Source: Candidatus Magasanikiibacteriota bacterium (lineage in GTDB: Bacteria; Patescibacteriota; Patescibacteriia; Magasanikbacterales; UBA922). Taken from it: a stretch of 64,000 bases of DNA. This document shows positions 1-64,000 of this stretch, one piece after another (positions within the stretch are counted from its first letter, which is position 1; every line of letters starts with the position of its first letter). The translations under genes and the position numbers were made by a program. Below the pieces are notes generated by a model. The model saw only the letters and a program-made list of their open reading frames with translations. It was not told where the DNA came from and did not search any database. The stretch covers positions 24,802 to 88,801 of the forward strand of contig JBAQFA010000009.1 in the NCBI GenBank assembly GCA_049287025.1, written 5' to 3'.

Positions 1-1
1 T

Positions 2-226
2 ATTCATGTCCATGATGAAGAAACTGATGCGGAAATAAAAGTTATGGAAGCCATGTACGCTACCAACAAAGAATATTTGGACAAATTAAAACGCCCCGAA
101 GTCCGCGACACTATTGCCATGAGTTTACAAAATAGAAAAGTAATGGAATGGCTCACAGCCAAAGTAAAGGGTGAGGAAGTAGAGGAACACAAATGCGATC
201 ATGATCATAAACATGAAGACAAATAA
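2..226 (+). CDS. 3'-terminal fragment of a CDS that starts upstream of the window; weak resemblance to trigger factor C-terminus
   Basis: Frame open from nt 2 to stop at 224-226. The tail ...QNRKVMEWLTAKVKGEEVEE resembles the C-terminal helix of trigger factor. A hairpin terminator follows. Confidence 0.3.
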   Translation: MHVHDEETDAEIKVMEAMYATNKEYLDKLKRPEVRDTIAMSLQNRKVMEWLTAKVKGEEVEEHKCDHDHKHEDK

Positions 227-250
227 ACACTTTAACAGAACAACACCAAA

Positions 251-277
251 ACACTCCTACAAAAGGGGTGTTTTTTT
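251..277 (+). terminator. Rho-independent terminator (CACUCC-loop-GGGGUG + U7)
   Basis: cactcct acaaa aggggtg followed by ttttttt. Confidence 0.6.
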
Positions 278-361
278 ACTTCCAAGCCTGCTATAATTAA
301 AATACTGTCATTTGTCATTCCTGCGAAAGCAGAAATCCACAATCACTTACACAAAAAAATT

Positions 362-592
362 ATGAAAAAAATAACTGTAAAAATTACTCCTCGTTCCAGC
401 AAAAATGAAATTGGCGAAACCATGTCTGATGGCACTATAAAAATAAAATTAAAAGCTCCCCCAGTTGATGGCGAAGCTAATAAAGAATTAATAAAATTTC
501 TAAGTGCTGAATGGAAAATCCCCAAATCAAAAATAAAAATTGTTAAAGGCCAAACTAGTAGAAATAAAATAATTGAAATTGATAAAAACTAA
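362..592 (+). CDS. yggU: YggU/DUF167 family protein
   Basis: 76 aa with KAPPVDGEANKELIKFLS motif typical of UPF0235/YggU. Confidence 0.8.
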   Translation: MKKITVKITPRSSKNEIGETMSDGTIKIKLKAPPVDGEANKELIKFLSAEWKIPKSKIKIVKGQTSRNKIIEIDKN

Positions 593-669
593 AGTAATGA
601 AGTAATATAGTAAAAAAAATTTTGAGATTCTCTTTATTACTTCATTACTCTATTACTCTTTAATCAAAA

Positions 670-697
670 ATCCCAACAACTAGTCGGGATTATTTTT
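670..697. terminator. Bidirectional hairpin terminator between yggU-like (+) and dnaN (-)
   Basis: atccc-aacaactagtc-gggat flanked by A-run upstream and T-run downstream. Confidence 0.5.
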
Positions 698-722
698 TTG
701 TTATCTGCTATCTGCACCATGA

Positions 723-1865
723 TTATTGACGAATAGGCATCACAATATACAAATACTCGTCTTTACCTTTGGGAGAAAACAAACATGGGGCGTCGCCACT
801 ATTTACTTTAAATTCTATCTCATCAGTTTCCATATGTTGGAGACCATCCAAAACATAGCGATGATTAAGTAAAATTGAATTTTCTTCGCCTTTTAGTTCA
901 ACATCAATTTCTGATGAGTGTTCACCAGTCTGAGTACTAGTAGATGAAACTCCGATTGTCCCCTCACCCACATTTAGATCAAATGAAACTGCGTTTACCC
1001 CCATAGTTGTAAAAAGACTAGCGGTTTTAATTTTATTTGTCATTTGGGCCACGGGAAAAACGGCTGTGGTTTTGAATTCACCAGGAATAATCTGGGCATA
1101 GTCTGGATATTTGCCATCAATCAATCGGGAAGTCATTTCAAAATCATCAAAGCGCAAAGCAATTTGATTTTCTGTGAGCCACAATCTTATTTTTGTTTCT
1201 CCACTCTTGGCTTTGGAAATTGTTATGAGTCTAATCATCTCATAAACTGTCCGAGCTGGTACAATAATTTTCATTTCATCACTTCCTTGTTCAATATTTA
1301 ATTTTTTTTCAGCCAAACGATAAGAATCAGTGGCTGCCATTACCAAACCTTTGTACCTATCAGCAAATAATCCAAAATAAACTCCAGCCAATTCTGGTCT
1401 GATTTCATTTTTGGCTGTGGCCACCACTACTTGACCCAAAGAATTTTTAAAATCTTCGGCATCCAAAACATAGGCATGTTGTTCTTCAATTTCTGGCATC
1501 ACTGGATATTCGTCAGCTGGTACGCCTTTTATTTTTGTGCTAGAAGAACCACAAGTAATTTTTATTTCATTTTCTACTAGTTCCATTTCTACTTGTTCGT
1601 CTGGCAAAAGATGAACAAAGTCAGTGAGAGTTTTGGCTGGCACCGTAAAACTGCCTGTATTTTCTACTTTGGCGCGCAAATTAACTTGAATGGCCATTTC
1701 CAAATTGGTTGTCATTAATTTTACTCCAGTGTCGTTTACCTGGATTAAAATATTTAACAAGATTGGTAAGTTAACTTGCTTACCCGCGACTCCACTAACC
1801 AAGTCTAGAGCATGTGATAAATTTTCTTTAGTACAAGTAAATTTCATATATTTGGACTTATGCAC
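723..1865 (-). CDS. dnaN: DNA polymerase III beta sliding clamp
   Basis: 380 aa; MKFTCTKENLSHALDLVSGVAGKQVNLPILLNILIQV... The track start is GTG at 1865. The ATG at 1847 (MKFTCT...) is the more likely start. Confidence 0.9.
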   Translation of the reverse strand: MHKSKYMKFTCTKENLSHALDLVSGVAGKQVNLPILLNILIQVNDTGVKLMTTNLEMAIQVNLRAKVENTGSFTVPAKTLTDFVHLLPDEQVEMELVENEIKITCGSSSTKIKGVPADEYPVMPEIEEQHAYVLDAEDFKNSLGQVVVATAKNEIRPELAGVYFGLFADRYKGLVMAATDSYRLAEKKLNIEQGSDEMKIIVPARTVYEMIRLITISKAKSGETKIRLWLTENQIALRFDDFEMTSRLIDGKYPDYAQIIPGEFKTTAVFPVAQMTNKIKTASLFTTMGVNAVSFDLNVGEGTIGVSSTSTQTGEHSSEIDVELKGEENSILLNHRYVLDGLQHMETDEIEFKVNSGDAPCLFSPKGKDEYLYIVMPIRQ

Positions 1866-1940
1866 CTCACGTGCATTTTTTAAAATCCCCTCTGTTGTTT
1901 GTTATATATTTATATATTAAATTGATAATAGTAATAGGTG

Positions 1941-2126
1941 TTGTGGATAGTGTGCAAAAGTCGTTTTTTATTTTAGTTTTAGATAAATTTTGGTGTTAAT
2001 AATTTCTTAATAATTTTTTGTCTTCTTGTTGATAATTTTGGTTTTTATTTTTGCCCTGTTTATAACTCATTAATTATGAACAGTTTAAATTTTTATAATT
2101 ATATTCTTATCCCAAGCTTTATCCAC
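1941..2126. promoter_or_regulatory. DnaA-box-like 9-mers in dnaA-dnaN intergenic region
   Basis: TTGTGGATAG at 1941-1950 and TTATCCACC at 2118-2126, each 8/9 match to TTATCCACA. Confidence 0.35.
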
Positions 2127-2144
2127 CGTATTTGCAATTCTAGT

Positions 2145-3527
2145 TTAGATATTATCTACGTATAATCTTTGTTTGATCGCTTCAATTTCTTGTTTTAGTT
2201 TGGCGTCATTTTCAATCTCGGTTTTTATTTTGGTATGAGCGTGCATGGCTGTAGTGTGGTCGCGTCCGCCGAGTTCATTACCAATCGCCGGGTAAGACAT
2301 TTTTAATTCTTCACGTAGTAAGAACATAATAATTTGTCTGGGATTGGAAAGTCTTTTTTCTCGGCTCTTACCAGCAATATCATCAATCGCCACGTCATAA
2401 AATTCTGATACCACACTAGTTAACTCTTTTGGAGTAAGAGAGCGTTTCATACTTTGCGCTTCAAAACTTGATAAGACAGATTTTACGCTTTCTTTAGTTG
2501 GTTCAGTATTTTTTAATTCATGAAAAGCAATAATTTTATTTAGCGCGCCTTCTAGTTCCCGGATATTACTTTGGACAGTGGCCGCGATTAAATTTATCAG
2601 TTCATCGGACAAATTATATTTTTTCTCCTGAGCTTTTGATTTCAAAATGGCTGATCTCGTTTCCAAATCTGGCGCTGCGATATCTGCAATCATCCCCCAT
2701 TCAAATCTAGAGCGTAAACGATCTTCCAAAGCTGGGATGGCTTTTGGTGGGCGATCAGAAGTAAGCACGACTTGTTTGCCTTGTTGATGTAGTTCGTTGA
2801 AAGTGTGAAAAAATTCCTCCTGAGTTTGTTCTTTGCCACCAATGAATTGAATGTCGTCAATCAAGAGTAAATCAACATTGCGATAGCGATCTTTAAATTC
2901 TTTGGCTCGGCCTTCTTTTACTGAAGTGACAAATTCATTAGTAAATTTTTCTGAAGAAACATAGAGAATTTTTGTTTGCGGATTATTTTCTAGCATTTTG
3001 TGGCCAATCGCTTGCAGAAGATGAGTCTTGCCTAATCCGACCCCACCATAGATAAATAATGGGTTGTAGGCTTCTCCTGGTCGGTTAGCAGAGGCTTGGG
3101 CAGCAGCATGAGCGAGTTCATTGCCCTTACCAACAATAAAAGTGTCAAAAGTATATTTTATATTTAGACCAAATTTACTACCCAAAGATTGATTTTTTGG
3201 CGCCGAATAAATTGGCGTGGCTGCACTAGATACATTTGGTTCAGTGGACATGGTACATTCTTTTTCTTCAATCAATTTGGAATTTTCTACTTTATATTCT
3301 ACTTTTTTTACTGGCTTACCTGTCACTCGTTCCAAAATTTTTATAATTTCTGGATGATATTTTTTTTCCAGCCAGCTCTTGGTAAAAGTATTAGGCACAC
3401 AAATAATTACCTGACCAACTTCATATTGGCCAATACCAGTATTGCGGAACCAAGTAGTAAAATTAGCTTTGGAAACTTTTAATTCAAATTCAGCGAGAAC
3501 AGCTTGCCAGATTTCGTGATTTGTCAT
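2145..3527 (-). CDS. dnaA: Chromosomal replication initiator DnaA
   Basis: 460 aa; Walker A GGVGLGKTHLL; DnaA N-terminus MTNHEIWQAVLAEFE; C-terminal HTH domain. Confidence 0.95.
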   Translation of the reverse strand: MTNHEIWQAVLAEFELKVSKANFTTWFRNTGIGQYEVGQVIICVPNTFTKSWLEKKYHPEIIKILERVTGKPVKKVEYKVENSKLIEEKECTMSTEPNVSSAATPIYSAPKNQSLGSKFGLNIKYTFDTFIVGKGNELAHAAAQASANRPGEAYNPLFIYGGVGLGKTHLLQAIGHKMLENNPQTKILYVSSEKFTNEFVTSVKEGRAKEFKDRYRNVDLLLIDDIQFIGGKEQTQEEFFHTFNELHQQGKQVVLTSDRPPKAIPALEDRLRSRFEWGMIADIAAPDLETRSAILKSKAQEKKYNLSDELINLIAATVQSNIRELEGALNKIIAFHELKNTEPTKESVKSVLSSFEAQSMKRSLTPKELTSVVSEFYDVAIDDIAGKSREKRLSNPRQIIMFLLREELKMSYPAIGNELGGRDHTTAMHAHTKIKTEIENDAKLKQEIEAIKQRLYVDNI

Positions 3528-3828
3528 AATTAGAATGATGCTAATATACGAATTGTACTAATGATACTAATAATAATTTGTATAGCATCGGTATAATTCG
3601 TATGAATTAGTATATTAGAATCGCATTATTTTTTAAAGTGAACCTATTTTAGCACATAATTATTTATTAAAAAATGGCTTAAAAAAGGCAAAAAGTGTAC
3701 ATAATGGGGACAAGCTGTGGATTGTGGGGATAAGTCATATTTGGGTGGTATGAATTGGAAGTATCTTTCTCTTGACAAAATTCCTCAAATCAATTATAAT
3801 CCTCTCACTAATTATAAATAATAATTTT

Positions 3829-4005
3829 ATGCCAAAAAGAACTTACCAACCAAAGAAACGTAAGAGAGCCAAATGTCATGGTTTTTTGTCTCGCATGGAA
3901 ACTAGCAATGGTAGAAATGTATTAAAGAGACGTAGAGACAAAGGCAGAAAAAAATTGACTGTTAGCGATGAGAAAAAAGGCAAGAGAACTAGAAAGACTC
4001 GCTAA
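3829..4005 (+). CDS. rpmH: 50S ribosomal protein L34
   Basis: [23 protein letters not shown]... The track ORF starts earlier at 3772. The ATG at 3829 gives canonical L34. Confidence 0.9.
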
Positions 4006-4029
4006 AATTAGCCAAAAATATTAATAAAG

Positions 4030-4051
4030 GCCTCGTACGTTCGAGGCTTTT
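4030..4051 (+). terminator. Rho-independent terminator after rpmH
   Basis: gcctcg-tacgtt-cgaggc + tttt. Confidence 0.7.
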
Positions 4052-4070
4052 GTGTTATACTTTAACTATA

Positions 4071-4140
4071 CGGATATCCAGATAATCCAGATTTGCAGAT
4101 ACTGCGATCCGTCAATCTGGATTATCAGTATATCTGGATA
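4071..4140. promoter_or_regulatory. Array of four ATCCAGAT half-sites (two direct, two inverted) upstream of rnpA
   Basis: ggATATCCAGATAATCCAGATt ...20 nt... AATCTGGATTATCagtatATCTGGATA; imperfect inverted repeat. Confidence 0.4.
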
Positions 4141-4157
4141 GTAAAATCGCCCAAAAT

Positions 4158-4535
4158 ATGCTAAAACCAAATAACAGACTAACAAAAATGAAAGATTTTG
4201 AGATTCTCTTTAAAGAGGGTAAGTTTGTTAATGGCACTTTATCATCATTAAAGATTTGGAAAATTGAGCCAGAAAAGTATCCTAGACGTAAATACACCCA
4301 AGATGAATTAAGAATCGGTTTTGTGGTTAGTATTAAAATTAGTAAAAAAGCCGTAGACAGAAACAGAATCAAACGGCAAATGAGAGAAGTTGTCCGTCTT
4401 TTAATTAAGGATAATAAGATAAAATCCGGTTTTCATCTGGCTTTTATTACCAAACCAGAGGTCTTGGGTAAAGAATATAAGGAAATTGAAGACGATATTA
4501 TTAAATTATTACGCCGAGCTGATATAATGTTATGA
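4158..4535 (+). CDS. rnpA: Ribonuclease P protein component
   Basis: 125 aa, basic; [16 protein letters not shown] motif; synteny rpmH-rnpA-yidD. Confidence 0.85.
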
Positions 4536-4795
4536 AAAATTTAGTCTACAAAATAATTTATATTTTTAGATTACCATTTCTTTGGTTGATTCGTTTGTAT
4601 CAGAAAACATTTTCACCAGATCATGGACCTTTAAAACATTTTTATCCGCATGGTTATTGTAAGTATTATCCCACCTGTAGTCAGTATGGGTATGAAGTAA
4701 TAAAGAAACGTGGAATTATAGTTGGCGGTTTAAAAACAATATGGCGGATATTGCGATGTAATCCGTGGTCAAAGGGTGGAGTTGATTTACCTTAA
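4532..4795 (+). CDS. yidD: Membrane protein insertion efficiency factor YidD
   Basis: [44 protein letters not shown]; 4-nt overlap with rnpA. Confidence 0.85.
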
Positions 4796-4820
4796 AAATG
4801 TACAGACTATTCTATACAAC

Positions 4821-4861
4821 TGTGGATAACTCTGGGGATAGAGTAACCAAAAAGTGGATAA
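4821..4861. promoter_or_regulatory. DnaA boxes (candidate oriC element)
   Basis: Perfect TGTGGATAA at 4821-4829 and AGTGGATAA (8/9) at 4853-4861, in the AT-rich gap after yidD. Confidence 0.5.
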
Positions 4862-5159
4862 CATTAGGTTTGAAAGCCTAATTTTTTATTTGTATAGGCT
4901 ACTCTATACATACTTATGCACAATTAAAATGGCTTATTTTAGCTAAATTTTGCTTATTTTAGCTAAACTATTGACAAAAGTGGTATTTTATGCTATACTA
5001 TATTCAGTTCCTTCAAAATATAGATATGTTCGATTCGACTTTGTCGAATGGAGCATGTTTCCATCCACTGCTTTTTTACTAGGCTAACTCTTATGAATTT
5101 GTATAAAGTAATCTATACAAATTCCTTAAAACAAAAACAAAAGTTAAAAATGAGAGTAA

Positions 5160-5400
5160 AAGCTAGCCTAGACAGGTGACTCCCACCTTTCATGCATCAA
5201 GGGCTTCACAGCCACACTTGATGTCGGGAGCAAACACCGCCGAGTGGTGGAGGGAATTATACCGTCCCAGTATGACGGCTTGCCTAATCGGGCGTTCTAA
5301 GAGCTTAAAAATTTGAGATCTTGGATTGCCCGAGTGGCGCGTTTCTGGGATTTAAAGGTGGCACGCCACAAAATCACCGGGGCGATTGACCACCTTTTTT
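5160..5400 (+). ncRNA. Candidate structured ncRNA (GC-rich island in AT-rich spacer, ends in intrinsic terminator); identity unresolved
   Basis: About 55% GC, no ORF, many stems (e.g. ccgtcccagtatgacgg; ggtggcacgccac) and a terminal hairpin with T7 at about 5360-5400. The segment GAGCAAACACCGCCGAGUGG resembles the RNase P RNA stretch GAGCAAACCGCCGAUGG, but the P4 consensus was not found. Confidence 0.3.
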
Positions 5401-5560
5401 TATTGCAAAAATACAGACTTACAAATAATCCGACTTAACGGGTGCCAAGCCATATGGATTGGGTTGAGTATTTAAATGTTGACTTTTAATTAACATATGA
5501 TATAATGACGTTCTTATAAATATGTGGTAAAATAAAAGCATATTTTGATTAAATACATAT

Positions 5561-5947
5561 ATGACCAAGACTAAATTTACAAAGACTTTTTTGGATGAAA
5601 TAAAGAAAAATTTATTAGAAGAGAAAATTCATCTGGAATCAGAATTAGAAAAATTTGCCAAGAAAAATTCTCATGCTGAGAATGATTATGATACCACTTT
5701 TCCAGAGTACGGTGATGAAGAGGATGAAAATGCTCGCGAAGTAGCTGATTATACGGCCAATAAACCACTAGAAATTTCTTTGGAAAATACTTTGCGTGAT
5801 GTGGTCAAATCTTTAAAAAGATTGGAAGATAATACTTATGGTTTTTGTAAGTATTGTGATAATCCAATTGAAGAAAAAAGATTATTGGCTCGTCCGACTT
5901 CTAGCGCGTGTGTAAGTTGTAAAAAAACACTAACACAAGAGGCTTAA
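5561..5947 (+). CDS. DksA/TraR family C4-type zinc-finger protein
   Basis: CxxC-x17-CxxC at the C-terminus (CKYCDNPIEEKRLLARPTSSACVSCK); coiled-coil N-terminal part. Confidence 0.65.
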   Translation: MTKTKFTKTFLDEIKKNLLEEKIHLESELEKFAKKNSHAENDYDTTFPEYGDEEDENAREVADYTANKPLEISLENTLRDVVKSLKRLEDNTYGFCKYCDNPIEEKRLLARPTSSACVSCKKTLTQEA

Positions 5948-5997
5948 AGTAATCACGAATGCCATACGAATTAAACTAATTAATCACGAATTGTGAT

Positions 5998-6471
5998 TTG
6001 TATATGAAAAATAAAATCCACCTAACAATTTATATTGTAATCGGTGGATTTTTTTTATTGTTGGATCAGTTGTTAAAATATTTGGCGCGGACTAATTCTG
6101 ATTTTAGTTTTTATCTTTGGAAAAATTGGTTGGGCTGGGAATATTTCCCCAATCCTGGCATTGCTTTTTCTTTACCCGTACCAAATTGGTTAGTAGTTAT
6201 TTTTACGCCAATAATTTTATTAGGATTATTTATTTGGATAAGACGAACACATAACACATATCACATATCACATATCACAAGACAGTTATCACTATTTTTT
6301 ATTATTGCTGGGGCGGTTTCAAATTACATTGATCGCGTATTATTCGGTGTCACTATAGATTATATTCGTATTCTTACTGGGGTAATAAATTTGGCGGATG
6401 TGATGATTGTGGTGGGGGTAGGGTTGTTATTGTTGGATGAAAGATTGAAGAAAATTAATATTAAACTTTAA
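5998..6471 (+). CDS. lspA: Lipoprotein signal peptidase II
   Basis: NPGIAFSLP and SNYIDRV...IDYIRI motifs, 4 TM segments. Contains an in-frame (ACATATCAC)x3 microsatellite encoding HNTYHISHIT. Confidence 0.75.
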   Translation: MYMKNKIHLTIYIVIGGFFLLLDQLLKYLARTNSDFSFYLWKNWLGWEYFPNPGIAFSLPVPNWLVVIFTPIILLGLFIWIRRTHNTYHISHITRQLSLFFIIAGAVSNYIDRVLFGVTIDYIRILTGVINLADVMIVVGVGLLLLDERLKKINIKL

Positions 6472-6475
6472 TTAT

Positions 6476-7015
6476 ATGATAGAAAATAGTAAATTATTTT
6501 TTTTGATTTTAATTCTGTTTTTAGTTGGGGTTGGCTGCGTAAGTGTTCAGCAGAATACAATAGGTGAAGGTTCTGGTGGTAAAATGGATAACGAGATTGC
6601 AGAGACTAATGCACAGCTAGGAGGAAAAGAAGAGAGTGTTTCTTCTCTTCAAGATTATTCGTATGGTTGTAAAAAACGTTTAGGTGATAATAGTCATATG
6701 AATGAACAAACAGGAAAATGTGAGTGTGATGATGGACATGTCTTCAGTATCGAAGAACCTATTAAGTGTATATCAGCGAATGATTATTGCATATTTTTGA
6801 AAGGAAAGAATTCTATTTCTAATCTAAATGGAGAAAAATATGATTGTATGTGTAAGGATGGTTATAAGATAGATTTAAGTTTGTCACCGAAGTGTATTAT
6901 AGACTGTTCCCCAATAAATGGTGTGATTGCCACAGAAGATTTGTGTGCTTGTCCTAATAATTATGACTATGACTATGGTGTAAGCAAATGTATGCCGATT
7001 GATGATTTAAAATAG
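6476..7015 (+). CDS. Secreted cysteine-rich protein (signal peptide, 17 Cys), unknown function
   Basis: N-terminal hydrophobic LFFLILILFLVGVGC; Cys-rich CxC/CxxC spacing; directly downstream of lspA. Confidence 0.5.
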   Translation: MIENSKLFFLILILFLVGVGCVSVQQNTIGEGSGGKMDNEIAETNAQLGGKEESVSSLQDYSYGCKKRLGDNSHMNEQTGKCECDDGHVFSIEEPIKCISANDYCIFLKGKNSISNLNGEKYDCMCKDGYKIDLSLSPKCIIDCSPINGVIATEDLCACPNNYDYDYGVSKCMPIDDLK

Positions 7016-7040
7016 GTTAATTGAGAAATTAAAAAATAAA

Positions 7041-7064
7041 ATCACCTAGGTTCAGGTGATTTTT
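7041..7064 (+). terminator. Rho-independent terminator
   Basis: atcacct-aggttc-aggtgat + tttt. Confidence 0.6.
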
Positions 7065-7155
7065 GTTATCTGATATCTGCACAATGTGGTATAATAAATG
7101 TAATTTTTAATGTGGGCGAACGCAACTTGAAAAGGGATTCTTCGCTTCGCTCAGA

Positions 7156-8688
7156 ATGACAGACGATATGTTTACCAAAATAAATTCCGCGGCCACTCTG
7201 GGTTTGGAATGTGAACCAATAATTGTTGAAACAGATATTTCCCCGACTTTTCAAGGTTTCCAGATTATTGGGTTACCTGATATGGCGATCCAGGAAGCTA
7301 AAGAAAGAATTAGAACAGTATGGCGAAACAGTGGTCTTACTTTTCCCAATGGCCATCGCATTTTAGTTAATTTGGCGCCAGCGGATGTTCGCAAAGAAGG
7401 CTCGGCGTTTGATTTACCCATTGCCGTGGGTATGTTTACAGCCAAAGAAGGATTAGAAATAAATTTATCTGATTGTCTTTTTATTGGGGAATTGGCTCTA
7501 GATGGGAGTCTGCGTCATACCAATGGAATACTTCCTTTAGCAATTCACGCCAAAGATCGGGGTTATAAAAAAATCTTTGTGCCAGCGGTGAATGCGCGTG
7601 AAGCATCTCTCATAAAAGAAATTGAAGTTTATCCGGTAGAAAATTTTCAACAAATGATTGCGCATTTATTAGGTAATGAATTGATAATTAAACAAGAACC
7701 ACAACCTTTGACTGATTTATTTGTAGTTAGAGAAATAGAAATGGATATGGCTTATATCAAAGGCCAGGAATTTGCCAAGCGCGCTTTGGAAGTGGCCGCG
7801 AGTGGAGCACACAATATTTTATTAAATGGTCCGCCAGGGTCAGGCAAAACTTTATTGGCTAGAAGTTTACCATCAATTTTACCGCCCATGACAGAAGAGG
7901 AAGCCATTGAAGTGACCAAGATTTATTCGGTAGCGGGATTGTTGCCCCATGATCAGCCATTAATTACTGAACGGCCGTTTCGTTCACCGCATCATAGTGC
8001 GAGCGCCATGTCTCTGGTTGGTGGAGGAAAATTTCCTCGGCCAGGAGAAATTTCTTTGGCTCACCGCGGAGTTTTATTTCTTGATGAGTTTACCGAGTTT
8101 CCTAGAATTGTTTTGGAAAATTTACGCCAGCCGTTAGAAGATGGTTTTGTGACCATTGCTCGCGTGCAAAGTACGATTTCTTATCCCGCGCAATTTACTT
8201 TGGTGGCCTCACAAAATCCTTGTCCATGTGGTTATGCCACAGATCCAGATAAGCGGTGTATATGTAGCCCAATGCAAGTAGCCAATTATCAAAAGAAAAT
8301 TAGTGGGCCAATGCTTGATCGAATTGATCTTCATGTAGAAGTACCGCGCGTGGAATTTGAAAAGTTATCCAAAGATAGTTTAGCCGAGTCTTCGGCAGAA
8401 ATTCGCCTGCGAGTAGAAGAAGCCCGTGATCGACAAACTGTAAGGTTTAAAAATTGTTCAGCCAAGACAAATAGTGAAATGAAAAATAAAGAAATAAAAG
8501 AATTTTGTAAATTGGATGAACAATCACTTGATTTATTGCGTCAAGCAGTTCAGCATATGCATTTGTCAGCGCGGAGTTATCATCGGATTTTAAAATTAGC
8601 GCGAACGATTGCTGACCTGTCTAAAAGTGATAATATTTTACAAACGCATGTGGCCGAGGCTCTGCAATATCGGGCAAAAGTTGATTGA
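7156..8688 (+). CDS. comM: YifB/ComM family Mg-chelatase-like AAA+ ATPase
   Basis: 510 aa; Walker A GPPGSGKT; ChlI-like domain; C-terminal ComM region. Confidence 0.85.
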   Translation: MTDDMFTKINSAATLGLECEPIIVETDISPTFQGFQIIGLPDMAIQEAKERIRTVWRNSGLTFPNGHRILVNLAPADVRKEGSAFDLPIAVGMFTAKEGLEINLSDCLFIGELALDGSLRHTNGILPLAIHAKDRGYKKIFVPAVNAREASLIKEIEVYPVENFQQMIAHLLGNELIIKQEPQPLTDLFVVREIEMDMAYIKGQEFAKRALEVAASGAHNILLNGPPGSGKTLLARSLPSILPPMTEEEAIEVTKIYSVAGLLPHDQPLITERPFRSPHHSASAMSLVGGGKFPRPGEISLAHRGVLFLDEFTEFPRIVLENLRQPLEDGFVTIARVQSTISYPAQFTLVASQNPCPCGYATDPDKRCICSPMQVANYQKKISGPMLDRIDLHVEVPRVEFEKLSKDSLAESSAEIRLRVEEARDRQTVRFKNCSAKTNSEMKNKEIKEFCKLDEQSLDLLRQAVQHMHLSARSYHRILKLARTIADLSKSDNILQTHVAEALQYRAKVD

Positions 8689-8723
8689 CACATATCATGA
8701 ATCACATAACACATAACAAAAAC

Positions 8724-8750
8724 ACCAACTTGTCAGTTGGTGTTTGTTTG
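8724..8750. terminator. Bidirectional terminator between comM (+) and M23 peptidase (-)
   Basis: caccaact-tgtc-agttggtg with T-rich tracts on both sides. Confidence 0.6.
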
Positions 8751-8757
8751 TAAATTA

Positions 8758-10122
8758 TTATTTTACATACTTCAATGGGTTCATTCTACTGCCGTTAATT
8801 CTCACTTCAAAGTGGATATGTGGACCAGTGGATCGGCCAGTAGAGCCCATGAGAGCAATGGTTTGTCCTTGAACAACTTCTTCACCAACAGACACAAACA
8901 ATCTAGAAGCATGTGCATAAACAGTTTGTATTCCACCGCCATTGTTTAGAATAATATAACAACCATAACCACTATTGTATCCGCATTGTGATTTTATAAC
9001 TGTACCAGCTTTGGTAGCATATAATGGTGTACCGACTGGACCAGCAATATCTAGACCAGTATGGCGCCAACTGTAGTATTGAGTAATTCTTCTGACTGAA
9101 GTTGGCCATAAGTAACCAGAGCCAATAGCCGTAGCTGAAGCAGGTGGAGCAGAAATATTACTCAATTGATTATATTGGCGAGTAGGTTGGGTGTAGGTAT
9201 AAACTGGTTGAGGCATTTTTCCTCCAGGAATCATAATTTCCTCACCAATTACCAAGTCAGATCCATCATCTTTTAATTTATTAAATTCTATAATTTTATC
9301 TGCTTCTGCACTGTAAGTTTTGGCAATTTTTGACAGAGTATCACCTTTTTTAATTTTATGAATAAGACCAGAAGTGGGTAAAATTTTTAATTTATCTCCC
9401 GGACGAATGTAAGAGCGGAGAGTTAGACTGTTTGACCATAATAAAGTATTGACATCAATATTATATTTTTCTGCGATAGTGCCAATTGTATCACCAGTTT
9501 CTACATTGTGAATAATAATTTCTTCTCGGCCAGTGTCATTACTACTATTTGTAATATTAGCGCCGGTAATGATATTTGGTTTGGTAATAGCTGTTCCACC
9601 CAAAGCAATACTCGCGATGTTAGTGGGTTGATTGGTAGTCTGTCCAGAAAGAGTTCGGGGTTGAATTTGAATAGCACCTTGTTGCCAGGAATTTTCCACT
9701 GGCTTGATTGTGACATTGGCAGAATCTATTGTTATTTCGGTCAAATCAAAATCTTGTTCTCCTGGTCCAACAATTTTATAAAGAATGGTGTCTCTGCCAG
9801 GGATTTTGGTGGTGTCACGAGCATAGAGACGAGTATGAGGAATAGCGATCACAAAAATAATAATAAAGAGAATAATTTGTAAAGTACCGCGTTTGCCAAA
9901 GAGCTCTATGGCTTTGCTGTTCCAAGGCATTTTTAAAATGCCCGCGTGTTTTTCTAGTTGAAATTTGGCTTTGTAAAAACGAAAGCCAATGGTATTACGA
10001 AACCAATTTAATATATAAAACAGACCATTGCCATTAATTCTTAAAAGCCAAAATAGGGCTTTTTTCAAATATGTTAGGCCACGTAGTATATAGAGGAGAA
10101 TTTTATAGCCAAGTCTTTGCAT
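8758..10122 (-). CDS. LysM-domain M23 family metallopeptidase (peptidoglycan endopeptidase)
   Basis: Two LysM-like segments (DTIGTIAEKYNIDVNTLLWSN; DTLSKIAKTY) and C-terminal M23 motifs HxxxD...HIHFEV. True start may be the internal M (MPWNSKAIE..., about 9927). Confidence 0.8.
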   Translation of the reverse strand: MQRLGYKILLYILRGLTYLKKALFWLLRINGNGLFYILNWFRNTIGFRFYKAKFQLEKHAGILKMPWNSKAIELFGKRGTLQIILFIIIFVIAIPHTRLYARDTTKIPGRDTILYKIVGPGEQDFDLTEITIDSANVTIKPVENSWQQGAIQIQPRTLSGQTTNQPTNIASIALGGTAITKPNIITGANITNSSNDTGREEIIIHNVETGDTIGTIAEKYNIDVNTLLWSNSLTLRSYIRPGDKLKILPTSGLIHKIKKGDTLSKIAKTYSAEADKIIEFNKLKDDGSDLVIGEEIMIPGGKMPQPVYTYTQPTRQYNQLSNISAPPASATAIGSGYLWPTSVRRITQYYSWRHTGLDIAGPVGTPLYATKAGTVIKSQCGYNSGYGCYIILNNGGGIQTVYAHASRLFVSVGEEVVQGQTIALMGSTGRSTGPHIHFEVRINGSRMNPLKYVK

Positions 10123-10374
10123 AAAGTAGACAATATTATGCCTATAAAATGTGATTTTGTCAATTTTTTTATCGTTGTATAAGTGATTATTTTTGGCTAA
10201 TATAAGCTATTTTTTATTATTTTTAAGCTCGGGATAACTTTTTTAAAATATTGTTTTGGTTAGCTTTTTTTGGCTGTAGCAAAATTGACTTGTTTTGAAT
10301 TATTATATATAATAATGGCGCATAAAAAAGACGACAGAAAACGTCTTTATAATATTTATTCTTAATTATTTTCT

Positions 10375-12363
10375 ATGATTACGACATTGCTCGTACTTTT
10401 GCCAGCCTTGGCTGCCATACTTTATGGTGGAATTTTAATTGGCTGGATCAACAAACAGCCGGCCGGTTCAGAAAGAATGCAGGCCATTGCTAAGGCTATC
10501 CAAGAAGGCGCCAAAGCTTATCTCGGCAGACAATACAAGACTATTGCCATGGTGGCCGTAGTAGTATTTGTTTTGCTTTGGATTTTCTTAGGATTCAAAA
10601 CCGGTTTAGGTTTTGTGGTTGGGGCAACTTTTTCGGGAATTGCTGGTTATCTTGGTATGACTATTTCCGTCAAAGCCAATGTAAGGACAGCCGAAGCAGC
10701 CAAAAAAGGTTTTAAAGAAGCTTTGGACGTAGCCGTAAAAGGTGGTTCAATTACCGGCTTGTTAGTCGTGGGTTTGGGTTTGTTTGGAGTAGGAGCATTT
10801 TATTTAATTTTCAAAGATACTAATTCTTTAATTGGTTTAGCTTTTGGTGGTTCTCTAATTTCTATTTTTGCTCGTATTGGTGGCGGTATTTTTACCAAAG
10901 CCGCTGATGTTGGCGCTGACTTGGTCGGTAAAGTAGAAAAAGGTATTCCTGAAGATGATCCTCGCAATCCAGCGGTGATTGCTGATAATGTTGGCGACAA
11001 CGTCGGTGATTGTGCAGGTATGGCTGCTGACTTATTTGAAACTTATGCTGTGACAGCTGTAGCTGCTATGGTGCTTGGTGCCCTTACTTTTAAAGGTAAT
11101 GAAGAAGCAATTATTTTCCCATTAATCTTGGGTGGAATTTCTATTATTGGTTCAATCATCGGTACATTCTTTATTAGATTAGGCAAGACAAAAAATGTCA
11201 TGAATGCGCTTTATAAGGGTTTAGTTGTGTCGGGAGTTTTATCAATGATTGGTTTTTATTTTGCTAGTACAGTTTATAGTAAATATTTAAATTTAACAGT
11301 TAGTCAATTATTCTGGAGCGGTTTTATTGGTTTAGTTTTAACTGGTCTTATGGTTTGGATTACAGAGTATTATACCTCTACCAAATATGGTCCAGTAAAA
11401 AGTATTGCCAAAGCTTCTGAGACTGGTCATGGTACCAATGTGATTGCTGGTTTGGCTGTATCCATGAAAGCGACTGCTTTGCCAGTTCTATTCATTGCGG
11501 CTGCTATGCTTGGAGCTTATAGTTTGGCTGGTCTCTATGGTGTAGCTATTGCGGCTATGGCCATGTTGTCTATGACAGGAATTGTAGTGACAATTGATGC
11601 CTATGGTCCAATTACTGACAATGCTGGTGGTATTGCGGAAATGGCTGAGCTCGGTGATGAAGTGAGAGCAGTCACTGATCCATTAGATGCCGTTGGAAAT
11701 ACTACCAAAGCTGTGACAAAAGGTTATGCGATTGCCTCAGCTGCTCTGGCCGCTCTAGTTTTATTTGCCGATTACACTCACAAATTGGCTGAGAATGGTA
11801 TTTCTACAGTTTTTAGAATTGATGATCCAAAAGTTTTGGTTGGTTTGTTTATTGGTGGCTTACTGCCATATTTATTTGGTTCATTTTTAATGGAATCAGT
11901 TGGCAAGGTGGCGGGTAAAGTAGTAGAAGAAGTTCGTCGCCAGTTCAAAGAAATTGCGGGAATAATGGAAGGCAATGCCAAACCAGATTATGCCAAGTGT
12001 GTGGACATCGTAACCAAAGGAGCAATCGGTCAAATGGTTTTACCAGCTTTGATTCCAATAGTAGCACCGATTTTAGTTGGCCTAATTTTAGGACCAGCCG
12101 CTCTTGGTGGTTTATTGGTAGGTACAATCGTGACTGGTTTGTTTGTCGCAATTTCCATGACAGCGGGTGGTGGTGCTTGGGACAATGCCAAAAAATATAT
12201 TGAAAATGGTAATTACGGTGGCAAAGGATCTTTTGCTCACCAAGCGGCTGTTACAGGTGACACAGTTGGTGATCCATACAAAGATACTGCTGGTCCAGCC
12301 ATTAATCCGATGATTAAGGTGGCGAATATAGTTGCATTGTTGATTGTGGGGTTGTTGAAATAG
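10375..12363 (+). CDS. hppA: Membrane-bound ion-translocating pyrophosphatase
   Basis: 662 aa; DNVGDNVGD and [14 protein letters not shown] signatures of V-type PPases. Confidence 0.9.
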
Positions 12364-12414
12364 ACACGGATTATACGGAATTAAAGGATTATACGGAAAA
12401 TAAGAAAAATTAAA

Positions 12415-12448
12415 ACACTCTGCTAAATTGGCAGGGTGTTTTTTTTGT
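12415..12448 (+). terminator. Rho-independent terminator after hppA
   Basis: cactctgc-taaattg-gcagggtg + ttttttttg. Confidence 0.6.
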
Positions 12449-12574
12449 TTAACACTTTTTAAATCGTAAACTTGACTTATCATATAAAATATAGTATAAA
12501 TGTATGTCCGATAGACTTGTTGTCTGTCGTTTTGGTATATAAGGCAACTTTGCTTTGTTGTTGTGTGTGCTTGA

Positions 12575-13588
12575 GTGAACAACCATAATCCTTGGATGGG
12601 AGGTGAGACAGGGGAAATGGCAAAGGATCTTTCGGAGAGAAAATTTCGAAGCACCGTGCGGTATGTGCGACGTCTATTGGGGGGTGGGACTGGTATTGTG
12701 ACTGCTCAACAGCTTCAGAAGGCTGGAAAACGAGCTCGCGGTCCTTTCTTTGACCCCAGAGACCATGGTCTGGTTCGTCCGTTCTTGGAGCGTGGAGCCG
12801 AAGAAGGACTCTGGGTGCTTGAGAACGGCGGTGGTCGGGCTGTCGTACCTGATGGTGTGTGGGAACAGTGGGATAGTCGTGGCGAGAGACGGCGTGAGGA
12901 ACGTCAGTCACAAGTTACGGCTCAAGCAGGAACCCGGCCAGCTTCAGTGCTGGCATCACTAGAGGAGGTCTCTATGACCGACGGTACGAAGAAGGGGGTG
13001 GGCGTATCCCCGAAAAATCCTATCTGGGTTTGGCTTCGGGCCAAGAAGGGTAGGTTGGGAGAGCTCATCGAGCTGTTCCAGGGGGTCCATGATGGTGCTC
13101 CGGTTCTCGCCAAGAAGGGTGGGGCTTTGAGTTTCCATTTTGCCCGCCCGCACCTAGTTCGGGGCCTGCAGAAGCTCGGGATGGAGCAGATCGACGATGG
13201 GTCAAAGATCCTGGCCACGGTCTTCTCCTACCTCGCCACGCCTGAGCAGGGGGTATTCGAGCGTGTGGGTTCTGGTGGGTACCCCCGCTACAAGCTCGGG
13301 CCGAAAGGGCAGAAGCTCTTGACCGAGGTCAGGAGCAGGGGCTCTGAGCCCATGCCACCGCCCGTTCCGTCCACGTCACCGACCGCTGCCCCCAGCCCGG
13401 GTGACCCGTTCGCCGAGGAGGAGGCCGCTCTCGTGGCCAAGCTCGAGGCGGTCCGTGCCAAACGCCGGCGCTTCATCGTGGTCGAGGACCTCGTGGTCAA
13501 GGCCATGAAGAAGGCCGGCATCGAGGGGACAGAGCAAGTTGAGTTCCTCAAGGCGCTCGTCAAAAAGCTCGGGGGTTCCTCCGAGTAG
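12575..13588 (+). CDS. GC-rich (about 62% GC) hypothetical protein, apparently horizontally acquired (cassette E)
   Basis: 337-codon open frame in 65% GC DNA is unlikely by chance. The sequence is protein-like (…EAALVAKLEAVRAKRRRFIVVEDLVVKAMKKAGIEG…). Likely start is the ATG at 12617 with RBS gggagg. Confidence 0.5.
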   Translation: MNNHNPWMGGETGEMAKDLSERKFRSTVRYVRRLLGGGTGIVTAQQLQKAGKRARGPFFDPRDHGLVRPFLERGAEEGLWVLENGGGRAVVPDGVWEQWDSRGERRREERQSQVTAQAGTRPASVLASLEEVSMTDGTKKGVGVSPKNPIWVWLRAKKGRLGELIELFQGVHDGAPVLAKKGGALSFHFARPHLVRGLQKLGMEQIDDGSKILATVFSYLATPEQGVFERVGSGGYPRYKLGPKGQKLLTEVRSRGSEPMPPPVPSTSPTAAPSPGDPFAEEEAALVAKLEAVRAKRRRFIVVEDLVVKAMKKAGIEGTEQVEFLKALVKKLGGSSE

Positions 13589-13795
13589 TCAAATCTCTAG
13601 GCAGTCTTGACTGCCTACGACATCGTTCTTTCAACCTGTCCCGTTCGGGACACCAAAGTCAGGGAAGTGAGTATCACTCCACATCGGAGCGTACCTTCCC
13701 TGGCGCTCCATCAAAAGAACATCTCTAGTTAGGTGTTTTTTTGTTTAACATTGATTTTACAGATTTTAAAAAAGATTTTATTTTATAAAAATTAT

Positions 13796-14560
13796 TTATT
13801 TCAAACTGTTCCACAACATCTCCCAAACAAGACGTTGGTTATCAGCATTGGCTTGGTCTTCAATAATGACTAGGATCATACTCTCCCAAGAAACAGTCAT
13901 TACTCGATTGCCATAAATAACAGTGTGACTTTTGAATGATTTACCTTCGGGTAAAAATTTTACTTCACGTAATTCTTCTGTGGCACGTCTAGCTTCTAAA
14001 ATACCGGATTTGGATTTTTCCACAATTATTTTTGCTTTAACCCCTAATGAAATTCGTTCGTTGGTTAATTTTTTATACTCTTCTGGAAAAGTTGTTAATA
14101 GTTTTTCTGATGAACCATATACCAAATTTTCTTTTAGATTTACTTTGTGTCTAATCCTGTCTAGATAAGCATTCCATACATTTTTTCTACCCTCAAAATA
14201 TAATACTTTTGGTTTGTTGGCACCTTTGTTTTGTAAAGCCTCAAGTTCTGGTATTAGATCAGCAAAAAGTTGCTCTTTGTAACGAAGTGAATCCAAAAAT
14301 TTTTCTGGTTCCATGGCCACAAAATATCTTTTTCTGCCTTTGTTAACCACATTCATTAAGCCTTTAAGAATTAATTTTTCTATAATGTCGTATGTAGTTA
14401 CTCTATGTATGCCGGCTTTTTGAGCAATTGTCTGGACTGAAGCATGACCAAGCTCTAAGGTGGCTAAGTAAATTTCGGCCTCTTTGGCATCTAGACCAAA
14501 TTGTTGTAATTGATTAGGTAAAATCATAAAATGTTGTAGGAAAAGTTCTACATTTTTCAT
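13796..14560 (-). CDS. TrmB-family wHTH transcriptional regulator (paralog E)
   Basis: N-terminus EAEIYLATLELGHASVQTIAQKAGIHRVTTYDIIEKLILKGL matches the TrmB HTH. Paralogous to ORFs at 28374, 30255, 31929 and 48975. Confidence 0.7.
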   Translation of the reverse strand: MKNVELFLQHFMILPNQLQQFGLDAKEAEIYLATLELGHASVQTIAQKAGIHRVTTYDIIEKLILKGLMNVVNKGRKRYFVAMEPEKFLDSLRYKEQLFADLIPELEALQNKGANKPKVLYFEGRKNVWNAYLDRIRHKVNLKENLVYGSSEKLLTTFPEEYKKLTNERISLGVKAKIIVEKSKSGILEARRATEELREVKFLPEGKSFKSHTVIYGNRVMTVSWESMILVIIEDQANADNQRLVWEMLWNSLK

Positions 14561-14639
14561 TATATCTATTTACAATAAATAAGTCAATCTGCTAATCTAA
14601 TGTAGTATATTATCGACATAATTAATTTAAAATAATACT

Positions 14640-15674
14640 ATGAGAAAAAAATATCTAATTTGGGCAGTTGTGGCAGTGGCCATAATAATGGTTGGCTATT
14701 TAACAATTAGTAGAATACAACAAAATTCAAATCAGTCCGTCAGCTCTAACCAAGAAAAAATACTAGATGTAAAATTAGGTTTAAGTATTCAGCCATCAAA
14801 TGGTTTGTTGTGGGTAGCAGTAGATAAAAATTTTTTTCTAGAAGAAGGTTTGAATGTACAAGTGCAAGAATTTGCCGCTGGAAAATTGGCTTTGCAAGCT
14901 ATGCTTGGTGGATCAGTGGATTTAACTACCCCGGCTGAATTTCCTGTGGTTTTGGCTAGCGTGAATGGAGAAAAACTTTCTATTCTAACCCAAGTCAATG
15001 AAACCAGCGGAGGGTTTCCTATGATTTTTCGCAAAGACAATGAGGAAACATTTAATACTTCTACTTATTTTATTAAAAAAAGAAAAATTGGCACGTCAGT
15101 TGGTGGTGGGCCAGAATATTTTACTCAAGATTTTTTTAATAAGTATCAGATTAAACCCAGCCAATATGAAATTGTCGGAATGAAACCTGAAGATTTACCT
15201 ATTGCTTTGGTAAATGGTAGTATAGATGCTATGGCAATTTTTGAACCCTTTACTCATTTTGCGATTGAACGCGCGGGAGCAGAAAATTTATTTGTTATTT
15301 ATGACGAAGATTTATATTCCGAAACCATTGTTTTAACAGGTAAAACTGATTGGGTCAAGACTCATAATGAAGAAGTGAACAGATTCATTCGGGCTTTAAA
15401 AAAGTCTTATGATTTTATTAAAAGTAATCCTGATGAGGCCATGACTTCAGTAGCACTTCATACCAAATTGGATTTGGCAACTGTAATAAGCATCTGGCCA
15501 ACTTTTACTTATGAACTTGGTTTACAGAAAAAATTAATTGCCTCTATGGAGAATGAAGCTAAGTGGGCTAGTGAAACAGGCAAAACAAAAAATGAGATAA
15601 GTGGCATAGATTTTCAGCAAATTTTATTTCCTGAACCTTTACAAGCATTGCTGCCAGGTTTGGTGAATTTATGA
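14640..15674 (+). CDS. ABC transporter substrate-binding protein (NMT1/SsuA/TauA-like)
   Basis: Signal-anchor, periplasmic-binding-protein fold; first gene of a three-gene ABC operon. Confidence 0.7.
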   Translation: MRKKYLIWAVVAVAIIMVGYLTISRIQQNSNQSVSSNQEKILDVKLGLSIQPSNGLLWVAVDKNFFLEEGLNVQVQEFAAGKLALQAMLGGSVDLTTPAEFPVVLASVNGEKLSILTQVNETSGGFPMIFRKDNEETFNTSTYFIKKRKIGTSVGGGPEYFTQDFFNKYQIKPSQYEIVGMKPEDLPIALVNGSIDAMAIFEPFTHFAIERAGAENLFVIYDEDLYSETIVLTGKTDWVKTHNEEVNRFIRALKKSYDFIKSNPDEAMTSVALHTKLDLATVISIWPTFTYELGLQKKLIASMENEAKWASETGKTKNEISGIDFQQILFPEPLQALLPGLVNL

Positions 15675-16462
15675 AATTAAAGAAAATATTTTTATACATT
15701 TTACCCACTTTCATTTTTTTACTGTTTTGGGAGTGGGTCTCACGCAAAGGGCCTGTCAATCAGGTCCTTTTTCCTCCACCATCAGAAGTTGTCATTTCTT
15801 GGTTGAATTTAGTAAAAGATAATATTCTTTTACCAGATATTGAAGTAAGTTTGAAGCGTTTATTTTTTGGTTTGGTTATTGGTAGTACAGTTGCCATTAT
15901 TACTGGTTTATTAACTGGCAGAATAAAAAAAATTCATAATATTATCACACCTTTTATTCAAGCCATACGACCTTTGCCAGCCGTGGCCGTTATTCCTTTA
16001 GTAATTGTTTGGCTGGGTATTGGAGACACGGCAAAAATATTCACGATTGCCTTTGGATCATTTTTTCCTATTTGGTTAAATACTCATGTGGGTGCTGAAC
16101 AAATACCAAGGATATTTTTGTGGTCAGCCAGATTGTTAAATCTCTCCCCACTTAAACTATTTACGAAAGTGATTTTTCCAGCGGCGTTGCCCTTTATTTT
16201 AACAGGTGTTCGTACTGGGGCAGCCACAGCTTATGCTATGGTGTTTGTTTCAGAGTTGGCCGGTGCTTCCAGTGGTATTGGCTATAGAGTTGCCGTAGCT
16301 CAATTGGTTTATCGTACTGATCAGATGATGGCTGCTTTAGTTACCTTGGGAATTTTAGGAGCTTTAACTGATTTATTAATTGTTTTTATAAGCAAAAAAT
16401 TAACCCCTTGGATTAAAAATCATGAACATGAGCCAAATTATCATCAAAAATTTATCAGTTAA
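15671..16462 (+). CDS. ABC transporter permease (SsuC/TauC-like)
   Basis: 6 TM segments, BPD-transport inner-membrane-component signature region; overlaps neighbours. Confidence 0.75.
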   Translation: MKLKKIFLYILPTFIFLLFWEWVSRKGPVNQVLFPPPSEVVISWLNLVKDNILLPDIEVSLKRLFFGLVIGSTVAIITGLLTGRIKKIHNIITPFIQAIRPLPAVAVIPLVIVWLGIGDTAKIFTIAFGSFFPIWLNTHVGAEQIPRIFLWSARLLNLSPLKLFTKVIFPAALPFILTGVRTGAATAYAMVFVSELAGASSGIGYRVAVAQLVYRTDQMMAALVTLGILGALTDLLIVFISKKLTPWIKNHEHEPNYHQKFIS

Positions 16463-17123
16463 ACGCGGAGAAAATTTTATTTTAAAAAATCTTGATTTGG
16501 CAATTCAAAAGGGTGAATTTGTGGCAATAGTTGGCAAGTCTGGCAGTGGCAAAACTACTTTTCTTCACACTTTGGCTGATTTTTTGCCTTTTTCTGGAGA
16601 TATTATTATCCCCTCTAATTTGGGAATGGTTTTTCAAGAGTATAGTATTTTTCCTTGGTTAACTGTGGAAAAAAATATTTCGCTTGGTTTGGATAAATAT
16701 CATCCTGATAAAAGAAAAGAAATAGTTGAAGAACATCTGGTTTTAACAGAACTGGAACACAAGCGTGATTCCTACTCAGCTGAACTTTCTGGTGGACAAA
16801 TTCAACGAGTAGCCATTGCCCGTTCACTAGCGCCCGATCCCGAGGTGTTATTAATGGATGAGCCATATAGTGCCTTAGATGCTCACACTAGATATAAAAT
16901 GCAAGAATGGCTTTTGGAAGTGTGGCAAAAGAAACAAAAAACCATAGTTTTTGTCACTCACAATATTGAGGAGGCGATATTTTTGGCTGATCGTATATTG
17001 GTTTTGAACCAGGGTAATTTTGTTCATGAATTTATTGTTCCATTTGTTAGGCCCAGGGTAGATGATATGAGATTTACAATGGAATTCAATTTACTAAATC
17101 AAAGGATTAAGTCTTTTTTGTAA
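16422..17123 (+). CDS. ABC transporter ATP-binding protein
   Basis: Walker A GKSGSGKTT, signature LSGGQIQRVAIARSL, Walker B LLMDEP. Confidence 0.85.
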   Translation: MNMSQIIIKNLSVKRGENFILKNLDLAIQKGEFVAIVGKSGSGKTTFLHTLADFLPFSGDIIIPSNLGMVFQEYSIFPWLTVEKNISLGLDKYHPDKRKEIVEEHLVLTELEHKRDSYSAELSGGQIQRVAIARSLAPDPEVLLMDEPYSALDAHTRYKMQEWLLEVWQKKQKTIVFVTHNIEEAIFLADRILVLNQGNFVHEFIVPFVRPRVDDMRFTMEFNLLNQRIKSFL

Positions 17124-17225
17124 TAAATGTAAAATGACATAAATAAACATTCTTATAAATGGGGTGTTTTTTTGTTTTCAAAAATGTGCTAGAATATAGG
17201 AGATAATTTTTATTAATCATTATAT

Positions 17226-19670
17226 ATGGGAAGACGAGGACGAGGGAGACAATCAAATTTAGACCCGGTTTTATCCCGGGGCATTTTAGCCATTGTAGTC
17301 GCGATTGCCGCCATTATTTTTGGGCTTAGTTTTTTTGGCAAAGCGGGCGCAGTGGGAATCATGCTTGATGAATATGTGTTAAGTTTTTTGTTTGGATCAA
17401 TCCGCTATACTGTACCATTTGTTATGTTGGTGCTTGCTTGGTATTTGGTGCGCGACACAGAATATAATTATCATCCTACTCACGGCATTGGCGCGATTTT
17501 ATTTTTTTTGAGTCTGGCCAGTTTTATGCATATCAAGTTTGAACCAAGTGAAATGTGGACGATGTCCCTGGATGGTTTTGGTGGTGGTATATTTGGTATG
17601 TTTGCTTGGCCACTCAAAATGTATTTGGGTGCGATTGCTGGTAAAGTAATTTTGGTCGGTATGGTGGCTGTTGGTTTCTTTTTAATTTTTAATACTTCGT
17701 TTGCGCATTTTGTTTTGATCAACAAAAAGATTTTTGCCGGCTTGGGCTGGGTTGGTAAATCAATTTTAAAATTATTTGGTTTATTTGTAGAAAAAAATAA
17801 AAAACATTTACAGGTTAACGGTGATTATGATGAAGATGGTGAAGATGTGGATGATTTGGCAGATAATGAAGACGAAGGAAACTCTTCGGCTAACGCTCAG
17901 AGTGAAGAAGAAAATATTGATGAAGATGAAAATACTAAAAAAGTTTTTGCCAAAAAAATTATTGGTTCAACTGATGATAATTCTTCTGATGAAAATAATT
18001 CTTCGGAAGACGCAAAGAGTGAAGAGGATGGTGTAGCAGCTTGGCAGAGAAATGTGGTAATAAAAAATTTACCTAATTATGATCTGTTAAATAGTAAGCG
18101 AAGTAAGCCAACGAGTGGAGACATCAAAGCTAATGCCCAAACTATTCATGATACTTTTCAAGAATTTAATATTGGCGTGGAAATGGGCGAAGTACGCGTG
18201 GGTCCGACCGTCACTCAGTATTCTCTCAAACCAGACAAAGGTATCAAACTAACTCGCATTACAACTTTGTCCAATGATTTATCTTTGGCTCTGGCCGCTC
18301 ATCCGATTAGAATTGAAGCACCAATTCCAGGCAAATCTTTAGTCGGGATTGAAGTGCCCAATTTTAAAGCTGCCATGGTGACACTCAAAGAACTTTTGGA
18401 AAGTAAAGAATTTGTAACTCGCGAACACAACTTAATGATTGCCCTGGGTAAAGATGTTTCAGGTAAAGTTTGGTTTGCGGATTTGCCCCGTATGCCTCAC
18501 CTGTTAGTAGCTGGTGCGACTGGTTCTGGTAAAACAGTATGTATCAATACAATTATCATGAGTTTACTTTATCAAAATACAGCCGAGACATTGCGTTTGA
18601 TCATGGTTGATCCAAAACGGGTAGAGTTAACACCATACAATGGTATTCCTCATTTACTTACCCCAGTCATTACCAATGTCCAAAAAACTGTTAACGCTCT
18701 CAAATGGTGTATTGGAGAAATGGATCGTCGGTTTGAATTATTTTCCAAATCCCATAGCCGTGATATTGGTTCATACAACAGCAAACATCCCAATGAAAAA
18801 ATACCTCATATTGTGTTTGTAATAGATGAACTAGCTGACTTAATGGCCTCCGCTGCGTCCGAAGTGGAAGCCGGGATTATTAGAATTGCCCAGATGGCTC
18901 GGGCAGTTGGAATTCACCTCATTGTCGCAACTCAACGCCCGTCAGTGGACATTATCACTGGTCTTATGAAGGCTAACATTCCAGCTAGAATTGCTTTTTC
19001 GGTAGCGTCTATTATTGATTCACGGACAATTTTGGATTGCCCTGGTGCAGACAAATTACTTGGCCGAGGTGATATGTTATTTTTAACTGCCGAGTTATCC
19101 AAGCCAGTGCGTGTTCAAGGAGCATTTGTTTCAGAACAAGAAGTTCATAATGTTGCGGATTATCTAAAAGGCGATGGTAAGGTAGAATATGATGAATCGA
19201 TTGTAGAAAAACCAACAGCCGGAACCATGAATATGTTTGGTGGTAGTTCTGATGACCAAGATCCTTTGTTTGAAGAATCCAGACAAGCCATTATTCAAGC
19301 TGGTAAAGCGAGTGCTTCATTTTTACAACGTCGTTTAAAAATTGGTTATGCTCGAGCCGCCAGAATTCTAGATGAATTAGAAGCAGCGGGAATTATTGGT
19401 CCAGGTGATGGCGCCAAACCACGAGAGATTTTGACCACCGAAGTTGAGGTGGAAAATAGTGATATGGGTATGGGACAAAAATTTAATGTTTTTGGTGGTA
19501 GTGAAGAAATCGTTGAAGAAACTAATAGTGATGAAGAGGTAGTTGAAGAAGAAAACAATCCAGATGAAGAAATTTTAGAAGATGGTGTTGAAAGTGAAGA
19601 AGAGAATGAAAATGATGAAGACATTGATGAGAACGAGGAAAAAAAGGAAGATGAAGTGGGGCTGTATTAA
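17226..19670 (+). CDS. ftsK: DNA translocase FtsK/SpoIIIE
   Basis: N-terminal TM segments, acidic linker, motor domain with VAGATGSGKTV and gamma-domain wHTH; acidic C-terminal tail. Confidence 0.9.
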   Translation: MGRRGRGRQSNLDPVLSRGILAIVVAIAAIIFGLSFFGKAGAVGIMLDEYVLSFLFGSIRYTVPFVMLVLAWYLVRDTEYNYHPTHGIGAILFFLSLASFMHIKFEPSEMWTMSLDGFGGGIFGMFAWPLKMYLGAIAGKVILVGMVAVGFFLIFNTSFAHFVLINKKIFAGLGWVGKSILKLFGLFVEKNKKHLQVNGDYDEDGEDVDDLADNEDEGNSSANAQSEEENIDEDENTKKVFAKKIIGSTDDNSSDENNSSEDAKSEEDGVAAWQRNVVIKNLPNYDLLNSKRSKPTSGDIKANAQTIHDTFQEFNIGVEMGEVRVGPTVTQYSLKPDKGIKLTRITTLSNDLSLALAAHPIRIEAPIPGKSLVGIEVPNFKAAMVTLKELLESKEFVTREHNLMIALGKDVSGKVWFADLPRMPHLLVAGATGSGKTVCINTIIMSLLYQNTAETLRLIMVDPKRVELTPYNGIPHLLTPVITNVQKTVNALKWCIGEMDRRFELFSKSHSRDIGSYNSKHPNEKIPHIVFVIDELADLMASAASEVEAGIIRIAQMARAVGIHLIVATQRPSVDIITGLMKANIPARIAFSVASIIDSRTILDCPGADKLLGRGDMLFLTAELSKPVRVQGAFVSEQEVHNVADYLKGDGKVEYDESIVEKPTAGTMNMFGGSSDDQDPLFEESRQAIIQAGKASASFLQRRLKIGYARAARILDELEAAGIIGPGDGAKPREILTTEVEVENSDMGMGQKFNVFGGSEEIVEETNSDEEVVEEENNPDEEILEDGVESEEENENDEDIDENEEKKEDEVGLY

Positions 19671-19683
19671 ATAAAATTGTAAT

Positions 19684-19800
19684 TAGTAATTAGTAAATAG
19701 TAATTGTGGTGTATTCGTATAGATTTTGGATTATATATAATAATTTGGAAATATAAAATTACTATTTACAATTTACTAATTACAAAACAACTTCAATATA
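19684..19800. repeat. Long AT-rich inverted repeat (about 28-bp arms, about 50-nt spacer) between ftsK and rodZ-like gene
   Basis: ttgtaattagtaattagtaaatagtaat ... attactatttacaatttactaattacaa. Confidence 0.5.
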
Positions 19801-19818
19801 GAATTTTGTTTTGTAATT

Positions 19819-20493
19819 ATGACTTCAGTTTTTCACAAAAAGAAATTAACAACACCTCGTCGGGTGTGTTTGCGTTTAAAAGAAGCGAGAATAAAAGCTG
19901 ATATTAGTTTGGAAGAAATTTCTAGAAAAACAAAAATTGATAAAAAACATTTACAAGCTTTGGAAGAGTGTCGGTTTAGAGATTTACCAGAAGCAGTTAT
20001 TTACCAAAAGAATTTTGTAAAAAAATATATTGAAGCACTCGGATTAGATTCAACTCCTTTTTTGTCCCAATATGATAGTGAAGAAAAAGTTAATAAAAAG
20101 AAAAAACATCCTCACTGTGCTATTAAAGAAAATTTTTTATCGCAACTGCCAATGCTTGGAAAATATTTTGTTATGATTTTGGTGGTGGCGATTTTGGCAA
20201 TTTATTTAATTTTTCAAGTGCGAAATATTATTGAACCACCTTTGCTCGAAGTTTTTTCACCACAAGATGGCTATGTGACTAGTGACTCGGTACTACCTGT
20301 TCGAGGTAAGACTGATAAAGGAGTAGAAATTTACGTTAACGGTAAAATGATTGGAGTAAATGAACAGGGAAATTTTGAGGAAAAAATTGATTTGAATTTA
20401 GGTGTGAATACTTTTATTATTTCGGCAAAAAAGAAACATGGTAAAGTGACAGAAATAACTCGGTATGTGGTTTATAAAGATACAGGTAATTAA
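19819..20493 (+). CDS. rodZ: RodZ-like cytoskeleton protein (XRE-type HTH + TM + C-terminal domain)
   Basis: LRLKEARIKADISLEEISRKTKIDKKHLQALEECRF..LPEAVIYQKNFVKKYIEALGLD followed by a TM helix. Confidence 0.6.
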   Translation: MTSVFHKKKLTTPRRVCLRLKEARIKADISLEEISRKTKIDKKHLQALEECRFRDLPEAVIYQKNFVKKYIEALGLDSTPFLSQYDSEEKVNKKKKHPHCAIKENFLSQLPMLGKYFVMILVVAILAIYLIFQVRNIIEPPLLEVFSPQDGYVTSDSVLPVRGKTDKGVEIYVNGKMIGVNEQGNFEEKIDLNLGVNTFIISAKKKHGKVTEITRYVVYKDTGN

Positions 20494-20666
20494 TTATTGT
20501 TTGTTGAAGTGAATTAAAATGTAGAGGAGTAAGGAATTAGGATAAGAAGCGGGAAAATTTTCTCGCCTCTAATTCCCAATTCCTAAATCCTGGTAGTTGT
20601 TGACACTTGTTTTACAAACCGGTATTATATAGGGTGAGGGAGGAAAAAACCTCACTTTTTTAATCA

Positions 20667-21737
20667 ATGAATAATAAAAATATGCCAAAAAAAGAAGAAG
20701 ATATTAAATTAGGGGCGGCTCAGACTGCGATTGACCAAATTAAAGAAAAATATGGTGATGGAGCGATTATGAGATTTAGTGAATCACGCGCTATGGATGT
20801 GCCAGCTGTCTCCACTGGTTCAATCTCTCTTGATATTGCTCTTGGTGTCGGTGGTATGCCTAGAGGTAGAATTATAGAAGTATTTGGTCCAGAAGCCAGT
20901 GGTAAGACTACACTAGCACAACACATTGTATCTGAAGTACAAAAATTGGGGGGAATTGCTGCTTTTGTGGATGCCGAACACGCTCTAGACCCAGATTATG
21001 CTAGAAAGATTGGGGTGGATGTGGATAATTTATTAATTTCCCAACCTGACACTGGTGAACAAGCTCTGGAAATCGTGGAAACATTGGTTCGTTCTAATGC
21101 TGTGGATATTGTGGTGATTGACTCTGTCGCCGCTCTTGTACCAAAAGCAGAAATAGAAGGAGAAATGGGAGACTCACACATGGGTTTACAAGCTCGTTTG
21201 ATGAGTCAAGCTTTGCGCAAGTTGACTGGGATTGTTAGTAAAACAAAAACAATTGTGATTTTTATTAATCAGATCAGACATAAGATTGGTGTGTTTTTTG
21301 GCAATCCAGAAACGACAACTGGTGGTAATGCTCTAAAATTTTATTGTTCTGTACGGGTAGAAGTGCGTCGAGCTGCTCAGATTAAACAAGGTGATAAAAT
21401 TATTGGCAATCGGGTAAAAGTAAAAGTCGTAAAAAATAAAGTAGCCGCTCCATTCCGCACCACTGAATTTGATATCATGTATAATGAAGGCATCTCTCTA
21501 TCTGGAGATTTATTAGATACTGGTGTATTGCACAGAGTGATTAGTAAATCTGGTAATAGTTATGCTTATGGTGAAGAAAAACTTGGTGTTGGTAGAGAAA
21601 AAGCTAAACAATATTTACGAGAAAAGCCAGAATTGATGACAGAGGTTAAAGCCAAGATTTGGGAAGTGGTAAAAGCTGGTGAAGCTCCAGATGAGGAACA
21701 AGGTAATATTACTGATGATGTGAGTGTGGAAGAATAA
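20667..21737 (+). CDS. recA: Recombinase RecA
   Basis: 356 aa; [14 protein letters not shown] Walker A; canonical RecA core. Confidence 0.95.
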
Positions 21738-21780
21738 ATTCATGAAGCATGAAGTATATAACATGTAACATAAAATAATT

Positions 21781-21806
21781 AAAAAGCGGGCTTAAACCCG
21801 CTTTTT
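21781..21806. terminator. Bidirectional terminator between recA (+) and ychF (-)
   Basis: aaaaagcgggc-ttaa-acccgcttttt. Confidence 0.7.
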
Positions 21807-21836
21807 GTTATGTGATATGTGTCTCGTGTTATGTGT

Positions 21837-22913
21837 TTAAGTCGCCACATGGAAATATACCGTATCACCATCCTTAACAATATAATCTTTTCCTTCCAAT
21901 CTTAATTTTCCAGAAGTTTTGATTCCACTCCAACCACCATGTTCAACAAAATCTTTCCAATCACACACATCAGCTTTGATATAACCTTTTATAAAATCAG
22001 TATGAATCACCCCAGCCGCTTCTGGACCTTTGGCGCCAGACTTCACTGTCCAAGCTCTAGTTTCTGGTTCGCCACTGGTTAAAAATGTGACAAGGTTTAG
22101 TAATTTATAACTTTCAGTAATCAATTTATCCAAACCACTTTTTTCCATACCTAGCTCTTTCATATATTCTTTTAATTCTTCGCCATTCAGATCAGCTAGT
22201 TCTGCTTCCAATTTAGCACAGACAATAATTTGTGGAATACCTTCTTCTATCTGCGGAATTTGGGCATTCAAATTTGAAGTTTCATCTACATTTATTACAT
22301 AGAGCATGGGTTTCATAGTGAGCAAGTGCATGTCTTTCATTATGAGCATCTCATCTTCAGTGTATTCAAGCGCGCGCGCTGGTTTGCCAGCTTCTAGTTG
22401 TTTAAAAACTTTTTCTAAAACATCAATTTCTTTTTGCGCATCTTTCAAAGCTGTCCCCTTGGCGTTCTTTTTCGTTTTATCTAGGCGCTTACTCACAGTT
22501 TGCCAGTCGGCTAGGACTAATTCAAGATTTATTACCCCAGCATCTTCAGTTGGATCTACTTTGCCCGCCACGTGAATAATATTGTTATCAGTAAAATTTC
22601 TTACTACCTGAACAATAGCATCAGTTTCCCGAATGTGAGACAAAAATTGATTACCTAGGCCTTCACCTTCACTAGCGCCTTTGACTAGACCAGCAATATC
22701 ATAAAATTCTATGGCTGTTGGGATAATTTTTTTTGATTTAGAAACTTGAGCCAGTTTTTCCAACCGTTCATCTGGTACCTCAACAATCCCGATATTTGGT
22801 TCAATCGTACAAAAAGGATAATTTTGAGCATCAGCTTGTTTGCTACGAGTGAGAGCGTTGAATAGAGTAGATTTTCCTACATTGGGTAGGCCGACGATTC
22901 CAAGTGATAACAT
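21837..22913 (-). CDS. ychF: Ribosome-binding ATPase YchF
   Basis: MLSLGIVGLPNVGKSTLFNALT; Obg-family G domain + TGS domain. Confidence 0.9.
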   Translation of the reverse strand: MLSLGIVGLPNVGKSTLFNALTRSKQADAQNYPFCTIEPNIGIVEVPDERLEKLAQVSKSKKIIPTAIEFYDIAGLVKGASEGEGLGNQFLSHIRETDAIVQVVRNFTDNNIIHVAGKVDPTEDAGVINLELVLADWQTVSKRLDKTKKNAKGTALKDAQKEIDVLEKVFKQLEAGKPARALEYTEDEMLIMKDMHLLTMKPMLYVINVDETSNLNAQIPQIEEGIPQIIVCAKLEAELADLNGEELKEYMKELGMEKSGLDKLITESYKLLNLVTFLTSGEPETRAWTVKSGAKGPEAAGVIHTDFIKGYIKADVCDWKDFVEHGGWSGIKTSGKLRLEGKDYIVKDGDTVYFHVAT

Positions 22914-22940
22914 AAATTTTATAATTATTTAAAAAATTTT

Positions 22941-23834
22941 TTATTTAGTTTTTGTAAGATAGTATTGCAATGGTGCTAGAATTACATTGGTAGCGACAAT
23001 ATATGCCACGACACCAAGCAAAGCCGTTGAATCAAAACTATTTAGGGCAAGTACCGTTGCCAAACCAGTATTTTTATAAAAATTAGTGATTGACCAGGTA
23101 ATTTTTTCTTCTTTGCTTCGGCCAAATAAATTTCCCAAAATGATTTGGATAATTGCAATCAATAAAATAATTAGTAATGCTATTAAAAAAGAATGATTTT
23201 GCCAGGAAATTAAATAAGCTACTGGCGCTATTCCACCCCAATTAAGCATCGCTACAAAAATGGTATTGGATGATGTAATATATTTTTCCAAAAATTTATT
23301 CCATTTAAAATATTTAATAATTTCTGCCAAAATAATCGGAATAATCACTAACTTAAACACCAACCAAAACATTGATAAAATATTTATATCAATTACTTTG
23401 TGCACAAAAAGCCAGACAGTTGCTGGTATCAAAATTGGTGCTAGTAAATGTGCCAATGTAGTCGTGATTAATGCTTTGGTTGGTTGACCTTTGAAGATTA
23501 TAGAAAAAGCGACTACCGAAATTCCACAAGGTAGAGCAGCCGTTAATATCAGACCGAGATAAATATCTGAATTAAGATGAAGAAATTTTTGACAGAGAAA
23601 AATTAAAAAAGTTGAAAATAAATAAATATTTATTAAAACTAAGACATAACGCCACCAATCATGTTTAAAATTTTTTAGTTCCTTCAAATCAATTTTAAGT
23701 GAACTTAAGGTCATCATGACCATAAGAATTATTGTCAGCCAATTTTTAAATATTAGACCCGGAGCCTGCCAAACATAGCCCAAAATTATTGAGAATAAAA
23801 TTATCAGCCAAAAATATTTTTGTGTAAAATTCAT
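22941..23834 (-). CDS. Polytopic membrane transporter (possibly bile acid:sodium symporter-like fold)
   Basis: 297 aa, about 9 TM helices; family assignment is tentative. Confidence 0.5.
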   Translation of the reverse strand: MNFTQKYFWLIILFSIILGYVWQAPGLIFKNWLTIILMVMMTLSSLKIDLKELKNFKHDWWRYVLVLINIYLFSTFLIFLCQKFLHLNSDIYLGLILTAALPCGISVVAFSIIFKGQPTKALITTTLAHLLAPILIPATVWLFVHKVIDINILSMFWLVFKLVIIPIILAEIIKYFKWNKFLEKYITSSNTIFVAMLNWGGIAPVAYLISWQNHSFLIALLIILLIAIIQIILGNLFGRSKEEKITWSITNFYKNTGLATVLALNSFDSTALLGVVAYIVATNVILAPLQYYLTKTK

Positions 23835-23880
23835 AAGATAATAATATGGGCATATTTTAGGTCTTTTTTAATTAAAAGTC

Positions 23881-23918
23881 AAACAAAAATCCCCCTCTTT
23901 TTTAAAAAAAGAGGGGGA
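23881..23918. terminator. Perfect palindromic terminator
   Basis: aaatccccctcttttttt/aaaaaaagagggggattt. Confidence 0.65.
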
Positions 23919-23932
23919 TTTAGGTAATATAA

Positions 23933-26299
23933 TTATTTTTCTAAGACGGGGTGTTGGCCAAACTGACCACGTAGAGCCGAGACTATTTGGCCAGTATAAT
24001 CTGGATTTTTCTGAGATTGCTTTCTAAATTTGAGTGATTCTTCAATTACTTTGGTCTTTATTTTCATGGCCTTGGCAGTTTTAATGGTCCACTCGCCTTC
24101 TCCAGAATGAGATACTTTACCACTAATTTTTTCTAAATTAGTACCGTAAGTATGAAAGGCTTCATGGAGCCAACCAACCAGACGGGATTCAATTACACTA
24201 CCCTCATTATATATGTCAGCAATGCGGTGTAGATCTAGTTTATAATCAGACTTTTTTAGAACATTAAATCCCTCGCCAATGGCTTGCATCATGCCATACT
24301 CAATTCCATTGTGAATCATTTTTACAAAGTGGCCAGCACCAGCGCCAGAAAAAAACTGATAACCATTCACTTGAGACATGTCTTTAAAAATTGGTTCACA
24401 ATGTTCAAATAATTTTTTCTCCCCGCCGATCATAATGCAGGCGCCATTTCTCGCTCCACCTGGACCACCCGATACCCCAGCATCGAGAAATTTAATACCC
24501 AGCTTTTTTAATTTATTGGCTCGAACAGTCGTATCTTTAAAATATGAATTACCGCCGTCAATAATGATGTCGCCTTTATCTAATTTTTTTACTATTCCTT
24601 CTTTACCAAACAAAGTCTCATCAATTGGTTTGCCATTGGGAAGCATGAGCCAGATAATGCGTGGGCTAGGTAATTTTTTTATCATGTCTTCTAATGAATA
24701 TACCGCGTTCAAATTTTCTTTGGCCATTTGTCTGGTCACTTCAGCGGTGCGATTATAACCAACTACATACCAACCCTTGTCAATTAATCTTCTGGCAAGA
24801 TTGCCACCCATTTTTCCTAAACCAATAATACCAATGCGTTTATTTAGTTTATGTTTTTCTTCTTCTAGAAAATTTTTCGCAGTTTTCGTAATTTCAAAAG
24901 TATCTGGTTTGTAAGTATGGAGTGGAGTTAAATTATTTTTCCAAGCATTAATAATTGGATCAACCACACGCCACATTTGAGCAATTTCGGCATTTCTCAT
25001 AAACCAAGTTTGATTACCAGCAATAGTGTCATGGAGTAATTTGGCGTATTCTTCTACATAGGGCAATTTGGTTTTATTTTTATGCAACATAAAAACAAAT
25101 TCTCGTTTTTCCAATTGCATATCAAAACCAGGTTTTCTTTGCCAAAATTGAATTTTTATTTCTTGCGTGGGGTGAAGTTTAAAAATTATTTTATTTTGCA
25201 CTGGACCAGCCGGTGGGCAAATGCAGGGTTCTGGGTGGCGGAAAGTGACGACAATTTCTTTTTTCACTTGTCCCATCCGTTTGCCACTTTCAATTGTAAT
25301 GGGTACGCCAGTCCAACGCGGTGAATCAAGTTCGGTCTGCCAACGGAAATATGTTTCCACATTAGAATTTTTATTTACCCCAGTAATATTTTTATAACCA
25401 TCATATTGGGCGCGGAAAGTTTTGGTTTTTATATCTTGCAAGCTAGGTTTAATTAATTGTTTCAAAACTTCTGCCCGAGCATTGCGCACTTCTTTGTCAG
25501 TATAGTTAATTGGATGCTCCATAGTTAAGAGCGCGAGAATAGACAGCAAATGGTTTTGTCCGACATCACGCAAAGCCCCGACACTTTCATAAAACGATCC
25601 TCTGGTTTCTACTCCAATTTCCTCCCACAGTTTCATACTAATTCTTTCAATATGCTTGTTGTTCCAAGCGTTTTCAAATAAGCCATTAGAAAAACGGAAA
25701 TTTAATATTCCCTGAACCATTTCTTTACCAAAATAGTGATCAATTCTATAAATTTGTTCACGTTTAAAAACTGATAAAGTTTTTTCTAATTCTTTGGCAG
25801 AGGCACCATCATCACCAAACGGTTTTTCTACAATCACTCTAGCCCAACCAGTACTGTCATCACAGGGCAGATTTAATTTGGTTTCTTTCAATCCCTTGGC
25901 AATCGGTTTGATCATGGCTGGTGGAACAGCTAAGTAATACAATTTGTTAGCACAAATCCCCCATTGATCCTGAATATTTTGAATGTGGCTTTTTAATTCA
26001 GTATAATCTTGCAATTGGGAAAAATCGCCTTGTTCATAATGAAAGAGTTTTAAAAATTTTTCAATTGGTTGTCGGGTTTTAACAAATTCTTTTTCTTTTA
26101 AAATATTAAAAACATGGGTTCTAAATTCTTCATCACTCATTGCTCGGCGGGCAAATCCTAAGACATCAAAATGAACTGGAAGTTTTTTTTGTTTGTATAA
26201 AAAATATAATGAAGGGACAATTTTTTTTGTCATAAGGTCGCCAGTGGCACCAAAAACAGTAAAAATTGTTGGAACATTATCAAAGTATGGTTGTTTCAT
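23933..26299 (-). CDS. zwf-gnd: Fused glucose-6-phosphate dehydrogenase (N) and 6-phosphogluconate dehydrogenase, decarboxylating (C)
   Basis: N-terminal FGATGDL and IDHYFGKE G6PD motifs. C-terminal about 300 aa carries IGIIGLGKMGGNLARRL Rossmann and ...GAGHFVKMIHNGIEYGMMQ 6PGD motifs. Single 788-aa frame. Confidence 0.8.
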   Translation of the reverse strand: MKQPYFDNVPTIFTVFGATGDLMTKKIVPSLYFLYKQKKLPVHFDVLGFARRAMSDEEFRTHVFNILKEKEFVKTRQPIEKFLKLFHYEQGDFSQLQDYTELKSHIQNIQDQWGICANKLYYLAVPPAMIKPIAKGLKETKLNLPCDDSTGWARVIVEKPFGDDGASAKELEKTLSVFKREQIYRIDHYFGKEMVQGILNFRFSNGLFENAWNNKHIERISMKLWEEIGVETRGSFYESVGALRDVGQNHLLSILALLTMEHPINYTDKEVRNARAEVLKQLIKPSLQDIKTKTFRAQYDGYKNITGVNKNSNVETYFRWQTELDSPRWTGVPITIESGKRMGQVKKEIVVTFRHPEPCICPPAGPVQNKIIFKLHPTQEIKIQFWQRKPGFDMQLEKREFVFMLHKNKTKLPYVEEYAKLLHDTIAGNQTWFMRNAEIAQMWRVVDPIINAWKNNLTPLHTYKPDTFEITKTAKNFLEEEKHKLNKRIGIIGLGKMGGNLARRLIDKGWYVVGYNRTAEVTRQMAKENLNAVYSLEDMIKKLPSPRIIWLMLPNGKPIDETLFGKEGIVKKLDKGDIIIDGGNSYFKDTTVRANKLKKLGIKFLDAGVSGGPGGARNGACIMIGGEKKLFEHCEPIFKDMSQVNGYQFFSGAGAGHFVKMIHNGIEYGMMQAIGEGFNVLKKSDYKLDLHRIADIYNEGSVIESRLVGWLHEAFHTYGTNLEKISGKVSHSGEGEWTIKTAKAMKIKTKVIEESLKFRKQSQKNPDYTGQIVSALRGQFGQHPVLEK

Positions 26300-26542
26300 A
26301 AATTAGTAATTAGGTTTTAGTAAAACATTCTAATATGGTATGTAATATTATACTTTTATTTTTATCTACAATCAATATGTGGATATGGCATTAGTTGTCC
26401 TTACTTTTTGTAACCAATCCCGATTTTATCGGGACAAACAGTTTCGCCCCCGGACCCCCTTGGTGAGTTTGCTTGGTTTTAATTAATAATAAACCTTACA
26501 AGGTTTATTATGTGTTTCGTGGTTTGTGGTTTGTGGTTTGTG

Positions 26543-27505
26543 TTATTCTACAATTGCTTTCATTTCTTTATTAAATACAGCACTAGCTCGTTTCATGTAA
26601 TCTTCTATATTATCAGCAAAGTATGGTGGATATTGACTTTGAATTTTTCCAATTACATAATAGACTACTGCCATGAGAGTGGCATAGTTGGCATTATTTG
26701 GTAATGGGAAATACAGACGATTTTTTTCTAAGCCGTAATGTTTGTTTTCAATACCAAAACTAATAAATAATTCCGTGTCAGACATAACAACATTTTTGGC
26801 GTGCATACTTTGATCTATAGTAAAAACCCTGCCAGACACTTTTGGTTGAAGGAGTTCATCAAACTTGGTTAAAAACATGTCGCGTATAGCATCAAACCTA
26901 CTCTCAACTAAAATATAGTAAGAATCAAACTTGGAAAAATTGTTAGGGATTAAAGGGTTAATTTTTGTTTTTAAAAAATTATAAATATCTTCAGCGCTTT
27001 CTCCAGTATGTCCTATGATCATCCCCATATAAGTGCTCGTGTTGTAAGTATAAGGTTCTTTGTTTTTCGGAAAGACAAATACTTTGTCGTCATCCAAATA
27101 TTCTTTGGCTGGAGCTTTTGGATTGTTTGTTAGGAGTCTGGTTTCAATATTTTTTTCTTTAAAAAATCTGGCCATCTCAATGGCATGTTTGTCACCAGAA
27201 GCCGAAATCAAAATTATTCCATCAATTCCTTTTATATTCTCAAATTTTTGTTTATAGTCACTCTCATTGGCAAGTATGGCATCACTATTTTCAAATAATA
27301 TTTTGCCAGTAAAAAAAGCATTCACACTACCCACTACCATTGGTCTTTTGTAATTACCCAGATTAAGCTTTGGTACACCTTGAGAGATGAATAATTCTAG
27401 TGCTCCCATGACTGCTACATCTAAATTCGGAATATTTTTTAAAGTAAAATTTTGCATGGTTTGTAAATTTGTCATATTTCTATATTTATTATTTAACCCT
27501 ACCAT
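26543..27505 (-). CDS. Hypothetical protein; very weak resemblance to the NagB/Pgl (6-phosphogluconolactonase) superfamily
   Basis: 320 aa; segment GMIIGHTGESAEDI faintly resembles the LGMGEDGHTASLFP Pgl motif; adjacent to zwf-gnd; likely start MTNLQTMQ. Confidence 0.45.
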   Translation of the reverse strand: MVGLNNKYRNMTNLQTMQNFTLKNIPNLDVAVMGALELFISQGVPKLNLGNYKRPMVVGSVNAFFTGKILFENSDAILANESDYKQKFENIKGIDGIILISASGDKHAIEMARFFKEKNIETRLLTNNPKAPAKEYLDDDKVFVFPKNKEPYTYNTSTYMGMIIGHTGESAEDIYNFLKTKINPLIPNNFSKFDSYYILVESRFDAIRDMFLTKFDELLQPKVSGRVFTIDQSMHAKNVVMSDTELFISFGIENKHYGLEKNRLYFPLPNNANYATLMAVVYYVIGKIQSQYPPYFADNIEDYMKRASAVFNKEMKAIVE

Positions 27506-27584
27506 TATATATCTTATAACTATATATGAAAAGTGTGGATACTTGATTTATTTTTTTATATATGGTATTATGTTTGTGATTTAT

Positions 27585-27658
27585 GGGCCGTTAGCTCAGC
27601 TGGCTAGAGCGCTTCCATGGCATGGAAGAGGTCGCAGGTTCAATTCCTGTACGGTCCA
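27585..27658 (+). tRNA. tRNA-Ala (anticodon GGC)
   Basis: GGGCCGT acceptor with G3:U70, anticodon loop AUGGCAU, T-arm GGTTCAATTCC. Confidence 0.8.
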
Positions 27659-28177
27659 CAATATGAGGGGGTATCTTTACTTTATTAGGAGCTGTAATTG
27701 TAAAAGACCTTTACTATCCACTAAATCACTTTTTATAGTGATTTTTTATTTAGGTTTATATATATTATTGTACGACGCATATATATAGCTTTAATTAGTG
27801 TAATAAAACTAAAATTACTACTTAACTACCTATTTTATCCCCTATTTGTTCTTTGTGGAACAATTTCAGTGAACAGTGGCCAGTATGCAGTATTCATAAA
27901 ATACTAAATTATAAAAAATACGTTAGTTTTATTGTAGACTGAAAATTTGGTGTTGTTGTTCTTGCGATCTGATTTGTTGGGAAGCATATTTATAATTAAT
28001 ATGTTCTATGTGGAACAATTATTTATGGTTTATACACAGATAGTGGCACTTATACACAAAAATATCCACTTTTGTGGATATTTGTATAGGATATTGTAGA
28101 CAATAATACAAAATACAATATACACGGAGCAAAATACAAAATCTATGTTGTTGTTTGTATATTGTATTTTGTTTTTG

Positions 28178-28248
28178 TGGACCTAGGCAGAATCGAACTG
28201 CCGTCTCAGCAATGCGAATGCTATATATTACCACTATACTATAGGCCC
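28178..28248 (-). tRNA. tRNA-Ala (anticodon CGC)
   Basis: Reverse-strand GGGCCUA acceptor with G3:U70, anticodon loop UUCGCAU, T-arm GGCAGTTCGATTCTGCC. Confidence 0.7.
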
Positions 28249-28254
28249 GCTTAG

Positions 28255-28326
28255 TGCCCCCAGCATGAATTGAACACACATCTTGTCCTTAGGACGGACC
28301 TGTTCTATCCGTTGAACTATGGGGGC
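28255..28326 (-). tRNA. tRNA-Arg (anticodon CCU)
   Basis: Reverse-strand GCCCCCA acceptor, anticodon loop with CCU, T-arm GTGTGTTCAATTCATGC. Confidence 0.6.
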
Positions 28327-28373
28327 ATAATTTGTTAGACAATCTTATCACTTCTTTTTCTTTTTGGCAAGCC

Positions 28374-29123
28374 TTATTTTATCTCTGGGCAATGATCCCA
28401 CATAAATTTAAACCAGGTTTTATAGCTAGTGGCCAGTGGACGACTAATATTTACAAAAATGGTAATATCGTCACTAATCTTTGTTATTCCGGCGCCAGTA
28501 AAAGACACAACATGATCACCAAAAATGTCTACCATTGAAGGCGTAGAATATTCTTTAGGTAGGTATTTGTAAGGTTTACCTACGGCTTTTGGTACATGAG
28601 GAGCTTGTTTTAGTACTTCAAAATCAAATAAATGTTTATATTTAATACCTCGACGATCCGCATCAACTAAAAATTTATCCAAAAAGGTATTGAGTCTTGG
28701 GTCGAACCAGGCTCCCTTGGCGCCAATACAATAAACATCTTCTTTAGTAGATAATACATCACGAAGAAAATTTTTAAATCCTTCCAGACCTTTATATATG
28801 TAGGCAGCCTCTAAAACAGGATGTTTTTGGTATTCGTGCATCAAGTGTGGCATTTCTTTTTCTAGCCTAGTACGTTTTTCATCAACCAGTTCCATTAGCT
28901 TGGCTGGTTCCACTGGTTTAAATAAAGTGTCGCCATGCCCAATAACTTGAAACACTAAACCTTTTTCAATTAAGCGATTCATTGAGTCATAAATATTCCG
29001 GCGATGAATTTTACTTTTTTTTGAAATATTAGAAACCGTAGTTTGTTTTTCTTGTAAAAGTGTTTCGTAAATTTTGGCTTCGTTTATTGACAATCCTAGT
29101 TCTGTTAAAATTTGGCTATACAT
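28374..29123 (-). CDS. TrmB-family wHTH transcriptional regulator (paralog A)
   Basis: N-terminus NEAKIYETLLQEKQTTVSNISKKSKIHRRNIYDSMNRLIEKGLV; C-terminal TrmB-like domain. Confidence 0.7.
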   Translation of the reverse strand: MYSQILTELGLSINEAKIYETLLQEKQTTVSNISKKSKIHRRNIYDSMNRLIEKGLVFQVIGHGDTLFKPVEPAKLMELVDEKRTRLEKEMPHLMHEYQKHPVLEAAYIYKGLEGFKNFLRDVLSTKEDVYCIGAKGAWFDPRLNTFLDKFLVDADRRGIKYKHLFDFEVLKQAPHVPKAVGKPYKYLPKEYSTPSMVDIFGDHVVSFTGAGITKISDDITIFVNISRPLATSYKTWFKFMWDHCPEIK

Positions 29124-29296
29124 AGCAAAAATATATTAAAGTGGTGTGAAGCCACACCACGTGGTGGTATTTGCCACTCTTTATATATTATATATAATGC
29201 CTTGTTACTTTGCAAGCCGCTGCTGTGCATAAAAGCTAGATGGTGAGCGGGTAATAAGGGGTTCTTTGATAAAACAATTTGAGAAGCGAGGGACAA

Positions 29297-29479
29297 ATGG
29301 AAACTGGAGAAAGGCAAGATGAAGTTACTTGTTTGAAGAAAGAGTTGGAACATGACAAAGATGAGATATATTATTTGCGTTTGGCTATCCTTAATTTGAA
29401 TAGGAAAAAGGAGTATGTCAGAATGCAAAGGATGTTCCGTGGTGGAGAAGCTGTTCTCGACATGTGGGCGCGCTATTAA
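29297..29479 (+). CDS. Small GC-rich ORF (60 aa) in leader of cassette A
   Basis: ATG at 29297 preceded by gagggacaa; METGERQDEVTCLKKELEHDKDEIYYLRL...; weak. Confidence 0.25.
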   Translation: METGERQDEVTCLKKELEHDKDEIYYLRLAILNLNRKKEYVRMQRMFRGGEAVLDMWARY

Positions 29480-29515
29480 CACGGGAGAGGGCTGAAAAAG
29501 CCTAAGGAGGACCTC

Positions 29516-30103
29516 ATGCGTACAATGTTAGTCGCGTTGCTGTCGCTGGTGCTGTTTTCAAGTATTGCTCAGGCCGAAACCTACAACACCAGGTTGCTCC
29601 TGCACGGTCACAAGACCGTCGGTGAGGGATTCGGAGTCGCGGGTTGGGTGATTGCGCCCAACATCACAAGCGTACCGAACAAGTGGGTAACCCTCGTCGG
29701 CCCGTGCTACGATGGACAGGGGTGGGGTGTAGAATTGTTGGCAGGAGCGGTTGTTTCTGGTGGCGAGAGCAAGTTTCTTGTAGATGTCAGAATAACGTTC
29801 ACTCCAAAATTCTTCGGCATCCCCTTGAACACCTGGCACAACTTCCAGTGGATTCGAACCGGAGGCTCTGGCACGGGTTACTGGTATGGACAGGTTGACT
29901 GGGTGTTGCCACTCGGACTTGGACTTCTCGGTACAGAAACCGAGAACACGTTCAACGTGAGTGGCAATGACTGGTCAGTCGCGCCTCACGTCGTGATCTC
30001 TTTCGGTGATCACTTCGCGCTAGTGTTCGCTCCACAAGCTCATTTCAATGCACGTGGCTACACTGGCACGCAAGCGTGGGTTCGTACGGTCGTGAGTCAC
30101 TAG
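29516..30103 (+). CDS. GC-rich secreted hypothetical protein (cassette A)
   Basis: RBS aaggagg; signal peptide MRTMLVALLSLVLFSSIAQA; about 58% GC versus about 33% background. Confidence 0.6.
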   Translation: MRTMLVALLSLVLFSSIAQAETYNTRLLLHGHKTVGEGFGVAGWVIAPNITSVPNKWVTLVGPCYDGQGWGVELLAGAVVSGGESKFLVDVRITFTPKFFGIPLNTWHNFQWIRTGGSGTGYWYGQVDWVLPLGLGLLGTETENTFNVSGNDWSVAPHVVISFGDHFALVFAPQAHFNARGYTGTQAWVRTVVSH

Positions 30104-30175
30104 TCGTTCTTTTATAGGGGGGAGGACTTACTTGAGACTAGTCATCTCACGTGGACCGGCACGTAAAAATCCGGG

Positions 30176-30235
30176 ATTCTAGTTAGTACTAAGTAGATAT
30201 CAAAAAACCACGCCTCATCGGCGGGTTTTTTGTTT
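30176..30235 (+). repeat. About 60-bp direct repeat (copy 1) containing terminator, 3' of cassette A and abutting TrmB paralog B
   Basis: attctagttagtactaagtagatatcaaaaaaccacgcctcatcggcgggttttttgttt; second copy at 31849-31909. Confidence 0.7.
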
Positions 30236-30254
30236 ACTTTGGGTAATTTATGAT

Positions 30255-31049
30255 TTATTTTTTCTTTTTGGCAAGTTGAGAGAGTGGTACGGCCGTATTC
30301 CAAGCTAGTTCATATAGCGCTTTTAGAATTTTTACCAAAGATGTACTTTCTATCATTACACCAATTTTGTGTGGTTTATGAGTGACGAAGACAATTTTTG
30401 ATTCAAAAATATTAATTTCACCAAAAAAGTCCTCAATTCCTGGTAGTTGATTAGGTTTAAGCCATTTAATATGAGTATAAGTCATTGATCCTTTATAATT
30501 CGTCATCCAAGTTCTAGCTGTAGGTGTATCCAAAGCAATAATACGTTCATGAATTTTACGTTTACTGCGTTCACGATTATAGCCTTCACCCCAAGTTTTG
30601 AATTCCGGCCAACTCCAGCCTTCAAAATCGGCAATAGAAAGAATTTCGGTTTTTGAATCTAAGCTCTCCCAATAAATATTTTTTAAACCCTGGGTACCTT
30701 CTTGATATTTGATAACTGGCTTTTCGGCAAACTTATAAATCGAAAATAATTTTGGTAAAACTTTTTCTACATTTAATAATTTATCTTCCCATTGCTTTTT
30801 TTTGTTTTTAATATGTTGAACCAGACGCCCTGGATTTTCCGAAGTATAAATCATTTTCGATCCTTTGCCAGTCGCGCGATCTACCAAACCATACCAACCT
30901 AACTTTTCCAAAGCATAATAACCAAGCGTTCGGTTGATACCAGCTTTTTTGGTTATCTCGGCTACAGTAGCAGGACCAAGTTCGAGCAAGGCTAAATATA
31001 CTTTGCCTTCGGTTTCATCTAAACCTAATTGACTGATTAAATCTTTCAT
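30255..31049 (-). CDS. TrmB-family wHTH transcriptional regulator (paralog B)
   Basis: GKVYLALLELGPATVAEITKKAGINRTLGYYALEKLGWYGLV; about 50% identical to paralog C. Confidence 0.75.
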   Translation of the reverse strand: MKDLISQLGLDETEGKVYLALLELGPATVAEITKKAGINRTLGYYALEKLGWYGLVDRATGKGSKMIYTSENPGRLVQHIKNKKKQWEDKLLNVEKVLPKLFSIYKFAEKPVIKYQEGTQGLKNIYWESLDSKTEILSIADFEGWSWPEFKTWGEGYNRERSKRKIHERIIALDTPTARTWMTNYKGSMTYTHIKWLKPNQLPGIEDFFGEINIFESKIVFVTHKPHKIGVMIESTSLVKILKALYELAWNTAVPLSQLAKKKK

Positions 31050-31301
31050 GTTTTTATTCTACTATATATTTGGAAATGTGTCAAATCTATTTAACAGAAA
31101 ATTATTTATATAGCAAAATACTTTATAATTAGCCAAATATTAATAATTAACTAATAAAACAATATTGACAGTTATTGTAAAATGTGGAATAATAAGTAGT
31201 TCTAGAATGAAAATTCTGGAACCAAATTGATTGGGAGTGTCTGAACACTCTGTATATATGGTCTGGCGTTCTTTACACACGTGCTAGTTGGAGGGAACAT
31301 C

Positions 31302-31727
31302 ATGAAAAGGTGCATCAAGGCTCCGGGAATTAACGCTTTCAGTGGCGAGGGTGAAGTGGGGAAGTTAGAAGATGTCCCCGGAAAACAAGGTTGCCTTCCA
31401 TTTGATCCTAGTCCGGCCGTAGGGGGTTGGATGAAGGACGACAATTGTAAAGTGGAGGCACCACCAGAGGGGTGCACGCTCGAAGTGCCCGAAACGATCC
31501 TATGCCCCAATGGAAAAAACATCCCAGCTGGAAAGTACAAGGTGGGAAAACTGCCTGATGACAAGATTCTGCATCGCTATCATGATCACGTTCTGCCCCT
31601 CACCGATGAGAAGGGGGTCACCCGGCATTATTGCATTGAAAGTTCCGGTAGGCATGTCGACTGGTCGGGATGCGTCTGCATCTTGATTCGTGTGGAGACG
31701 CGCGAAGAGCGACTGCTGATTCAGTAG
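31302..31727 (+). CDS. GC-rich Cys-rich small protein (cassette B)
   Basis: RBS ggaggga before ATG 31302 (track start 31281); 10 Cys in 141 aa. Confidence 0.55.
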   Translation: MKRCIKAPGINAFSGEGEVGKLEDVPGKQGCLPFDPSPAVGGWMKDDNCKVEAPPEGCTLEVPETILCPNGKNIPAGKYKVGKLPDDKILHRYHDHVLPLTDEKGVTRHYCIESSGRHVDWSGCVCILIRVETREERLLIQ

Positions 31728-31747
31728 CCATAAATTAAGGGGGGCAA

Positions 31748-31818
31748 GACGTAGTCTGGATTCGTCAACCAGTCCACCTGCCGGAGAGGTAGGCGTAGGC
31801 CGGCGCGTGAGCTCGGCA
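31748..31818 (+). repeat. Cassette 3' element: AGACGTARTCTGRATTCGTCAAYCA ... core GCGTAGGCCGGCGCGTGAGCTCGGCA
   Basis: Core at 31793-31818; 21 nt after the stop of cassette B ORF; four more copies in the window. Confidence 0.8.
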
Positions 31819-31848
31819 CCGTGCGCCCGACACATTCAAAACGGGCAA

Positions 31849-31909
31849 ATTCTAGTTAGTACTAAGTAGATAACAAAAAACCACGCCCTATCAGCGCGGT
31901 TTTTTGTTT
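31849..31909 (+). repeat. About 60-bp direct repeat (copy 2) with terminator, abutting TrmB paralog C
   Basis: aattctagttagtactaagtagataacaaaaaaccacgccctatcagcgcggttttttgttt. Confidence 0.7.
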
Positions 31910-31928
31910 GTTTTGAATAATTTATAAA

Positions 31929-32732
31929 TTATTTTTTCTTTTTACTAGTTTTAGCAAGCGGTGTAGCTGTAATCCACGCCAGTTCAAAAATCGCTTTTAA
32001 AATATTAGATAAAGCCGTGCTTTCTATAATTATGCCAATAGGGATTGGTTTCTTGAATAAAGCCATCATTACTTTATTATCATAAATATTAATTTCACCA
32101 CCTAAATCTTTGATAGTTGGTACTTGTTCGGGTTTTATCCAGCGATAATTAATATATTTTTTTGATCCTTGATAATGTTTCATCCAATCTCTTCCTTCGG
32201 GTGTATCTAAAACCAAAACGCGTTCAGAAATTTTTCTTTTACTACGTTCGCGGGTATATTCTTTGCCCCATTTAAAAAGATTAAACTCTGGTGTATACCA
32301 AGCTTGCAAATCCAAGACTGATAAAATTTCTGATTTGGCTTCTAAAGTTTCCCAATAAATATTTTTGGCACCCTCAACACCTTCTTGAAATCTAACGCTG
32401 GGTTTTTCGGCCACGGTATAGAGTAAATAAAAATCTGGCAATTGTGATTCTAATTCTTTTTCTTTTCTTTCCCAAGTATTAATTTTTGATTTTACAAAAT
32501 GTTTTAAATTTTTGGGATCTTTGGCTACAAATTGAATGCGTTTCTTTTGTCCAGAAGAACGATTGACTAGGCCAAACCAACCAAGTTTTTCTAGGGCATG
32601 ATAACAAAGGGTGTGACCAATGCCAGCTTTGCGGGCAATGGCGCTGGCGCCAGAAGGTCCAAGTTGTAAAAGGGCAATATAGACTTTGGCTTCTGTTTCT
32701 TCAAAGCCAATGCTTTTAAGAATTTCTAACAT
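31929..32732 (-). CDS. TrmB-family wHTH transcriptional regulator (paralog C)
   Basis: AKVYIALLQLGPSGASAIARKAGIGHTLCYHALEKLGWFGLV; ends KKKK like paralog B. Confidence 0.75.
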   Translation of the reverse strand: MLEILKSIGFEETEAKVYIALLQLGPSGASAIARKAGIGHTLCYHALEKLGWFGLVNRSSGQKKRIQFVAKDPKNLKHFVKSKINTWERKEKELESQLPDFYLLYTVAEKPSVRFQEGVEGAKNIYWETLEAKSEILSVLDLQAWYTPEFNLFKWGKEYTRERSKRKISERVLVLDTPEGRDWMKHYQGSKKYINYRWIKPEQVPTIKDLGGEINIYDNKVMMALFKKPIPIGIIIESTALSNILKAIFELAWITATPLAKTSKKKK

Positions 32733-32963
32733 AGAATTTTATTTTAGAATTTATTAGATATATTTATTATAACACAAAAATAAATTTATTTCAATATCAA
32801 ATTGAAAATAATTACTAGATTGTAAATTTTTATTTAAAATAAGCCAAAAATGGTTTATTTATTTTAAATTGAGTATTGACATACTCCATAATCTAATGCA
32901 TAATTACTTGTTCTGACGATCGAGGATTGGCCTTGAGAGTTGGACGCTAACTGGGAGGGCATC

Positions 32964-33311
32964 ATGGCCGAAGAGCACGAGGTACGGTGTGATAACTGCG
33001 CCCACCACCACGTAGGAAGCGGGGGTTGTTTCGGCAAAGTAGAGAGCAGGTTCCCCATGTACGATTTTCATAGAGGAGTAAAATACTGCATGTGGGGGGG
33101 GACCCCCAGCCGAATTGTGACCTTTTCTAGATTGAAGGGGTGCCCGCTGGGTGTGGAGTTTGTGCCACTCCGCTGGTGTGGTACCTGTGGCAACTTGGTC
33201 CAAACGGACCAAGGGTGTGCTCACCGGTTGGAGGGTTGCGAGGACCCCAGCTACAGGTGCTGGAAGATTCACCCCGACCTCAAGGAGGGTATGAGACAAC
33301 AGTACCTCTAG
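32964..33311 (+). CDS. GC-rich Cys/His-rich small protein (cassette C1), putative zinc-binding
   Basis: sigma70-like promoter ttgaca-17-cataat at 32876-32904; RBS gggaggg; CDNCAHHH...CxxC motifs. Confidence 0.55.
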   Translation: MAEEHEVRCDNCAHHHVGSGGCFGKVESRFPMYDFHRGVKYCMWGGTPSRIVTFSRLKGCPLGVEFVPLRWCGTCGNLVQTDQGCAHRLEGCEDPSYRCWKIHPDLKEGMRQQYL

Positions 33312-33335
33312 ACTACCCACCTATGGGTTAAACAG

Positions 33336-33444
33336 GCGTAGGCCGACGCGTGAGCTCGGCATTCCATTTTTGTCCAAAATATTATTTTTTGCATAAAGAT
33401 GGAGGCGCTCTTTAAAAACAAACAATCCGCACTGGTGGTGTTGG
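33336..33444 (+). repeat. Cassette 3' core motif (33336-33361) plus about 85-bp conserved leader repeat
   Basis: gcgtaggccgacgcgtgagctcggca + attccatttttgt...ataaagatgg...cgctctttaaaaacaaacaa...cactggtggtgttggttg; near-identical to 34186-34292. Confidence 0.8.
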
Positions 33445-33480
33445 TTGAAGAGATATAGTTCTGACTTAACGGAGGCTAGA

Positions 33481-34149
33481 ATGGGATACGACCCAAACCA
33501 AATGGCCCAAAGGTATTTGAGGGTCGACTGGGCCGACGTGAAGGGCTATGCCGCTTACGCGGTAGAGTCCACGTTCGGGGACCAAGTACCACCACCCATA
33601 AAAAGGAGACTCGAGGTATTGGACGGTATAAGGGACAAGGAAGGTCCCGAAGCCGCCTGTCTCGAGGCAGCAAGGATCGAATGTGAATGCCAAGTCGTTC
33701 AGGAGAAAAGAACTGAACGACGGCAGTGGAGAACGGGAGACGACCCATACAAATATGGGTCTTCGTTCTCTTCGAAGTTTGTCATCATAGATTATAATGG
33801 TGAAAAAAGATTCTACATCGCTCATAATTGGCATATGCAGGCCGTTTTCGTTTTCGCCAAAATTCTGGTGGATAGAAATAAAAAAGTCGATTTTCACGTT
33901 CTGGGTGGGGGGTGGTTCCGTGCTAATCATCCCCTAACTGTTGGCGGTTTTAGCGGTGATTTTAGCTCGTTCAAAATCTCTGACTTGAGTGAGGCGTTGG
34001 GTGGGCTTGAATTCACCGACAAAGATCCCGGTGATTGGCGCACGAATTCCATGCGTGCCACCCATATTGATTGGGCTTTTATCGAAAAAGCCCGTGACTC
34101 CTCTGAGAAATACAGGGAGGTATGGAAACGGATCTTTGAGGAGGAATAA
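33481..34149 (+). CDS. GC-rich hypothetical protein (cassette C2)
   Basis: RBS ggaggct + ATG 33481 (track used TTG 33445); 222 aa; about 50% GC. Confidence 0.55.
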   Translation: MGYDPNQMAQRYLRVDWADVKGYAAYAVESTFGDQVPPPIKRRLEVLDGIRDKEGPEAACLEAARIECECQVVQEKRTERRQWRTGDDPYKYGSSFSSKFVIIDYNGEKRFYIAHNWHMQAVFVFAKILVDRNKKVDFHVLGGGWFRANHPLTVGGFSGDFSSFKISDLSEALGGLEFTDKDPGDWRTNSMRATHIDWAFIEKARDSSEKYREVWKRIFEEE

Positions 34150-34150
34150 T

Positions 34151-34292
34151 AGACGTAATCTGATTTCGTCAATCAGCGTAGGCCGGCGCGTTAGCTCGGC
34201 ATTCCATCTTTGTATAAAAATAATTTTATATAAAGATGGTTGTCGCTCTTTAAAAACAAACAACTAACACTGGTGGTGTTGGTTGGTGATAT
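34151..34292 (+). repeat. Cassette 3' element (core 34186-34211) plus leader repeat, second copy
   Basis: agacgtaatctgatttcgtcaatca gcgtaggccggcgcgttagctcggca + attccatctttgt...cactggtggtgttggttg. Confidence 0.8.
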
Positions 34293-34339
34293 ATAAAAAG
34301 GACTGGTGGCGGACACAACCCTTGGAGAAGGAGTTGAAA

Positions 34340-34759
34340 ATGAGTACTGTCAAGATACTCATCATCGACGACGGTGATGAGAAAGTCGATCGACTGAAAG
34401 GTTATGATCGACTTGGCCACCTCCATGGTGTGGAGGTGGTACGCCGATGGAATTTTAATTCGGCTCTTAAGGAAGGGCCGTACGCGTTTAATGATTTGGA
34501 GCAAACAAAGTTTGACGTGATTATTTTGGACTTTACACTGCCAATGGACAGATTCGGTCATGAGATCTTGGATAAAATTAGACACAGTCCCAGGTTTATT
34601 ATTAACGAAAGAACGGTAGTAATTGGCATTTCCACAGAGTGGAAACGTCTATTACAATATGATTTCGGTTTGAATCTTGCGATCTACAAGGAGGAAACGA
34701 TGGCTGACGAACTGGAAACAGCCATCAAGTCCTTCGTCGCCACTGGCAAAGTCAAATAA
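34340..34759 (+). CDS. Orphan CheY-like response-regulator receiver domain protein (cassette C3)
   Basis: RBS gagaaggag + ATG 34340. KILIIDDGDE...DVIILDFTLP matches the REC-domain acidic pocket and phospho-acceptor Asp. No output domain. Confidence 0.55.
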   Translation: MSTVKILIIDDGDEKVDRLKGYDRLGHLHGVEVVRRWNFNSALKEGPYAFNDLEQTKFDVIILDFTLPMDRFGHEILDKIRHSPRFIINERTVVIGISTEWKRLLQYDFGLNLAIYKEETMADELETAIKSFVATGKVK

Positions 34760-34780
34760 TTTGGGGAGGGAAAGACGAAG

Positions 34781-34824
34781 CTTGGGATTTGTCACCCAAC
34801 GTAGGCCGGCGCGTGAGCTCGGCA
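34781..34824 (+). repeat. Cassette 3' element, fourth + strand copy
   Basis: agacgaagcttgggatttgtcacccaa cgtaggccggcgcgtgagctcggca, 22 nt after stop of C3. Confidence 0.75.
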
Positions 34825-34959
34825 ATCTCCTTTTTCGCGAAAGAAAGAGCAAAAAAGATCCAGTAAAACTGGGCTTTTTTGTTTGTGGATAAAATAGTTG
34901 ACAATGTGTCTAATATCGTGTATAGTATATAATATATTATAAACTATATACTATAAACT

Positions 34960-35460
34960 ATGAAAACAGACACTACTGACAAAATTTTAGAGTATATTAA
35001 AGAAAAAGGACAGGTTAAACCAAAAGATATAATTAATTATATTGGTTTTGGTGCGCCTGCTGTTTTTAGACAATTAAAAAAACTCATAAGTGAAGGTAAG
35101 ATAGAAAAAAGTGGCACTCCACCAATGGTTTATTATCATTTTCCGATTGACATAAAAGATATAGAGGTTAACGAAAAGAAAATTTTTGATATAAAAATAA
35201 ATTTAAAAGAATTTGGTATTCATCTTTCAGATAGAGAATCAGCCAAAAGATCGTTATTGTTTATTAAGATGAGGTATAAGAAAATTATTGATAATGTCAA
35301 TAAAATTGAAATTAATTTTGAGGATATAAAAGTACTAGGACCTGGCTGGGCTGACGAATTTATTTCTAATTTATCAAAAGAGTATCCAGGAAAGATAGTT
35401 TTGTTGCCTAGTAATAATGCTAGCATAAAAGCTTCGTTACAATTTATTAATATAAAATAA
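34960..35460 (+). CDS. wHTH DNA-binding protein with C-terminal STAS-like (DUF4325-type) domain
   Basis: N-terminus ILEYIKEKGQVKPKDIINYIGFGAPAVFRQLKKLISEGKI; C-terminus KIEINFEDIKVLGPGWADEFISNL. Confidence 0.45.
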   Translation: MKTDTTDKILEYIKEKGQVKPKDIINYIGFGAPAVFRQLKKLISEGKIEKSGTPPMVYYHFPIDIKDIEVNEKKIFDIKINLKEFGIHLSDRESAKRSLLFIKMRYKKIIDNVNKIEINFEDIKVLGPGWADEFISNLSKEYPGKIVLLPSNNASIKASLQFINIK

Positions 35461-35484
35461 TTTAACATAATTAATTGTTATTTT

Positions 35485-35799
35485 ATGAGCATTGTTTTTC
35501 TTGATGATGATGTGGAAAATTTTATTTATAGTCTAGAAAATAAAACAAAAGCTAAGGTTTTGCGAACGTTGGATTTGCTAGAAGAGTTTGGTTATAATCT
35601 GGGCATGCCACATACAAAAAAGATTAAAAATAATCTTTTTGAATTGAGAGTATTGGGTAGAAATCAGGTGCGATTATTTTATACATTTTTAAAACCAAAT
35701 ATAATTGTTTTGTGTGGCTTTAGAAAGAAGACTCAGAAAATTCCTAGTCATGAATTGGAGAAAGCCCTGCATAAATTAAAGTTGCTTGACAAGATATAA
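35485..35799 (+). CDS. higB: Type II toxin, RelE/HigB (Gp49-like) family
   Basis: 104 aa; ...ELRVLGRNQVRLFYTFLKPNIIVLCGFRKKTQKIP; immediately upstream of XRE-HTH partner. Confidence 0.6.
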   Translation: MSIVFLDDDVENFIYSLENKTKAKVLRTLDLLEEFGYNLGMPHTKKIKNNLFELRVLGRNQVRLFYTFLKPNIIVLCGFRKKTQKIPSHELEKALHKLKLLDKI

Positions 35800-35822
35800 C
35801 ATATATGTTATATTATAAATGT

Positions 35823-36095
35823 ATGAAAAATTACAATAAAATTAAATCAGAAATATTAAAAGACCCTAAGTTCAAAAAAGTCTATGACGATCTTGAGCCA
35901 GAATTTGAATTGGCTCGGCAAATTATTAAAAAGCGTTTGGAATTAGGTTGGTCTCAGTCAGAATTGGCTAGAAAAATGGGTACCAAGCAGTCGGCTATTG
36001 CCAGGTTGGAGTCTGGCGGATATAATCCAAGTATGGCTTTTTTGCAAAAAACAGTTAAGGCATTAAAGGCCGATTTACAGATAATTATTAGTTAA
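35823..36095 (+). CDS. higA: XRE-family HTH antitoxin (HigA-like)
   Basis: LARQIIKKRLELGWSQSELARKMGTKQSAIARLESG; track start 35805; ATG at 35823 likely. Confidence 0.6.
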   Translation: MKNYNKIKSEILKDPKFKKVYDDLEPEFELARQIIKKRLELGWSQSELARKMGTKQSAIARLESGGYNPSMAFLQKTVKALKADLQIIIS

Positions 36096-36098
36096 ATT

Positions 36099-37187
36099 AT
36101 GCAAAATACATTACTTATAATCCTGGCTTTTTTATTACTCGGAGCCATTGCTCTAATATTTTTGTTATACAGAAAAATGGAAAAAGTTGGTCAGCCAAAA
36201 GAAGGTGAACAAAATATGTTCTTACTTTTGCAACAACAAATGCAAGAGCTGAACAAAACCATGGATCAGAAAATGTCTGACACTCACAAGGTCTTGGGAG
36301 AAAATCAGTTGAATATAAATAAAACAATGCAGACCCAATTTGCCCAAAGTAGCAAAATCATTACTGATATCACAGAAAAATTAACTAGTCTAGATAAAAC
36401 TAATCAACAAGTGATTGGATTTTCGGCACAACTATCAAATTTGGAAAAAGTTTTGAAATCACAAAAGCAAAGAGGAAATTTAGGTGAGGCAGGATTAAAA
36501 ATGGTTTTGGAAAATATGATGCCACCAGGCAGTTTTCAACTGCAATATGAATTTCCCGATGGTGATACAGTTGATGCCCTGATAATAACCAAGGAAGGGA
36601 ATATTCCAATAGATGCTAAGTTTTCTTTGGAAAATTATCAACGACTGATAGATTTGGTGGATGAATCTCAACGTGAAAAATTGGAAACAGAATTTAAAAA
36701 TGATTTGAAAAAAAGAATTGATGAAACTTCTAAATATATTAAACCAAAAGATGGCACTTTGGAATTTGCATTTATGTTTATCCCGAGTGAAGCCATATAT
36801 TATGACTTACTTGTTAATGAAGTGGGGGCGGTAAAAGTAAATACGCGAAATTTAATTGATTATGCTTTTAATGAACGCAAGGTCATTATTGTTTCACCCA
36901 CAACTTTTGCTGCTTATCTCCAAACAGTCTTACAAGGTCTGCGGGCTTTCAAAATAGAAGAAGGAGCCAAGGAAATTAAAAAGAATGTAGAAGTCTTAGG
37001 CAAGCATTTACTGGCTTATGAAGATTTTATGAAGAAATTGGGTGTAAGCATGACCACGACAGTTAATCATTATAATACGGCTTATAAAGAATTGGGGAAG
37101 ATTGACAAAGACGTGGTGAGGATTACTGAGGGTGAGAAAAAGATGGAGCCAGTATTACTTGATAAACCAAAGATTGAAAATGATTAA
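36099..37187 (+). CDS. rmuC: DNA recombination protein RmuC
   Basis: N-terminal TM, long coiled-coil, C-terminal RmuC nuclease-like domain (FMFIPSEAIYYDLL). Confidence 0.75.
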   Translation: MQNTLLIILAFLLLGAIALIFLLYRKMEKVGQPKEGEQNMFLLLQQQMQELNKTMDQKMSDTHKVLGENQLNINKTMQTQFAQSSKIITDITEKLTSLDKTNQQVIGFSAQLSNLEKVLKSQKQRGNLGEAGLKMVLENMMPPGSFQLQYEFPDGDTVDALIITKEGNIPIDAKFSLENYQRLIDLVDESQREKLETEFKNDLKKRIDETSKYIKPKDGTLEFAFMFIPSEAIYYDLLVNEVGAVKVNTRNLIDYAFNERKVIIVSPTTFAAYLQTVLQGLRAFKIEEGAKEIKKNVEVLGKHLLAYEDFMKKLGVSMTTTVNHYNTAYKELGKIDKDVVRITEGEKKMEPVLLDKPKIEND

Positions 37188-37204
37188 TATTTAATTAATT
37201 TTTT

Positions 37205-37753
37205 ATGTCAGAAGAAAACAATCTTGAAGAAAAAAAAGAAGAAATTATAGTTCCACCAGTCGTGGTAGCTACAGAACAAAAAGTAGAGGAGAAAATTAAA
37301 AGTGGTGGTTTTTTAAATAGCGGTTGGTGGCCGTTTTTTAGTTGGTTATTATTTTTTGGAATTTTTTGGGGAGTATTTATTTATTTAAAACCAGTGGCCA
37401 GTGATATTGTAAATAGTAAGGCCTTGGAAATTTTTACAAAATATAGCCAATATGTCGGTGTCGTGTTTGGTTTATTATCCATGGTGATTATTTATATTTT
37501 ATTTGGTTTAAAAAAATTGATTTTAAAAGCCAGATTAAATTTTATTAATGCGATAATTTTGGCTTTGGCTTATTTACCTTGGTATTTATTTGCGCGATAT
37601 TTAATTTTATACGAAAAACGCTATACTGATATTGGTCGCGGAGTAATTACGTATGTGGCTGGACCATTAAAAATGGCAGTACTGGTTGTGTTCGTGTTGG
37701 CCGGGGTGTGGTTGATTATTAGTTTGTTATTAAATTTAAAAAAAAGTAAATAA
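37205..37753 (+). CDS. Hypothetical membrane protein (4 TM segments)
   Basis: Hydrophobic segments; no recognisable motif. Confidence 0.5.
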   Translation: MSEENNLEEKKEEIIVPPVVVATEQKVEEKIKSGGFLNSGWWPFFSWLLFFGIFWGVFIYLKPVASDIVNSKALEIFTKYSQYVGVVFGLLSMVIIYILFGLKKLILKARLNFINAIILALAYLPWYLFARYLILYEKRYTDIGRGVITYVAGPLKMAVLVVFVLAGVWLIISLLLNLKKSK

Positions 37754-37754
37754 T

Positions 37755-39149
37755 ATGAAAAAAATATTTTTATATACCTTCATAATTATTGCGCCATTAT
37801 TTTTAACGGGGTGTGTAGGAGATTTACAATCACTGTTGTGTGATTTTTTACCAGATTCTGATCATTGTTTTCAATCGGCCGCGATTCAAGAAGGGCAAGT
37901 AGAAGAATGTGAAAAAGTATCAGGTGAAAATTTTAAAGACACTGGTTCTAATCCACCACGCGACAAATGTTATTTATTAATTGCTGAAAATACGGGCAAT
38001 CTTGATGCTTGTAAACAAATAAAAGGCGGACCAATGTCGTATACTCAAGAGGAATGTATCTTGGGTGCGAGTATAAAGAATGAAGATCCAGCTGGGTGTA
38101 AAATGTTGACTGGTTCTGCGGCGGCACAGTGTAGAAAAGAGCTTGGGGTTAAAATTGATGCTGTCAAAGTAATTGAAGTAGACAAACAAATTGAAGAAAT
38201 AAAAAATTATTTGAAAGATGGTTCGGATCCAGATTTGGAAAAACAACTTAAAGGTTTGGAACAAAGACGCGAAGATATGTTGGGGGTGTTAACCAAGGCC
38301 AATAAGGATGAGTATGAAAAATTATCAGACCCGATTAGTCAAGAAATAATTGGGGACTTTGCCGTGGGTGATATTGACTCAGCGACTAAAAATAAATTAT
38401 TAGAATTTAACAAAAAATTAAAAGATAGTGGGGTGAAAATGAGCACTGAACAATATGAATCTATTCGCGATTATTTGGCTTATGTAAATAATCCAGATAA
38501 TGATATTGAAAATATGGATGGTAGTGGTATGACGAAAGATCGTTGGAATGAAAAAGTGGGGAATGCGGTAGACAAATTAAAATTTTGGAAAACTAATCCC
38601 AGTGAAGCCGAGAAGGGTTGGGATGAACAATTGCGTTTTTATGAAAGAATGCTAGAAAGACAGGCTGCTATAAATCAAGGTATGACAGAGTTGCAGGAAG
38701 ATTTTAATCGTAATATGGGTATGGTGTATGACGCGGCTGGAAATAAAATAGTGGATGTGGCCAAGGATGCTTTTATTGAAAAGTTTTTTGGAGAAATTAC
38801 GGGCAAGACTGTAGGTTGGACAACAATGGTTGTGGGAGAAGCGATTGATACGGTGAAGGCCGAAGCCAAATCAATGGAATTTCGTGGTTTAGCCAGAGCC
38901 TATGATTTGGGCATGGCTGAAGAAGTTGGTAAATTTGGTGGTGATGTAGAAAAAGCTCATGCGGAAGTGGTAAAGAAAATGATGGCTAATCCATATGAAT
39001 ACGAAGATGGCAATCCTTATGCCAAATATGGTAATATTTTGGAAAACAAAGATTGTGATGGATCAAATCCTCATTGTGTGAATAAAGAAGTGTTTTGGAA
39101 AGCTATGAAGAAATCATATAAATATCAACATCAGAGTAGTGGTAGTTAA
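37755..39149 (+). CDS. Lipoprotein, Cys-rich N-terminal region, unknown function
   Basis: Lipobox LFLTGC; 464 aa; coiled-coil-rich C-terminal half. Confidence 0.6.
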   Translation: MKKIFLYTFIIIAPLFLTGCVGDLQSLLCDFLPDSDHCFQSAAIQEGQVEECEKVSGENFKDTGSNPPRDKCYLLIAENTGNLDACKQIKGGPMSYTQEECILGASIKNEDPAGCKMLTGSAAAQCRKELGVKIDAVKVIEVDKQIEEIKNYLKDGSDPDLEKQLKGLEQRREDMLGVLTKANKDEYEKLSDPISQEIIGDFAVGDIDSATKNKLLEFNKKLKDSGVKMSTEQYESIRDYLAYVNNPDNDIENMDGSGMTKDRWNEKVGNAVDKLKFWKTNPSEAEKGWDEQLRFYERMLERQAAINQGMTELQEDFNRNMGMVYDAAGNKIVDVAKDAFIEKFFGEITGKTVGWTTMVVGEAIDTVKAEAKSMEFRGLARAYDLGMAEEVGKFGGDVEKAHAEVVKKMMANPYEYEDGNPYAKYGNILENKDCDGSNPHCVNKEVFWKAMKKSYKYQHQSSGS

Positions 39150-39279
39150 TTACCCAAACTTGACAATTAGCCTAGAATAATATATAATCCGAGCAATCTT
39201 AAATTATGGTTCTCAGCTGTAATTTAGGAAGGCTCTCAAATAATTAAAATTTATAATTTAAAATTGAAAATTTACAAGT

Positions 39280-39540
39280 ATGCCTAATAAACAATCAGCC
39301 AAAAAGGCTTTACGTCAAACAAAAAAGAGAACAGAATTGAATCTTAAAGTAAAAGATACTTATAAGAAAGCAGTCAAAACTATTAACAAAGCAGTGGAAG
39401 CTGGAGAAAAAGAATTGAAAGAACAATTGAGATTAGCGCAAAAAGCTCTTGATAAAGCAGCTAAACGTGGAGTGATTAAGAAAAATACCGCTGGTCGGAA
39501 ATTGAGTCGTTTGGCAAAGAAGGTAAAGAATGTAAAATAA
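39280..39540 (+). CDS. rpsT: 30S ribosomal protein S20
   Basis: MPNKQSAKKALRQTKKRTELNLKVK...; 86 aa basic. Confidence 0.9.
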   Translation: MPNKQSAKKALRQTKKRTELNLKVKDTYKKAVKTINKAVEAGEKELKEQLRLAQKALDKAAKRGVIKKNTAGRKLSRLAKKVKNVK

Positions 39541-39546
39541 AACATT

Positions 39547-39590
39547 AAAAAACAGTAGAGCCGTAGCAATGCTACGGCTCTACTGTTTTT
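39547..39590. terminator. Strong bidirectional terminator (17-bp perfect stem)
   Basis: aaaaacagtagagccgtagca a tgctacggctctactgtttttt. Confidence 0.8.
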
Positions 39591-39602
39591 TAAATGGTTT
39601 GA

Positions 39603-40574
39603 TTAAATAGATAATCTTCCAACAAACAAATCTAATAATAAGTCTGCCTGACCCTGACCAGTTTTTATTTTTTTATCAAAATCTAATAGAGACTGGTAAA
39701 TATTTTTTAGGGTTTGAAGATTATATTTTTTTACAAATGGCAGAGATTTTTTTACTACAAACGGATGCAATTCTAATTTACTGGCCATAATATTGCTACC
39801 AATATTATCCTCGCGGTCAAACAAATCACGCATTTCCAAAAGAATTCTAAACTGACGTAAGACCATAGAAAAAACATAATGGGGATCTTTGCCAATTTTG
39901 TATTGCTCGCGAATCATTTTGTAAACTTGCTTGGATTGGCCAGCGACAATTGCATCTACTAGATTAAATATATTGTCATCAGCACTGGCTTCTAAAAATA
40001 AGTTGACATCTTCAGTTTGAATTTCTTCATTACCTTTGTAAGCTAGCAGTTGTTCAATTAGAGAATTTATTAGCCAAATGTCGCCTTTGGTATTTTGGAC
40101 TAAGAGTTGCAAAGCATGAGAACTGATTTTTCCATTTTTTTCTTTAATTTCAGTGTCAATCCAGGCAGATAATTTGGCGCCAATAAGAGCAGGAAATTCT
40201 TGAGCATATTTTTCTTTTTCTAAACGTTCATAAAATTCCTTGGCCACTTTAGTTTTTGGTTTGCCTTCACCTTCCCAAAAAATATAAACATTATCTTCGG
40301 GTAAGTTTTTTTCTTCCACTCGTTTGAGAATTTGTTCTTGTAGATCACCTTTTTTGGTAGCCGATAACAAATTTTCTAATACTACCATACGTTTTTCGGC
40401 CAAGAATGGCATGGACAAAATTTGTTCCATAATCAAACCCGGTTCTTCTTTTTCACAATCCAAAATTGTCACATTCAAACCTTGGGGGTCGCGATCAATT
40501 TTAAATTTTTCAATCATTTTTTTTAATTGTTTGCGACTGCGAAAAGTGTCAGCGCCGTACAAGAAGATTATCAT
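39603..40574 (-). CDS. holA: DNA polymerase III delta subunit
   Basis: 323 aa; MIIFLYGADTFRSRKQLKKMIEKFK... delta N-terminal domain pattern. Confidence 0.75.
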   Translation of the reverse strand: MIIFLYGADTFRSRKQLKKMIEKFKIDRDPQGLNVTILDCEKEEPGLIMEQILSMPFLAEKRMVVLENLLSATKKGDLQEQILKRVEEKNLPEDNVYIFWEGEGKPKTKVAKEFYERLEKEKYAQEFPALIGAKLSAWIDTEIKEKNGKISSHALQLLVQNTKGDIWLINSLIEQLLAYKGNEEIQTEDVNLFLEASADDNIFNLVDAIVAGQSKQVYKMIREQYKIGKDPHYVFSMVLRQFRILLEMRDLFDREDNIGSNIMASKLELHPFVVKKSLPFVKKYNLQTLKNIYQSLLDFDKKIKTGQGQADLLLDLFVGRLSI

Positions 40575-40753
40575 ATTTTTTTTGTAATCCCGATCCCGAC
40601 TAAGTCGGGAGAGGGATCCCTTTTTAATGCATTTTAACTTGTAATATAAAGAATTTTATTTAGTTAGATGTTTTTTGTTTTGAAAAGGGATTCTTCACTT
40701 CCTCTTCCACTTCATTTCACTCAGTGTCAGAGTCCGTTCAGAATGACAGACGG

Positions 40754-43429
40754 TTATTTAAGTTCTCCCCACCTAGTACCAATATCCACATGGACTTCGA
40801 CTGGGACATTTAATTTTACCACATTTTCCATAGCTTCTTTTACAATTTTACCTACATCTTCAGCCAAACTTTTTTCTACTTCCAAAACAATTTCATCATG
40901 AACTTGTAATATCATTTTTACCTTGTCTTTGGGAAACTGTGTACTTTGAGCGGTTAACTGTGAATCAATTTCTATCATGGCCATTTTCATCAAATCAGCG
41001 GCTGTACCCTGGATAGGCATATTAATAGCCATGCGTTCGCCAGCATTTCGCAATTGAAAATTATCTGATTGTAATTCTGGTACGTATCTTTTTCTGCCAA
41101 ACAAAGTCTCTACATAACCATCTTTATGAGCAAGTTTTAGAGTATCATCAAGATATTTTTTTACACCACTAAAATTTTCAAAATATTTTTTTATAAAATC
41201 TTTGGCTTCCCAATTGGTAATACCAGTCCGAGAAGCGAGACCAAACGCACCCATACCATAGAGAACACCAAAATTTACTTCCTTTGCTGCTCTCCTCATT
41301 TCTTTGGTCACTTTTTCCAGTTTAACTCCGTTGATAACAGCGGCGGTGGCAGTATGAATATCTTTGTTTTGTTTGAAAATTTCAATCATTTTTTCATCTC
41401 TGGCGAGTGAAGCCACAATACGAAGTTCAATTTGAGAATAATCAGCCACGACCAAGACATTGCCAGGCTCAGCAATAAAAGCATTGCGAATTTCTTTGCC
41501 AAGTTCGGTTCTAATCGGAATGTTTTGCAAATTTGGATCAGAACTAGATAGTCTGCCAGTAGTAGTGACAGCTTGATTAAAAGTAGTGTGGATGCGATTA
41601 GTTTTTGGATTGATTAATTTTGGTAAAACATCTACATAAGTACTCTGTAATTTGGCTAACTCGCGATGTTCACGAATCATATCAATAATGGGATGGATAC
41701 CAGATAATTTATCTAGTTCTGACTCGGCTGTGGAATAACCAGTCTTACCTTTTTTTATACCCTCAGCCGGTAGGCCCATTTTTTCAAACAAAATATCTCT
41801 GAGTTGAGTTGATGAGGCGACATTGAATTCTTCGCCAGCTTCCTTATAGATTTTTTTGGTGACTTTATCAATCGCTTTGGCCACGTCTTTGGAAAGTTGA
41901 TTTAAAACCGGGACATCAACGGCTATACCATTTAATTCCATGTCTGCTAATATGGGAATTAGTTTCATTTCTACGTTGTTAAATAAACCAATGTCACTTT
42001 CTTCTTCTAAAGCTTTTTTTTGTTTAGAATAAATTTGTAAAATAATATCTAGCTCTCTAGCTACTAGATTTGGATCCACTCCAAACAAACTGCTTTGGTC
42101 TGAACCAGTCGGTAAATCAATCCCAAGTTCACGTAGAGCAATGGAACGTAAATCATGATTGCGGTTGCTGGAGTTGATTAGATAGGAGGCGATCATGACA
42201 TCGAACAACACAGAAAACACATCAACAGAACAACACCTCAACACTTTAACCAATTGCTTCAAATCATGTCCAACTATAATTTTATTTTTATCTTGAAAAA
42301 TTTTAAAAATATCTCTGCTTGGTTTTTCTATATAATAATTATTTTTGGCAGTAGAAAAAACTATACCAACCAATTCTCCATCCAGAATATTTTTTCCATT
42401 CAAGACCTCTTTACAAGCAATAATATTTTCGTTTTCTAATTCTTTAATTATATTCTCAATATTATTCTTGTCAGCAACTACAAGCTTCTTGGCTTTTGTT
42501 TTTTTTATGTTGGTCTGTTGTTCTGTTGACGTGTCTTTTTGTGTATATCCAGGAATCCTTTTTAACATGGAAAAGAACTCAAACTTTTTGAATAAGTCAG
42601 CTACAGTATTGATATCAAATTCATGAGTAATACAGTTTTCTAATTTAAAATCTAGATCAGGGACGTCGCGGATAATTGTAGCTAATTCATGGCTCATAAA
42701 GGCGTTTGTTTCGTCTTCTTCTAATTTTTTTACCACACCAGGTTTTAGAGTGGAATCTTCTTTATAATTTTTGTAAATTTCATTTATTCCACCAAATTTG
42801 GTAATAAGTTCAACCGCGGTTTTTTCACCAATGCCATTAACCCCAGGGATATTATCTGAAGTGTCTCCGCGCAAAGCTTTATAATCTACAATTCTTTCCG
42901 GTCCAAAGCCATATTTTTTCTTTACTTCTTCACTGTCATACATAACAATGTCGCTCATACCTTTTCTCAAAGCATATACCTTTGTATTTTTACCAACAAT
43001 TTGTAACAAGTCCATGTCGCCAGTGACCACAATGTTTTCTATATCTGGATTTTTGTTTTCCAGGATTTTTGTAACCGTGCCTATTACATCATCAGCTTCA
43101 TAGCCTGGTTTAACATAAATAGGGATATTAAAAGCCTCAACGATTTTATAACAAAGCGGAATTTGGTCGTAAAGTTCTTGATCAGCTCTGACACGAGTTG
43201 CTTTATAATCTTTGTAAACCTTGTCACGAAAAGTGCCACCAGCCACATCAAAACTAACCGCGATATAATCTGGTTTCAAATCAGCCATGACTTTTAGAAG
43301 CATGGAAGTAAAACCATAAACAGCGTTGATCATAGTACCATCTTTGGCAGTCAATGGTGGTAGGGCGTGATAAGCACGGTGGACTATGGCGTTGCCGTCT
43401 ATTATTACAAATTTTTTTTCTCCGGACAT
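40754..43429 (-). CDS. polA: DNA polymerase I
   Basis: 891 aa; 5'-3' exonuclease N-terminus (FVIIDGNAIVHRAYHALPPL), family A polymerase C-terminal motifs. Confidence 0.95.
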   Translation of the reverse strand: MSGEKKFVIIDGNAIVHRAYHALPPLTAKDGTMINAVYGFTSMLLKVMADLKPDYIAVSFDVAGGTFRDKVYKDYKATRVRADQELYDQIPLCYKIVEAFNIPIYVKPGYEADDVIGTVTKILENKNPDIENIVVTGDMDLLQIVGKNTKVYALRKGMSDIVMYDSEEVKKKYGFGPERIVDYKALRGDTSDNIPGVNGIGEKTAVELITKFGGINEIYKNYKEDSTLKPGVVKKLEEDETNAFMSHELATIIRDVPDLDFKLENCITHEFDINTVADLFKKFEFFSMLKRIPGYTQKDTSTEQQTNIKKTKAKKLVVADKNNIENIIKELENENIIACKEVLNGKNILDGELVGIVFSTAKNNYYIEKPSRDIFKIFQDKNKIIVGHDLKQLVKVLRCCSVDVFSVLFDVMIASYLINSSNRNHDLRSIALRELGIDLPTGSDQSSLFGVDPNLVARELDIILQIYSKQKKALEEESDIGLFNNVEMKLIPILADMELNGIAVDVPVLNQLSKDVAKAIDKVTKKIYKEAGEEFNVASSTQLRDILFEKMGLPAEGIKKGKTGYSTAESELDKLSGIHPIIDMIREHRELAKLQSTYVDVLPKLINPKTNRIHTTFNQAVTTTGRLSSSDPNLQNIPIRTELGKEIRNAFIAEPGNVLVVADYSQIELRIVASLARDEKMIEIFKQNKDIHTATAAVINGVKLEKVTKEMRRAAKEVNFGVLYGMGAFGLASRTGITNWEAKDFIKKYFENFSGVKKYLDDTLKLAHKDGYVETLFGRKRYVPELQSDNFQLRNAGERMAINMPIQGTAADLMKMAMIEIDSQLTAQSTQFPKDKVKMILQVHDEIVLEVEKSLAEDVGKIVKEAMENVVKLNVPVEVHVDIGTRWGELK

Positions 43430-43616
43430 AAGAAGTAAGACTTAGGACATAGGATTATTATGGGAGTATTGTAGCATTAAAAGAGTAAGGAATAAAGAGT
43501 AAGGAATAAGGAATAAAAATTAAAGGCTTACTGGGCTCACAAAGCTGACAAGGCTTACTAAAATTAAACTAAAATGTGATATAAATTTAACAAAAATCCG
43601 CCGAAGAGGCGGATTG

Positions 43617-43688
43617 AGGTACCGGTGGGAATCGCACCCACGCATAGAGGTTTTGCAGACCTCTGCCTTACTGCTTGGCTACGGTACC
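43617..43688 (-). tRNA. tRNA-Cys (anticodon GCA)
   Basis: Reverse strand GGTACCG...CGGTACC acceptor, anticodon loop CUGCAAA, T-arm GGGTGCGATTCCCAC; preceded by hairpin terminator 43596-43616. Confidence 0.75.
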
Positions 43689-43796
43689 GTATGTAAATTT
43701 TCAAAATGATTATAACAGGGTTTGTATTTTTTTTCAAGGGGTTAAAAACCCGCCTGTTGGCGGGTTGTTTAATGTTATTTGTTATCTGAATTCTGA

Positions 43797-44390
43797 TTAG
43801 AAGATTTCCATTTCAATTCTTTTCACGCCAAATTGTTTGGCTTCACTATATTCTGGTAACCAGACATCAACACGACCATGGCCATAGCGGGCGTTCATTC
43901 TATCGCGAACAATAAAAATTTTGTCGCCATAGATTTCAGGAAATTTGACCTGAGTACCCATAGGTAGGAAGTTGGCAGCAATTGTATTGCCAAAACCCTG
44001 TTCTTCGTATTGTTTACACAAATTATGACCATTGGCAGTAATACAAGGAGTTGAGTCAGTTTGTCCAACCAAACTATTATAAGCAGTGGCGACGACTTCT
44101 ACTGTTTTTACTGGTTTTTTGTCTTCAGCTATTGGAAAATTGACTGGTTCAGTAGAAGTATCAGACCTGAATATATCTATAAAAGGAGTAAGAATAGATT
44201 GAGCTTCTACAGTTTGAATAGGTAAAGCAGAGACAAAGACTGATATAGCTACCGCCACGGAGATTGACATCTTCAAAGTCTTATGATAAATTGTACTTTT
44301 GAAAATATTCATACTTGGATTAAAAAATCCTGAGGTTAACTCAGGAATTGAATTACGCGATATATTACCATGTTTTTGGTTATTTGTCAA
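43797..44390 (-). CDS. 3D-domain protein (cell-wall associated, MltA/YabE-like 3D domain)
   Basis: Signal anchor; C-terminal VVATAYN...GHGRVDVWL 3D-domain pattern. Confidence 0.6.
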   Translation of the reverse strand: MTNNQKHGNISRNSIPELTSGFFNPSMNIFKSTIYHKTLKMSISVAVAISVFVSALPIQTVEAQSILTPFIDIFRSDTSTEPVNFPIAEDKKPVKTVEVVATAYNSLVGQTDSTPCITANGHNLCKQYEEQGFGNTIAANFLPMGTQVKFPEIYGDKIFIVRDRMNARYGHGRVDVWLPEYSEAKQFGVKRIEMEIF

Positions 44391-44488
44391 CCCTATGAAT
44401 GGTGGGGTAAAATGTGGTATAATGTATTTAGACTTGTTTTTTTGCTAAAATAAGGTAAATTTATCATAAAAAGTTATACACACTAATT

Positions 44489-47476
44489 ATGTCTGAAATC
44501 AAACCAAAACGTCGAGTTTATGGTTATACCAATAATCATGATGAAAAAATTAACAAAATAGTTCATGGTTATAACAAACCTGTACAGACTAAAATTAATC
44601 ATCCTAATAATAAAAAATGGCTAAAAATAGCAGTTTTACCTTTTCTTGTTATTGGATGGATATTCAAATTTTTGTGGTTTTTGTGGACAAAAAGACCAAG
44701 ATTGTCTCAATCAATAAAGAAAAAACTGCGCGCTAAATTGGGCTGGGTGATTTTAACATGTATAGTAATAGGATTTTTATTAGCGACTATTTTGGTAGCT
44801 TGGGCAAGTAAAGATTTACCTGACCCAGACAAATTGACCGACAGAAAAGTGGCCCAGAGTACCAAAATTTATGATCGAACGGGGGAACATATCCTCTATG
44901 AGGTGTTTGCTGATCAAAAAAGAACCATGGTGACATTGGATAAGATTCCTAAAAATTTAGTTAATGGTGTAATTGCTACTGAAGACAGTCAATTTTATGA
45001 GCACCATGGCGTTAGAATTACTAGTTTTATTCGCGCAGTTGTATACGGTGTGTTTACTAGCAAACAAATTGGTGGGACTTCTACTCTTACTCAACAATTG
45101 GTAAAGAACGCGATTTTAACCACAGAAAGAAGTTATATAAGAAAGTTAAAAGAAATAATTTTGTCTTTGCGTTTGGAACAAAAATATAGTAAAGACCAAA
45201 TTTTACAGATTTATTTTAATGAAATTCCTTATGGTTCTACCAACTATGGTGTACAGTCAGCGGCGCATAGTTATTTTGGTAAAGATGTTTCAGAATTAAA
45301 TCTCCAAGAATGTGCTACTTTGGCTGGTTTGCCACAAGCCCCCTCTCGTTTTCTTGGTGATCCAGAAGCTTTAAAACAACGTCGAGATTTTGTTTTGGGT
45401 AGAATGTTTGCCGAAGGCTATATTACCGAAGAAGAAAAAAACAAGGCTCAAGCTGAACCAATAACTTTGGAAAAAAGATTTGGAGAAATTAAAGCGCCAC
45501 ATTTTGTTTTGTATGTACGTCAACAATTGGTAGATATGTATGGTGAACAGACCGTAGATACTGGTGGATTAAAAGTTTATACCACTTTGGATTGGGGAAA
45601 ACAAGAATCAGCCGAAAAAGCGGTGAAAGAACAATCAGAAAAATTATTTGAAGCGGCTAAAGCTAATAATGCGTCTTTGGTAGCACTAGATCCAAAGACT
45701 GGTCAAGTATTGGCCATGGTGGGCTCGCGTGATTTTTATGATGACAGTATTAGTGGACAGTTCAATGTTGCCACTTTGGGCAAGCGTCAGCCTGGGTCTT
45801 CATTCAAACCAATTATTTATACGGCCGCTTTTGAAAAAGGTTATACTCCAGATACTTTGTTGTGGGATGTAAAAACTAATTTTGCGGTGTCAGGTAATTC
45901 TTATGAACCACAAAATTATGATTTGAAAGAACGTGGACCAGTGAGAATGCGCGAAGCTTTGCAAGGTTCTTTGAACATCCCCGCTGTTCAAACCTTATAT
46001 TTAGTTGGCGCAAAAAAAGGCGTAGAGTTTGCCGAACGATTGGGTTACACCACCCTTAGTGAAGGTGAATTTGGTTTGTCTCTAGTCTTGGGTGGTGGTG
46101 AAGTAAAATTGATTGAACATACCAATGCTTTTGCTGTGTTTGCTAATAATGGTGTAAAACAGAATTATAATAGTATTATGAAAGTGGAGGACAATGACGG
46201 AGGAATTTTGTATGAATGGAAACAAAAAAAAGGTGAGCGGATTTTGGATGAAAAAATTTCAGCGACAATTTCTAATGTACTTAGTGATGATGAAGCTAGA
46301 GCATCTGTTTTTGGTGCGGGCGGAGTTCTTACTTTACCCGATAGAAAAGTAGCCGTAAAAACTGGTACGACAAATAACTATGTGGATGCTTGGACAGTTG
46401 GGTATACGCCAAATTTGGTTGCCGGAGTTTGGGTGGGTAGAACAGACAATAAACCAATGAATAAAGGTGATGGTGGTAGTAGATTGGCGGCGCCGATTTG
46501 GAAACAATTTATGGTGGATGCTTTGAAAGATATGCCTATAGAAAATTTTCCTGACATGCCAGCCAATGATGCCCAAAAACCAATTTTGCGTGGTTCAATT
46601 GGCGGGGGTATTACTTTGCCGATTGATAAAATTACGGGCAAGATTGCCACTAGTTCAACACCACAACAATATATTGTAGAGAGAAAATATTTACCAGCTC
46701 ATTCTATACTATATTATGTAAATAAAGATGACCCACGCGGAGATCCACCACAAAACCCTAGTGATGATCCACAATATGCCATTTGGGAACAGGCAATTCA
46801 AGATTGGGTAGCGAGAAAAAAAGCTGAGAATCCAGATTGGAGTATTAGTTTTGAAGAACCACCGACTGAATATGATGATCTTCATTCTTTGGAACAAGCG
46901 CCGACTTTGGAAATTATTTATCCACAAGTTAGTAGCACACTTTATTCTCGACAATTGGATACAGATATACGAGCGACAGCGGAGCGCGGAGTAAGTAAAG
47001 TGAGTTATAAAATTGATGATAAAAATATTGCCACGATAAAAGATTATCCATTTAATCTTAGTTATAATTTGCGCGAGTTTGCCCCGGGTTGGCATACTTT
47101 GACTGTGACAGTGGAAGATGATATTGGTAATCGACGACAAGAACAGGTGCCATTCAATCTAGATGCCGAAGAAGAACCACCAGCAATTTATTTTTCTGAA
47201 AAAGATATAACACTCCAGGCCAGTGATTTTCCTCGGACATTTTTTATGAACCATTTTCGGATTAATGAAATTAGCGCCGTGGCAATTTACAAAAGACAAA
47301 ATGACAATAATACTCTGATTGCTAGTGTAAATGATTTTTCTAATTTGTTTAATAATCAAGTAATGTTTAGATGGGACGAAACGCCAGCGCCAGGGGAGTA
47401 TGAATTAATTGCGGAAATAAAATTGAAAGATGGAAGTGTGAGGGAGAGTGGAAGACTCCACGTTGTTATTGAATAA
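44489..47476 (+). CDS. Class A penicillin-binding protein (transglycosylase/transpeptidase) with long C-terminal extension
   Basis: GT51 motifs EDSQFYEHHGV, RKLKE; transpeptidase SxxK/SxN/KTG(T) motifs. Confidence 0.9.
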   Translation: MSEIKPKRRVYGYTNNHDEKINKIVHGYNKPVQTKINHPNNKKWLKIAVLPFLVIGWIFKFLWFLWTKRPRLSQSIKKKLRAKLGWVILTCIVIGFLLATILVAWASKDLPDPDKLTDRKVAQSTKIYDRTGEHILYEVFADQKRTMVTLDKIPKNLVNGVIATEDSQFYEHHGVRITSFIRAVVYGVFTSKQIGGTSTLTQQLVKNAILTTERSYIRKLKEIILSLRLEQKYSKDQILQIYFNEIPYGSTNYGVQSAAHSYFGKDVSELNLQECATLAGLPQAPSRFLGDPEALKQRRDFVLGRMFAEGYITEEEKNKAQAEPITLEKRFGEIKAPHFVLYVRQQLVDMYGEQTVDTGGLKVYTTLDWGKQESAEKAVKEQSEKLFEAAKANNASLVALDPKTGQVLAMVGSRDFYDDSISGQFNVATLGKRQPGSSFKPIIYTAAFEKGYTPDTLLWDVKTNFAVSGNSYEPQNYDLKERGPVRMREALQGSLNIPAVQTLYLVGAKKGVEFAERLGYTTLSEGEFGLSLVLGGGEVKLIEHTNAFAVFANNGVKQNYNSIMKVEDNDGGILYEWKQKKGERILDEKISATISNVLSDDEARASVFGAGGVLTLPDRKVAVKTGTTNNYVDAWTVGYTPNLVAGVWVGRTDNKPMNKGDGGSRLAAPIWKQFMVDALKDMPIENFPDMPANDAQKPILRGSIGGGITLPIDKITGKIATSSTPQQYIVERKYLPAHSILYYVNKDDPRGDPPQNPSDDPQYAIWEQAIQDWVARKKAENPDWSISFEEPPTEYDDLHSLEQAPTLEIIYPQVSSTLYSRQLDTDIRATAERGVSKVSYKIDDKNIATIKDYPFNLSYNLREFAPGWHTLTVTVEDDIGNRRQEQVPFNLDAEEEPPAIYFSEKDITLQASDFPRTFFMNHFRINEISAVAIYKRQNDNNTLIASVNDFSNLFNNQVMFRWDETPAPGEYELIAEIKLKDGSVRESGRLHVVIE

Positions 47477-47596
47477 TTTTTGGTTTGATGACTGTTTACG
47501 TACTAATTACGAAACTTACGAATCTACGAAACTACCATTGTTAAATTGCCACATTGTTAAATTGTTAATGATACACACAGAAGAAAGTCTGTTAAT

Positions 47597-47625
47597 GTAA
47601 ATTTTACGGAAATTAAACAAAAAAT
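47597..47625 (+). repeat. 28-bp direct repeat, left flank of TrmB+cargo module D
   Basis: gtaaattttacggaaattaaacaaaaaat; partner at 49777-49806. Confidence 0.75.
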
Positions 47626-47676
47626 CCCTTCCTAAATGGTTGGGATTTTTTTGTCTCGTTTGTCGACAAGTCGAGA

Positions 47677-47702
47677 TGCCGAGCTCACGCGCCGGCCTAC
47701 GC
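47677..47702 (-). repeat. Cassette 3' core motif, reverse-strand copy after cassette D1
   Basis: Revcomp reads ctatggattaaatag GCGTAGGCCGGCGCGTGAGCTCGGCA; the upstream 15 nt also match the copy at 33321. Confidence 0.8.
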
Positions 47703-47784
47703 CTATTTAATCCATAGATGGAGTGCCACTTTTGAATGTGTGTGGCGCACAGTGAAGAGGTGTGGAACAAGCCGGCCATGTTTA

Positions 47785-48228
47785 TCAGATTTTGAATTCC
47801 TGATAAATCCTGGCCAGCACCTTTGCAGCCGTATGAACTCGTTCCAGGATGTTCGTGAGTGCGTCGGAGAATTCGTGCCACTCCCAGACAGTCTCTTCCC
47901 CGTCACTTTTCAGGTTGTAGCTACCCATCATGGCGGCAAACACTTGGTAGGCGTTAACGCTTCGGCCTGTTTTTTCCCCACGCAGTATACTGCCGTGTAT
48001 GTGTTGCGCGTAGTTTTCAAGCCACTCAACCAAATCTTCGTTCCCCTCTATTTTCTGTAGAAGCTGGTCTGCGATTTGATCAACGCTTTCCTTACAACAC
48101 TCTTCATCTGCGTCAAGTCGTAAGTACAGGCAAACGATGGCGATCAGATTGGGTGGAAGGTCATAGCATCCCTCAGGATAAGTCCTGAGCATAGGCTCGC
48201 CTTCTCCCCAGCTAGAAAGGTAGAGCAT
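47785..48228 (-). CDS. GC-rich hypothetical protein (cassette D1)
   Basis: RBS aaggaggtga + ATG at 48228; 147 aa acidic protein; about 55% GC. Confidence 0.55.
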   Translation of the reverse strand: MLYLSSWGEGEPMLRTYPEGCYDLPPNLIAIVCLYLRLDADEECCKESVDQIADQLLQKIEGNEDLVEWLENYAQHIHGSILRGEKTGRSVNAYQVFAAMMGSYNLKSDGEETVWEWHEFSDALTNILERVHTAAKVLARIYQEFKI

Positions 48229-48256
48229 CACTCACCTCCTTGTTTACAAAGAACGT

Positions 48257-48292
48257 TGTCCAACTTTCGAGGTACATCCTCGATTGTCAGAA
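48257..48292 (-). repeat. 36-bp conserved leader repeat upstream of cassette D1 start
   Basis: gtccaactttcgaggtacatcctcgattgtcagaac; second copy at 48681-48716. Confidence 0.7.
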
Positions 48293-48385
48293 CTTCCTCC
48301 ATCTTTATACAAAAAATATTTTGGACAAAGATGGAAGGCCCGGCGCTTTGTTGACGCGCGGCCGGGCGAAGCGTGGCGGAGTGTG

Positions 48386-48652
48386 TTACTCCTTGGGTGT
48401 GGAGAGGTGGAGAAAGTGGCGGATTTTTTGCCAGAAGATTTTGTTGGCTTCTATTCCGGCTTCCTTTTTCGCTCGAGCCTCCCTGATGCCCTTGTTCCTT
48501 TCGAGGCCACACTGGGGGCAGTAGGACATGTGAGGTAAGAGTTCATTTCCACACAGGCATTGTGGAAGAGCAACTCTCTTTACACCACAATATTGACAGA
48601 ACTCTGAGTATCCCACGTGACTACACATCGGGCACAGCCTACTCTCAAGCAT
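48386..48652 (-). CDS. GC-rich double zinc-ribbon small protein (cassette D2)
   Basis: RBS ggaggaagaa + ATG 48652 (track TTG 48685); CPMCSHVGYSEFCQYCG...CPQCG. Confidence 0.55.
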   Translation of the reverse strand: MLESRLCPMCSHVGYSEFCQYCGVKRVALPQCLCGNELLPHMSYCPQCGLERNKGIREARAKKEAGIEANKIFWQKIRHFLHLSTPKE

Positions 48653-48680
48653 TTCTTCCTCCAGAGTGTAAGGAATTTCG

Positions 48681-48716
48681 TCCAACTTTCGAGGCCCATC
48701 CTCGATCGTCAGAACA
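48681..48716 (-). repeat. 36-bp conserved leader repeat upstream of cassette D2 start
   Basis: gtccaactttcgaggcccatcctcgatcgtcagaac. Confidence 0.7.
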
Positions 48717-48974
48717 AGGAATTGTAGATTATTTATGAGTAATTGTCAAGATTAAGTAGTTCAAAAATGTATATAAAATAGGCTAAAATAAGCTAAATAA
48801 TTATTAACACATATAATTTTGTCGGGATGATTTGACATATATTGTTATATATGTTATATTAGTTATGGTTTAAAACATTATTTTGTTTGCTAAAGTGGTT
48901 AATTGTAGGAAAGATTCACCCTTCGGGTATCTTCGACCTCTCCGCCAGTCGGCGGATCGGAATGAACTAAAAAA

Positions 48975-49763
48975 ATGGAAAAAAATAATTTAGAAAAATT
49001 AATAGATTTGGGTCTACAAGAAAATGAAGCCAAAATATATTTGGCTTTGTTGGAATTGGGAAAAGGCAATGTGACCGAAATTAGTCGGCGCGCAGGATTG
49101 AACCGGACGACGGGTTATGATATTTTGGAACGTCTTGGTTTACATGGTATGGTGAACCGCGCCAGAGTGGGTAGTAAAAAAATTATTTATGTGGCCGAAC
49201 CGCCATCACATTTGCGTCAGTACTTGGAAGACAAAAAACGCGCCATGGAAAGACGGATGGAAGAATTAAATGATTTGTTGCCAGATTTGCAATCACTTTA
49301 TAAAACTGATATTAAACCAGTTATAAAATTTGCCGAAGGGAAAAGTGAAATGCAAAAATTGTATTTGAATGTTTTGGATGCGAAGAGTGAAGTTTATTCA
49401 ATTCTTAATTTAAAAGGTTATGCCGAAGTTTTTGATGAACTGGGTGCTTATCAATCCAAAGAACGACATAAAAAAGGCATAAAAGAAAAAGTTTTGGCTA
49501 TAAAAAATGATACCGCTCTGTGGTGGTATAATAAAACTTATAAAAATAAAACTGCCAAGGATAAAAAGTTAACCGAATATCGCTGGCTAGAAGATGCGGA
49601 AAAGTATTCTACCGCCGGAGAAGTAAATATTTTTGATGATAAAGTAATTGGTGTATTATCCAAACCAAGTGAAAATGTGGCATTTGAAATTCAATCACAG
49701 ACATTTGCGGATTTTTTGAAATTAGTTTTTGAAATGGCGTGGAAGAATAGTGAACAAAAATAA
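48975..49763 (+). CDS. TrmB-family wHTH transcriptional regulator (paralog D)
   Basis: NEAKIYLALLELGKGNVTEISRRAGLNRTTGYDILERLGLHGMV; C-terminal domain like paralogs B/C. Confidence 0.75.
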   Translation: MEKNNLEKLIDLGLQENEAKIYLALLELGKGNVTEISRRAGLNRTTGYDILERLGLHGMVNRARVGSKKIIYVAEPPSHLRQYLEDKKRAMERRMEELNDLLPDLQSLYKTDIKPVIKFAEGKSEMQKLYLNVLDAKSEVYSILNLKGYAEVFDELGAYQSKERHKKGIKEKVLAIKNDTALWWYNKTYKNKTAKDKKLTEYRWLEDAEKYSTAGEVNIFDDKVIGVLSKPSENVAFEIQSQTFADFLKLVFEMAWKNSEQK

Positions 49764-49776
49764 AATAATAATTGTA

Positions 49777-49806
49777 CATAAATTTTACGAAAATTAAACA
49801 AAAATT
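49777..49806 (+). repeat. 28-bp direct repeat, right flank of module D
   Basis: cataaattttacgaaaattaaacaaaaatt. Confidence 0.75.
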
Positions 49807-49908
49807 TTACAAATCATTTTAACAAATTTATAAAATATTAATACAATTCTAAATATAAAAAAGATTAATTTGTTTTGTTAAATTTATTTTATTTTTAATT
49901 TAGGGGGT

Positions 49909-52900
49909 ATGAAATATAAAATGCCTGTCCGCAATGTATTTCGCATTTTAGCGAATAAAGGCGGGTCTGTCATAATATCCATATTTTTTGTTATGGGTAT
50001 TTTTTTAATTATCAATTTAGCACGATCGGAAAATACTGATATTGTGATAAATGAAATTTGCCCCACCGGTTGTGCCGTGTCTGGTCACCAGTGGATTGAA
50101 ATATATAATAAAGGGGATGTTGCGGTTGATTTGAGTGGTTGGAAATTTTGGGAAGGAGAAACAAACCATGGATTAGATATTTCATCATCTAGTTTGGAAC
50201 AAGATTTTTTAATTGAACCAGGAGAATATGCCATTATTGCCCAAAATGATTTGTATTTTTTTGAGGATCATCCAGATGTTACATCCACTATATTTGATAG
50301 TTCGTGGGGAACATTGAATAAGGGTGGGGAATTGATTGGAATGAAAGATAATAATGGTGATTTGTTAGAAGAATTTATATATAAAGCAATTAATAATTTT
50401 TCTTTAGAAAGAAAAGATGCTAATGAATTAATTACAGATGAAAATAATTGGCTAGAACATCCAGATAGTAATTCTGTGGGCCAAGTAAATTATTGGAGTG
50501 GGTACACGGATGACACAGGACACGGAGATACGGAAGATGAGGAGGACACGGAAGATGATGGAGATACAGAGGGCGATGATGAAACAACGACATCTACTCC
50601 ACCCATTGCCACTTCAACTGATGCGGTTTTAGTTATAAATGAATTTGTCAGTGATCCAGATGAAGGACAAAATGAGTGGATTGAATTATATAATATTGGC
50701 ACTTCTACTATTGATTTGGATGGTTGGACATTGTCTGATGGAGTTGGAGTGATATCTTCACCAACTGGTACGATTGATGCTAATGGATTTTTTGTGATTG
50801 AATTATCTTCAACCAAACTAAATAATTCTGGAGATATTATAATTTTAAAAAATTTAAATGAAGAAACAGTTGATCAGGTGTGTTTTGGTAATTGGATTGA
50901 AGGTTGTTTACCCGAAGCGACCAGTGCTCCAGACAAAGGCAATTCTATTGCTAGAATTGTTGACGGCGGGGATACAAATAATGATAAAAATGATTGGCAA
51001 GAAACAACTACGCTGACAAAGGGTTTAATTAATATAATTACTGCACCAGTGGTCAATCCACCGCCATCGGGTGGTGGTGGCGGAGGAGGTGGAACAGAAA
51101 TTGTTTATTATAATGCCGGGGAAATTATTATTAATGAAATTAATTCTGATCCAGGCGATGGTGAAGATGAATTTGTTGAATTGTATAATAAAACTAGTGA
51201 TAGTATTAGTTTGGACAATTGGTGGCTAGAAGATGGGAGCGAAACCAAAACAAAATTAAGTGGCAGTATTAATGCTCGTGGTTTTTTTGTAATAGAAAAA
51301 CCGAGTGGCAATCTAAACAATGCTGGAGATTTGTTAGCCTTATTTTCTCCAGATGGTAAAGAAATTGACAAAGTATCTTATGGTACATGGGATGATGGTA
51401 ATATAAATGATAACGCCCCAGCCCCAGAAGATCCATTAAGTCTAGTGCGTAAAGTGGATGGTCAGGATTCGGATAATGATTACTATGATTTTGTTTTAAC
51501 TTCATCTATTACCAAAGGCAAGAGTAATAAAATTTCTGCCGTGTTGGAAGATGGAGAAATTTTGGAACAAATAATTGGTTCTAGTAAAATTATTCTTAAT
51601 GAAATTTTTCCCAATCCAAAAGCGAGTGACAATGATGAAGAATTTATTGAATTAAAAAATATTGGAGAAGAAACAGTGAATCTAAAAGATTGGCAATTGA
51701 GTGATTCAACCGCTAGAAAATATAAAATTACCCAAGGCAGTATTCCGGCTGGTGGTTATATAGTTTTTAAACGCATTATGACGGGTATTGCTCTTAATAA
51801 TACTGGCGGGGAAGAAATAAAATTATTTTTACCTAGTGGTAGTTTGGTTGATAGTGTAAAATATTCTGGTAGTGCAGATGATAATATTTCTTATGCGCAA
51901 CTGGAAGATGGTGGTTGGAAATGGACTACAAAATTAACTCCAGGCAAGGATAATATTATTGAAGGTAAAGCAGCTTTGCCAATAATTTCGATTGATGTAG
52001 ATACAGAAGTGGCTGTAGGTGAGTCAGTGGTTTTTGATGCGTCAGACACGACTGATCCAGATGGTGAGAAGATGACTTTTGTTTGGAATTTTGGTGATGG
52101 CGAAGACGATACTGGTGATGTGGTGGAACATAGTTTTAATACCGAGGGAGTCTATACTGTAATTTTAAATGTGACAAATAAAAATGGAGCAATAGCAGAA
52201 AAGAAAATAATTATTACGGTAAAAAATAAATTAAGTTTTGTGGGTGGTTATTATCAAGCTGATGATGTAAGTAAGATTGAAATTTCAGAAATTTTACCCA
52301 ATCCTATAGGCAGTGATACTACGGAATTTGTTGAATTGTATAATCCGACTGATAAGGATATTGATTTGGGTGGAATAAAAATTGATGATGAAGAAGGTGG
52401 TTCACGTGCTTATACTATTCCAGATAAGACAATTATTCCTGCCGGTGTTTATCTAGTATTCGGTCGACAAGATACAAAACTAGCCTTGAATAATACGAGT
52501 GATTCAGTTCGTTTATTATATCCAGATGGGACAATTTTTAAAGAAGTAAGATTTGATGATGTGTCTGAAGGGGCAAGTTATATCCAAGATGAGAATGATA
52601 GTTGGCAATGGACAAGCGCAATTACTCCTGGTGAAGAAAATATTGATACTTTGGTAGTGGAAAAGGCAACTACTAGAACACTGAGTAAATCAAAAGGAAT
52701 AAAACCAATAATTAATACCACTTTGGAAAAATTGCGCGATGAAGATATTGGTGACAAAGTAAGAGTGACTGGGGTCGTGGCTGTAGAACCAGGAGTTTTG
52801 GCTTCACAGTATTTTTACATTGTCGGTTCACCAGGCGTACAGGTGTATATGTACAAAAAAGATTTCCCTGATTTAAAAGTGGGAGATAGGATTGAAATTA

Positions 52901-53469
52901 GTGGAGAAATTTCCGAGAGTTATGGTAATACCAGAATAAAATTAGCCAGCAAAGATGATATTAAAAAGATTGATCACCCGGGTGATCCAGAGCCATTGAT
53001 AGTGGAAGTGGCCGATGTGCAAGAACAGATGGAAGGCTGGCTCGTGCAAGTGAGTGGAGAAGTTACAGAAATAAAAGGTTCATATATGTATGTGGACGAT
53101 GGGACTGAGGAGGTACAAGTTTATTTTAAACGTGGAGCCAATATTAATAAAAAGATTTATCAAGTGGGGGATATAGTAAATGTAAAAGGTTTGGTGGCAC
53201 AAACAAAAGCGGGGTATCAGATTTTACCACGGTCGCAAAGTGATATAGAAAAAACAGGCGTAGCCGAAGATGCTGTGATCCAGATTGCGGCGAGTGAAGA
53301 AGAAGGAAAAAAAGAAGTAGCGGAAAAATATTTAACAGCTACGGCTGGTGGATTGACTTCACTTTTGTTTGGTTTGTTTGCCAAAGCACGAGGAAAAATG
53401 GCTTTGGGTTTTGTAAAAAAAGTTGGCGTGGTGGCAGTGGATGTCATAAAGAGGAGGACGAAAGGGTAA
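49909..53469 (+). CDS. Giant surface protein with five lamin-tail-domain (LTD) repeats, PKD domain, OB-fold-like region and C-terminal anchor
   Basis: Five repeats of the (I/L)NE(I/F)...E(F/W)(I/V)EL(Y/K)N...(I/V)(D/N)L..W.L(S/E)D motif; PKD-like VVFDASDTTDPDGEKMTFVWNFGDG; Gly8 linker; N-terminal signal anchor. Confidence 0.8.
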   Translation: MKYKMPVRNVFRILANKGGSVIISIFFVMGIFLIINLARSENTDIVINEICPTGCAVSGHQWIEIYNKGDVAVDLSGWKFWEGETNHGLDISSSSLEQDFLIEPGEYAIIAQNDLYFFEDHPDVTSTIFDSSWGTLNKGGELIGMKDNNGDLLEEFIYKAINNFSLERKDANELITDENNWLEHPDSNSVGQVNYWSGYTDDTGHGDTEDEEDTEDDGDTEGDDETTTSTPPIATSTDAVLVINEFVSDPDEGQNEWIELYNIGTSTIDLDGWTLSDGVGVISSPTGTIDANGFFVIELSSTKLNNSGDIIILKNLNEETVDQVCFGNWIEGCLPEATSAPDKGNSIARIVDGGDTNNDKNDWQETTTLTKGLINIITAPVVNPPPSGGGGGGGGTEIVYYNAGEIIINEINSDPGDGEDEFVELYNKTSDSISLDNWWLEDGSETKTKLSGSINARGFFVIEKPSGNLNNAGDLLALFSPDGKEIDKVSYGTWDDGNINDNAPAPEDPLSLVRKVDGQDSDNDYYDFVLTSSITKGKSNKISAVLEDGEILEQIIGSSKIILNEIFPNPKASDNDEEFIELKNIGEETVNLKDWQLSDSTARKYKITQGSIPAGGYIVFKRIMTGIALNNTGGEEIKLFLPSGSLVDSVKYSGSADDNISYAQLEDGGWKWTTKLTPGKDNIIEGKAALPIISIDVDTEVAVGESVVFDASDTTDPDGEKMTFVWNFGDGEDDTGDVVEHSFNTEGVYTVILNVTNKNGAIAEKKIIITVKNKLSFVGGYYQADDVSKIEISEILPNPIGSDTTEFVELYNPTDKDIDLGGIKIDDEEGGSRAYTIPDKTIIPAGVYLVFGRQDTKLALNNTSDSVRLLYPDGTIFKEVRFDDVSEGASYIQDENDSWQWTSAITPGEENIDTLVVEKATTRTLSKSKGIKPIINTTLEKLRDEDIGDKVRVTGVVAVEPGVLASQYFYIVGSPGVQVYMYKKDFPDLKVGDRIEISGEISESYGNTRIKLASKDDIKKIDHPGDPEPLIVEVADVQEQMEGWLVQVSGEVTEIKGSYMYVDDGTEEVQVYFKRGANINKKIYQVGDIVNVKGLVAQTKAGYQILPRSQSDIEKTGVAEDAVIQIAASEEEGKKEVAEKYLTATAGGLTSLLFGLFAKARGKMALGFVKKVGVVAVDVIKRRTKG

Positions 53470-53586
53470 AAAACTCACCCCCTAACCCCCTCTCTTAAAA
53501 ATAGAGGGGGGAAAAAGACAAAATCAAAAAAATTTGCTATAATGTAAACAATATACAAAATACAAATAATAATATTAAAAAATATT

Positions 53587-55317
53587 TTGTATTTTGTTAC
53601 GTGTATATTGTATTTTGTTTTTATGGACAACATTTTTCTCCAAATTTCAGTCTTAATGGGAATCACAGTTAGTATTGCACTCATAATGCGTCTGCTTCGT
53701 CAGCCATTAATTGTCGCCTATATTATAGCTGGTCTAGTAGCTGGACCATTATTTTTAAATTTGCTTGGCCACAGTGAAGAATTTTTTAATACCTTTGCCA
53801 AGTTTGGGATTGTTCTCTTGTTGTTTTTGGTAGGTTTGAGTTTGAATTTTACTTATATAAAAAGAATGGGAAAGAAAGTTGTAATTGGTGGTGGTGTTCA
53901 ATTTATTTTGACTTCAATCATTGGAGTAGGGGTGGTAATGTTGTTAGGTTTTAGTTTTCAATCATCATTATTTTTATCAATCGCAGTCGCTTTTTCTAGC
54001 ACGATTATTGTAACCAAATTGTTGGCTGACAAAAAAGATTTGGAAACAGTTTATGGTCGCTATACTATTGGCGTGTTGTTGGTCCAAGACATTATTGCGG
54101 TTTTGTTAATGGTATTTTTTAATACTCCTGATGTCCAAGGCGATATTTGGTATAAGACTTTATTTATTATTTTGAGTAAGGGCTTTATTTTGTTGAGCGT
54201 GGTTTATATCATGGCAAAATTTTTATTACCAAAATTAATGGATCGAGTGGCGCGTAATGGTGAGTTATTATTTATTTTTACGATTGCTTGGTGTTTTGGG
54301 GTGGCGAGTATAGTTTATCTGGGTGGATTTAGTATAGAGATTGGAGCGATTATTGCGGGTATTTCTCTTGGCACTTCACCATATCAACCAGAGATTAGCA
54401 GTCGACTTCGTCCTTTGCGAGATTTTTTCTTAGTATTATTTTTTATTGTGCTTGGTAGCGAATTACAATTTAGTGATATTGGTCGGGCAATTTTTCCAGC
54501 GATTATTTTATCAATGTTTATTTTAATTATTGATCCGATTATTTTATTTTTTGCCATGAGGCGGATTAATTATACTAGACGCAATTCTTTTTTGGCCAGT
54601 ATTACGGCGGCTCAGGTAAGTGAGTTTGGATTTATTATAATTTTTACGGCTAGTGGACTAGGTTATTTACAAGGGGTAGAATTGGCAGTATTAACTTTGA
54701 CCGCTCTAATCACGATTATTGTTTCTTCATATCTTATTACTTACAATGAAAAAATTTATCAATGGCTTTTACCATTTTTTATTCTTTTTGGAAAAGATAA
54801 AGCCACTATGCAAGAAGAAGTAAAAGAAACTTACCAAGTATTTGTTTTTGGTTATCATCGGATTGGTTGGAAAGTATGTGAAGCTTTGGCACGTAAAAAA
54901 ATAAAATATGCGGTGATTGATTATAACCCAGACGCGATCACTCGACTCAAACAGCGTAATATTCCAGCTTTTTTTGGTGATGTGGCTGATGTAGAATTTT
55001 TATCAGAATTGCCATTAGAAAAAGCCGATATGATTATTTCTACTATTCCTACAGCCGATGATCAAATGACTATGATAAAACATATAAGAAAGATGACTAA
55101 TAAAACGGTTATTATTGCTAATCTATATTATAATGATCATTTGGATGATTTGTATGAAGCTGGGGCTAATTATGTGATGATGCCCCACCTACTTGGTGGA
55201 CAATGGATAGCCGAAGTTTTGCATAATCATGCTTGGAGCAAATCAACTTTTGAAAAATTAAAAAAAGAACAACGAGAGGAAATGAAGTTGAGATTTACAG
55301 TAGGGGTGCATGAATAG
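53587..55317 (+). CDS. Kef-type cation:proton antiporter (CPA2) with C-terminal TrkA-N/RCK domain
   Basis: 12-13 TM segments followed by YQVFVFGYHRIGWKVCEAL Rossmann. Start may be the internal ATG 53623 (MDNIFLQ). Confidence 0.8.
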   Translation: MYFVTCILYFVFMDNIFLQISVLMGITVSIALIMRLLRQPLIVAYIIAGLVAGPLFLNLLGHSEEFFNTFAKFGIVLLLFLVGLSLNFTYIKRMGKKVVIGGGVQFILTSIIGVGVVMLLGFSFQSSLFLSIAVAFSSTIIVTKLLADKKDLETVYGRYTIGVLLVQDIIAVLLMVFFNTPDVQGDIWYKTLFIILSKGFILLSVVYIMAKFLLPKLMDRVARNGELLFIFTIAWCFGVASIVYLGGFSIEIGAIIAGISLGTSPYQPEISSRLRPLRDFFLVLFFIVLGSELQFSDIGRAIFPAIILSMFILIIDPIILFFAMRRINYTRRNSFLASITAAQVSEFGFIIIFTASGLGYLQGVELAVLTLTALITIIVSSYLITYNEKIYQWLLPFFILFGKDKATMQEEVKETYQVFVFGYHRIGWKVCEALARKKIKYAVIDYNPDAITRLKQRNIPAFFGDVADVEFLSELPLEKADMIISTIPTADDQMTMIKHIRKMTNKTVIIANLYYNDHLDDLYEAGANYVMMPHLLGGQWIAEVLHNHAWSKSTFEKLKKEQREEMKLRFTVGVHE

Positions 55318-55361
55318 AAAAGTTGTAAAGTTAAAAGTTATAAAGTTTCTAAAGTAAAAAA

Positions 55362-55391
55362 ATTACCTCTAAACATAGAGGTAATTTTTTA
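55362..55391 (+). terminator. Rho-independent terminator after kef-like gene
   Basis: attacctct-aaacat-agaggtaat + tttttt. Confidence 0.65.
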
Positions 55392-55578
55392 TTGACATTG
55401 TCGACCTGTAGATACTATACTTGAACTATATAATAATGTACTAAATAACTTGGAGTTGGTGACTAAATGGAATACTTCAGTTAAAGATTTTTGCAAACAA
55501 GAGATCAGGACTAACACACTTGCTTTTAGATAAAAAGTGGCTTAAAATAGGGTTATATAATGTTTAATCACTTAAAAT

Positions 55579-55761
55579 ATGAACTCACAAGACACTTATA
55601 GCCAAAAAGACAACCACACAGATGTTGCCGAAACACTACCAAATACTAACAACACACCAAGTGATAACCAACCAACAAACAGCCCAAACCAGCAAGTGGT
55701 GGCAAATGACGGAACTACTGTAACTTTAGGCCAAAATGGCCATTCTCATAAGACCAAATAA
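55579..55761 (+). CDS. Small low-complexity hypothetical ORF
   Basis: 60 aa, N/T/Q-rich; weak. Confidence 0.2.
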   Translation: MNSQDTYSQKDNHTDVAETLPNTNNTPSDNQPTNSPNQQVVANDGTTVTLGQNGHSHKTK

Positions 55762-55813
55762 CTATAGGGCGATTTTCATTGAACTGTAGTTAATATAATA
55801 ATACTATAGTTCT

Positions 55814-56224
55814 ATGATTGATAATCAAACAAAAGAGAAATTCATCGAATTAAGAGCACAAGGAAAAAGTTATAACACAATCTCTAAAGAGATTGGTGTA
55901 AGCAAACCCACACTTATTCAGTGGAGTAGAGAGTTTGTGGACGAAATTTCCAATCTTAAAGCAATAGAATTTGAAGATTTACAAGAAAAGTATTATATAC
56001 ACAAAAGAAAAAGAATAGAAATTTTTGGCACACAACTGGAAGCCATAAAGCAGGAACTTTCTTCAAGAGATCTAAAAACAATTTCAACTGAAAGGCTTTT
56101 GGATTTATTGGCTAAATTTACGACGGTATTGAAAGCAGAAGAAACAACTATAAACTTTACTACAAAAGTCAGTCCCGTTGATGATTATTTAGATCTATCA
56201 GTTGTAAAAAATTGGATTGGATAA
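55814..56224 (+). CDS. HTH-domain protein (transposase/terminase-small-subunit-type HTH), candidate regulator or recombination directionality factor
   Basis: KSYNTISKEIGVSKPTLIQWSREF helix-turn-helix. Confidence 0.5.
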   Translation: MIDNQTKEKFIELRAQGKSYNTISKEIGVSKPTLIQWSREFVDEISNLKAIEFEDLQEKYYIHKRKRIEIFGTQLEAIKQELSSRDLKTISTERLLDLLAKFTTVLKAEETTINFTTKVSPVDDYLDLSVVKNWIG

Positions 56225-56341
56225 AATATTACCAAAACTTTACTATTTTTTGACCGAGATATTCAAAGAAAGTATATATTGCTTTTATCTCGTTTTTATG
56301 ATAATATAGCGGTACTAAACATTCAGTAGACTTATAATTTT

Positions 56342-57085
56342 ATGAGTAATAAATATAACAAAAATTTCATTGGAAAGGTTGCTTTTCGTTTAGATTTCTC
56401 CGAAAATGTTGCAATTGGTTCATTGAAAGATCTTCATGAAGAAATAAATGATGTTTTTTCAATAAAAGAAGAAAAAGAGAGTGTGACAGGGTTTGTTCAA
56501 TTAGATTTTAAGAGCGGTGAAATGAGAAATGAAACTGAAAAAATGGCTTCTTGGTTATTTAGCAATACAGAAAAAAATAAAAGAATGGAAATAAATTCGA
56601 GATTTTTGTATTTAGAATATGATAAATACAATGAAAAAACTGAACTATTTGACGATATAAAAAATGTAGTTCAAAAATTCATATCAAAATATAATATAAA
56701 AACTTTTAATCGTATTGGTTTAAGATTTATAAACGAAATAAAGTTACAAGAAAGTGAGCAACTGGATTGGACTAAATATATTGACAAAAACCTAATTGCT
56801 AATCTTATTTTTGTTAAAGATCAAAATAAAAAATTAGCTCGTGCAATGAGTGCCTTAGTTTTCAAAGAAGAAAAAGGTGATATAAATTTTAATTTTGGTA
56901 TTTGGAATAGTGAGTATCCAAACGAGGTTAACAGAAAGGAATTTGTATTAGACTATGATTGTTTTTCAAATTTAGGAATTTCTGATGATGAAGTTTTAGA
57001 ACGCACAGAGCAGTTTCATTCATATATTGAAAAACTATTTGAAGCAAGTATAACGGAAGAATTTAGAGGATTGTTAAATAAATAA
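56342..57085 (+). CDS. Hypothetical protein, resembles sporadically distributed TIGR04255-type family
   Basis: 247 aa; ...FNRIGLRFINEI... motif recalled from that family; assignment from memory only. Confidence 0.4.
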   Translation: MSNKYNKNFIGKVAFRLDFSENVAIGSLKDLHEEINDVFSIKEEKESVTGFVQLDFKSGEMRNETEKMASWLFSNTEKNKRMEINSRFLYLEYDKYNEKTELFDDIKNVVQKFISKYNIKTFNRIGLRFINEIKLQESEQLDWTKYIDKNLIANLIFVKDQNKKLARAMSALVFKEEKGDINFNFGIWNSEYPNEVNRKEFVLDYDCFSNLGISDDEVLERTEQFHSYIEKLFEASITEEFRGLLNK

Positions 57086-57088
57086 AAT

Positions 57089-57289
57089 ATGAATAATAAT
57101 TACTCGCAACAGTCTGCCCAGACAGCAGGTTCAAATGACTCTGGTTATTTTGCAAAACAAAATAATTCTACAGTAACGAGTGATTATATAACTAAAACCA
57201 AGGAAACAGCTGAATTTGTAGTTGTTAATGGTTCAGGTTATTCACAAAGACAGGCAAGAATTGTGAAAAGTAAATATGTTAGAAAGTAA
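57089..57289 (+). CDS. Small hypothetical protein
   Basis: 66 aa; tightly packed between neighbours (overlaps next ORF by 14 nt). Confidence 0.35.
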   Translation: MNNNYSQQSAQTAGSNDSGYFAKQNNSTVTSDYITKTKETAEFVVVNGSGYSQRQARIVKSKYVRK

Positions 57290-57854
57290 TATTAAATCTT
57301 TTTATAAAAAACACAGCAAGGAGCGATTTTGCCAAGGTGATATTTTGAGAGATGTAAAAGTTTCAATTGACATTCCAATCGAATGGCAACAATCAGAGGG
57401 TAATACCACAGATTATGATTTACCGTATTGTGTTATTATGACACAAGATTGTGACTTGGATAGAGATTTCGAAAGTAAAAAAGGTGAAAAACTCACAAAC
57501 AACGACAAACATTTACCGACAATTTTAGTTTGTCCAGCATATCGTGATCTTCCTTTTTATGAGGGTAAACATCTTGTAGGCTGGAAAATGCAGGAATACA
57601 AAGGCAAGGCATTAGAAAAAATACAAAAAAACGATGAAATAAACAGGTGCCACTTTCTAAAAGGTGACAGTACCTTACAAATACCAAATCTTGTAATTGA
57701 CTTCAAACATTTCTACACATTGCCAACAAGTATACTTTATGAACAATACAACGATATTTATTTAGCAACTATAAATGAATTATTCAGAGAGAGGCTATCA
57801 CAACGTTTCGCTAATTATTTATCGAGATTTGGTTTGCCAGAATTAAAATCATAG
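57276..57854 (+). CDS. Hypothetical protein (possible nuclease-like acidic motif QDCDLDRDFESKK)
   Basis: 192 aa; translationally coupled to upstream ORF. Confidence 0.45.
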   Translation: MLESNIKSFYKKHSKERFCQGDILRDVKVSIDIPIEWQQSEGNTTDYDLPYCVIMTQDCDLDRDFESKKGEKLTNNDKHLPTILVCPAYRDLPFYEGKHLVGWKMQEYKGKALEKIQKNDEINRCHFLKGDSTLQIPNLVIDFKHFYTLPTSILYEQYNDIYLATINELFRERLSQRFANYLSRFGLPELKS

Positions 57855-58228
57855 ATAAAGATTTTATAAAATACGATAATATATAACCAGCTGATAAAGC
57901 TGGTTTATTATTGCTAAATAAACATCAGTATGGTAAAATCATAATGCTAACCCACAACTTAATATACACAAGAATGAATGAGGTTCTCCTCATCTTTTGT
58001 CCGTTTGCGACCAGAGATGGGGTAGCAACCTTCCACAAACGGGCATTCTTGTGTTCGCAAAGTGGGTTAGCAGGTATGCTATCCCTTTTTTGTTTTTAAT
58101 TTAATAAAAGATTACACAGTCTTTTACAATTTTACACAAAAATTGGACAAAATTGGACAAAAATCATTCAAGTTCATACACAAATTACGGGTTTCACATT
58201 AACCCGACTAATTATTAACATAGATTAT

Positions 58229-58744
58229 ATGAAAAAATGTCAGTTTTGTGCTGAAGAAGTGCAAGATGAAGCCATAGTATGTAAACACTGTGGCAAAGAA
58301 TTAAATAAGCAGGCTGTAAAAAAGAAGGAGTATAATTGGACATTTCGCAAAATTAGTTGTGCGGTTATATTAGTCCCAGTAGTCTTGATTTTTGTAATTA
58401 CCATGGCGGGCGGATGCAATAATTCTAAATCAACCCCAACAGATAGTGCATTATCAAACGTGGGCGTTGGACAGGAAGGTTTCTTACGTACGAGTGATAC
58501 TGGTGCGGATGTTTTGTTAGCTACTTCAGAAAAATCATTTGATGATTTAATTAATGCATCGGTTGCAAAAGATACAATTGGTATGGCACAAATTGTCCTT
58601 AATGGTAATGCTTTTTACATCCCTTATAACACAAAAGTATTAGTGATCGAGTCTTCTTTTGCTAAAAGAAAAGTACGTATTTTGGAAGGTGAGAAAGTAG
58701 GCGAAACTGGTTGGATACCCTATGAGTTTGTTGTTGCAAAATAA
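58229..58744 (+). CDS. Zinc-ribbon + TM-anchored hypothetical protein
   Basis: CQFCAEEV...CKHCGKEL N-terminal ribbon, one TM, extracellular domain. Confidence 0.5.
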   Translation: MKKCQFCAEEVQDEAIVCKHCGKELNKQAVKKKEYNWTFRKISCAVILVPVVLIFVITMAGGCNNSKSTPTDSALSNVGVGQEGFLRTSDTGADVLLATSEKSFDDLINASVAKDTIGMAQIVLNGNAFYIPYNTKVLVIESSFAKRKVRILEGEKVGETGWIPYEFVVAK

Positions 58745-58804
58745 TGGAAAACAAACAAAAAACCTGCTATATTAATAGTAGGTTTTTTTATTAAAATAAA
58801 TATT

Positions 58805-60442
58805 ATGACAACCACACAAGATTTGTACAAAATGATCGGAACTGCACAACAGCAGGAAGAAGATAAGGATGACGTTTCAAAATATCGATACGTTATTTAT
58901 GCTCGAAAATCTACAGATGATAAAGAAAAACAAATCAGATCATTAGGTGATCAAATTAAAGAATGTAAGGATTATGCTGAAAGAAATGGACTTAGATGTT
59001 TACCGAAACCAATAACGGAGTCAGAGTCTGCCAAGGAACCAGACATAAGGCCAGAGTTTAAGAAATTAATTGATGACATTAAAAAAGCTAAATATGATGG
59101 TATTTTGGCTTGGCATCCAGACCGTTTGGCCAGAAATATGAAGGATGCTGGAGAGATAATAGATCTGTTGGATAAAAAGATAGTGAAAGACCTAAAATTC
59201 GTAACATTTACGTTTGAGAACAATACAATGGGTAAAATGTTGTTAGGGATGGCTTTCGTGCTGTCTAAGCAGTATTCTGACGCTTTAAGTGATAATGTAA
59301 AACGAGGAACAAGTAGAAGTATTGAAGAAGGTAGATGGTTGAACAAAGCTAAACATGGTTATTATAAAGATCGTAATCAAATACTGCATCCAGATGGTAG
59401 ATTTTTTAATCTGATTGAGAATATTTTTAGGATGAGAATAGATAATAAAAGTTTGGATGATATAGCTGATTATTTGAATGAAAATAGATATTGTTGTGCC
59501 CCACCTTCTAAGAATGAAGCTGACCGTAGCCCATTTCAAATGACCAAACAGATCGTCTCTAAAATTGTGAGAGACCCATTTTACACTGGCATTCTTAAGT
59601 ATGGAGAAAACAAGGTTGATTTAACTGAAATTTATGACTTTACTCCTGCTGTAAGTGTGGATGATTTTCTGAAAATAAACAACTTTTCTGATATTGAAAA
59701 AGCTCTAAAATTAACTGGAAAAATTTATAAAGACAACGCAATCAAGGCAGATTTGATGAGAGGAATGATAATTTGTGGTGAATGTGATGGAAGTATGACA
59801 TCTGGAATTACTCCTAAAAAAACAAAAAATGGTAAAACTAATTATTTTTATTACAGATGTGATAACCCTGTTTGTAAAAATAAAGGTAAGTCTATAAGGG
59901 CAAAAGTAATTATTGACTTTGCCTGTCAATATTTGGAAAAAAACAAATTTACCTCTCATTCTATATATGGGCATTATATCCAAGAAATGAAAAAAGTTGT
60001 AATGGAAAAAGAGAGGTCTCTCATACAAAAAATTCGTTCATTGACGGAGACCAGAGTACACAAAAAAAATCAATTTGAAAAGACAAAAAAATCTCTTATA
60101 CAAGAGACTGACGAAGACATCAAGGGTTTTTTTAAGGAAGATTTGAAACAATTAGAAAAGGACATCAATAATTTAGAAACCGAAATAGATGAATTGAAAG
60201 ATGAGAAAGAAAGAAATAATAGCGTCACGCTGACTTACTCAGAATACCTTGAACTGTTCAATAATTTAGCTGAGCGTATTAAAAAAATAGGCGTTATGGA
60301 AGACCTAAATTTTATAATGAAAAAAATCTTCTTGAACTTTACTATAAAAGAGGGAAAAGTGGCTCTATATACACTAAACTCCCCATTCGGGGAGTTCGTG
60401 AAAGACCGTATTGTCTTGACATGTCGGGGTGAAAGGACTTGA
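58805..60442 (+). CDS. Large serine recombinase (serine integrase)
   Basis: N-terminal resolvase domain YVIYARKSTDDKEKQIRSLGDQ (catalytic Ser), recombinase domain, Cys-rich zinc ribbon (CGECDG...CDNPVC), coiled-coil C-terminus. Confidence 0.8.
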   Translation: MTTTQDLYKMIGTAQQQEEDKDDVSKYRYVIYARKSTDDKEKQIRSLGDQIKECKDYAERNGLRCLPKPITESESAKEPDIRPEFKKLIDDIKKAKYDGILAWHPDRLARNMKDAGEIIDLLDKKIVKDLKFVTFTFENNTMGKMLLGMAFVLSKQYSDALSDNVKRGTSRSIEEGRWLNKAKHGYYKDRNQILHPDGRFFNLIENIFRMRIDNKSLDDIADYLNENRYCCAPPSKNEADRSPFQMTKQIVSKIVRDPFYTGILKYGENKVDLTEIYDFTPAVSVDDFLKINNFSDIEKALKLTGKIYKDNAIKADLMRGMIICGECDGSMTSGITPKKTKNGKTNYFYYRCDNPVCKNKGKSIRAKVIIDFACQYLEKNKFTSHSIYGHYIQEMKKVVMEKERSLIQKIRSLTETRVHKKNQFEKTKKSLIQETDEDIKGFFKEDLKQLEKDINNLETEIDELKDEKERNNSVTLTYSEYLELFNNLAERIKKIGVMEDLNFIMKKIFLNFTIKEGKVALYTLNSPFGEFVKDRIVLTCRGERT

Positions 60443-60497
60443 ACCTTCGGCCTCCTGGTCCCAAACCAGGCGCTCTAGCCAACTGAGCTACACCCCG
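60424..60497 (-). tRNA. tRNA-Pro (anticodon UGG)
   Basis: CGGGGUG acceptor, anticodon loop UUUGGGA, T-arm GAAGGTTCAAGTCCTTT. Confidence 0.8.
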
Positions 60498-60541
60498 TTA
60501 AAGTTATAAAGTTGAAAGTTTTAAAGTTCAAAAAAATAACT

Positions 60542-60617
60542 TGGTGCCGAGGGCCAGGATCGAACTGGCGACACGTGGATTTTCAGTCCACTGCTCTACC
60601 ACTGAGCTACCTCGGCT
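60542..60617 (-). tRNA. tRNA-Phe (anticodon GAA), CCA encoded
   Basis: GCCGAGGTAGCTCAGTGGTAGAGC...CTGAAAA loop...GTTCGATCC...CACCA. Confidence 0.85.
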
Positions 60618-60624
60618 TGTTTTG

Positions 60625-60698
60625 TGGACCTGAGGAGATTCGAACTCCTGACCCCCTGCTTGCAAAGCAGGTGCTCTAGCCAGCTGAGCTACAGGCCC
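60625..60698 (-). tRNA. tRNA-Ala (anticodon UGC)
   Basis: GGGCCUG acceptor with G3:U70, anticodon loop UUUGCAA, T-arm GGAGTTCGAATCTCC. Confidence 0.85.
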
Positions 60699-60825
60699 TT
60701 TTTTAAAAACCCAAAACAAAAGTGGGGATATTATAGCAACTAGTGATATTTTTGTCAATCTTATTCTCATTTATCAGTTTTTATGGTAAAATATAAACAA
60801 TTATTAATAAATTATAAAAATAATT

Positions 60826-61239
60826 ATGGAATATTTATATTTTACTTTACAGATTTTATTAGCCATAGTTTTGGGTGGAGTATTAGGTTGGCAAAGAGAA
60901 AAAATTGGTAAGCCTGCTGGTCCACGTACTTATGCTTTGGTGGCTGCTGGGTCAGCTTTGTTTACTCTTTTATCTCTTTCGGCTTTTGGCACAGTCAATA
61001 CAGTACAGGTGGCCGCACAAATTGTGACAGGTGTGGGTTTTCTTGGGGCGGGAATAATCATTCATCGCGATGGTGGAATTGTAGAGGGTCTCACTACAGC
61101 AGCTGGTTTTTGGGCAGCCGCTGCTATTGGTATGGCAGTGGGGGCTGGTTGGTTGATTCAAGCGGGGATAGCTACTTTATTATTACTAATTATTTTATCT
61201 ATTGATGATCATAAATTTTTAAGAAAGAAAAAGAGATAG
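60826..61239 (+). CDS. mgtC: MgtC/SapB family membrane protein
   Basis: ILLAIVLGGVLGWQREKIGKPAGPRTYALVAAGSALFTLLS...GVGFLGAGII. Confidence 0.8.
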   Translation: MEYLYFTLQILLAIVLGGVLGWQREKIGKPAGPRTYALVAAGSALFTLLSLSAFGTVNTVQVAAQIVTGVGFLGAGIIIHRDGGIVEGLTTAAGFWAAAAIGMAVGAGWLIQAGIATLLLLIILSIDDHKFLRKKKR

Positions 61240-61303
61240 ATTTTAGCTTATTGACAAAAAGTGAACTTATTGTTAAAATAAATTCACTTTTTTATTTAAA
61301 CAA

Positions 61304-61577
61304 GCGGGTATCACCCTCCTTCGTCCATCCTTCGCTAATGCTTCGGAGGACTACGGATGGGCAAGTATAACGGTTATTACCTGCCCGACATGCCTGATGG
61401 CAATCAAGGTAGGTGGGTCCGAGTTTTCTCCCGCCCCGAGGGCGGGATCCCTCTGTGGAGGGACAAACTCATGAAAGAAAATTAATTTTACAATTTAACA
61501 CGCGGGTATCATATATGTTCCATATATAATACTCCTCGTTCGGAAGAGCGAAAATAAATTTTCTCTCTTCACTCACT
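61304..61577 (+). other. GC-rich structured region carrying two extra partial copies of the tRNA-Gly 5' segment (GCGGGTATCA at 61304 and 61502)
   Basis: Copy 1 also has D-loop-like ATAACGGTTATTA and TCCGAGTTTT separated by GC-rich insertions with stable hairpins. Copy 2 shares GCGGGTATCATATA. Confidence 0.5.
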
Positions 61578-61649
61578 GCGGGTATCATATAACGGTTATT
61601 ATCCGAGTTTTCCAAACTCGTGAAAGGAGTTCGACTCTCCTTACCCGCT
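61578..61649 (+). tRNA. tRNA-Gly (anticodon UCC)
   Basis: GCGGGUA acceptor (G1:C72, C2:G71, G3:C70), U73 discriminator, anticodon stem-loop CGAGU-UUUCCAA-ACUCG, T-arm GGAGTTCGACTCTCC. Confidence 0.75.
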
Positions 61650-61706
61650 CATTGTCAAACTTCGCTTAAACAGCGGAGTTTTTATATTTTTATCTATATG
61701 ATATAA

Positions 61707-62006
61707 TTGAATCAAATTAGTTTTATAAATATGAAAAAAATAATTTTACCAGTTTTTATCGTTATAATAATGCTTTCAGCAGTGGTAATATTAAACATTC
61801 ACGTAATTAAATATAATCGACACTTAGTTCCGGAACCACTATATAAATATTTTACAGATAGTAAACTTCGTGTAGAATATAAAAAATATAAAATTTGTGA
61901 TTCATATACCAGTAAAGAAATTTGCACCTCTCAGCCGAGTTGTACATGGGCCAATTTTTGGTTTGATGGAATGGAAAAAGCAGAAGAATATTGTTCGACC
62001 AAATAG
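61707..62006 (+). CDS. Small membrane-anchored Cys-rich hypothetical protein
   Basis: 99 aa; N-terminal TM, 5 Cys in C-terminal part. Confidence 0.4.
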   Translation: MNQISFINMKKIILPVFIVIIMLSAVVILNIHVIKYNRHLVPEPLYKYFTDSKLRVEYKKYKICDSYTSKEICTSQPSCTWANFWFDGMEKAEEYCSTK

Positions 62007-62117
62007 ATTAAGTAACCATCATATAGGTTCTAACATCTTCTACCAAGGAACTTAAAAACAAAACAGGGTATTACTCCTGTTTTGTTGATTTTATAAATAA
62101 CTAAACCAATTATTTTT

Positions 62118-62651
62118 TTAAGCTGAGACAAAGAACACATCTTCATTTTTTTCAATTGTTTTTTCACAAACCAATGTTAGTGAATCAATTACTTTATCTA
62201 GGTCATTTAAGAATGTTTTATCCAGATTATTTAATAATTCTTTTAGTTTTTTTATTTCTTCTACTGTCCAATAACCAACCGTTGTTTCATATTGATCACC
62301 CATTTGGTGAAAGCGTTCGCCATCAGTCACGCGTCGGCCTTCTGTAATGTAACTTAGTAAATCAGTTAATTCTTGATCCACGTTTGGGTTAGAAATCAAT
62401 TTTTCTATTAGATCCCAATAAGCTTGGTTAGTCCAATTATCATCAATATTTTCATGATCTATAAATTCCAATAAATACGCTGGATAATAATCAATTCCGT
62501 CAATATTGCCCTCATCAATAATTTGGTCAATAAATTGACTACCTTCTGGATCATCGCCAATTAGTTTGTCCTTTACATCTTCTCTTTTTGAACCAATTAA
62601 AGATTTTAAATCATCTAATTTGAGAGAATAGAAACTAACGCTTGAGCTCAT
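62118..62651 (-). CDS. Acidic hypothetical protein
   Basis: 177 aa, D/E-rich, no motif recognised. Confidence 0.45.
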   Translation of the reverse strand: MSSSVSFYSLKLDDLKSLIGSKREDVKDKLIGDDPEGSQFIDQIIDEGNIDGIDYYPAYLLEFIDHENIDDNWTNQAYWDLIEKLISNPNVDQELTDLLSYITEGRRVTDGERFHQMGDQYETTVGYWTVEEIKKLKELLNNLDKTFLNDLDKVIDSLTLVCEKTIEKNEDVFFVSA

Positions 62652-62972
62652 ATGAATTAGTATTAAGAATAATATAGAATTATTATAACTTTTTAATGTA
62701 ATGTCGTCAATTTAGCGTAATTTTTTACTGTATAAAAATATCCCCTTTTAGATTGACAGGATATTTTTGTGGTCATATACTATTAATATATACTAAATTG
62801 GTATGAATTTAATCAATAATCTTTGTTTTGAAAAATGCTTATCATTTTTTAGGCCAAAGGTCGATGATAATTAACTAGACCGCTATATATCTAAAAATAA
62901 TAGAATAATTGTAATTTTTAATAAAACATGAGTAATAGAATATGGCGGTCTAAAATTAATAAATATAAACAT

Positions 62973-64000
62973 ATGAAAACAGAATTATTCAGGAAAGCCA
63001 AATTTTCCAGCTCATTGCTAAAAGTAGTTATGTCTCTTGTTTTAGTGGCATCTCCCTTTTCGTTAGTGGGTTCAGCTCTAGCCGCTCCAGTAGATAGCTC
63101 GGTGCCAGCCACATCAATAACAACGCCAACTAATAATAGTACGGTTTCTGGTGTAGTTGCTGTTTCAGCTTCAGCTACAGATGTTTATTCATCTTGTGTT
63201 GTTACGGTTTCTGGGCAATCGTACGATGTGTCATCATTAAAATCTGACCATTCTGGTGGTGATATTTTTGTTTGTGGAACAGATATGACAGCTGTTTACC
63301 AGGCAGTTCATGGTACAAGTGTAAGTCGTATAGCATCATTTTTGATTCCGTCAACCTATAATGGTGTTACACAAGTTGAGTTATATGTTGATAATAGTTT
63401 AGTATCAACTGATGTTTCTACCCCATACTCATTTTCTTTGGACACAACATCACTATCCAATGGCGTTCACGTACTTACCGCCAAGGCTTATGACCAGGCT
63501 GGTAATGTTGGTACTTCAACCAATGTTTCTGTCACAGTTAATAATGCAGTAGTCACACCAGTTTTAACAAGTGTTAGTTTGAATCCAGCAACATCATCGG
63601 TTGTAGTGGGAGGCACTCAACAATATACAGCTGTAGCTAAGGATCAAAATGGCGTAGCTTTATCACCTCAACCTACAATTACCTATACTTCTAGCGATAC
63701 AGCCAAAGCTACTGTTAATGCGAGTGGCTTAGCAACAGGCGTAGCAACTGGTACTGTGACTGTGATGGCTACTAGTGGTTCAGTTTCAAGTACAGCGAGT
63801 TTGACAGTGACATCTGCGCCACCAAATCGAGTTTTGACTACTGTTGTGGTGACACCAACAACTACAGGTTTATCAGTTGGAGATAGTCAACAATTGACAG
63901 TCACTGCACTTGATCAGTTTGGTGAACCAATTACGGTTGCTTTGTTATGGAGTTCAAGTAATCCTTCCGTAGCTACAGTTGATTCTAATGGTAGGGTGAC
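62973..64000 (+). CDS. Secreted protein with bacterial Ig-like (Big_2) domains; 3' end beyond window
   Basis: Signal peptide MKTELFRKAKFSSSLLKVVMSLVLVASPFSLVGSALA. Repeated ...VSLNPATSSVVVGGTQQYTAVAKDQNG... segments. Frame stays open to the window end. An earlier in-frame ATG lies at 62928. Confidence 0.65.
   Translation, partial: MKTELFRKAKFSSSLLKVVMSLVLVASPFSLVGSALAAPVDSSVPATSITTPTNNSTVSGVVAVSASATDVYSSCVVTVSGQSYDVSSLKSDHSGGDIFVCGTDMTAVYQAVHGTSVSRIASFLIPSTYNGVTQVELYVDNSLVSTDVSTPYSFSLDTTSLSNGVHVLTAKAYDQAGNVGTSTNVSVTVNNAVVTPVLTSVSLNPATSSVVVGGTQQYTAVAKDQNGVALSPQPTITYTSSDTAKATVNASGLATGVATGTVTVMATSGSVSSTASLTVTSAPPNRVLTTVVVTPTTTGLSVGDSQQLTVTALDQFGEPITVALLWSSSNPSVATVDSNGRV

Follow-up and report, generated by a model that had tools for sequence, protein, structure and literature searches.

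The window, a stretch of 64,000 nucleotides from a Candidatus Magasanikiibacteriota genome, contains dnaN and dnaA on the - strand, followed by rpmH, rnpA (4158-4535), yidD (4532-4795), a 765-nt gap (4796-5560), a gene for a DksA/TraR-type zinc-finger protein (5561-5947, + strand; referred to here as dksA) and lspA (5998-6471). The dksA product matches an NCBI protein of Candidatus Magasanikbacteria with full identity. Analysis of the gap in 100-nt windows revealed a GC content of 0.48-0.56 over positions 5150-5399 compared with 0.22-0.34 elsewhere, consistent with an earlier note on this DNA that had described a GC-rich island at 5160-5400 in an AT-rich gap. The + strand of 5150-5400 was predicted to fold with -95.3 kcal/mol (z = -4.6; equalled by 0 of 200 shuffles), and the - strand had a fold z of -2.6. 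The multiple stems noticed earlier were borne out by this fold and by helices that covary in relatives. The GC-rich stretch at 5150-5400 is real and beyond chance.

An RNA gene of approximately 395 nt occupies approximate positions 5006-5401 of the + strand, to which the coordinates of the RNA given below refer; its 5' end was placed from the promoter and its 3' end from the U-tract of the terminator. The predicted promoter (4971-4999, + strand) is of near-consensus sigma-70 type, with TTGACA, a 17-nt spacer, TATACT and an upstream TG (extended -10). It has 11 of 12 consensus matches plus the TG, and a TTGACA-N17-TAnnnT promoter was present at the equivalent site in nearly all related loci. 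At the other end lies an intrinsic terminator (5356-5401, + strand) with an outer stem (5357-5361 with 5390-5394), an inner stem (5364-5367 with 5381-5384) and a U7 tract (5395-5401). Its letters are AGGTGG at 5357-5362, CCACCT at 5390-5395 and T7 at 5395-5401, i.e. the terminator previously claimed (5357-5401), and it covaries in relatives: among 26 window-like sequences the outer stem was 96% paired with 5 of 5 pairs changed on both sides, and the inner stem was 83% paired. The extent of 5160-5400 proposed earlier proved too narrow. The 5' boundary of the RNA lies far upstream of 5160 because a long-range helix (5066-5073 with 5242-5249) and a hairpin (5026-5056) reach back to it, and 5160-5400 is the 3' part (approximately 60% to two-thirds) of a single transcription unit. 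The region was also not literally free of ORFs, as had been stated; it is overlapped by a 46-aa ORF (5176-5316, GTG start) and a 41-aa ORF (5313-5438, TTG start).

Relatives of the locus were gathered through homologues of the DksA-like protein, using exact-protein look-ups and a scan of GTDB species genomes (80 loci). Nearly all were Magasanikbacteria MAGs, and approximately 76 distinct Magasanikbacteria (CPR) loci carried the promoter-RNA-terminator unit upstream of dksA. In these relatives the unit comprised TTGACA-N17-(TG)nTAnnnT, 302-497 nt (median 385) and then a hairpin with a U-tract; the GC content of its transcribed part was 0.43 compared with 0.31 upstream. Wherever it occurred in the loci collected, the RNA was located upstream of dksA and on its strand (median gap 112 nt), where ascertainment through DksA means that the data describe DksA loci carrying the RNA, and occurrence of the RNA without dksA falls outside the sample. 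We also used a covariance model, R1, made from domain P3 (described below) and the 3' strand of the long-range helix; its RNAalifold consensus kept just 4 base pairs, so it is adequate for detection and not for structure. R1 gave one match in the 64-kb window (5171-5257, 51.7 bits, E = 1.7e-10). Of the 80 species-level genomes, 67 had a single match, which in each case shared the strand of dksA. No match at E <= 0.1 was identified in 615 kb of unrelated loci. The nhmmer and covariance-model matches numbered one per locus, on the + strand each time, and the + strand was likewise indicated by G-U pairs, with 5069-5246 a U-G pair in 46 of 47 sequences.

Upstream of the unit, the window and loci L003 and L008 have yidD, L005 and L011 have a gene for a TPP enzyme, and L007, L010 and L012 have other genes. 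Because this upstream gene varies among relatives, the proximity of rnpA is incidental. The RNA lay away from rnpA/yidD in L005, L007, L010, L011 and L012, still adjoining the DksA-like gene. In a metagenome scan for loci with the DnaA-box pair found upstream of the promoter (see below), 116 of the 120 loci among the matches listed had neither the RNA nor a DksA-like gene.

The predicted fold consists of a 5' hairpin, a three-way junction (arms P2 and P3) closed by the long-range helix, a 3' hairpin and the terminator. The most conserved unpaired element of the RNA is the 5'-terminal motif AGUUCCUU (5006-5013), in which G5007, C5010, U5012 and U5013 were invariant in 29 relatives. Downstream is hairpin H1 (5026-5056), formed by 5026-5031 with 5051-5056 and 5033-5039 with 5043-5049. 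Across 29 sequences, 79.9% of H1 cells were paired compared with at most 45% in slid controls, and 65 cells were changed on both sides (0 of 500 shuffles). The long-range helix joins a 5' strand at 5059-5073, the core of which (5066-5073) pairs with 5242-5249, to the 3' strand GAGUGGUGGAGGGAAU (5242-5257) identified by the de novo scan, RNAalifold and pair counts; in the window it can be extended by pairing 5059-5065 with 5250-5256. A first manual pairing had instead placed a local hairpin, CCGCC-GAGU-GGUGG (5237-5250), with UUUCCAUCC paired to GGAGGGAA. This fold was dropped, as both the de novo scan for covarying columns and RNAalifold paired GAGUGGUGG (5242-5250) with CCACUGCUU (5065-5073), 170 nt upstream. 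In the long-range helix 11 of 13 pairs were changed on both sides, and the core was 87-100% paired.

Within the junction, P2 (5079-5171) is a variable domain, with a base helix (5079-5086 with 5164-5171), a second helix (5087-5091 with 5153-5157), an AT-rich hairpin (5095-5105 with 5114-5124) and an A-rich tract, AAAACAAAAACAAAAG (5128-5143), that was conserved wherever P2 was present. P2 is an insertion missing from L007, L011 and L025; where its base helix was compared (5080-5085 with 5165-5170), 6 of 6 pairs were changed on both sides and 86% were paired. Domain P3 (5175-5238) pairs GGUG (5175-5178) with CACC (5235-5238) and CUCCC (5180-5184) with GGGAG (5226-5230), and includes an inner hairpin (5194-5205 with 5210-5224). 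The first of these helices was 97% paired, becoming GGUA:UACC or GGCA:UGCC in relatives, and the second (CUCC 5180-5183 with GGAG 5227-5230) was 94% paired. Taken together, the 27 pairs of the 5' domain were paired in 86.2% of cells across 47 distinct sequences, compared with 40-49% in slid controls, and 23 pairs with 196 cells were changed on both sides (0 of 500 shuffles). The long-range helix, P3 and the base of P2 also emerged from an unguided RNAalifold run. Invariant in the RNA family are G-N-N-C-N-U-U at the 5' end, ACUGC, GGUR/YACC and GYGGU. Covariation across all elements gave 80-86% of cells paired versus 29-49% slid and 0 of 500 shuffles, where the slid controls account for phylogeny and the shuffle control ignores kinship.

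The 3' domain (5262-5351) was analyzed in one window-like subgroup using MAFFT alignments, together with an alignment-free test; when the whole domain was aligned with MAFFT across all subgroups, the alignment was poor and RNAalifold recovered the terminator only. The domain is predicted to form a long irregular hairpin, with outer pairings of 5264-5270 with 5345-5351, 5274-5277 with 5340-5343 and 5282-5284 with 5336-5338, and inner pairings of 5288-5294 with 5327-5333, 5296-5302 with 5319-5325 and 5304-5308 with 5313-5317. Formation of a small hairpin (5262-5266 with 5274-5278) is incompatible with the two outer helices. In the version with the small hairpin (26 window-like sequences, 31 pairs), 85.5% of cells were paired compared with 34-46% in slid controls, and 29 of 31 pairs covaried. 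The inner stem (5289-5302 with 5319-5332) was 89.6% paired with covariation in 13 of 13 pairs, and the small hairpin was 84% paired with 4 of 5 pairs covarying. The closing helix (5264-5270 with 5345-5351) was 71% paired with 5 of 7 pairs covarying and 5274-5277 with 5340-5343 was 77% paired, in each case despite one-column register errors in the alignment. The alignment-free test of the closing complementarity gave a mean z of -2.2, with 62% of 69 sequences below -2. The closing complementarity is thus family-wide and the small hairpin specific to a subgroup. Two mutually exclusive pairings that both covary would fit either a regulatory switch or a folding intermediate. Pairing of CUGGG (5345-5349) with the terminator loop, as a pseudoknot, gave a weak signal, with 73% paired compared with at most 58% when slid.

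A pair of DnaA boxes, TTATCCACA (4821-4829) and TTATCCACT (4853-4861), lies on the - strand at 4821-4861, approximately 150 and 118 bp upstream of the -35 element, and a third box, TTATGCACA, lies on the + strand at 4914-4922. In the 300 nt upstream of the promoter, the mean number of DnaA boxes (at most 1 mismatch) was 3.0 versus 0.14 in control windows. All 71 loci had one box or more, and 61 of them had two or more. Boxes of the TGTGGATAA type (+ strand reading) clustered at -160 to -100 in the 71 relatives, with peaks at approximately -150 and -118. The GC skew of the window becomes positive at 2-4 kb, beside dnaA-dnaN-rpmH-rnpA, which places the RNA locus at or beside the origin. No change in the sign of the GC skew was observed at the RNA locus in L010, L011 and L012, which still kept the DnaA boxes; the skew of L012 switches near dnaA-dnaN, approximately 8 kb from the RNA locus, and in L010 and L012 the RNA block lies within approximately 8-11 kb of rnpA or dnaA. 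The missing skew switch in these three loci weakened the idea that the box cluster is oriC itself. Since the boxes accompany the RNA gene, part of its control region or an origin-proximal DnaA cluster is a better reading of them than oriC itself. They could also belong to the origin or to a DnaA-titrating cluster and not to the promoter. As two boxes stand at fixed distances in most relatives, synthesis of the RNA is probably tied to DnaA.

DnaA-box-controlled promoters and non-origin clusters are represented by datA/DARS in E. coli and the DnaA-box clusters of B. subtilis. These resemble the present arrangement in that the boxes are not necessarily in oriC, are origin-proximal and have a fixed geometry to a promoter; the difference is that the unit under the boxes here is a large structured RNA gene. 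To our knowledge, no such gene has been described for datA/DARS-type systems.

The RNA was compared with known families in several ways. The earlier note had proposed an Rfam scan and a comparative alignment as checks, which came out differently: strong conservation and covariation were found in the relatives of the locus, and at gathering thresholds Rfam 15 identified tRNAs only, both in the whole window and in seven related loci, with no credible match to the RNA. At E <= 10, three diverged copies (window, L041 and L011) gave scattered noise with no recurring family and no match to RNase P, SRP or 6S models. RF00010 and RF00011 were among the models without a match, and scores of approximately 5-12 bits, the level seen for CPR (PMC8172020), fall outside the listing. 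ARAGORN run over 4800-5600 detected no tmRNA, which would have a tRNA-like domain and a tag reading frame, Rfam likewise gave no tmRNA match, and this candidate was rejected. An SRP RNA, also suggested at first, found no model match in the three diverged copies at E <= 10, and no helix 8 (domain IV) motif of the GGAAGCAGC type was seen when the sequences were read by eye; it too was rejected. No earlier description of the RNA was found in the literature.

RNase P RNA contains a P4 pseudoknot with the universal CR-I (GGAAAGUCC) and CR-V (ACAGAA..CGGCUUA), and its 5' and 3' ends pair (P1), enclosing the catalytic and specificity domains. A segment at 5229-5248, GAGCAAACACCGCCGAGUGG, had been singled out as RNase P-like, and we take this stretch of approximately 19 nt to resemble J11/12-P12 of E. 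coli M1. In relatives it is no conserved block: only ACC and GYGGU are kept, the M1-like segment is species-specific, and in the fold it runs from the 3' strand of P3 through a junction to CACC, which pairs with GGUG (5175-5178), and on through a second junction into the 3' strand of the long-range helix. If the RNA were an RNase P RNA that has diverged strongly or been reduced, and that works with the RnpA encoded 700 nt upstream, its length of approximately 395 nt would be in the usual bacterial range, and it could have escaped detection, since CPR bacteria reportedly have diverged RNase P RNAs that Rfam does not pick up at default settings (PMC8172020). Against this, the three diverged copies gave no model match even at E <= 10 and the family invariants are unlike CR-I or CR-V; in a motif search AGGAAAGTCC was missing from 92 of 92 loci, and GACGGCUUG in the window is a hairpin strand that L005 does not keep. 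No pairing between the 5' and 3' ends emerged from the de novo helix scan, the sole long-range helix found (5066-5073 with 5242-5249) sits mid-molecule, and the 3' end is the terminator hairpin. The RNA is unlinked to rnpA in L005, L007, L010, L011 and L012. Magasanikbacteria, we assume, are placed in class ABY1. CPR RNase P RNAs, diverged as they are, can be detected with RF00010 at low thresholds, and an RF00010-type RNase P RNA was present in each of five circular ABY1-class genomes (PMC8172020), which is an indirect argument. With Rfam at two thresholds, motif search, architecture and synteny all against it, RNase P identity was rejected and we consider it very improbable. The likeness to RNase P RNA type A (RF00010) lies in size, housekeeping-like signals and the nearby rnpA of this window, and the differences lie in CR-I/CR-V, the end-pairing helix, a model match and rnpA linkage in relatives, all of which are missing here. 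A 6S RNA had also been suggested. The classical 6S RNA is rod-like, approximately 180 nt long, with a large central bubble. An RNA polymerase binder of the 6S/Ms1 kind, paired functionally with the adjacent DksA-like factor, would be expected to be an independent gene with a strong promoter, a terminator and long helical domains, and the strict synteny with a DksA/TraR-family gene is in keeping with it; like 6S/Ms1, the RNA appears separately transcribed and highly structured, and the gene it adjoins here encodes a polymerase-binding factor of the DksA family. It is, however, about twice the size of 6S RNA, matches no 6S model and folds into several domains around a three-way junction, lacking both the rod shape and the bubble; judged from the pairings given above, the internal loops of the 3' hairpin are at most 3-4 nt. 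We rejected 6S RNA as its identity and regard a 6S/Ms1-like RNA as quite improbable.

Three further explanations were weighed. A long cis-regulatory leader (riboswitch or attenuator) controlling read-through into dksA-lspA would account for the constant placing of the RNA ahead of dksA, with both on one strand, for its ending in a terminator, and for 3'-domain pairings that are mutually exclusive and both covary; in addition, a subgroup (L060, L065, L090 and L092) has an upstream segment complementary to the 5' strand of the terminator. Strict synteny with dksA-lspA could reflect a link in cis or a functional one. The terminator is, however, followed by what appears to be a strong promoter of dksA's own (5479-5506, + strand; TTGACT, 16-nt spacer, TATAAT), outside the RNA, and many relatives are alike: a second TTGAC-type promoter separates terminator and dksA in the window as well as in 15 or more of 29 listed loci. 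The spacer after the terminator was not conserved: even L003, with its 94%-identical DksA, has an unrelated sequence there. The alternative pairings leave the terminator stem uninvolved, and across 75 sequences the 5' strand of that stem had no better complement than in shuffled controls (mean z = -0.48; below -2 in 6 of 75), on which ground a family-wide terminator/antiterminator switch was rejected. Terminating riboswitch leaders are similarly placed upstream of a same-strand protein gene, with an intrinsic terminator and alternative pairings; here, in contrast, dksA appears to be served by a promoter of its own, the terminator stem has no rival among the alternative pairings, and no antiterminator was detected family-wide. 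Given this separate promoter, and with no conserved antiterminator detected, a leader role, and with it the riboswitch suggested earlier, is unlikely, and we give it a low probability. A small protein encoded by the 46-aa or 41-aa ORF is extremely improbable. Both ORFs are present, and public gene callers annotated ORFs across the homologous stretch of L010 (9489-9683) and of L012 (9582-9992); the ORFs called in relatives, however, disagree in frame, length and position, and neither the 46-aa nor the 41-aa ORF had a Pfam match. Indels that are not multiples of three separate the window from L008 within 5176-5238, and substitutions in the helices are compensatory, not codon-like. The RNA might alternatively belong functionally to the replication origin or to DnaA control. 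In one version, transcription from a strong promoter beside the boxes helps or insulates origin opening; in another, DnaA or initiation is modulated by the RNA itself, a role on the chromosome akin to that of replication-control RNAs on plasmids. The presence of boxes in every locus, their fixed position and orientation to the promoter, the skew turn next to dnaA-dnaN-rpmH-rnpA in the window and the short distance to rnpA or dnaA in L010 and L012 are in favor. On the other side, the skew keeps its sign at the locus in L010, L011 and L012, so the boxes are not necessarily oriC, transcription of the RNA runs away from the boxes, and seven covarying helices are unneeded for a by-product of transcription. 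We regard such a role as unlikely, with some room left for it.

The transcription signals, fold, conservation, single copy, strand and linkage to the DnaA boxes and dksA are supported directly by these data. Compensatory changes in dozens of relatives, together with transcription signals of its own, make this a structured non-coding RNA gene by generic criteria, as the earlier note had supposed when it claimed a structured non-coding RNA with an intrinsic terminator. We consider it probable, though well short of certain, that positions ~5006-5401 of the + strand encode a separately transcribed, stable, structured RNA of an undescribed family that acts in trans, forms part of a ribonucleoprotein and responds to DnaA. 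The near-consensus sigma-70 promoter would start the RNA and its own intrinsic terminator would end it. The RNA is probably expressed, abundant and stable. It would not serve as a leader of the next gene, and would most likely act in trans as a folded RNA, probably by binding protein as the RNA part of a lineage-specific ribonucleoprotein. Its synthesis would probably be regulated by DnaA, i.e. follow replication status. A more specific reading, which is tentative and on balance unlikely, is that the RNA is a DnaA-controlled trans regulator that couples replication status to another process and could feed back on initiation; a weaker variant makes it the RNA subunit of a phylum-unique ribonucleoprotein or ribozyme. 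If true, such a regulator would be to the chromosome, in a highly structured form, what replication-control RNAs are to plasmids, and CPR bacteria would have their first large lineage-specific RNA of defined role.

Few structured bacterial RNAs exceed 300 nt, and the classes OLE, raiA, ROOL and GOLLD each raised questions about what RNA does beyond the roles of the universal RNAs. The probable trans-acting RNA described here resembles these and HEARO in its length of several hundred nt, its many covarying helices, its restriction to a lineage and its independence as a unit; like them, it forms a GC-rich island in an AT-rich intergenic region, and its function is unreadable from sequence. It differs in having no Rfam 15 match, a CPR host, DnaA boxes upstream and dksA-lspA downstream, and in a long-range helix that closes a three-way junction and is followed by a long 3' hairpin. 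Genomes of this lineage are approximately 1 Mb, and non-essential DNA is scarce. A single copy of the RNA gene was kept in at least 67 species of this small-genome phylum, with signals like those of highly expressed genes and with fixed DnaA boxes. Through this RNA, the biology of uncultured CPR bacteria can be approached with concrete tests.

In some public records, hypothetical proteins were called over the RNA gene, or an empty gap of 0.7-1.1 kb was left in its place. Recognition of the RNA gene corrects this annotation.

The region upstream of the RNA promoter (window 4971-4999) contains two sets of repeats. The inverted repeat TGTAYA-N8-TRTACA is present in two copies, TGTACAGACTATTCTATACA (window 4800-4819) and TGTATAGGCTACTCTATACA (4892-4911); the first precedes the DnaA-box pair and the second separates that pair from the promoter. 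Among the related loci, nearly all from Magasanikbacteria, 59 of 71 carry at least one copy in the 300 nt preceding the RNA promoter, and the repeat looks like a site for a dimeric DNA-binding protein. Closer to the gene, two direct copies of GCTTATTTTAGCTAAA, each with the palindrome TTTAGCTAAA inside it, abut the -35 hexamer (window 4933-4968). The same position next to the -35 hexamer is occupied in relatives by AAATAAGC / GCTTATTT repeats; these direct repeats could serve as an UP-like element or as a binding site for a regulator.

The DnaA-box pair itself (window 4821-4829 and 4853-4861) is accompanied by three further DnaA-box-like sites, each with one mismatch, in the dnaN-dnaA intergenic region (window 1942-2127). 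Together with the upstream pair, these sites give two box clusters in the window, approximately 2.8 kb apart and flanking dnaA-rpmH-rnpA-yidD. DnaA-box pairs with the 32-bp spacing (TGTGGATAA-N24-GTGGATAA) were common on unrelated metagenomic contigs. Of the matches to this pair (at least 120 metagenome loci), the 120 listed (L093-L212) included 116 that possessed neither the RNA nor a DksA-like gene. DnaA-box arrays in general may share this spacing.

For the related loci L010 and L012, GC skew was uniformly negative across the region surrounding the RNA-dksA-lspA block, and the block faces the dnaA or rnpA neighbourhood, where the origin presumably lies. With this orientation, the RNA gene, presumably highly transcribed, would be head-on to replication in these two loci. 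The closest relative (loci L003 and L004; DksA 94% identical) carries extra genes, at positions 532-2116 and 4893-5639 of its own loci, that are missing from the window: dnaA and rnpA are separated by a gene for a TrmB-family regulator plus a hypothetical gene, and lspA is followed by another TrmB-family gene.

Within the RNA, a conserved A-rich tract in the variable domain P2 (window 5128-5143) is complementary to the 3' U-tract of the same molecule (5395-5401), and AAAA/UUUU column pairs were flagged by the helix scan. Pairing of the two tracts could protect the RNA 3' end, but sequence of such low complexity would give no informative covariation.

Eight tRNA genes were identified in the window (27585-28326, 43617-43688 and 60424-61649), with three of them clustered on the minus strand at 60424-60698. 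No rRNA, RNase P RNA, SRP RNA or tmRNA genes were found within the 64-kb window. Public gene calls place hypothetical proteins over the RNA gene in L010 (9489-9683, 64 aa) and L012 (9582-9992, 136 aa); neither protein has a Pfam family, and both calls are probably spurious. At another related locus, L088, the RNA is interrupted by a masked run of N. The title 'uncultured Gammaproteobacteria bacterium' is attached to many contigs with a Magasanikbacteria-type locus (among them L015, L017 and L021), and the L071 and L088 contigs bear the titles Candidatus Udaeobacter and Firestonebacteria, one each. These titles look like mislabelling or mis-binning.

Follow-up and report, generated by a model that had tools for sequence, protein, structure and literature searches.

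Bacteria of the CPR (Patescibacteria) have tiny, streamlined genomes, and the routes by which they gain genes are poorly understood. The locus analyzed here raises this question directly: how did a long, GC-rich open reading frame come to lie between two convergent genes, hppA and trmB-E (encoding a TrmB-family regulator, paralog E), in DNA of low GC content? The locus is part of a 64,000-nt stretch (mean GC content 36%) of contig JBAQFA010000009.1 of a Candidatus Magasanikiibacteriota bacterium, referred to below as the window. A sequence-only reading of the window had described at this place a GC-rich island carrying the ORF, a structured 3′ UTR, the TrmB paralog and a divergent ABC transporter operon, all of which were recovered as described, and had proposed that the island was acquired by insertion. 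We consider it probable (about 0.72) that this CPR genome acquired the segment 12400–13773 by horizontal transfer, as a self-contained, GC-rich cassette with a single gene.

The proposed insertion is strongly supported by the identification of an empty site. A search via TrmB-E orthologs led to a relative (L087–L090; approx. 85% DNA identity) in which the gene order FtsK-ABC-TrmB-E-hppA-M23 is the same as in the window, and in which the convergent hppA and TrmB-E stop codons are separated by 86 nt containing no GC-rich ORF. Gapped alignment and blastn revealed that colinear homology stops at window position 12399 and resumes at 13774; these breakpoints, as well as the timing of the event, are approximate, being derived from one island-free relative (approx. 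15% diverged) with the hppA/TrmB-E junction. The window-specific segment (12400–13773, + strand) comprises 1,374 nt, and the relative has a terminator hairpin of approx. 29 nt instead. The empty site reads ...GGTGAGCGGATTTTATTTTTAAAAATT and does not contain GTTTAACA. No match to the empty-site DNA pattern was found in JGI metagenomes.

On the left side of the insert, the hppA gene encoding an H+-translocating pyrophosphatase (10375–12363, + strand; PF03030, 905 bits) shows approx. 84% DNA identity to its counterpart in the relative and is colinear with positions 10819–12807 of L087. It is followed by a post-stop spacer with two tandem copies of GGATTATACGGAA (12364–12399, + strand), which matches the relative at 36 of 36 positions and with which, on this side, the homology to the empty site ends. 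On the right side, a junction filler, TGATTTTACAGATTTTAAAAAA (13751–13773, + strand; read from the sequence), is absent from the relative and precedes GATTTTATTTTATAAAAATTATTTAT (13774–13795, + strand), the T-tail remaining from the original bidirectional terminator, in which 21 of 22 nt are identical to the relative. The filler and the T-tail together contain the heptamer GATTTTA three times.

A GC content of about 62% had been reported for the 1.27-kb stretch between the repeated flanks. This value holds for the conserved core gene (12974–13588; 62.9%) but not for the whole bracketed stretch (12455–13735), whose GC content is 56.2%. In the complete ORF, GC amounts to 60.1–60.5%, and the values for the first, second and third codon positions are 0.68, 0.48 and 0.66, native genes having a GC3 of 0.25–0.30; in the core, GC3 reaches 0.79, compared with approx. 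0.27 in the flanking genes. The probability that 337 open codons would occur by chance at the base composition of the island is approx. 5 × 10⁻⁶. The island is not an assembly artefact, since three other assemblies reproduce both insert junctions with 100% identity, namely L001 (corresponding to window 12582–18236), L004 (12567–14818) and L005 (11778–13902).

The insert is laid out as a complete transcription unit: A promoter-like site and a leader hairpin followed by a U-run precede the ORF, and a 3′ UTR with several hairpins and a terminator follow it. The candidate sigma-70-like promoter (12472–12500, + strand; TTGACT-17 nt-TATAAA) was read from the sequence and from an alignment with the first of three GC-rich cassettes of a Parcubacteria MAG (L003; see below), in which the −35 and the A/T-rich −10 regions correspond; a consensus scan did not call this site, position 6 of the −10 hexamer being A, and it is predicted from sequence only. 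Downstream, an 8-pair, terminator-like leader hairpin followed by TTTTGG (12509–12535, + strand) could possibly serve as an attenuator or operator. The leader region (12455–12620) contains TGTCCGATAG ... GTCGTTTTG, and the blocks TGTCCGAYAG ... GTCGTTTTG are common to the window cassette and L003 cassette 1. The score of this leader alignment (21) is reached by 32 of 4,474 background windows of real sequence (p approx. 0.007), indicating modest homology. As regards the 3′ UTR (13589–13714, + strand), the GC-rich hairpin noticed earlier was confirmed and proved to be one of several: Three stable hairpins (13598–13617, 13637–13652 and 13658–13704) are followed by a weak terminal one, and the RNA fold has an energy of −51.6 kcal/mol (z = −5.06), with none of 200 shuffled sequences being as stable.

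The ORF (+ strand) extends to position 13588 from either an ATG at 12617 (323 codons) or a GTG at 12575 (337 codons). The start codon differs between PGAP and Prodigal, and Logan gene calls give a protein of 330 aa. Its conserved part is a 204-aa core (12974–13588, + strand; NCBI gene call WA057_05110), the ATG of which is preceded at a distance of 5 nt by GGAGG. The N-terminal 119 aa have a lower GC3 (0.44) than the rest; no homolog of this part was found, and it shows no similarity to the middle of P0003, one of the homologs described below. Comparison of the ORF with Pfam (to E ≤ 10), PHROG, PADLOC and NCBIfam yielded no matches. The only matches of a protein profile to PDB sequences, namely to designer PPR and alpha-solenoid repeats, were rejected as spurious, no single stretch passing alone.

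The fold of the core, modelled on a three-sequence alignment, is predicted with good confidence to consist of a winged-helix domain (residues ~10–122), a Pro-rich linker and a C-terminal helical region. The first part has the H-H-H-beta-beta wing topology and matches solved winged-helix domains in structure; a full-length single-sequence AF2 model of the ORF protein had a pLDDT of 50 and was not informative. The structural matches include the winged helices of MarR, PadR, TubR and Cdc6/Orc1, to which the window protein is 6–22% identical; unlike these families, it has no Pfam or NCBIfam membership, and its Pro-rich linker and helical tail have no likeness in them. From the modelled fold, the protein may bind DNA and have a role in transcription, with its own conserved leader as a possible target.

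Homology searches with the protein revealed an extremely narrow family. Among 5.8 × 10⁹ clusters the sole match was the window protein itself, and only two further homologs, P0002 and P0003, both in GC-rich DNA, were found among 1.84 × 10⁹ representatives of approx. 15 × 10⁹ proteins. A protein profile search of viral contigs gave no relatives. P0002 is encoded on a short GC-rich contig. P0003, the one homolog whose genomic context is fully available, is encoded by the first of the three tandem GC-rich cassettes of L003 and belongs to the ECF sigma factors (Sigma70_r2 and r4_2) with a C-terminal extension; the conserved domain lies within this extension. No sigma-70 regions, neither region 2 nor region 4, were detected in the window ORF, and the window protein differs from these sigma factors in having the extension domain either on its own or with a different extension.

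The L003 island has a GC content of 58–60% in a genome of 36–40% GC (GC3 of 0.63–0.74 versus approx. 0.3), and the leader and terminator of its cassette 1 align with those of the window cassette. L003 and four other GC islands of the window (islands 2–5) contain unrelated tandem ORFs in a single orientation, and a conserved structured 3′ module is located downstream of each ORF. Rfam searches at permissive thresholds of the island analyzed here (island 1), islands 2–4 and the L003 island gave only generic terminator-like noise. A degenerate leader pattern had one match in metagenomes (L086), located inside a TPR gene on a low-GC contig and attributed to chance.

The hppA terminator had been reported to reappear beyond the island, and the insertion was suggested to have copied it. 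A repeat does bracket the island. The exact 15-mer TTTTTTTGTTTAACA occurs at 12440–12454 and 13736–13750 and extends to GGTG-T8/T7-GTTTAACA (19 of 20 nt, one T indel; 12435–12454 and 13732–13750), the coordinates given earlier being off by one base at each end and fewer than about 12 contiguous matches having been proposed as the mark of chance similarity. The left copy belongs to the strong intrinsic terminator of hppA (12412–12454, + strand; found by terminator scan), composed of a 14-pair hairpin (12412–12442), T8 and GTTTAACA. The right copy belongs to a terminator of the form AACAUCU-loop-AGGUGUU, T7 and GTTTAACA (13715–13750, + strand), whose weak hairpin (7 pairs including one G-U) is present in the centroid fold and was missed by the scan. 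The hairpin and T-run of an intrinsic terminator are present.

The repeat is also rare: at least 15 nt are shared by 20 of 42,731 T-tract pairs in the empirical background, its local-alignment score of 17 is reached by 1/285 and 3/816 background T-tract contexts (p approx. 0.004), and GTTTAACA directly follows a T7–8 run at only these two places in the window. Such values, together with an analogous GC island in L094 placed between 64-nt direct repeats (88% identical) that contain a terminator, would fit a mobile element that inserted into the hppA terminator and duplicated 15–20 nt of its target, either as a target-site duplication or as an attL/attR core. We regard this as unlikely. The claim of a copied target is not supported in its present form, since the 15-mer is missing from the empty site and both of its copies are part of the window-specific segment; moreover, the right copy is closer to the terminators of the L003 cassettes (scores of 24 and 20, the former reached by 0/285 and 0/816 background contexts) than to the hppA terminator (17), and the tail GGTGTTTTTTTGTTT also ends the native ABC operon (17163–17177, + strand), where the motif occurs for the third time in the window; this operon terminator has 15 nt in common with the right copy, and its tail is conserved in the island-free relative. 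Furthermore, the ends of the insert contain no significant inverted repeats, and no transposase, integrase, recombinase or reverse transcriptase domain was detected in its only ORF (Pfam, PHROG and NCBIfam, up to E ≤ 10); nor was a recombinase seen among 10 further window ORFs that were checked. The hppA terminator hairpin is approx. 65% identical to that of the relative, the identity at neutral third codon positions being 67%. From these comparisons we infer that the flank repeat belongs mainly to the cassette or to a terminator family and was not copied from the target.

The gene on the other side of the insert, trmB-E (13796–14560, − strand), encodes a 254-aa protein with a PF01978 domain (50.2 bits; cut-off 25.6). 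It is 94% identical to its ortholog P0005, and the other four TrmB paralogs of the window (PF01978, 50–59 bits) are 26–32% identical to it. Its scores against the NCBIfam equivalogs of full-length, sugar-sensing TrmB/TrmBL1 proteins were 37.4 (cut-off 650) and 19.7 (cut-off 600), and on sequence grounds it is classed as a short bacterial TrmB-like protein. Divergently oriented to it is an NMT1/SsuA-like ABC operon (14640–17123, + strand) encoding an NMT1 binding protein (PF09084, 87 bits), a BPD_transp_1 permease and an ABC_tran ATPase; the binding protein scored 91.2 against TIGR01728 (SsuA_fam; cut-off 163.5), so the assignment is kept at NMT1/SsuA-like.

A pairing of TrmB with GC-rich cargo had been pointed out, and TrmB-E and the cargo might be taken for a functional regulator–cargo module, like the other TrmB–island pairs of the window. 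All five window TrmB paralogs do abut a GC island, and the TrmB-E orthologs of L093 and L094/95 likewise have GC islands 120–200 nt downstream; the spatial association of TrmB genes with GC islands is real. As for these other islands, no flanking repeat was found around that of L093, and in that of L094 each of the two ORFs is followed by a candidate hammerhead ribozyme with a complete core (7015->6953 and 8305->8238). A functional module at this locus is nonetheless improbable. In the island-free relative (L087) and in two further lineages (L091 and L092), TrmB-E and the NMT1-ABC operon form a divergent pair, whereas TrmB-E is convergent with the cargo and has no promoter region in common with it; judging from this gene order, the ABC transporter is the ancestral partner of TrmB-E and the cargo is not. 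Besides the low identity of TrmB-E to the other paralogs, no non-coding module common to island 1 and islands 2–5 was found, their DNA likeness being limited to one 9-mer, TCTAGTTAG. Inspection of the TrmB-E/transporter intergenic region (14561–14639) for an operator gave only an AT-rich palindrome and no convincing operator.

The polarity of the event has also to be considered, since a single lineage with the hppA/TrmB-E junction is available, distant TrmB-E orthologs have other neighbours, and the direction is read without an outgroup. It is very improbable, however, that the ORF is ancestral at this site and was deleted in the L087 lineage: the GC3 of the core stands far from that of the flanking genes, the two other family members come from a GC-rich island of another CPR lineage and from a GC-rich contig, and hppA relatives from species-representative genomes (the best at 71–77% protein identity) keep the M23-hppA order, but not the downstream genes, and have no such ORF. 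It is scarcely credible that the region is an assembly chimera, contamination or a structured non-coding RNA instead of a gene, because the junctions recur in other independent assemblies (although one assembly breaks at 12582, close to the left island edge) and, despite the highly structured 3′ UTR, codon-position periodicity, protein-level homologs and a confident fold point to coding, with no Rfam match even at E ≤ 1.

Returning to a horizontally acquired cassette, the following course of events may be envisaged. The cassette would have entered the bidirectional terminator common to the convergent hppA and trmB-E genes, and its own terminator would have ensured that hppA, the cargo and trmB-E were all still terminated after the insertion. 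Since the cassette encodes no recombinase, transposase or reverse transcriptase, its movement, if any, would have been directed in trans or would have resulted from homologous or illegitimate recombination.

Comparison with known systems revealed partial similarities. Horizontal transfer and genomic islands in Patescibacteria have been treated in general terms, without description of such cassettes (PMC12455944). Like small islets or single-gene transfers in these bacteria, the window insert is compositionally foreign, absent from a close relative and located in a streamlined CPR genome; it differs in its very small size (one gene in 1.37 kb), in bringing along a promoter-like site, a leader and a terminator, in having neither an integrase nor a tRNA target, and in having its homologs in GC-rich DNA, one in the cassette array of another CPR lineage and one on a short contig. 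Group IIC introns are mobile and use Rho-independent terminators as homing sites (PMC4748821), and the window insertion likewise occupies the very position of an intrinsic terminator, between two convergent genes, and would do little harm there. In contrast to these introns, its cargo is an ordinary protein gene, it lacks a reverse transcriptase ORF, and Rfam gave no match to a group II ribozyme at the gathering threshold or at E ≤ 1.

Integron cassettes and CALINs resemble the L003 island and islands 2–5 in having tandem, same-orientation ORFs with a structured 3′ module and no recombinase inside. However, each cassette here has its own promoter-like site, and the 3′ modules resemble RNA hairpins with intrinsic terminators, not the bulged hairpins of attC. 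The boundary sequence GTTTAAC deviates from the attC core GTTRRRY, no inverse core (RYYYAAC) was found by eye in 13589–13750, and no intI was present among the genes checked. The insert also differs from insertion sequences and transposons in having no transposase and no terminal inverted repeats, and the 15-mer that it carries twice is not present at the empty site. With respect to integrative elements, a direct repeat of 15–20 nt is present but is missing from the site of the 15%-diverged relative, and the element contains no recombinase.

In the literature searched, neither such cassettes nor TrmB in CPR bacteria nor hammerheads in Patescibacteria were found to be described. A wider and still doubtful proposal is that the window cassette, the L003 cassettes, islands 2–5 and the L094 island may represent an undescribed class of non-autonomous GC-rich cassettes, circulating in Patescibacteria as whole transcription units, moved in trans and settling at intrinsic terminators, often beside TrmB-family genes. 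Since hammerhead cores follow both L094 ORFs and a 64-nt direct repeat brackets that island, the trans-acting machinery for such cassettes might use RNA or circular intermediates.

The locus provides a clean filled/empty-site pair, in which a compositionally alien one-gene cassette is equipped with expression signals of its own but with no mobility gene, and related cassettes of a second CPR lineage have leader and terminator modules in common with it. Its gene defines a new, extremely rare family of predicted winged-helix proteins that is tied to ECF sigma factors by gene fusion. If the pattern is general, it would point to a dedicated gene-delivery system or a common high-GC gene pool in CPR bacteria, for which intrinsic terminators between convergent genes would constitute a recognisable landing site.

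The window is a bacterial chromosome segment of 36% GC, lying near the replication origin (dnaA and dnaN at 723–3527) of a MAG named Candidatus Magasanikiibacteriota by NCBI, i.e. a member of the CPR/Patescibacteria. A GC-rich island (island 1) sits between hppA (10375–12363, + strand; PF03030, 905 bits) and the TrmB-family gene TrmB-E (13796–14560, − strand; PF01978, 50 bits), the latter divergent from an operon encoding an NMT1/SsuA-like binding protein, a permease and an ATPase. The long ORF of the island (12575/12617–13588, + strand) has a GC content of 60%, and its conserved core (12974–13588) one of 63% (GC1/2/3 of 0.65/0.45/0.79), compared to a GC3 of 0.25–0.30 in native genes; the chance of 337 open codons at the island's composition is approximately 5e-6. 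The predicted fold of the 3′ UTR comprises three stable hairpins and a weak terminal hairpin (z = −5.06). Both island junctions are base-for-base identical in three other assemblies (L001, L004 and L005), which confirmed that the arrangement described in the sequence-only reading (ORF, GC-rich island, structured 3′ UTR, and TrmB-E with its divergent ABC operon) is real. In a second NCBI assembly from this population, contig JBAQOB010000104.1 (L001) starts at window position 12582, just within the insert on its left side, a break of the type expected at a composition/coverage change or a polymorphic junction.

The decisive comparison for insertion came from orthologs of TrmB-E. One of these (P0005, 94% identical) is encoded on contigs L087–L090 of a relative, in which the gene order FtsK, ABC ATPase, permease, NMT1, TrmB-E, hppA, M23/LysM peptidase is that of window region 8758–19670, and only 86 nt separate the stop codons of the convergent TrmB-E and hppA genes. 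The colinear blastn alignment spans 11.6 kb (84–86% identity), with exact breaks at window positions 12399 and 13774 that were reproduced by gapped alignment. The sequences abutting these breakpoints are 100% (36/36) and 95% (21/22) identical, and the 1,374 nt between them replace approximately 29 nt of the relative, namely the stem-loop of a single bidirectional terminator, AAAAATCCGTTCATCAATTTGGTGAGCGGATTTTATTTTT. The empty site confirms the insertion proposed at the hppA/TrmB-E junction, and insertion of window region 12400–13773 is well supported by this comparison.

The 36 nt identical in the relative on the left side (12364–12399) lie directly 3′ of the hppA stop codon and contain a tandem GGATTATACGGAA ×2. 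This identity, despite a 33% difference at synonymous sites between the two genomes, implies constraint, and the tandem may represent a cis element. At the right junction (13751–13784, tGATTTTAcaGATTTTAaaaaaGATTTTAtttt) GATTTTA is present three times, and once at the empty site; the extra copies may have been left by slippage or repair during the insertion. Further indels were found at 6422–7167 and 8690–8755 of the window versus 16699–18183 and 14424–15176 of L087. The relative carries an extra TrmB paralog (L087 17391–18137) and a 216-aa ORF, both absent from the window; the extra paralog points to fast turnover of TrmB paralog content.

The sequence-only reading had also proposed that the insertion copied the target terminator. 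An exact direct repeat, TTTTTTTGTTTAACA, is indeed present at 12440–12454 and 13736–13750, and lengthens to GGTG-T8/7-GTTTAACA when one T indel is allowed. Such similarity is unusual among real T-tract contexts: at least 15 nt are common to 20 of 42,731 pairs, and the alignment score of 17 was reached by 1/285 and 3/816 background contexts. Copying is not supported here, since both copies are located inside the window-specific 1,374 nt and GTTTAACA was not found at the empty site of the relative. A third GGTGT(7–8)GTT copy in the window (17163, 3′ of the ABC operon) is kept in the island-free relative, so this tail is a native terminator type. The left terminator (12412–12446) is 65% identical to the hairpin of the relative, and the other intergenic regions of the colinear block are approximately 83% identical; because third-codon-position identity of hppA is 67%, the value of 65% corresponds to the neutral expectation. 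The left terminator may be either a diverged ortholog of that hairpin or a sequence brought by the insert.

The insert is a complete expression unit. It comprises, from 5′ to 3′, a promoter-like site (TTGACT-17-TATAAA, 12472–12500), a leader hairpin of 8 pairs followed by TTTTGG (12509–12535), the ORF, the structured 3′ UTR and a weak terminator (A-tract/hairpin/T7), and contains no mobility gene. A plausible Shine-Dalgarno sequence is present at 12617 and a second one, GGAGG, precedes an internal ATG (12974); gene calls differ (204 aa by PGAP versus 330 aa by a Prodigal-type call). No homolog was found for the N-terminal 119 codons, which have a GC3 of 0.44 and a 0.8% chance of accidental openness.

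The product is a predicted winged-helix protein and nearly an ORFan. A word-indexed search of 5.8e9 clusters returned no match except the protein itself; exhaustive HMMER analysis of 1.84e9 representatives yielded two further homologs of the GC-rich ORF (P0002 and P0003, each 37–39% identical over the C-terminal ~200 aa), and a profile search revealed no others. A Parcubacteria MAG encodes P0003, an ECF sigma factor (Sigma70_r2/r4_2) with the conserved domain in its C-terminal extension. P0002 is encoded on a 778-nt contig of 63% GC; its frame stays open as far as the beginning of the contig and is similar to the P0003 linker, so that P0002 probably represents part of a longer protein.

The gene for P0003 is located, in this second CPR lineage, in a 3.9-kb island (contig L003) of 58–60% GC, within a genome of 36–40% GC. 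This island consists of three tandem units (GC3 of 0.63–0.74 each), encoding the sigma fusion, an MTAP-like phosphorylase and a 215-aa ORF without assignment. Every unit ends with a GC hairpin and then ...AACATSAG-loop-CTSGTGTTTTTTTGT, to which the 3′ end of the window cassette can be aligned. The window promoter and leader align with unit 1 (~70% identity over ~80 nt; common blocks CTTGAC ... TGTCCGAYAG ... GACTT ... GTCGTTTTG) with a score of 21, reached by 32/4,474 background windows, and GC content climbs from 5′ to 3′ in both homologous ORFs (window 12617–13588; L003 6322–8202). From these alignments, we read the window cassette and L003 unit 1 as homologous as a whole transcription unit. 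The right repeat copy aligns with the L003 cassette terminators with scores of 24 and 20, higher than the 17 between the two flank copies, and the former is reached by zero background contexts; given the whole-unit homology, this “duplicate” would chiefly be the cassette's own terminator.

The GC climb is from 52% to 74% in the window ORF (100-nt windows) and from a GC3 of 0.53 to 0.82 in the L003 ORF, with the lowest values in the non-homologous N-terminal parts. GC cassettes with unrelated main ORFs also have in common a mini-ORF of 7–8 codons with an AGGAGG Shine-Dalgarno sequence, directly 3′ of the main stop codon and followed by a GC hairpin and a terminator (L003 8217–8240 and ~9383–9406; L002 691–717). 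The peptides contain an Arg/Pro-Pro motif (MARSPPM*, MAREPPK*, MRARAPPV*); the window cassette lacks the mini-ORF.

Each of the five TrmB paralogs in the window adjoins a GC-rich island, which had been taken as a pairing of TrmB with GC-rich cargo. As a functional partnership this is not supported for TrmB-E, which is convergent with the cargo. At this locus TrmB-E belongs with the ABC operon; the divergent TrmB-E/ABC operon pair is kept in L087, L091 and L092 without any island. The spatial association recurs, since in L093 and L094/95 GC islands are located 120–200 nt 3′ of the TrmB-E orthologs, and terminators that adjoin TrmB-family genes thus seem to serve repeatedly as landing sites.

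The other GC-rich islands of the window, islands 2–5 (29124–30254, 31050–31928, 32733–34300 and 47477–48974), have several non-coding modules in common, none of them with island 1. A ~105-nt 3′ module, ttctagttagtactaagtagata..aaaaaaccacgcc..ggttttttgttt, is 81% identical between 30150–30251 and 31820–31925; others are GCGTAGGCCGGCGCGTGAGCTCGGCA (31790, 33330, 34176 and 47677(rc)), a CCATCTTT...AAAGATGG hairpin and a 5′ leader, TTGTTCTGACGATCGAGGAT..CCTYGARAGTTGGAC (32910, 48258(rc) and 48680(rc)). The 9-mer TCTAGTTAG begins the 3′ module common to islands 2 and 3 (30171–30179 and 31851–31859) and is also present in the terminal hairpin loop of island 1 (13723–13731), which could be chance or a leftover of a common module. 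A TrmB paralog is divergent or convergent to each of islands 2–5, whose small ORFs are unrelated: a 195-aa ORF whose hydrophobic N-terminus, by eye, resembles a signal peptide; two Cys-rich ORFs (148 and 123 aa); two others (234 and 148 aa); and a zinc-ribbon ORF of 99 aa.

At the L094 locus, the proposed terminator duplication does apply. There, a 2.7-kb island of 63% GC (the same in L095), with its own promoter and terminator, lies downstream of the TrmB-E ortholog, between the two copies of a 64-nt direct repeat (6744–6807 and 9712–9775; 88% identity) that includes a terminator-like hairpin. Each of its two ORFs (7119–8132 and 8447–9511, − strand) is followed 3′ by a sub-threshold Hammerhead_3 (type III) match (7015→6953, 27.4 bits; 8305→8238, 22.3 bits). 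In both matches the CUGAUGAG...CGAAA core is complete and stems I–III are present; the two sites are spaced ~1.29 kb apart. No hammerhead was found in island 1 or L003.

Judged by defining features, the insert does not qualify as an IS or a transposon, as an integrase-borne island, as an integron cassette or as a group IIC intron; intrinsic-terminator homing has its known precedent in group IIC introns (PMC4748821). HGT and genomic islands in Patescibacteria in general are documented (PMC12455944), and no account was found in the literature of GC-rich single-gene cassettes whose leader and terminator modules are conserved. We class the insert as a small horizontally acquired islet; with a low probability, it stands for a separate class of mobile cassettes that has yet to be described.

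The islet was inserted at a bidirectional terminator and forms a complete expression unit. Candidate routes of transfer are recombination through terminator tails, either site-specific or illegitimate, in trans; homologous-recombination allelic replacement from a strain already carrying the cassette; and an RNA or circular intermediate, for which the L094 hammerhead matches are the sole hint. Its product may be a DNA-binding, transcription-related factor, a role supported by association since P0003 is a sigma-factor fusion, and the leader hairpin with its U-run could act as a regulatory element (attenuator or operator). Because the cassette brings a terminator, all three transcription units would stay insulated.

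Follow-up and report, generated by a model that had tools for sequence, protein, structure and literature searches.

[quoted passage not shown] In GluPho of Plasmodium, in the fusions of Giardia and Trichomonas and in metazoan H6PD the partner is 6-phosphogluconolactonase (6PGL, or Pgl), such that the consecutive steps 1 and 2 are carried by one chain, and these proteins are often annotated just as G6PD. The combination of steps 1 and 3, where G6PD is joined to 6-phosphogluconate dehydrogenase (6PGD, 6PGDH or Gnd), has been described in the diatom Phaeodactylum tricornutum (Stover et al. 2011, PMC3148214), with G6PD at the N-terminus and 6PGD at the C-terminus, as the product of adjacent same-frame genes 39 nt apart without an intervening stop codon. 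This eukaryotic fusion is lineage-restricted and its annotation is disputed. Finally, a single sentence published in 2024 records that the two enzymes are fused in one DPANN archaeon and in 60 assemblies of candidate phyla (PMC11237513). Residues, linker, cofactor, origin and gene neighbourhood are not analysed there, and the SIS partner described below goes unmentioned; beyond that sentence, nothing was found in the literature on a CPR Zwf-Gnd enzyme or on any SIS-family protein that has been characterised.

The window analysed here, a stretch of 64,000 nucleotides from a Candidatus Magasanikiibacteriota bacterium, encodes a protein that shares both architecture and family with the fusions recorded in 2024 (Table 1). 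Like the diatom protein it has G6PD at its N-terminus and combines steps 1 and 3, without a lactonase domain, but its 6PGDH is of the short-chain type (about 300 residues), and the diatom fusion presumably represents an independent event. Fusion of these two steps had been called uncommon, which holds across life as a whole but not within CPR bacteria, where the fused form is the usual one and, being already in print, is not new.

Table 1. Coordinates of the features of the zwf-gnd locus within the window
Feature	Position	Strand	Remarks
Intrinsic terminator	23887..23921	-	Directly after the fusion stop codon; 16-bp stem (6 G-C pairs), 3-nt loop, T-run
Zwf-Gnd fusion CDS	23933..26299	-	788 aa plus stop; single ORF, four Pfam domains, two full-length NCBIfam equivalog matches above cut-off
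Short-chain 6PGDH (Gnd) module	23933..24838	-	Residues 488-788 plus stop; TIGR00872 and NF007161 over full length
Inter-module linker	24839..24862	-	Residues about 480-487; low pLDDT, length constrained
G6PD (Zwf) module	24863..26299	-	Residues 1-479; TIGR00871 match, PDB relatives, invariant motifs
Promoter-like site (weak evidence)	26347..26375	-	TTGATT-17-TATAAT, 10/12 matches; within the 243 bp between the fusion and the gene upstream of it
Predicted double-SIS-fold protein, uncharacterised CPR/DPANN family	26543..27475	-	310 aa; candidate PGI-like hexose-6-phosphate isomerase

The original prediction, that a single polypeptide carries G6PD over about its first 480 residues and a short-type 6PGD over about its last 300, is borne out by alignment with the family models. 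Judged from its sequence, the 788-residue ORF is a true in-frame G6PD-6PGDH fusion, whose two domains are intact in one frame and each match an equivalog model over its full length with a score above the curated cut-off. The Pfam domains run in the order G6PD_N (residues 15-196), G6PD_C (200-483), NAD_binding_2 (488-643) and 6PGD (656-765), and the motifs that had been picked out are all found in the translated ORF, namely FGATGDL (16-22) and IDHYFGKE (186-193) in the Zwf half and the Rossmann segment IGIIGLGKMGGN (489-500) and catalytic segment GAGHFVKMIHNGIEYG (654-669) in the Gnd half. For the Zwf module, the NCBIfam zwf model TIGR00871 covers residues 11-485 (model positions 3-483 of 486) with 442.8 bits against a cut-off of 400.6, the Pfam domains PF00479 and PF02781 are both complete, and the nearest PDB relatives are G6PDs (E 6e-78). 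The motifs that mark a G6PD, GxxGDL, EKPxG, RIDHYxGKE and the catalytic His of D-x-x-Q-N-H, are all present and align with the structures of the L. mesenteroides and cyanobacterial enzymes, and across 120 fused homologues GATGDL, EKPFG, DHY-K192, QNH250 and G339-K340 vary little or not at all. The module is well folded in the AF2 model, where its last helix spans residues 469-479, and by full-length model and motifs alike it is a predicted G6PD.

The C-terminal part likewise matches 6PGD profiles above their cut-offs, TIGR00872 over residues 488-785 (336.9 bits, cut-off 297.2) and NF007161 with 352.9 bits (cut-off 271), both from NCBIfam. It scores below the cut-offs of the long-chain models NF006765 and TIGR00873 and, at about 300 residues, is without the long C-terminal domain of the 470-residue Gnd. 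Its nearest PDB relatives are short-chain 6PGDHs of 332-358 residues (6xeq/10gw, 6vpb, 8ihe, which is labelled 'Gnd2, NAD+-dependent', and 4e21), which it resembles over its full length and in every catalytic and 6-phosphogluconate-binding motif: the catalytic Lys and Glu of GxGHxVKMxHNGIEY, together with the substrate-binding N-S, SGG, GEGxW and R..S. Across 120 homologues the residues G493-L-G, N584-S585, S610-G-G, H657, K660, H663, N664 and E667 are invariant, as are G733-E-G-x-W737, R759 and S762.

What distinguishes the module from the known short-chain enzymes, apart from its G6PD tether, is a motif of the NADP type. In the alignment N516-R517-T518 stands where three of the structures (6xeq/10gw, 6vpb and 8ihe) have an Asp, and among the homologues position 516 is N in 108 of 120, position 517 is R in 93 and position 518 is T or S in 108. 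In long-chain 6PGDH, N-R-T forms the site for the 2'-phosphate. The replacement of the Asp by this triad leads to the prediction that the Gnd module prefers NADP+ over NAD+, although the name of TIGR00872 implies NAD+.

Could the fusion nonetheless be a product of sequencing, assembly or a frameshift, or one of its halves a decayed pseudo-domain? Unfused zwf->gnd pairs do exist, in one CPR genome (L010) and one Mycobacterium MAG (L012) among the matches listed, but all four domains are found in every one of the best 120 database homologues, which are 52-79% identical and come from samples and assemblers independent of one another; these homologues belong to many CPR phyla, save for one (P0095) labelled as a Diapherotrites archaeon. 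The linker is variable in sequence but constrained in length (35-44 residues between W453 and G493 in 116 of the 120), and catalytic residues are invariant in both halves. The junction itself, which had been placed at 24860-24900 and so close to where the linker lies, contains no stop codon and no nearby alternative start codon; 97 of the 120 homologues have Lys at position 487, just ahead of the Rossmann strand of Gnd, and a residual start codon is absent. The lone internal segment with a pLDDT below 50 in the AF2 model is residues 480-483. The recurrence of the architecture in independent assemblies excludes an artefact without the need for read coverage, and as far as sequence can show this reading, whose probability is negligible, is already refuted. 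One ORF, the Zwf-Gnd order, occurrence in independent genomes and a conserved junction mark the protein as a member of a CPR/DPANN fusion family. Its origin most likely lies in an adjacent, same-frame zwf->gnd pair that lost its stop codons, and in the unfused CPR locus L010 the two genes are adjacent in the same frame, 12 nt apart.

The neighbouring gene, upstream of the fusion, was at first read as a 320-residue ORF (26543-27505). That ORF is present, with a permitted start at 27505, but translation probably begins at the ATG at 27475, where the deposited annotation and the homologues also have their start. No Pfam or NCBIfam family matches the protein at E <= 0.01, nor does a sequence model of any known type of phosphoglucose isomerase (PGI; PF00342, the PGI/PMI model TIGR02128 and the cupin PF06560). 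The SIS model PF01380 gives no match for the window protein and weak matches in 12 of 31 family members (best E 3e-6), with a precomputed match on two database members; a profile of the family searched against PDB sequences reaches SIS proteins with an E no better than about 0.13, and no match to E. coli GlmS came out of hhalign. With similarity too remote for sequence methods, the assignment of the fold rests on the structure model and the order of the motifs. From these the protein is confidently predicted to be a double-SIS protein, composed of two SIS alpha/beta domains, and not to have the alpha/beta fold of NagB/Pgl. Weak Pfam matches to the HAD family 'Hydrolase_6' in 21 of the 31 members cover one beta-alpha-beta unit only (84-128), conflict with the fold of the chain as a whole and are taken as local resemblance.

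The closest structures are Lmo0035, the GlmS isomerase domains, the GlcN6P deaminases of P. furiosus and T. maritima, NagB-II (GlmD) and FrlB, with PGI and PGI/PMI as more distant relatives. The neighbour has their two-SIS fold and three loops for binding phosphate, as well as a K-x-x-E...K-H pattern and, at the C-terminus, a conserved tail, here -P-I-V-E, resembling -SVTVE of GlmS. Within the family GS-N, SASG-K, E-PYTYN-TST, K204-x-x-E207 and K224-H225 show little or no variation, and they follow one another as in residues 300-504 of E. coli GlmS, with similar spacing, a correspondence of motif order and not of superposition. On the other hand, identity to the known double-SIS enzymes is 13% or less, no sequence model of theirs matches the window protein significantly, and the family has an invariant EPYTYNTSTY loop of its own and a distinct gene neighbourhood (zwf/gnd, tal and ROK). 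The Schiff-base Lys is also not conserved: the tail position that matches K603 of E. coli GlmS, the Lys that forms the Schiff base with fructose-6-phosphate (F6P), is Lys in only 44 of 120 members and N, S or T in most others.

The hunch that this neighbour is tied to zwf/gnd was well founded. Across 61 loci the SIS family is repeatedly and strongly linked to zwf/gnd, with Zwf, Gnd and transaldolase (Tal) as its dominant enzymatic partners, and its links to zwf/gnd, transaldolase and ROK sugar kinase genes are robust to rearrangement. A profile search of genome contigs with the fusion returned, among the matches listed, mostly non-CPR gnd->zwf operons, and these served as a control for cluster composition, not as a census of fusions. 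Such non-CPR matches include tal-pgi-gnd-zwf-pgl clusters and bifunctional Tal-PGI proteins, in which the same pathway genes are brought together. In the CPR, by contrast, zwf stands before gnd and is usually fused to it, the SIS family replaces the canonical pgi, most often directly after tal just as pgi is placed in the standard clusters, and the cluster has no pgl. Canonical Pgl, whether NagB-type or YbhE-type, was found neither in the window nor in about 1 Mb of CPR loci, and is present in at least about 34 non-CPR zwf-cluster loci among the matches listed; likewise, among the loci listed, an E. coli NagB probe detects Pgl-type ORFs in non-CPR loci and nothing in those of the CPR.

What, then, does the SIS-family protein do? 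Most likely it acts as an isomerase of glucose-6-phosphate (G6P) and F6P rather than as a lactone hydrolase. The original prediction held that it might be the missing 6-phosphogluconolactonase, on the strength of a faint NagB/Pgl-like motif. The string in question, GHTGESAEDI, is indeed there and lies in a helix that follows a SIS-type phosphate loop, but the protein corresponds to no Pfam or NCBIfam family, PF01182 included (no match in any of the 31 members at E <= 1). Kinship with Pgl or NagB-I thus fails in both sequence and fold, and the invariant residues of this double-SIS protein follow the pattern of GlmS/PGI-type isomerases. A lactonase on a new fold, hydrolysing the delta-lactone made by Zwf for use by Gnd, is in turn very unlikely. 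SIS folds such as PGI and GlmS bind six-carbon phosphosugars and carry His and Lys residues that open the ring, the SIS family is the sole conserved unannotated member of CPR clusters that lack canonical Pgl, one locus (L128) has the order Zwf->SIS->Gnd, and in E. coli the loss of Pgl is reportedly not compensated by spontaneous intracellular hydrolysis. Yet the fold and the K-x-x-E...K-H set are of the aldose-ketose isomerase type, and we know of no precedent for a SIS-fold lactonase. In addition, the usual position directly after transaldolase is that of PGI, a ROK kinase gene lies beside the SIS gene in 16 of the 61 loci, 14 of them without zwf/gnd within 4 kb, and the family extends to archaea labelled Woese- and Pacearchaeota, though the oxidative PPP is described as rare in archaea. 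Such a lactonase, if real, would bring a new fold to EC 3.1.1.31, would be a dedicated and previously unrecognised oxidative-PPP enzyme of the CPR and DPANN, and would explain the canonical Pgl missing from CPR clusters.

An amino-sugar enzyme of the GlmS-isomerase type, be it a NagB-II/GlmD-like GlcN6P deaminase, an ammonia-dependent GlcN6P synthase or a deglycase, would make or use F6P and be linked to the PPP only indirectly. The list of closest structures, the parallels to the GlmS motifs and tail, and ROK neighbours that could be GlcNAc kinases are all consistent with this idea, but it is unlikely given the poor conservation of the K603-equivalent Lys, the lack of NagA or other amino-sugar genes among the recurrent neighbours, the prominence of Zwf, Gnd and Tal as partners and the presence of a canonical full-length GlmS elsewhere in at least one CPR genome (L003). 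A non-catalytic sensor of phosphosugars that regulates Zwf-Gnd, in a role like that of OpcA or the SIS-fold glucokinase regulatory protein, is hardly to be expected: the catalytic-type Glu/His/Lys set and all three phosphate loops are strictly invariant in 120 members, and the family is found at a distance from zwf too, next to ROK or on its own. It is reasonably probable that the SIS family represents a fourth, non-orthologous type of PGI, which would fill the distribution of PGI reported as patchy in the CPR.

Taken as a whole, an explanation in which a bifunctional Zwf-Gnd works beside a non-orthologous PGI of the SIS family is the one towards which we lean. In this scheme the N-terminal module would convert glucose-6-phosphate to 6-phosphoglucono-delta-lactone, which would have to hydrolyse spontaneously or through an enzyme encoded elsewhere, and the C-terminal module, held by a flexible linker of about eight residues, would oxidatively decarboxylate 6-phosphogluconate to ribulose-5-phosphate and CO2. 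Each step should yield one NAD(P)H, with NADPH predicted from the signatures R51 and N516-R517-T518. Since a further step of the pathway lies between these reactions, the fusion probably ensures that both modules are expressed 1:1 and assembled together in a streamlined genome, rather than channelling substrate directly. The SIS neighbour as PGI would return the F6P formed by transaldolase to Zwf-Gnd, and would link kinase-made G6P to glycolysis.

The fusion is under-annotated in databases: a protein from a Candidatus Magasanikiibacteriota MAG that is 100% identical carries, as its sole annotation, glucose-6-phosphate dehydrogenase, and CPR pathway surveys that use single-function names could miss the 6PGDH. 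The neighbour family, large, highly conserved and entirely unannotated in the CPR and DPANN, now has a confidently predicted fold, invariant active-site-like residues and a gene linkage. Two steps are missing from the central carbon metabolism of the CPR, those of PGI and the lactonase, and the family is a sharply testable candidate for one of them, the lactonase being the less likely. Should it prove to be an analogue of PGI, many CPR reconstructions would owe their seeming gaps in upper glycolysis and the cyclic oxidative PPP to annotation, and in these minimal cells kinase, isomerase, Tal and Zwf-Gnd would form a compact module for the production of NADPH and pentoses from scavenged sugars.

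Elsewhere in the window, a GC-rich island at 12.4-13.6 kb matched nothing in Rfam at E <= 0.1 and nothing in Pfam. Promoter-like sites are not above chance in this AT-rich region (36 found, 30 expected). Terminator-like sites number 10 in the region, where 4.4 are expected by chance, and none is stronger than the terminator of the fusion gene.

The interest of this locus lies in the testable candidate function of the family to which the gene upstream of the Zwf-Gnd fusion belongs, and not in the fusion itself. Reading the 788-aa protein as a fusion is correct but not novel, since earlier accounts of fused G6PD-6PGD have been published, such as that of Phaeodactylum, described in 2011 and then said to be unique in nr (PMC3148214). 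A literature search found neither a biochemical or structural study of the fusion nor a paper on the neighbouring family. What is new here is the anatomy of the fusion, its likely precursor arrangement, a cofactor prediction and, above all, the placing of the neighbour in a SIS-fold family that is conserved, carries no annotation and is linked to the oxidative pentose-phosphate pathway (PPP).

The original prediction of a single Zwf-Gnd polypeptide is borne out, and every motif quoted for it is found in the sequence. Four Pfam domains follow one another in one frame (G6PD_N, residues 15-196; G6PD_C, 200-483; NAD_binding_2, 488-643; 6PGD, 656-765), and both modules are intact, with full-length NCBIfam matches above cut-off for the zwf equivalog (residues 11-485; 442.8 bits against 400.6) and for short-chain 6PGDH (residues 488-785; TIGR00872, 336.9 against 297.2; NF007161, 352.9 against 271). 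The junction DNA (...AKNFLEEEKHKLNKRIGIIGLGKMGGN...) reads continuously without a stop codon and contains no separate Gnd start (ATG, GTG or TTG). In the AlphaFold model (mean pLDDT 86) the modules are well folded, and the sole internal low-confidence segment, 480-483, separates the helix that ends Zwf (469-479) from the strand that opens Gnd (488-492); with a pTM of 0.60, the model does not fix how the modules are oriented to each other. A promoter-like hexamer pair is present in the 243-bp gap 5' of the gene, where such pairs are not above chance for the region.

Searching ~5.8 billion proteins gave 6360 relatives, of which the best 120 are 52-79% identical and 682-836 aa long (median 792), a lone 682-aa entry covering just 86% of the query, and all four domains are present in 120/120. 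Their source samples, the assemblers used and the CPR lineages are all diverse (Magasanik-, Buchanan-, Peregrini-, Harrison-, Levy-, Portnoy-, Kaiser- and Taylorbacteria, Parcubacteria); one comes from a 'Diapherotrites archaeon'. Invariant or nearly so among them are the Zwf motifs GATGDL, EKPFG, DHY, K192, Q-N-H250 and G339-K340, and the Gnd residues G493-L-G, N584-S585, S610-G-G, H657, K660, H663, N664, E667, G733-E-G-x-W737, R759 and S762. The linker varies in sequence and is constrained in length, with 35-44 residues from W453 to G493 in 116/120, and a Lys takes the place of the ancestral Gnd start region in 97/120. The fusions form one compact family and not many independent fusions: a junction-spanning query (residues 400-600) matched across the junction in only ~25 of 1.84 billion cluster representatives. 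The identical database record (P0001) is named 'glucose-6-phosphate dehydrogenase' only, and most fused homologues that have a name are likewise called after one half; the Gnd half is therefore invisible to name-based pathway surveys. A further fused gene, 47% identical to the window protein, lies on a contig binned as 'uncultured Gammaproteobacteria' (L009); unless this CPR-like contig was mis-binned, the gene would be a rare non-CPR fusion.

How might such a fusion have arisen, and what would it do? In non-CPR bacteria (species-representative genomes, among the matches listed) zwf and gnd are separate, mostly in the order gnd(short)->zwf. In one Moraniibacteriota genome, zwf->gnd are separate, in the same frame and 12 nt apart (VRKH*RIK*MTLGYIGLGKMG), and at 44% identity to the window protein they fall outside the 52-79% fused family. 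This is likely the type of arrangement that would give the fusion once the stop codons were lost, although it may instead reflect secondary fission of a fused gene. The closest solved structures to the Gnd module are the short-chain 6PGDHs 6xeq/10gw, 6vpb, 8ihe and 4e21; the three shown aligned, 6xeq/10gw, 6vpb and 8ihe, have an Asp where the window protein has N516-R517-T518, and N516 is Asn in 108/120 homologues. Since the N-R-T motif binds the 2'-phosphate in long-chain 6PGDH, we infer that the Gnd module prefers NADP+, even though TIGR00872 is named 'NAD+-dependent'. The Zwf module retains the Arg of the G-x-A/S-R motif (R51, 110/120), which would be compatible with NADP+. The polypeptide keeps the active-site residues of both G6PD and 6PGDH, contains no further domain, and would turn G6P into Ru5P and CO2 with two NAD(P)H, given lactone hydrolysis in between. 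Because step 3 does not directly follow step 1, direct channelling is unlikely; a more plausible benefit for a reduced genome would be that the two enzymes are always made 1:1 and assembled together.

Features of the window and of comparison loci from other genomes and metagenomes (L numbers)
Feature	Locus	Positions	Strand	Remarks
DnaN	window	723-1865
DnaA	window	2145-3527
GC-rich island	window	12364-13795		GC 0.49 vs ~0.35 for window
337-aa ORF in island	window	12575-13588		GTG start; Gly/Arg/Pro-rich
TrmB-family regulators (five)	window	13796-14560; 28374-29123; 30255-31049; 31929-32732; 48975-49763		sugar-type
BASS/SBF-family transporter	window	22941-23834	-	PF01758, E 5e-15; weak PanS-like NCBIfam match; between fusion and YchF
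Intrinsic terminator	window	23921-23887		strong; 16-bp stem + T-run; after fusion stop codon
Zwf-Gnd fusion	window	23933-26299	-	788 aa, single ORF
Neighbour ORF	window	26543-27505	-	320 aa, longest start
Raised-GC region	window	29000-34800		GC ~0.41; many overlapping ORFs on both strands
Large serine recombinase	window	58805-60698		Resolvase + Recombinase + Zn_ribbon_recom; positions include the tRNA cluster
Three-tRNA cluster	window	60424-60698	-	recombinase ends inside or next to it
Fused Zwf-Gnd	L009	1-2427
YjeF_N protein	L090	12371-13078
YjeF_N protein	L001	5702-6379
YjeF_N protein	L002	1809-2486
YjeF_N protein	L148	8764-9561
HAD-like hydrolase	L170	8290-8976		229 aa; PF13242, E 3e-5
LOG-type protein	L094	4225-4995
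LOG-type protein	L007	5234-5980

The neighbour has no match in Pfam or NCBIfam. Homologues and the deposited annotation indicate a probable start at 27475 (310 aa). The family has at least 881 members of ~296-320 aa, almost all without a name or called 'hypothetical'; they occur in CPR bacteria and also in archaea that bear the labels Woese- and Pacearchaeota. The AlphaFold model, a double SIS fold, is confident (pLDDT 94.8, pTM 0.93). An alignment of 31 sequences, confirmed on 120, has the invariant blocks G49-S-x-N52, S91-A-S-G-x-K96, E140-P-Y-T-Y-N-T-S-T-Y149, K204-F-x-E207, K224-H225-A, E235-x-F and a C-terminal -P-I-V-E tail. These follow the same order, with similar spacing, as CGTS303, S347QSGET352, E396-IGVASTK, K485-L-K-E488 and K503-H504 of E. 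coli GlmS, a correspondence of motif order and not of superposition, with the GlmS positions verified. A Lys corresponding to the Schiff-base K603 of GlmS is present in just 44/120 members. Phosphate loops, a Glu base and a His/Lys ring-opening pair without a Schiff-base Lys form the pattern that would be expected of a plain aldose-ketose isomerase.

A functional link of the family to the oxidative PPP is strongly supported by gene order. The window order SIS->ZwfGnd->YchF is repeated in a second Magasanikbacteria genome, and in a Nomurabacteria genome ZwfGnd->Tal->SIS are closely packed, with 23 and 3 bp between the genes (Tal, transaldolase). Elsewhere, a 70% identical neighbour homologue adjoins YchF directly, with no fusion between, and different genes adjoin the fusion in a complete CPR genome, in Peregrinibacteria and in further loci. 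A metagenome scan gave 80 loci, 61 non-redundant at 90% identity, with the arrangements SIS->ZwfGnd, ZwfGnd->SIS, ZwfGnd->Tal->SIS(->ROK), Tal->SIS->Zwf->HAD-like->Gnd, Tal->SIS...Zwf->Gnd, Zwf->SIS->Gnd and LOG->SIS->ROK. Within 4 kb on the same strand, Zwf occurs in 15 of the 61, Gnd in 16, the sugar kinase family ROK in 16 and Tal in 11; at least one is present in 34/61, and in 19/27 of those whose flanks reach 3 kb or more on each side. Excluding Zwf and Gnd, a Pfam census of two genes on each side counted ROK 15, LOG-type 15, TAL_FSA 8 and NUDIX 8, and neither PGI (phosphoglucose isomerase) nor Pgl (6-phosphogluconolactonase) was among the 25 most frequent families.

As a control, the gnd-zwf loci of non-CPR bacteria were probed with E. 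coli Pgi and NagB. Among the matches listed, the Pgi probe placed a PGI-like ORF just before gnd in ~20 loci, of which 6 are single Tal-PGI ORFs and at least 5 have Tal directly upstream of PGI, and the NagB probe placed a Pgl-type ORF just after zwf in ~34. The standard order is therefore tal-pgi-gnd-zwf-pgl. In CPR loci neither probe found anything, and Tal there almost always immediately precedes the SIS gene; the SIS family thus occupies the slot of PGI. This slot, the PGI fold class, the isomerase-type invariant residues and the pairing with a sugar kinase where zwf is not nearby together make the neighbour probably a PGI-like enzyme. According to Jaffe et al. (2020), PGI has a patchy distribution in CPR, is absent from some lineages and occurs as three unrelated types in scattered parts of the radiation; a fourth type would fit this picture.

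An amino-sugar isomerase or deaminase, as the GlmS-like motif order might suggest, is unlikely given the scarcity of the Schiff-base Lys. The original prediction was that the neighbour, with its faint NagB/Pgl-like motif GHTGESAEDI, could be the missing lactonase; this string sits in a helix after the third phosphate loop and is unrelated to Pgl/NagB. Neither sequence nor fold supports the lactonase reading, and a SIS-fold lactonase is quite improbable, although the Pgl slot of CPR clusters stays empty and one locus (L128), with the order Zwf->SIS->Gnd, leaves this reading some chance. Less probable still is a non-catalytic regulator, against the isomerase-type residues. A Pfam scan of ~46 ORFs, taking in all non-nested ORFs of 100 aa or more in the 64-kb window, detected no Pgl of either known type. 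Seven other loci likewise had none in the 8-10 kb around the fusion, and E. coli NagB and YbhE probes found none in ~1 Mb of CPR loci. Work on E. coli (bioRxiv 10.1101/2023.11.29.569206) argues that spontaneous hydrolysis of the lactone inside the cell does not suffice.

Several minor observations concern the surrounding genes. The HAD-like protein of L170, encoded between separate zwf and gnd genes (order Tal->SIS->Zwf->HAD->Gnd), may act as a beta-phosphoglucomutase or else as a phosphatase of sugar phosphates. LOG-type (Lysine_decarbox/LDcluster4) genes recur beside the SIS family (L094, L007 and ~15 metagenome loci), as do NUDIX genes in 8 loci; some proteins of both types free ribose-5-phosphate from nucleotides, and such a neighbourhood would be consistent with nucleotide salvage feeding the PPP. 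YjeF_N proteins (NAD(P)HX epimerase family) lie near Zwf-Gnd or zwf in several CPR loci, in L090 starting 1 nt after the stop codon of the fusion, and might couple the repair of NAD(P)H hydrates to NADPH production. The BASS/SBF transporter looks like a local insertion, because in a related Magasanikbacteria locus (L089) YchF directly follows ZwfGnd.

The window is low in GC (~35%) and begins near a replication origin; across the fusion and neighbour genes it matches a 148.6-kb contig from a Candidatus Magasanikiibacteriota MAG without any difference. Upstream of the SIS gene, past a tRNA cluster and at a distance of ~900 bp, is the second of its TrmB genes, and TrmB genes are also near the SIS family in L008 and L093. 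The raised-GC region has few Pfam matches, namely two TrmB genes and a weak response-regulator match. The GC-rich island, whose ORF has no Pfam match and which gave no Rfam match at E <= 0.1, may be foreign DNA. Several small ORFs without Pfam matches precede the large serine recombinase, which together with its tRNA cluster suggests the edge of an integrated element.
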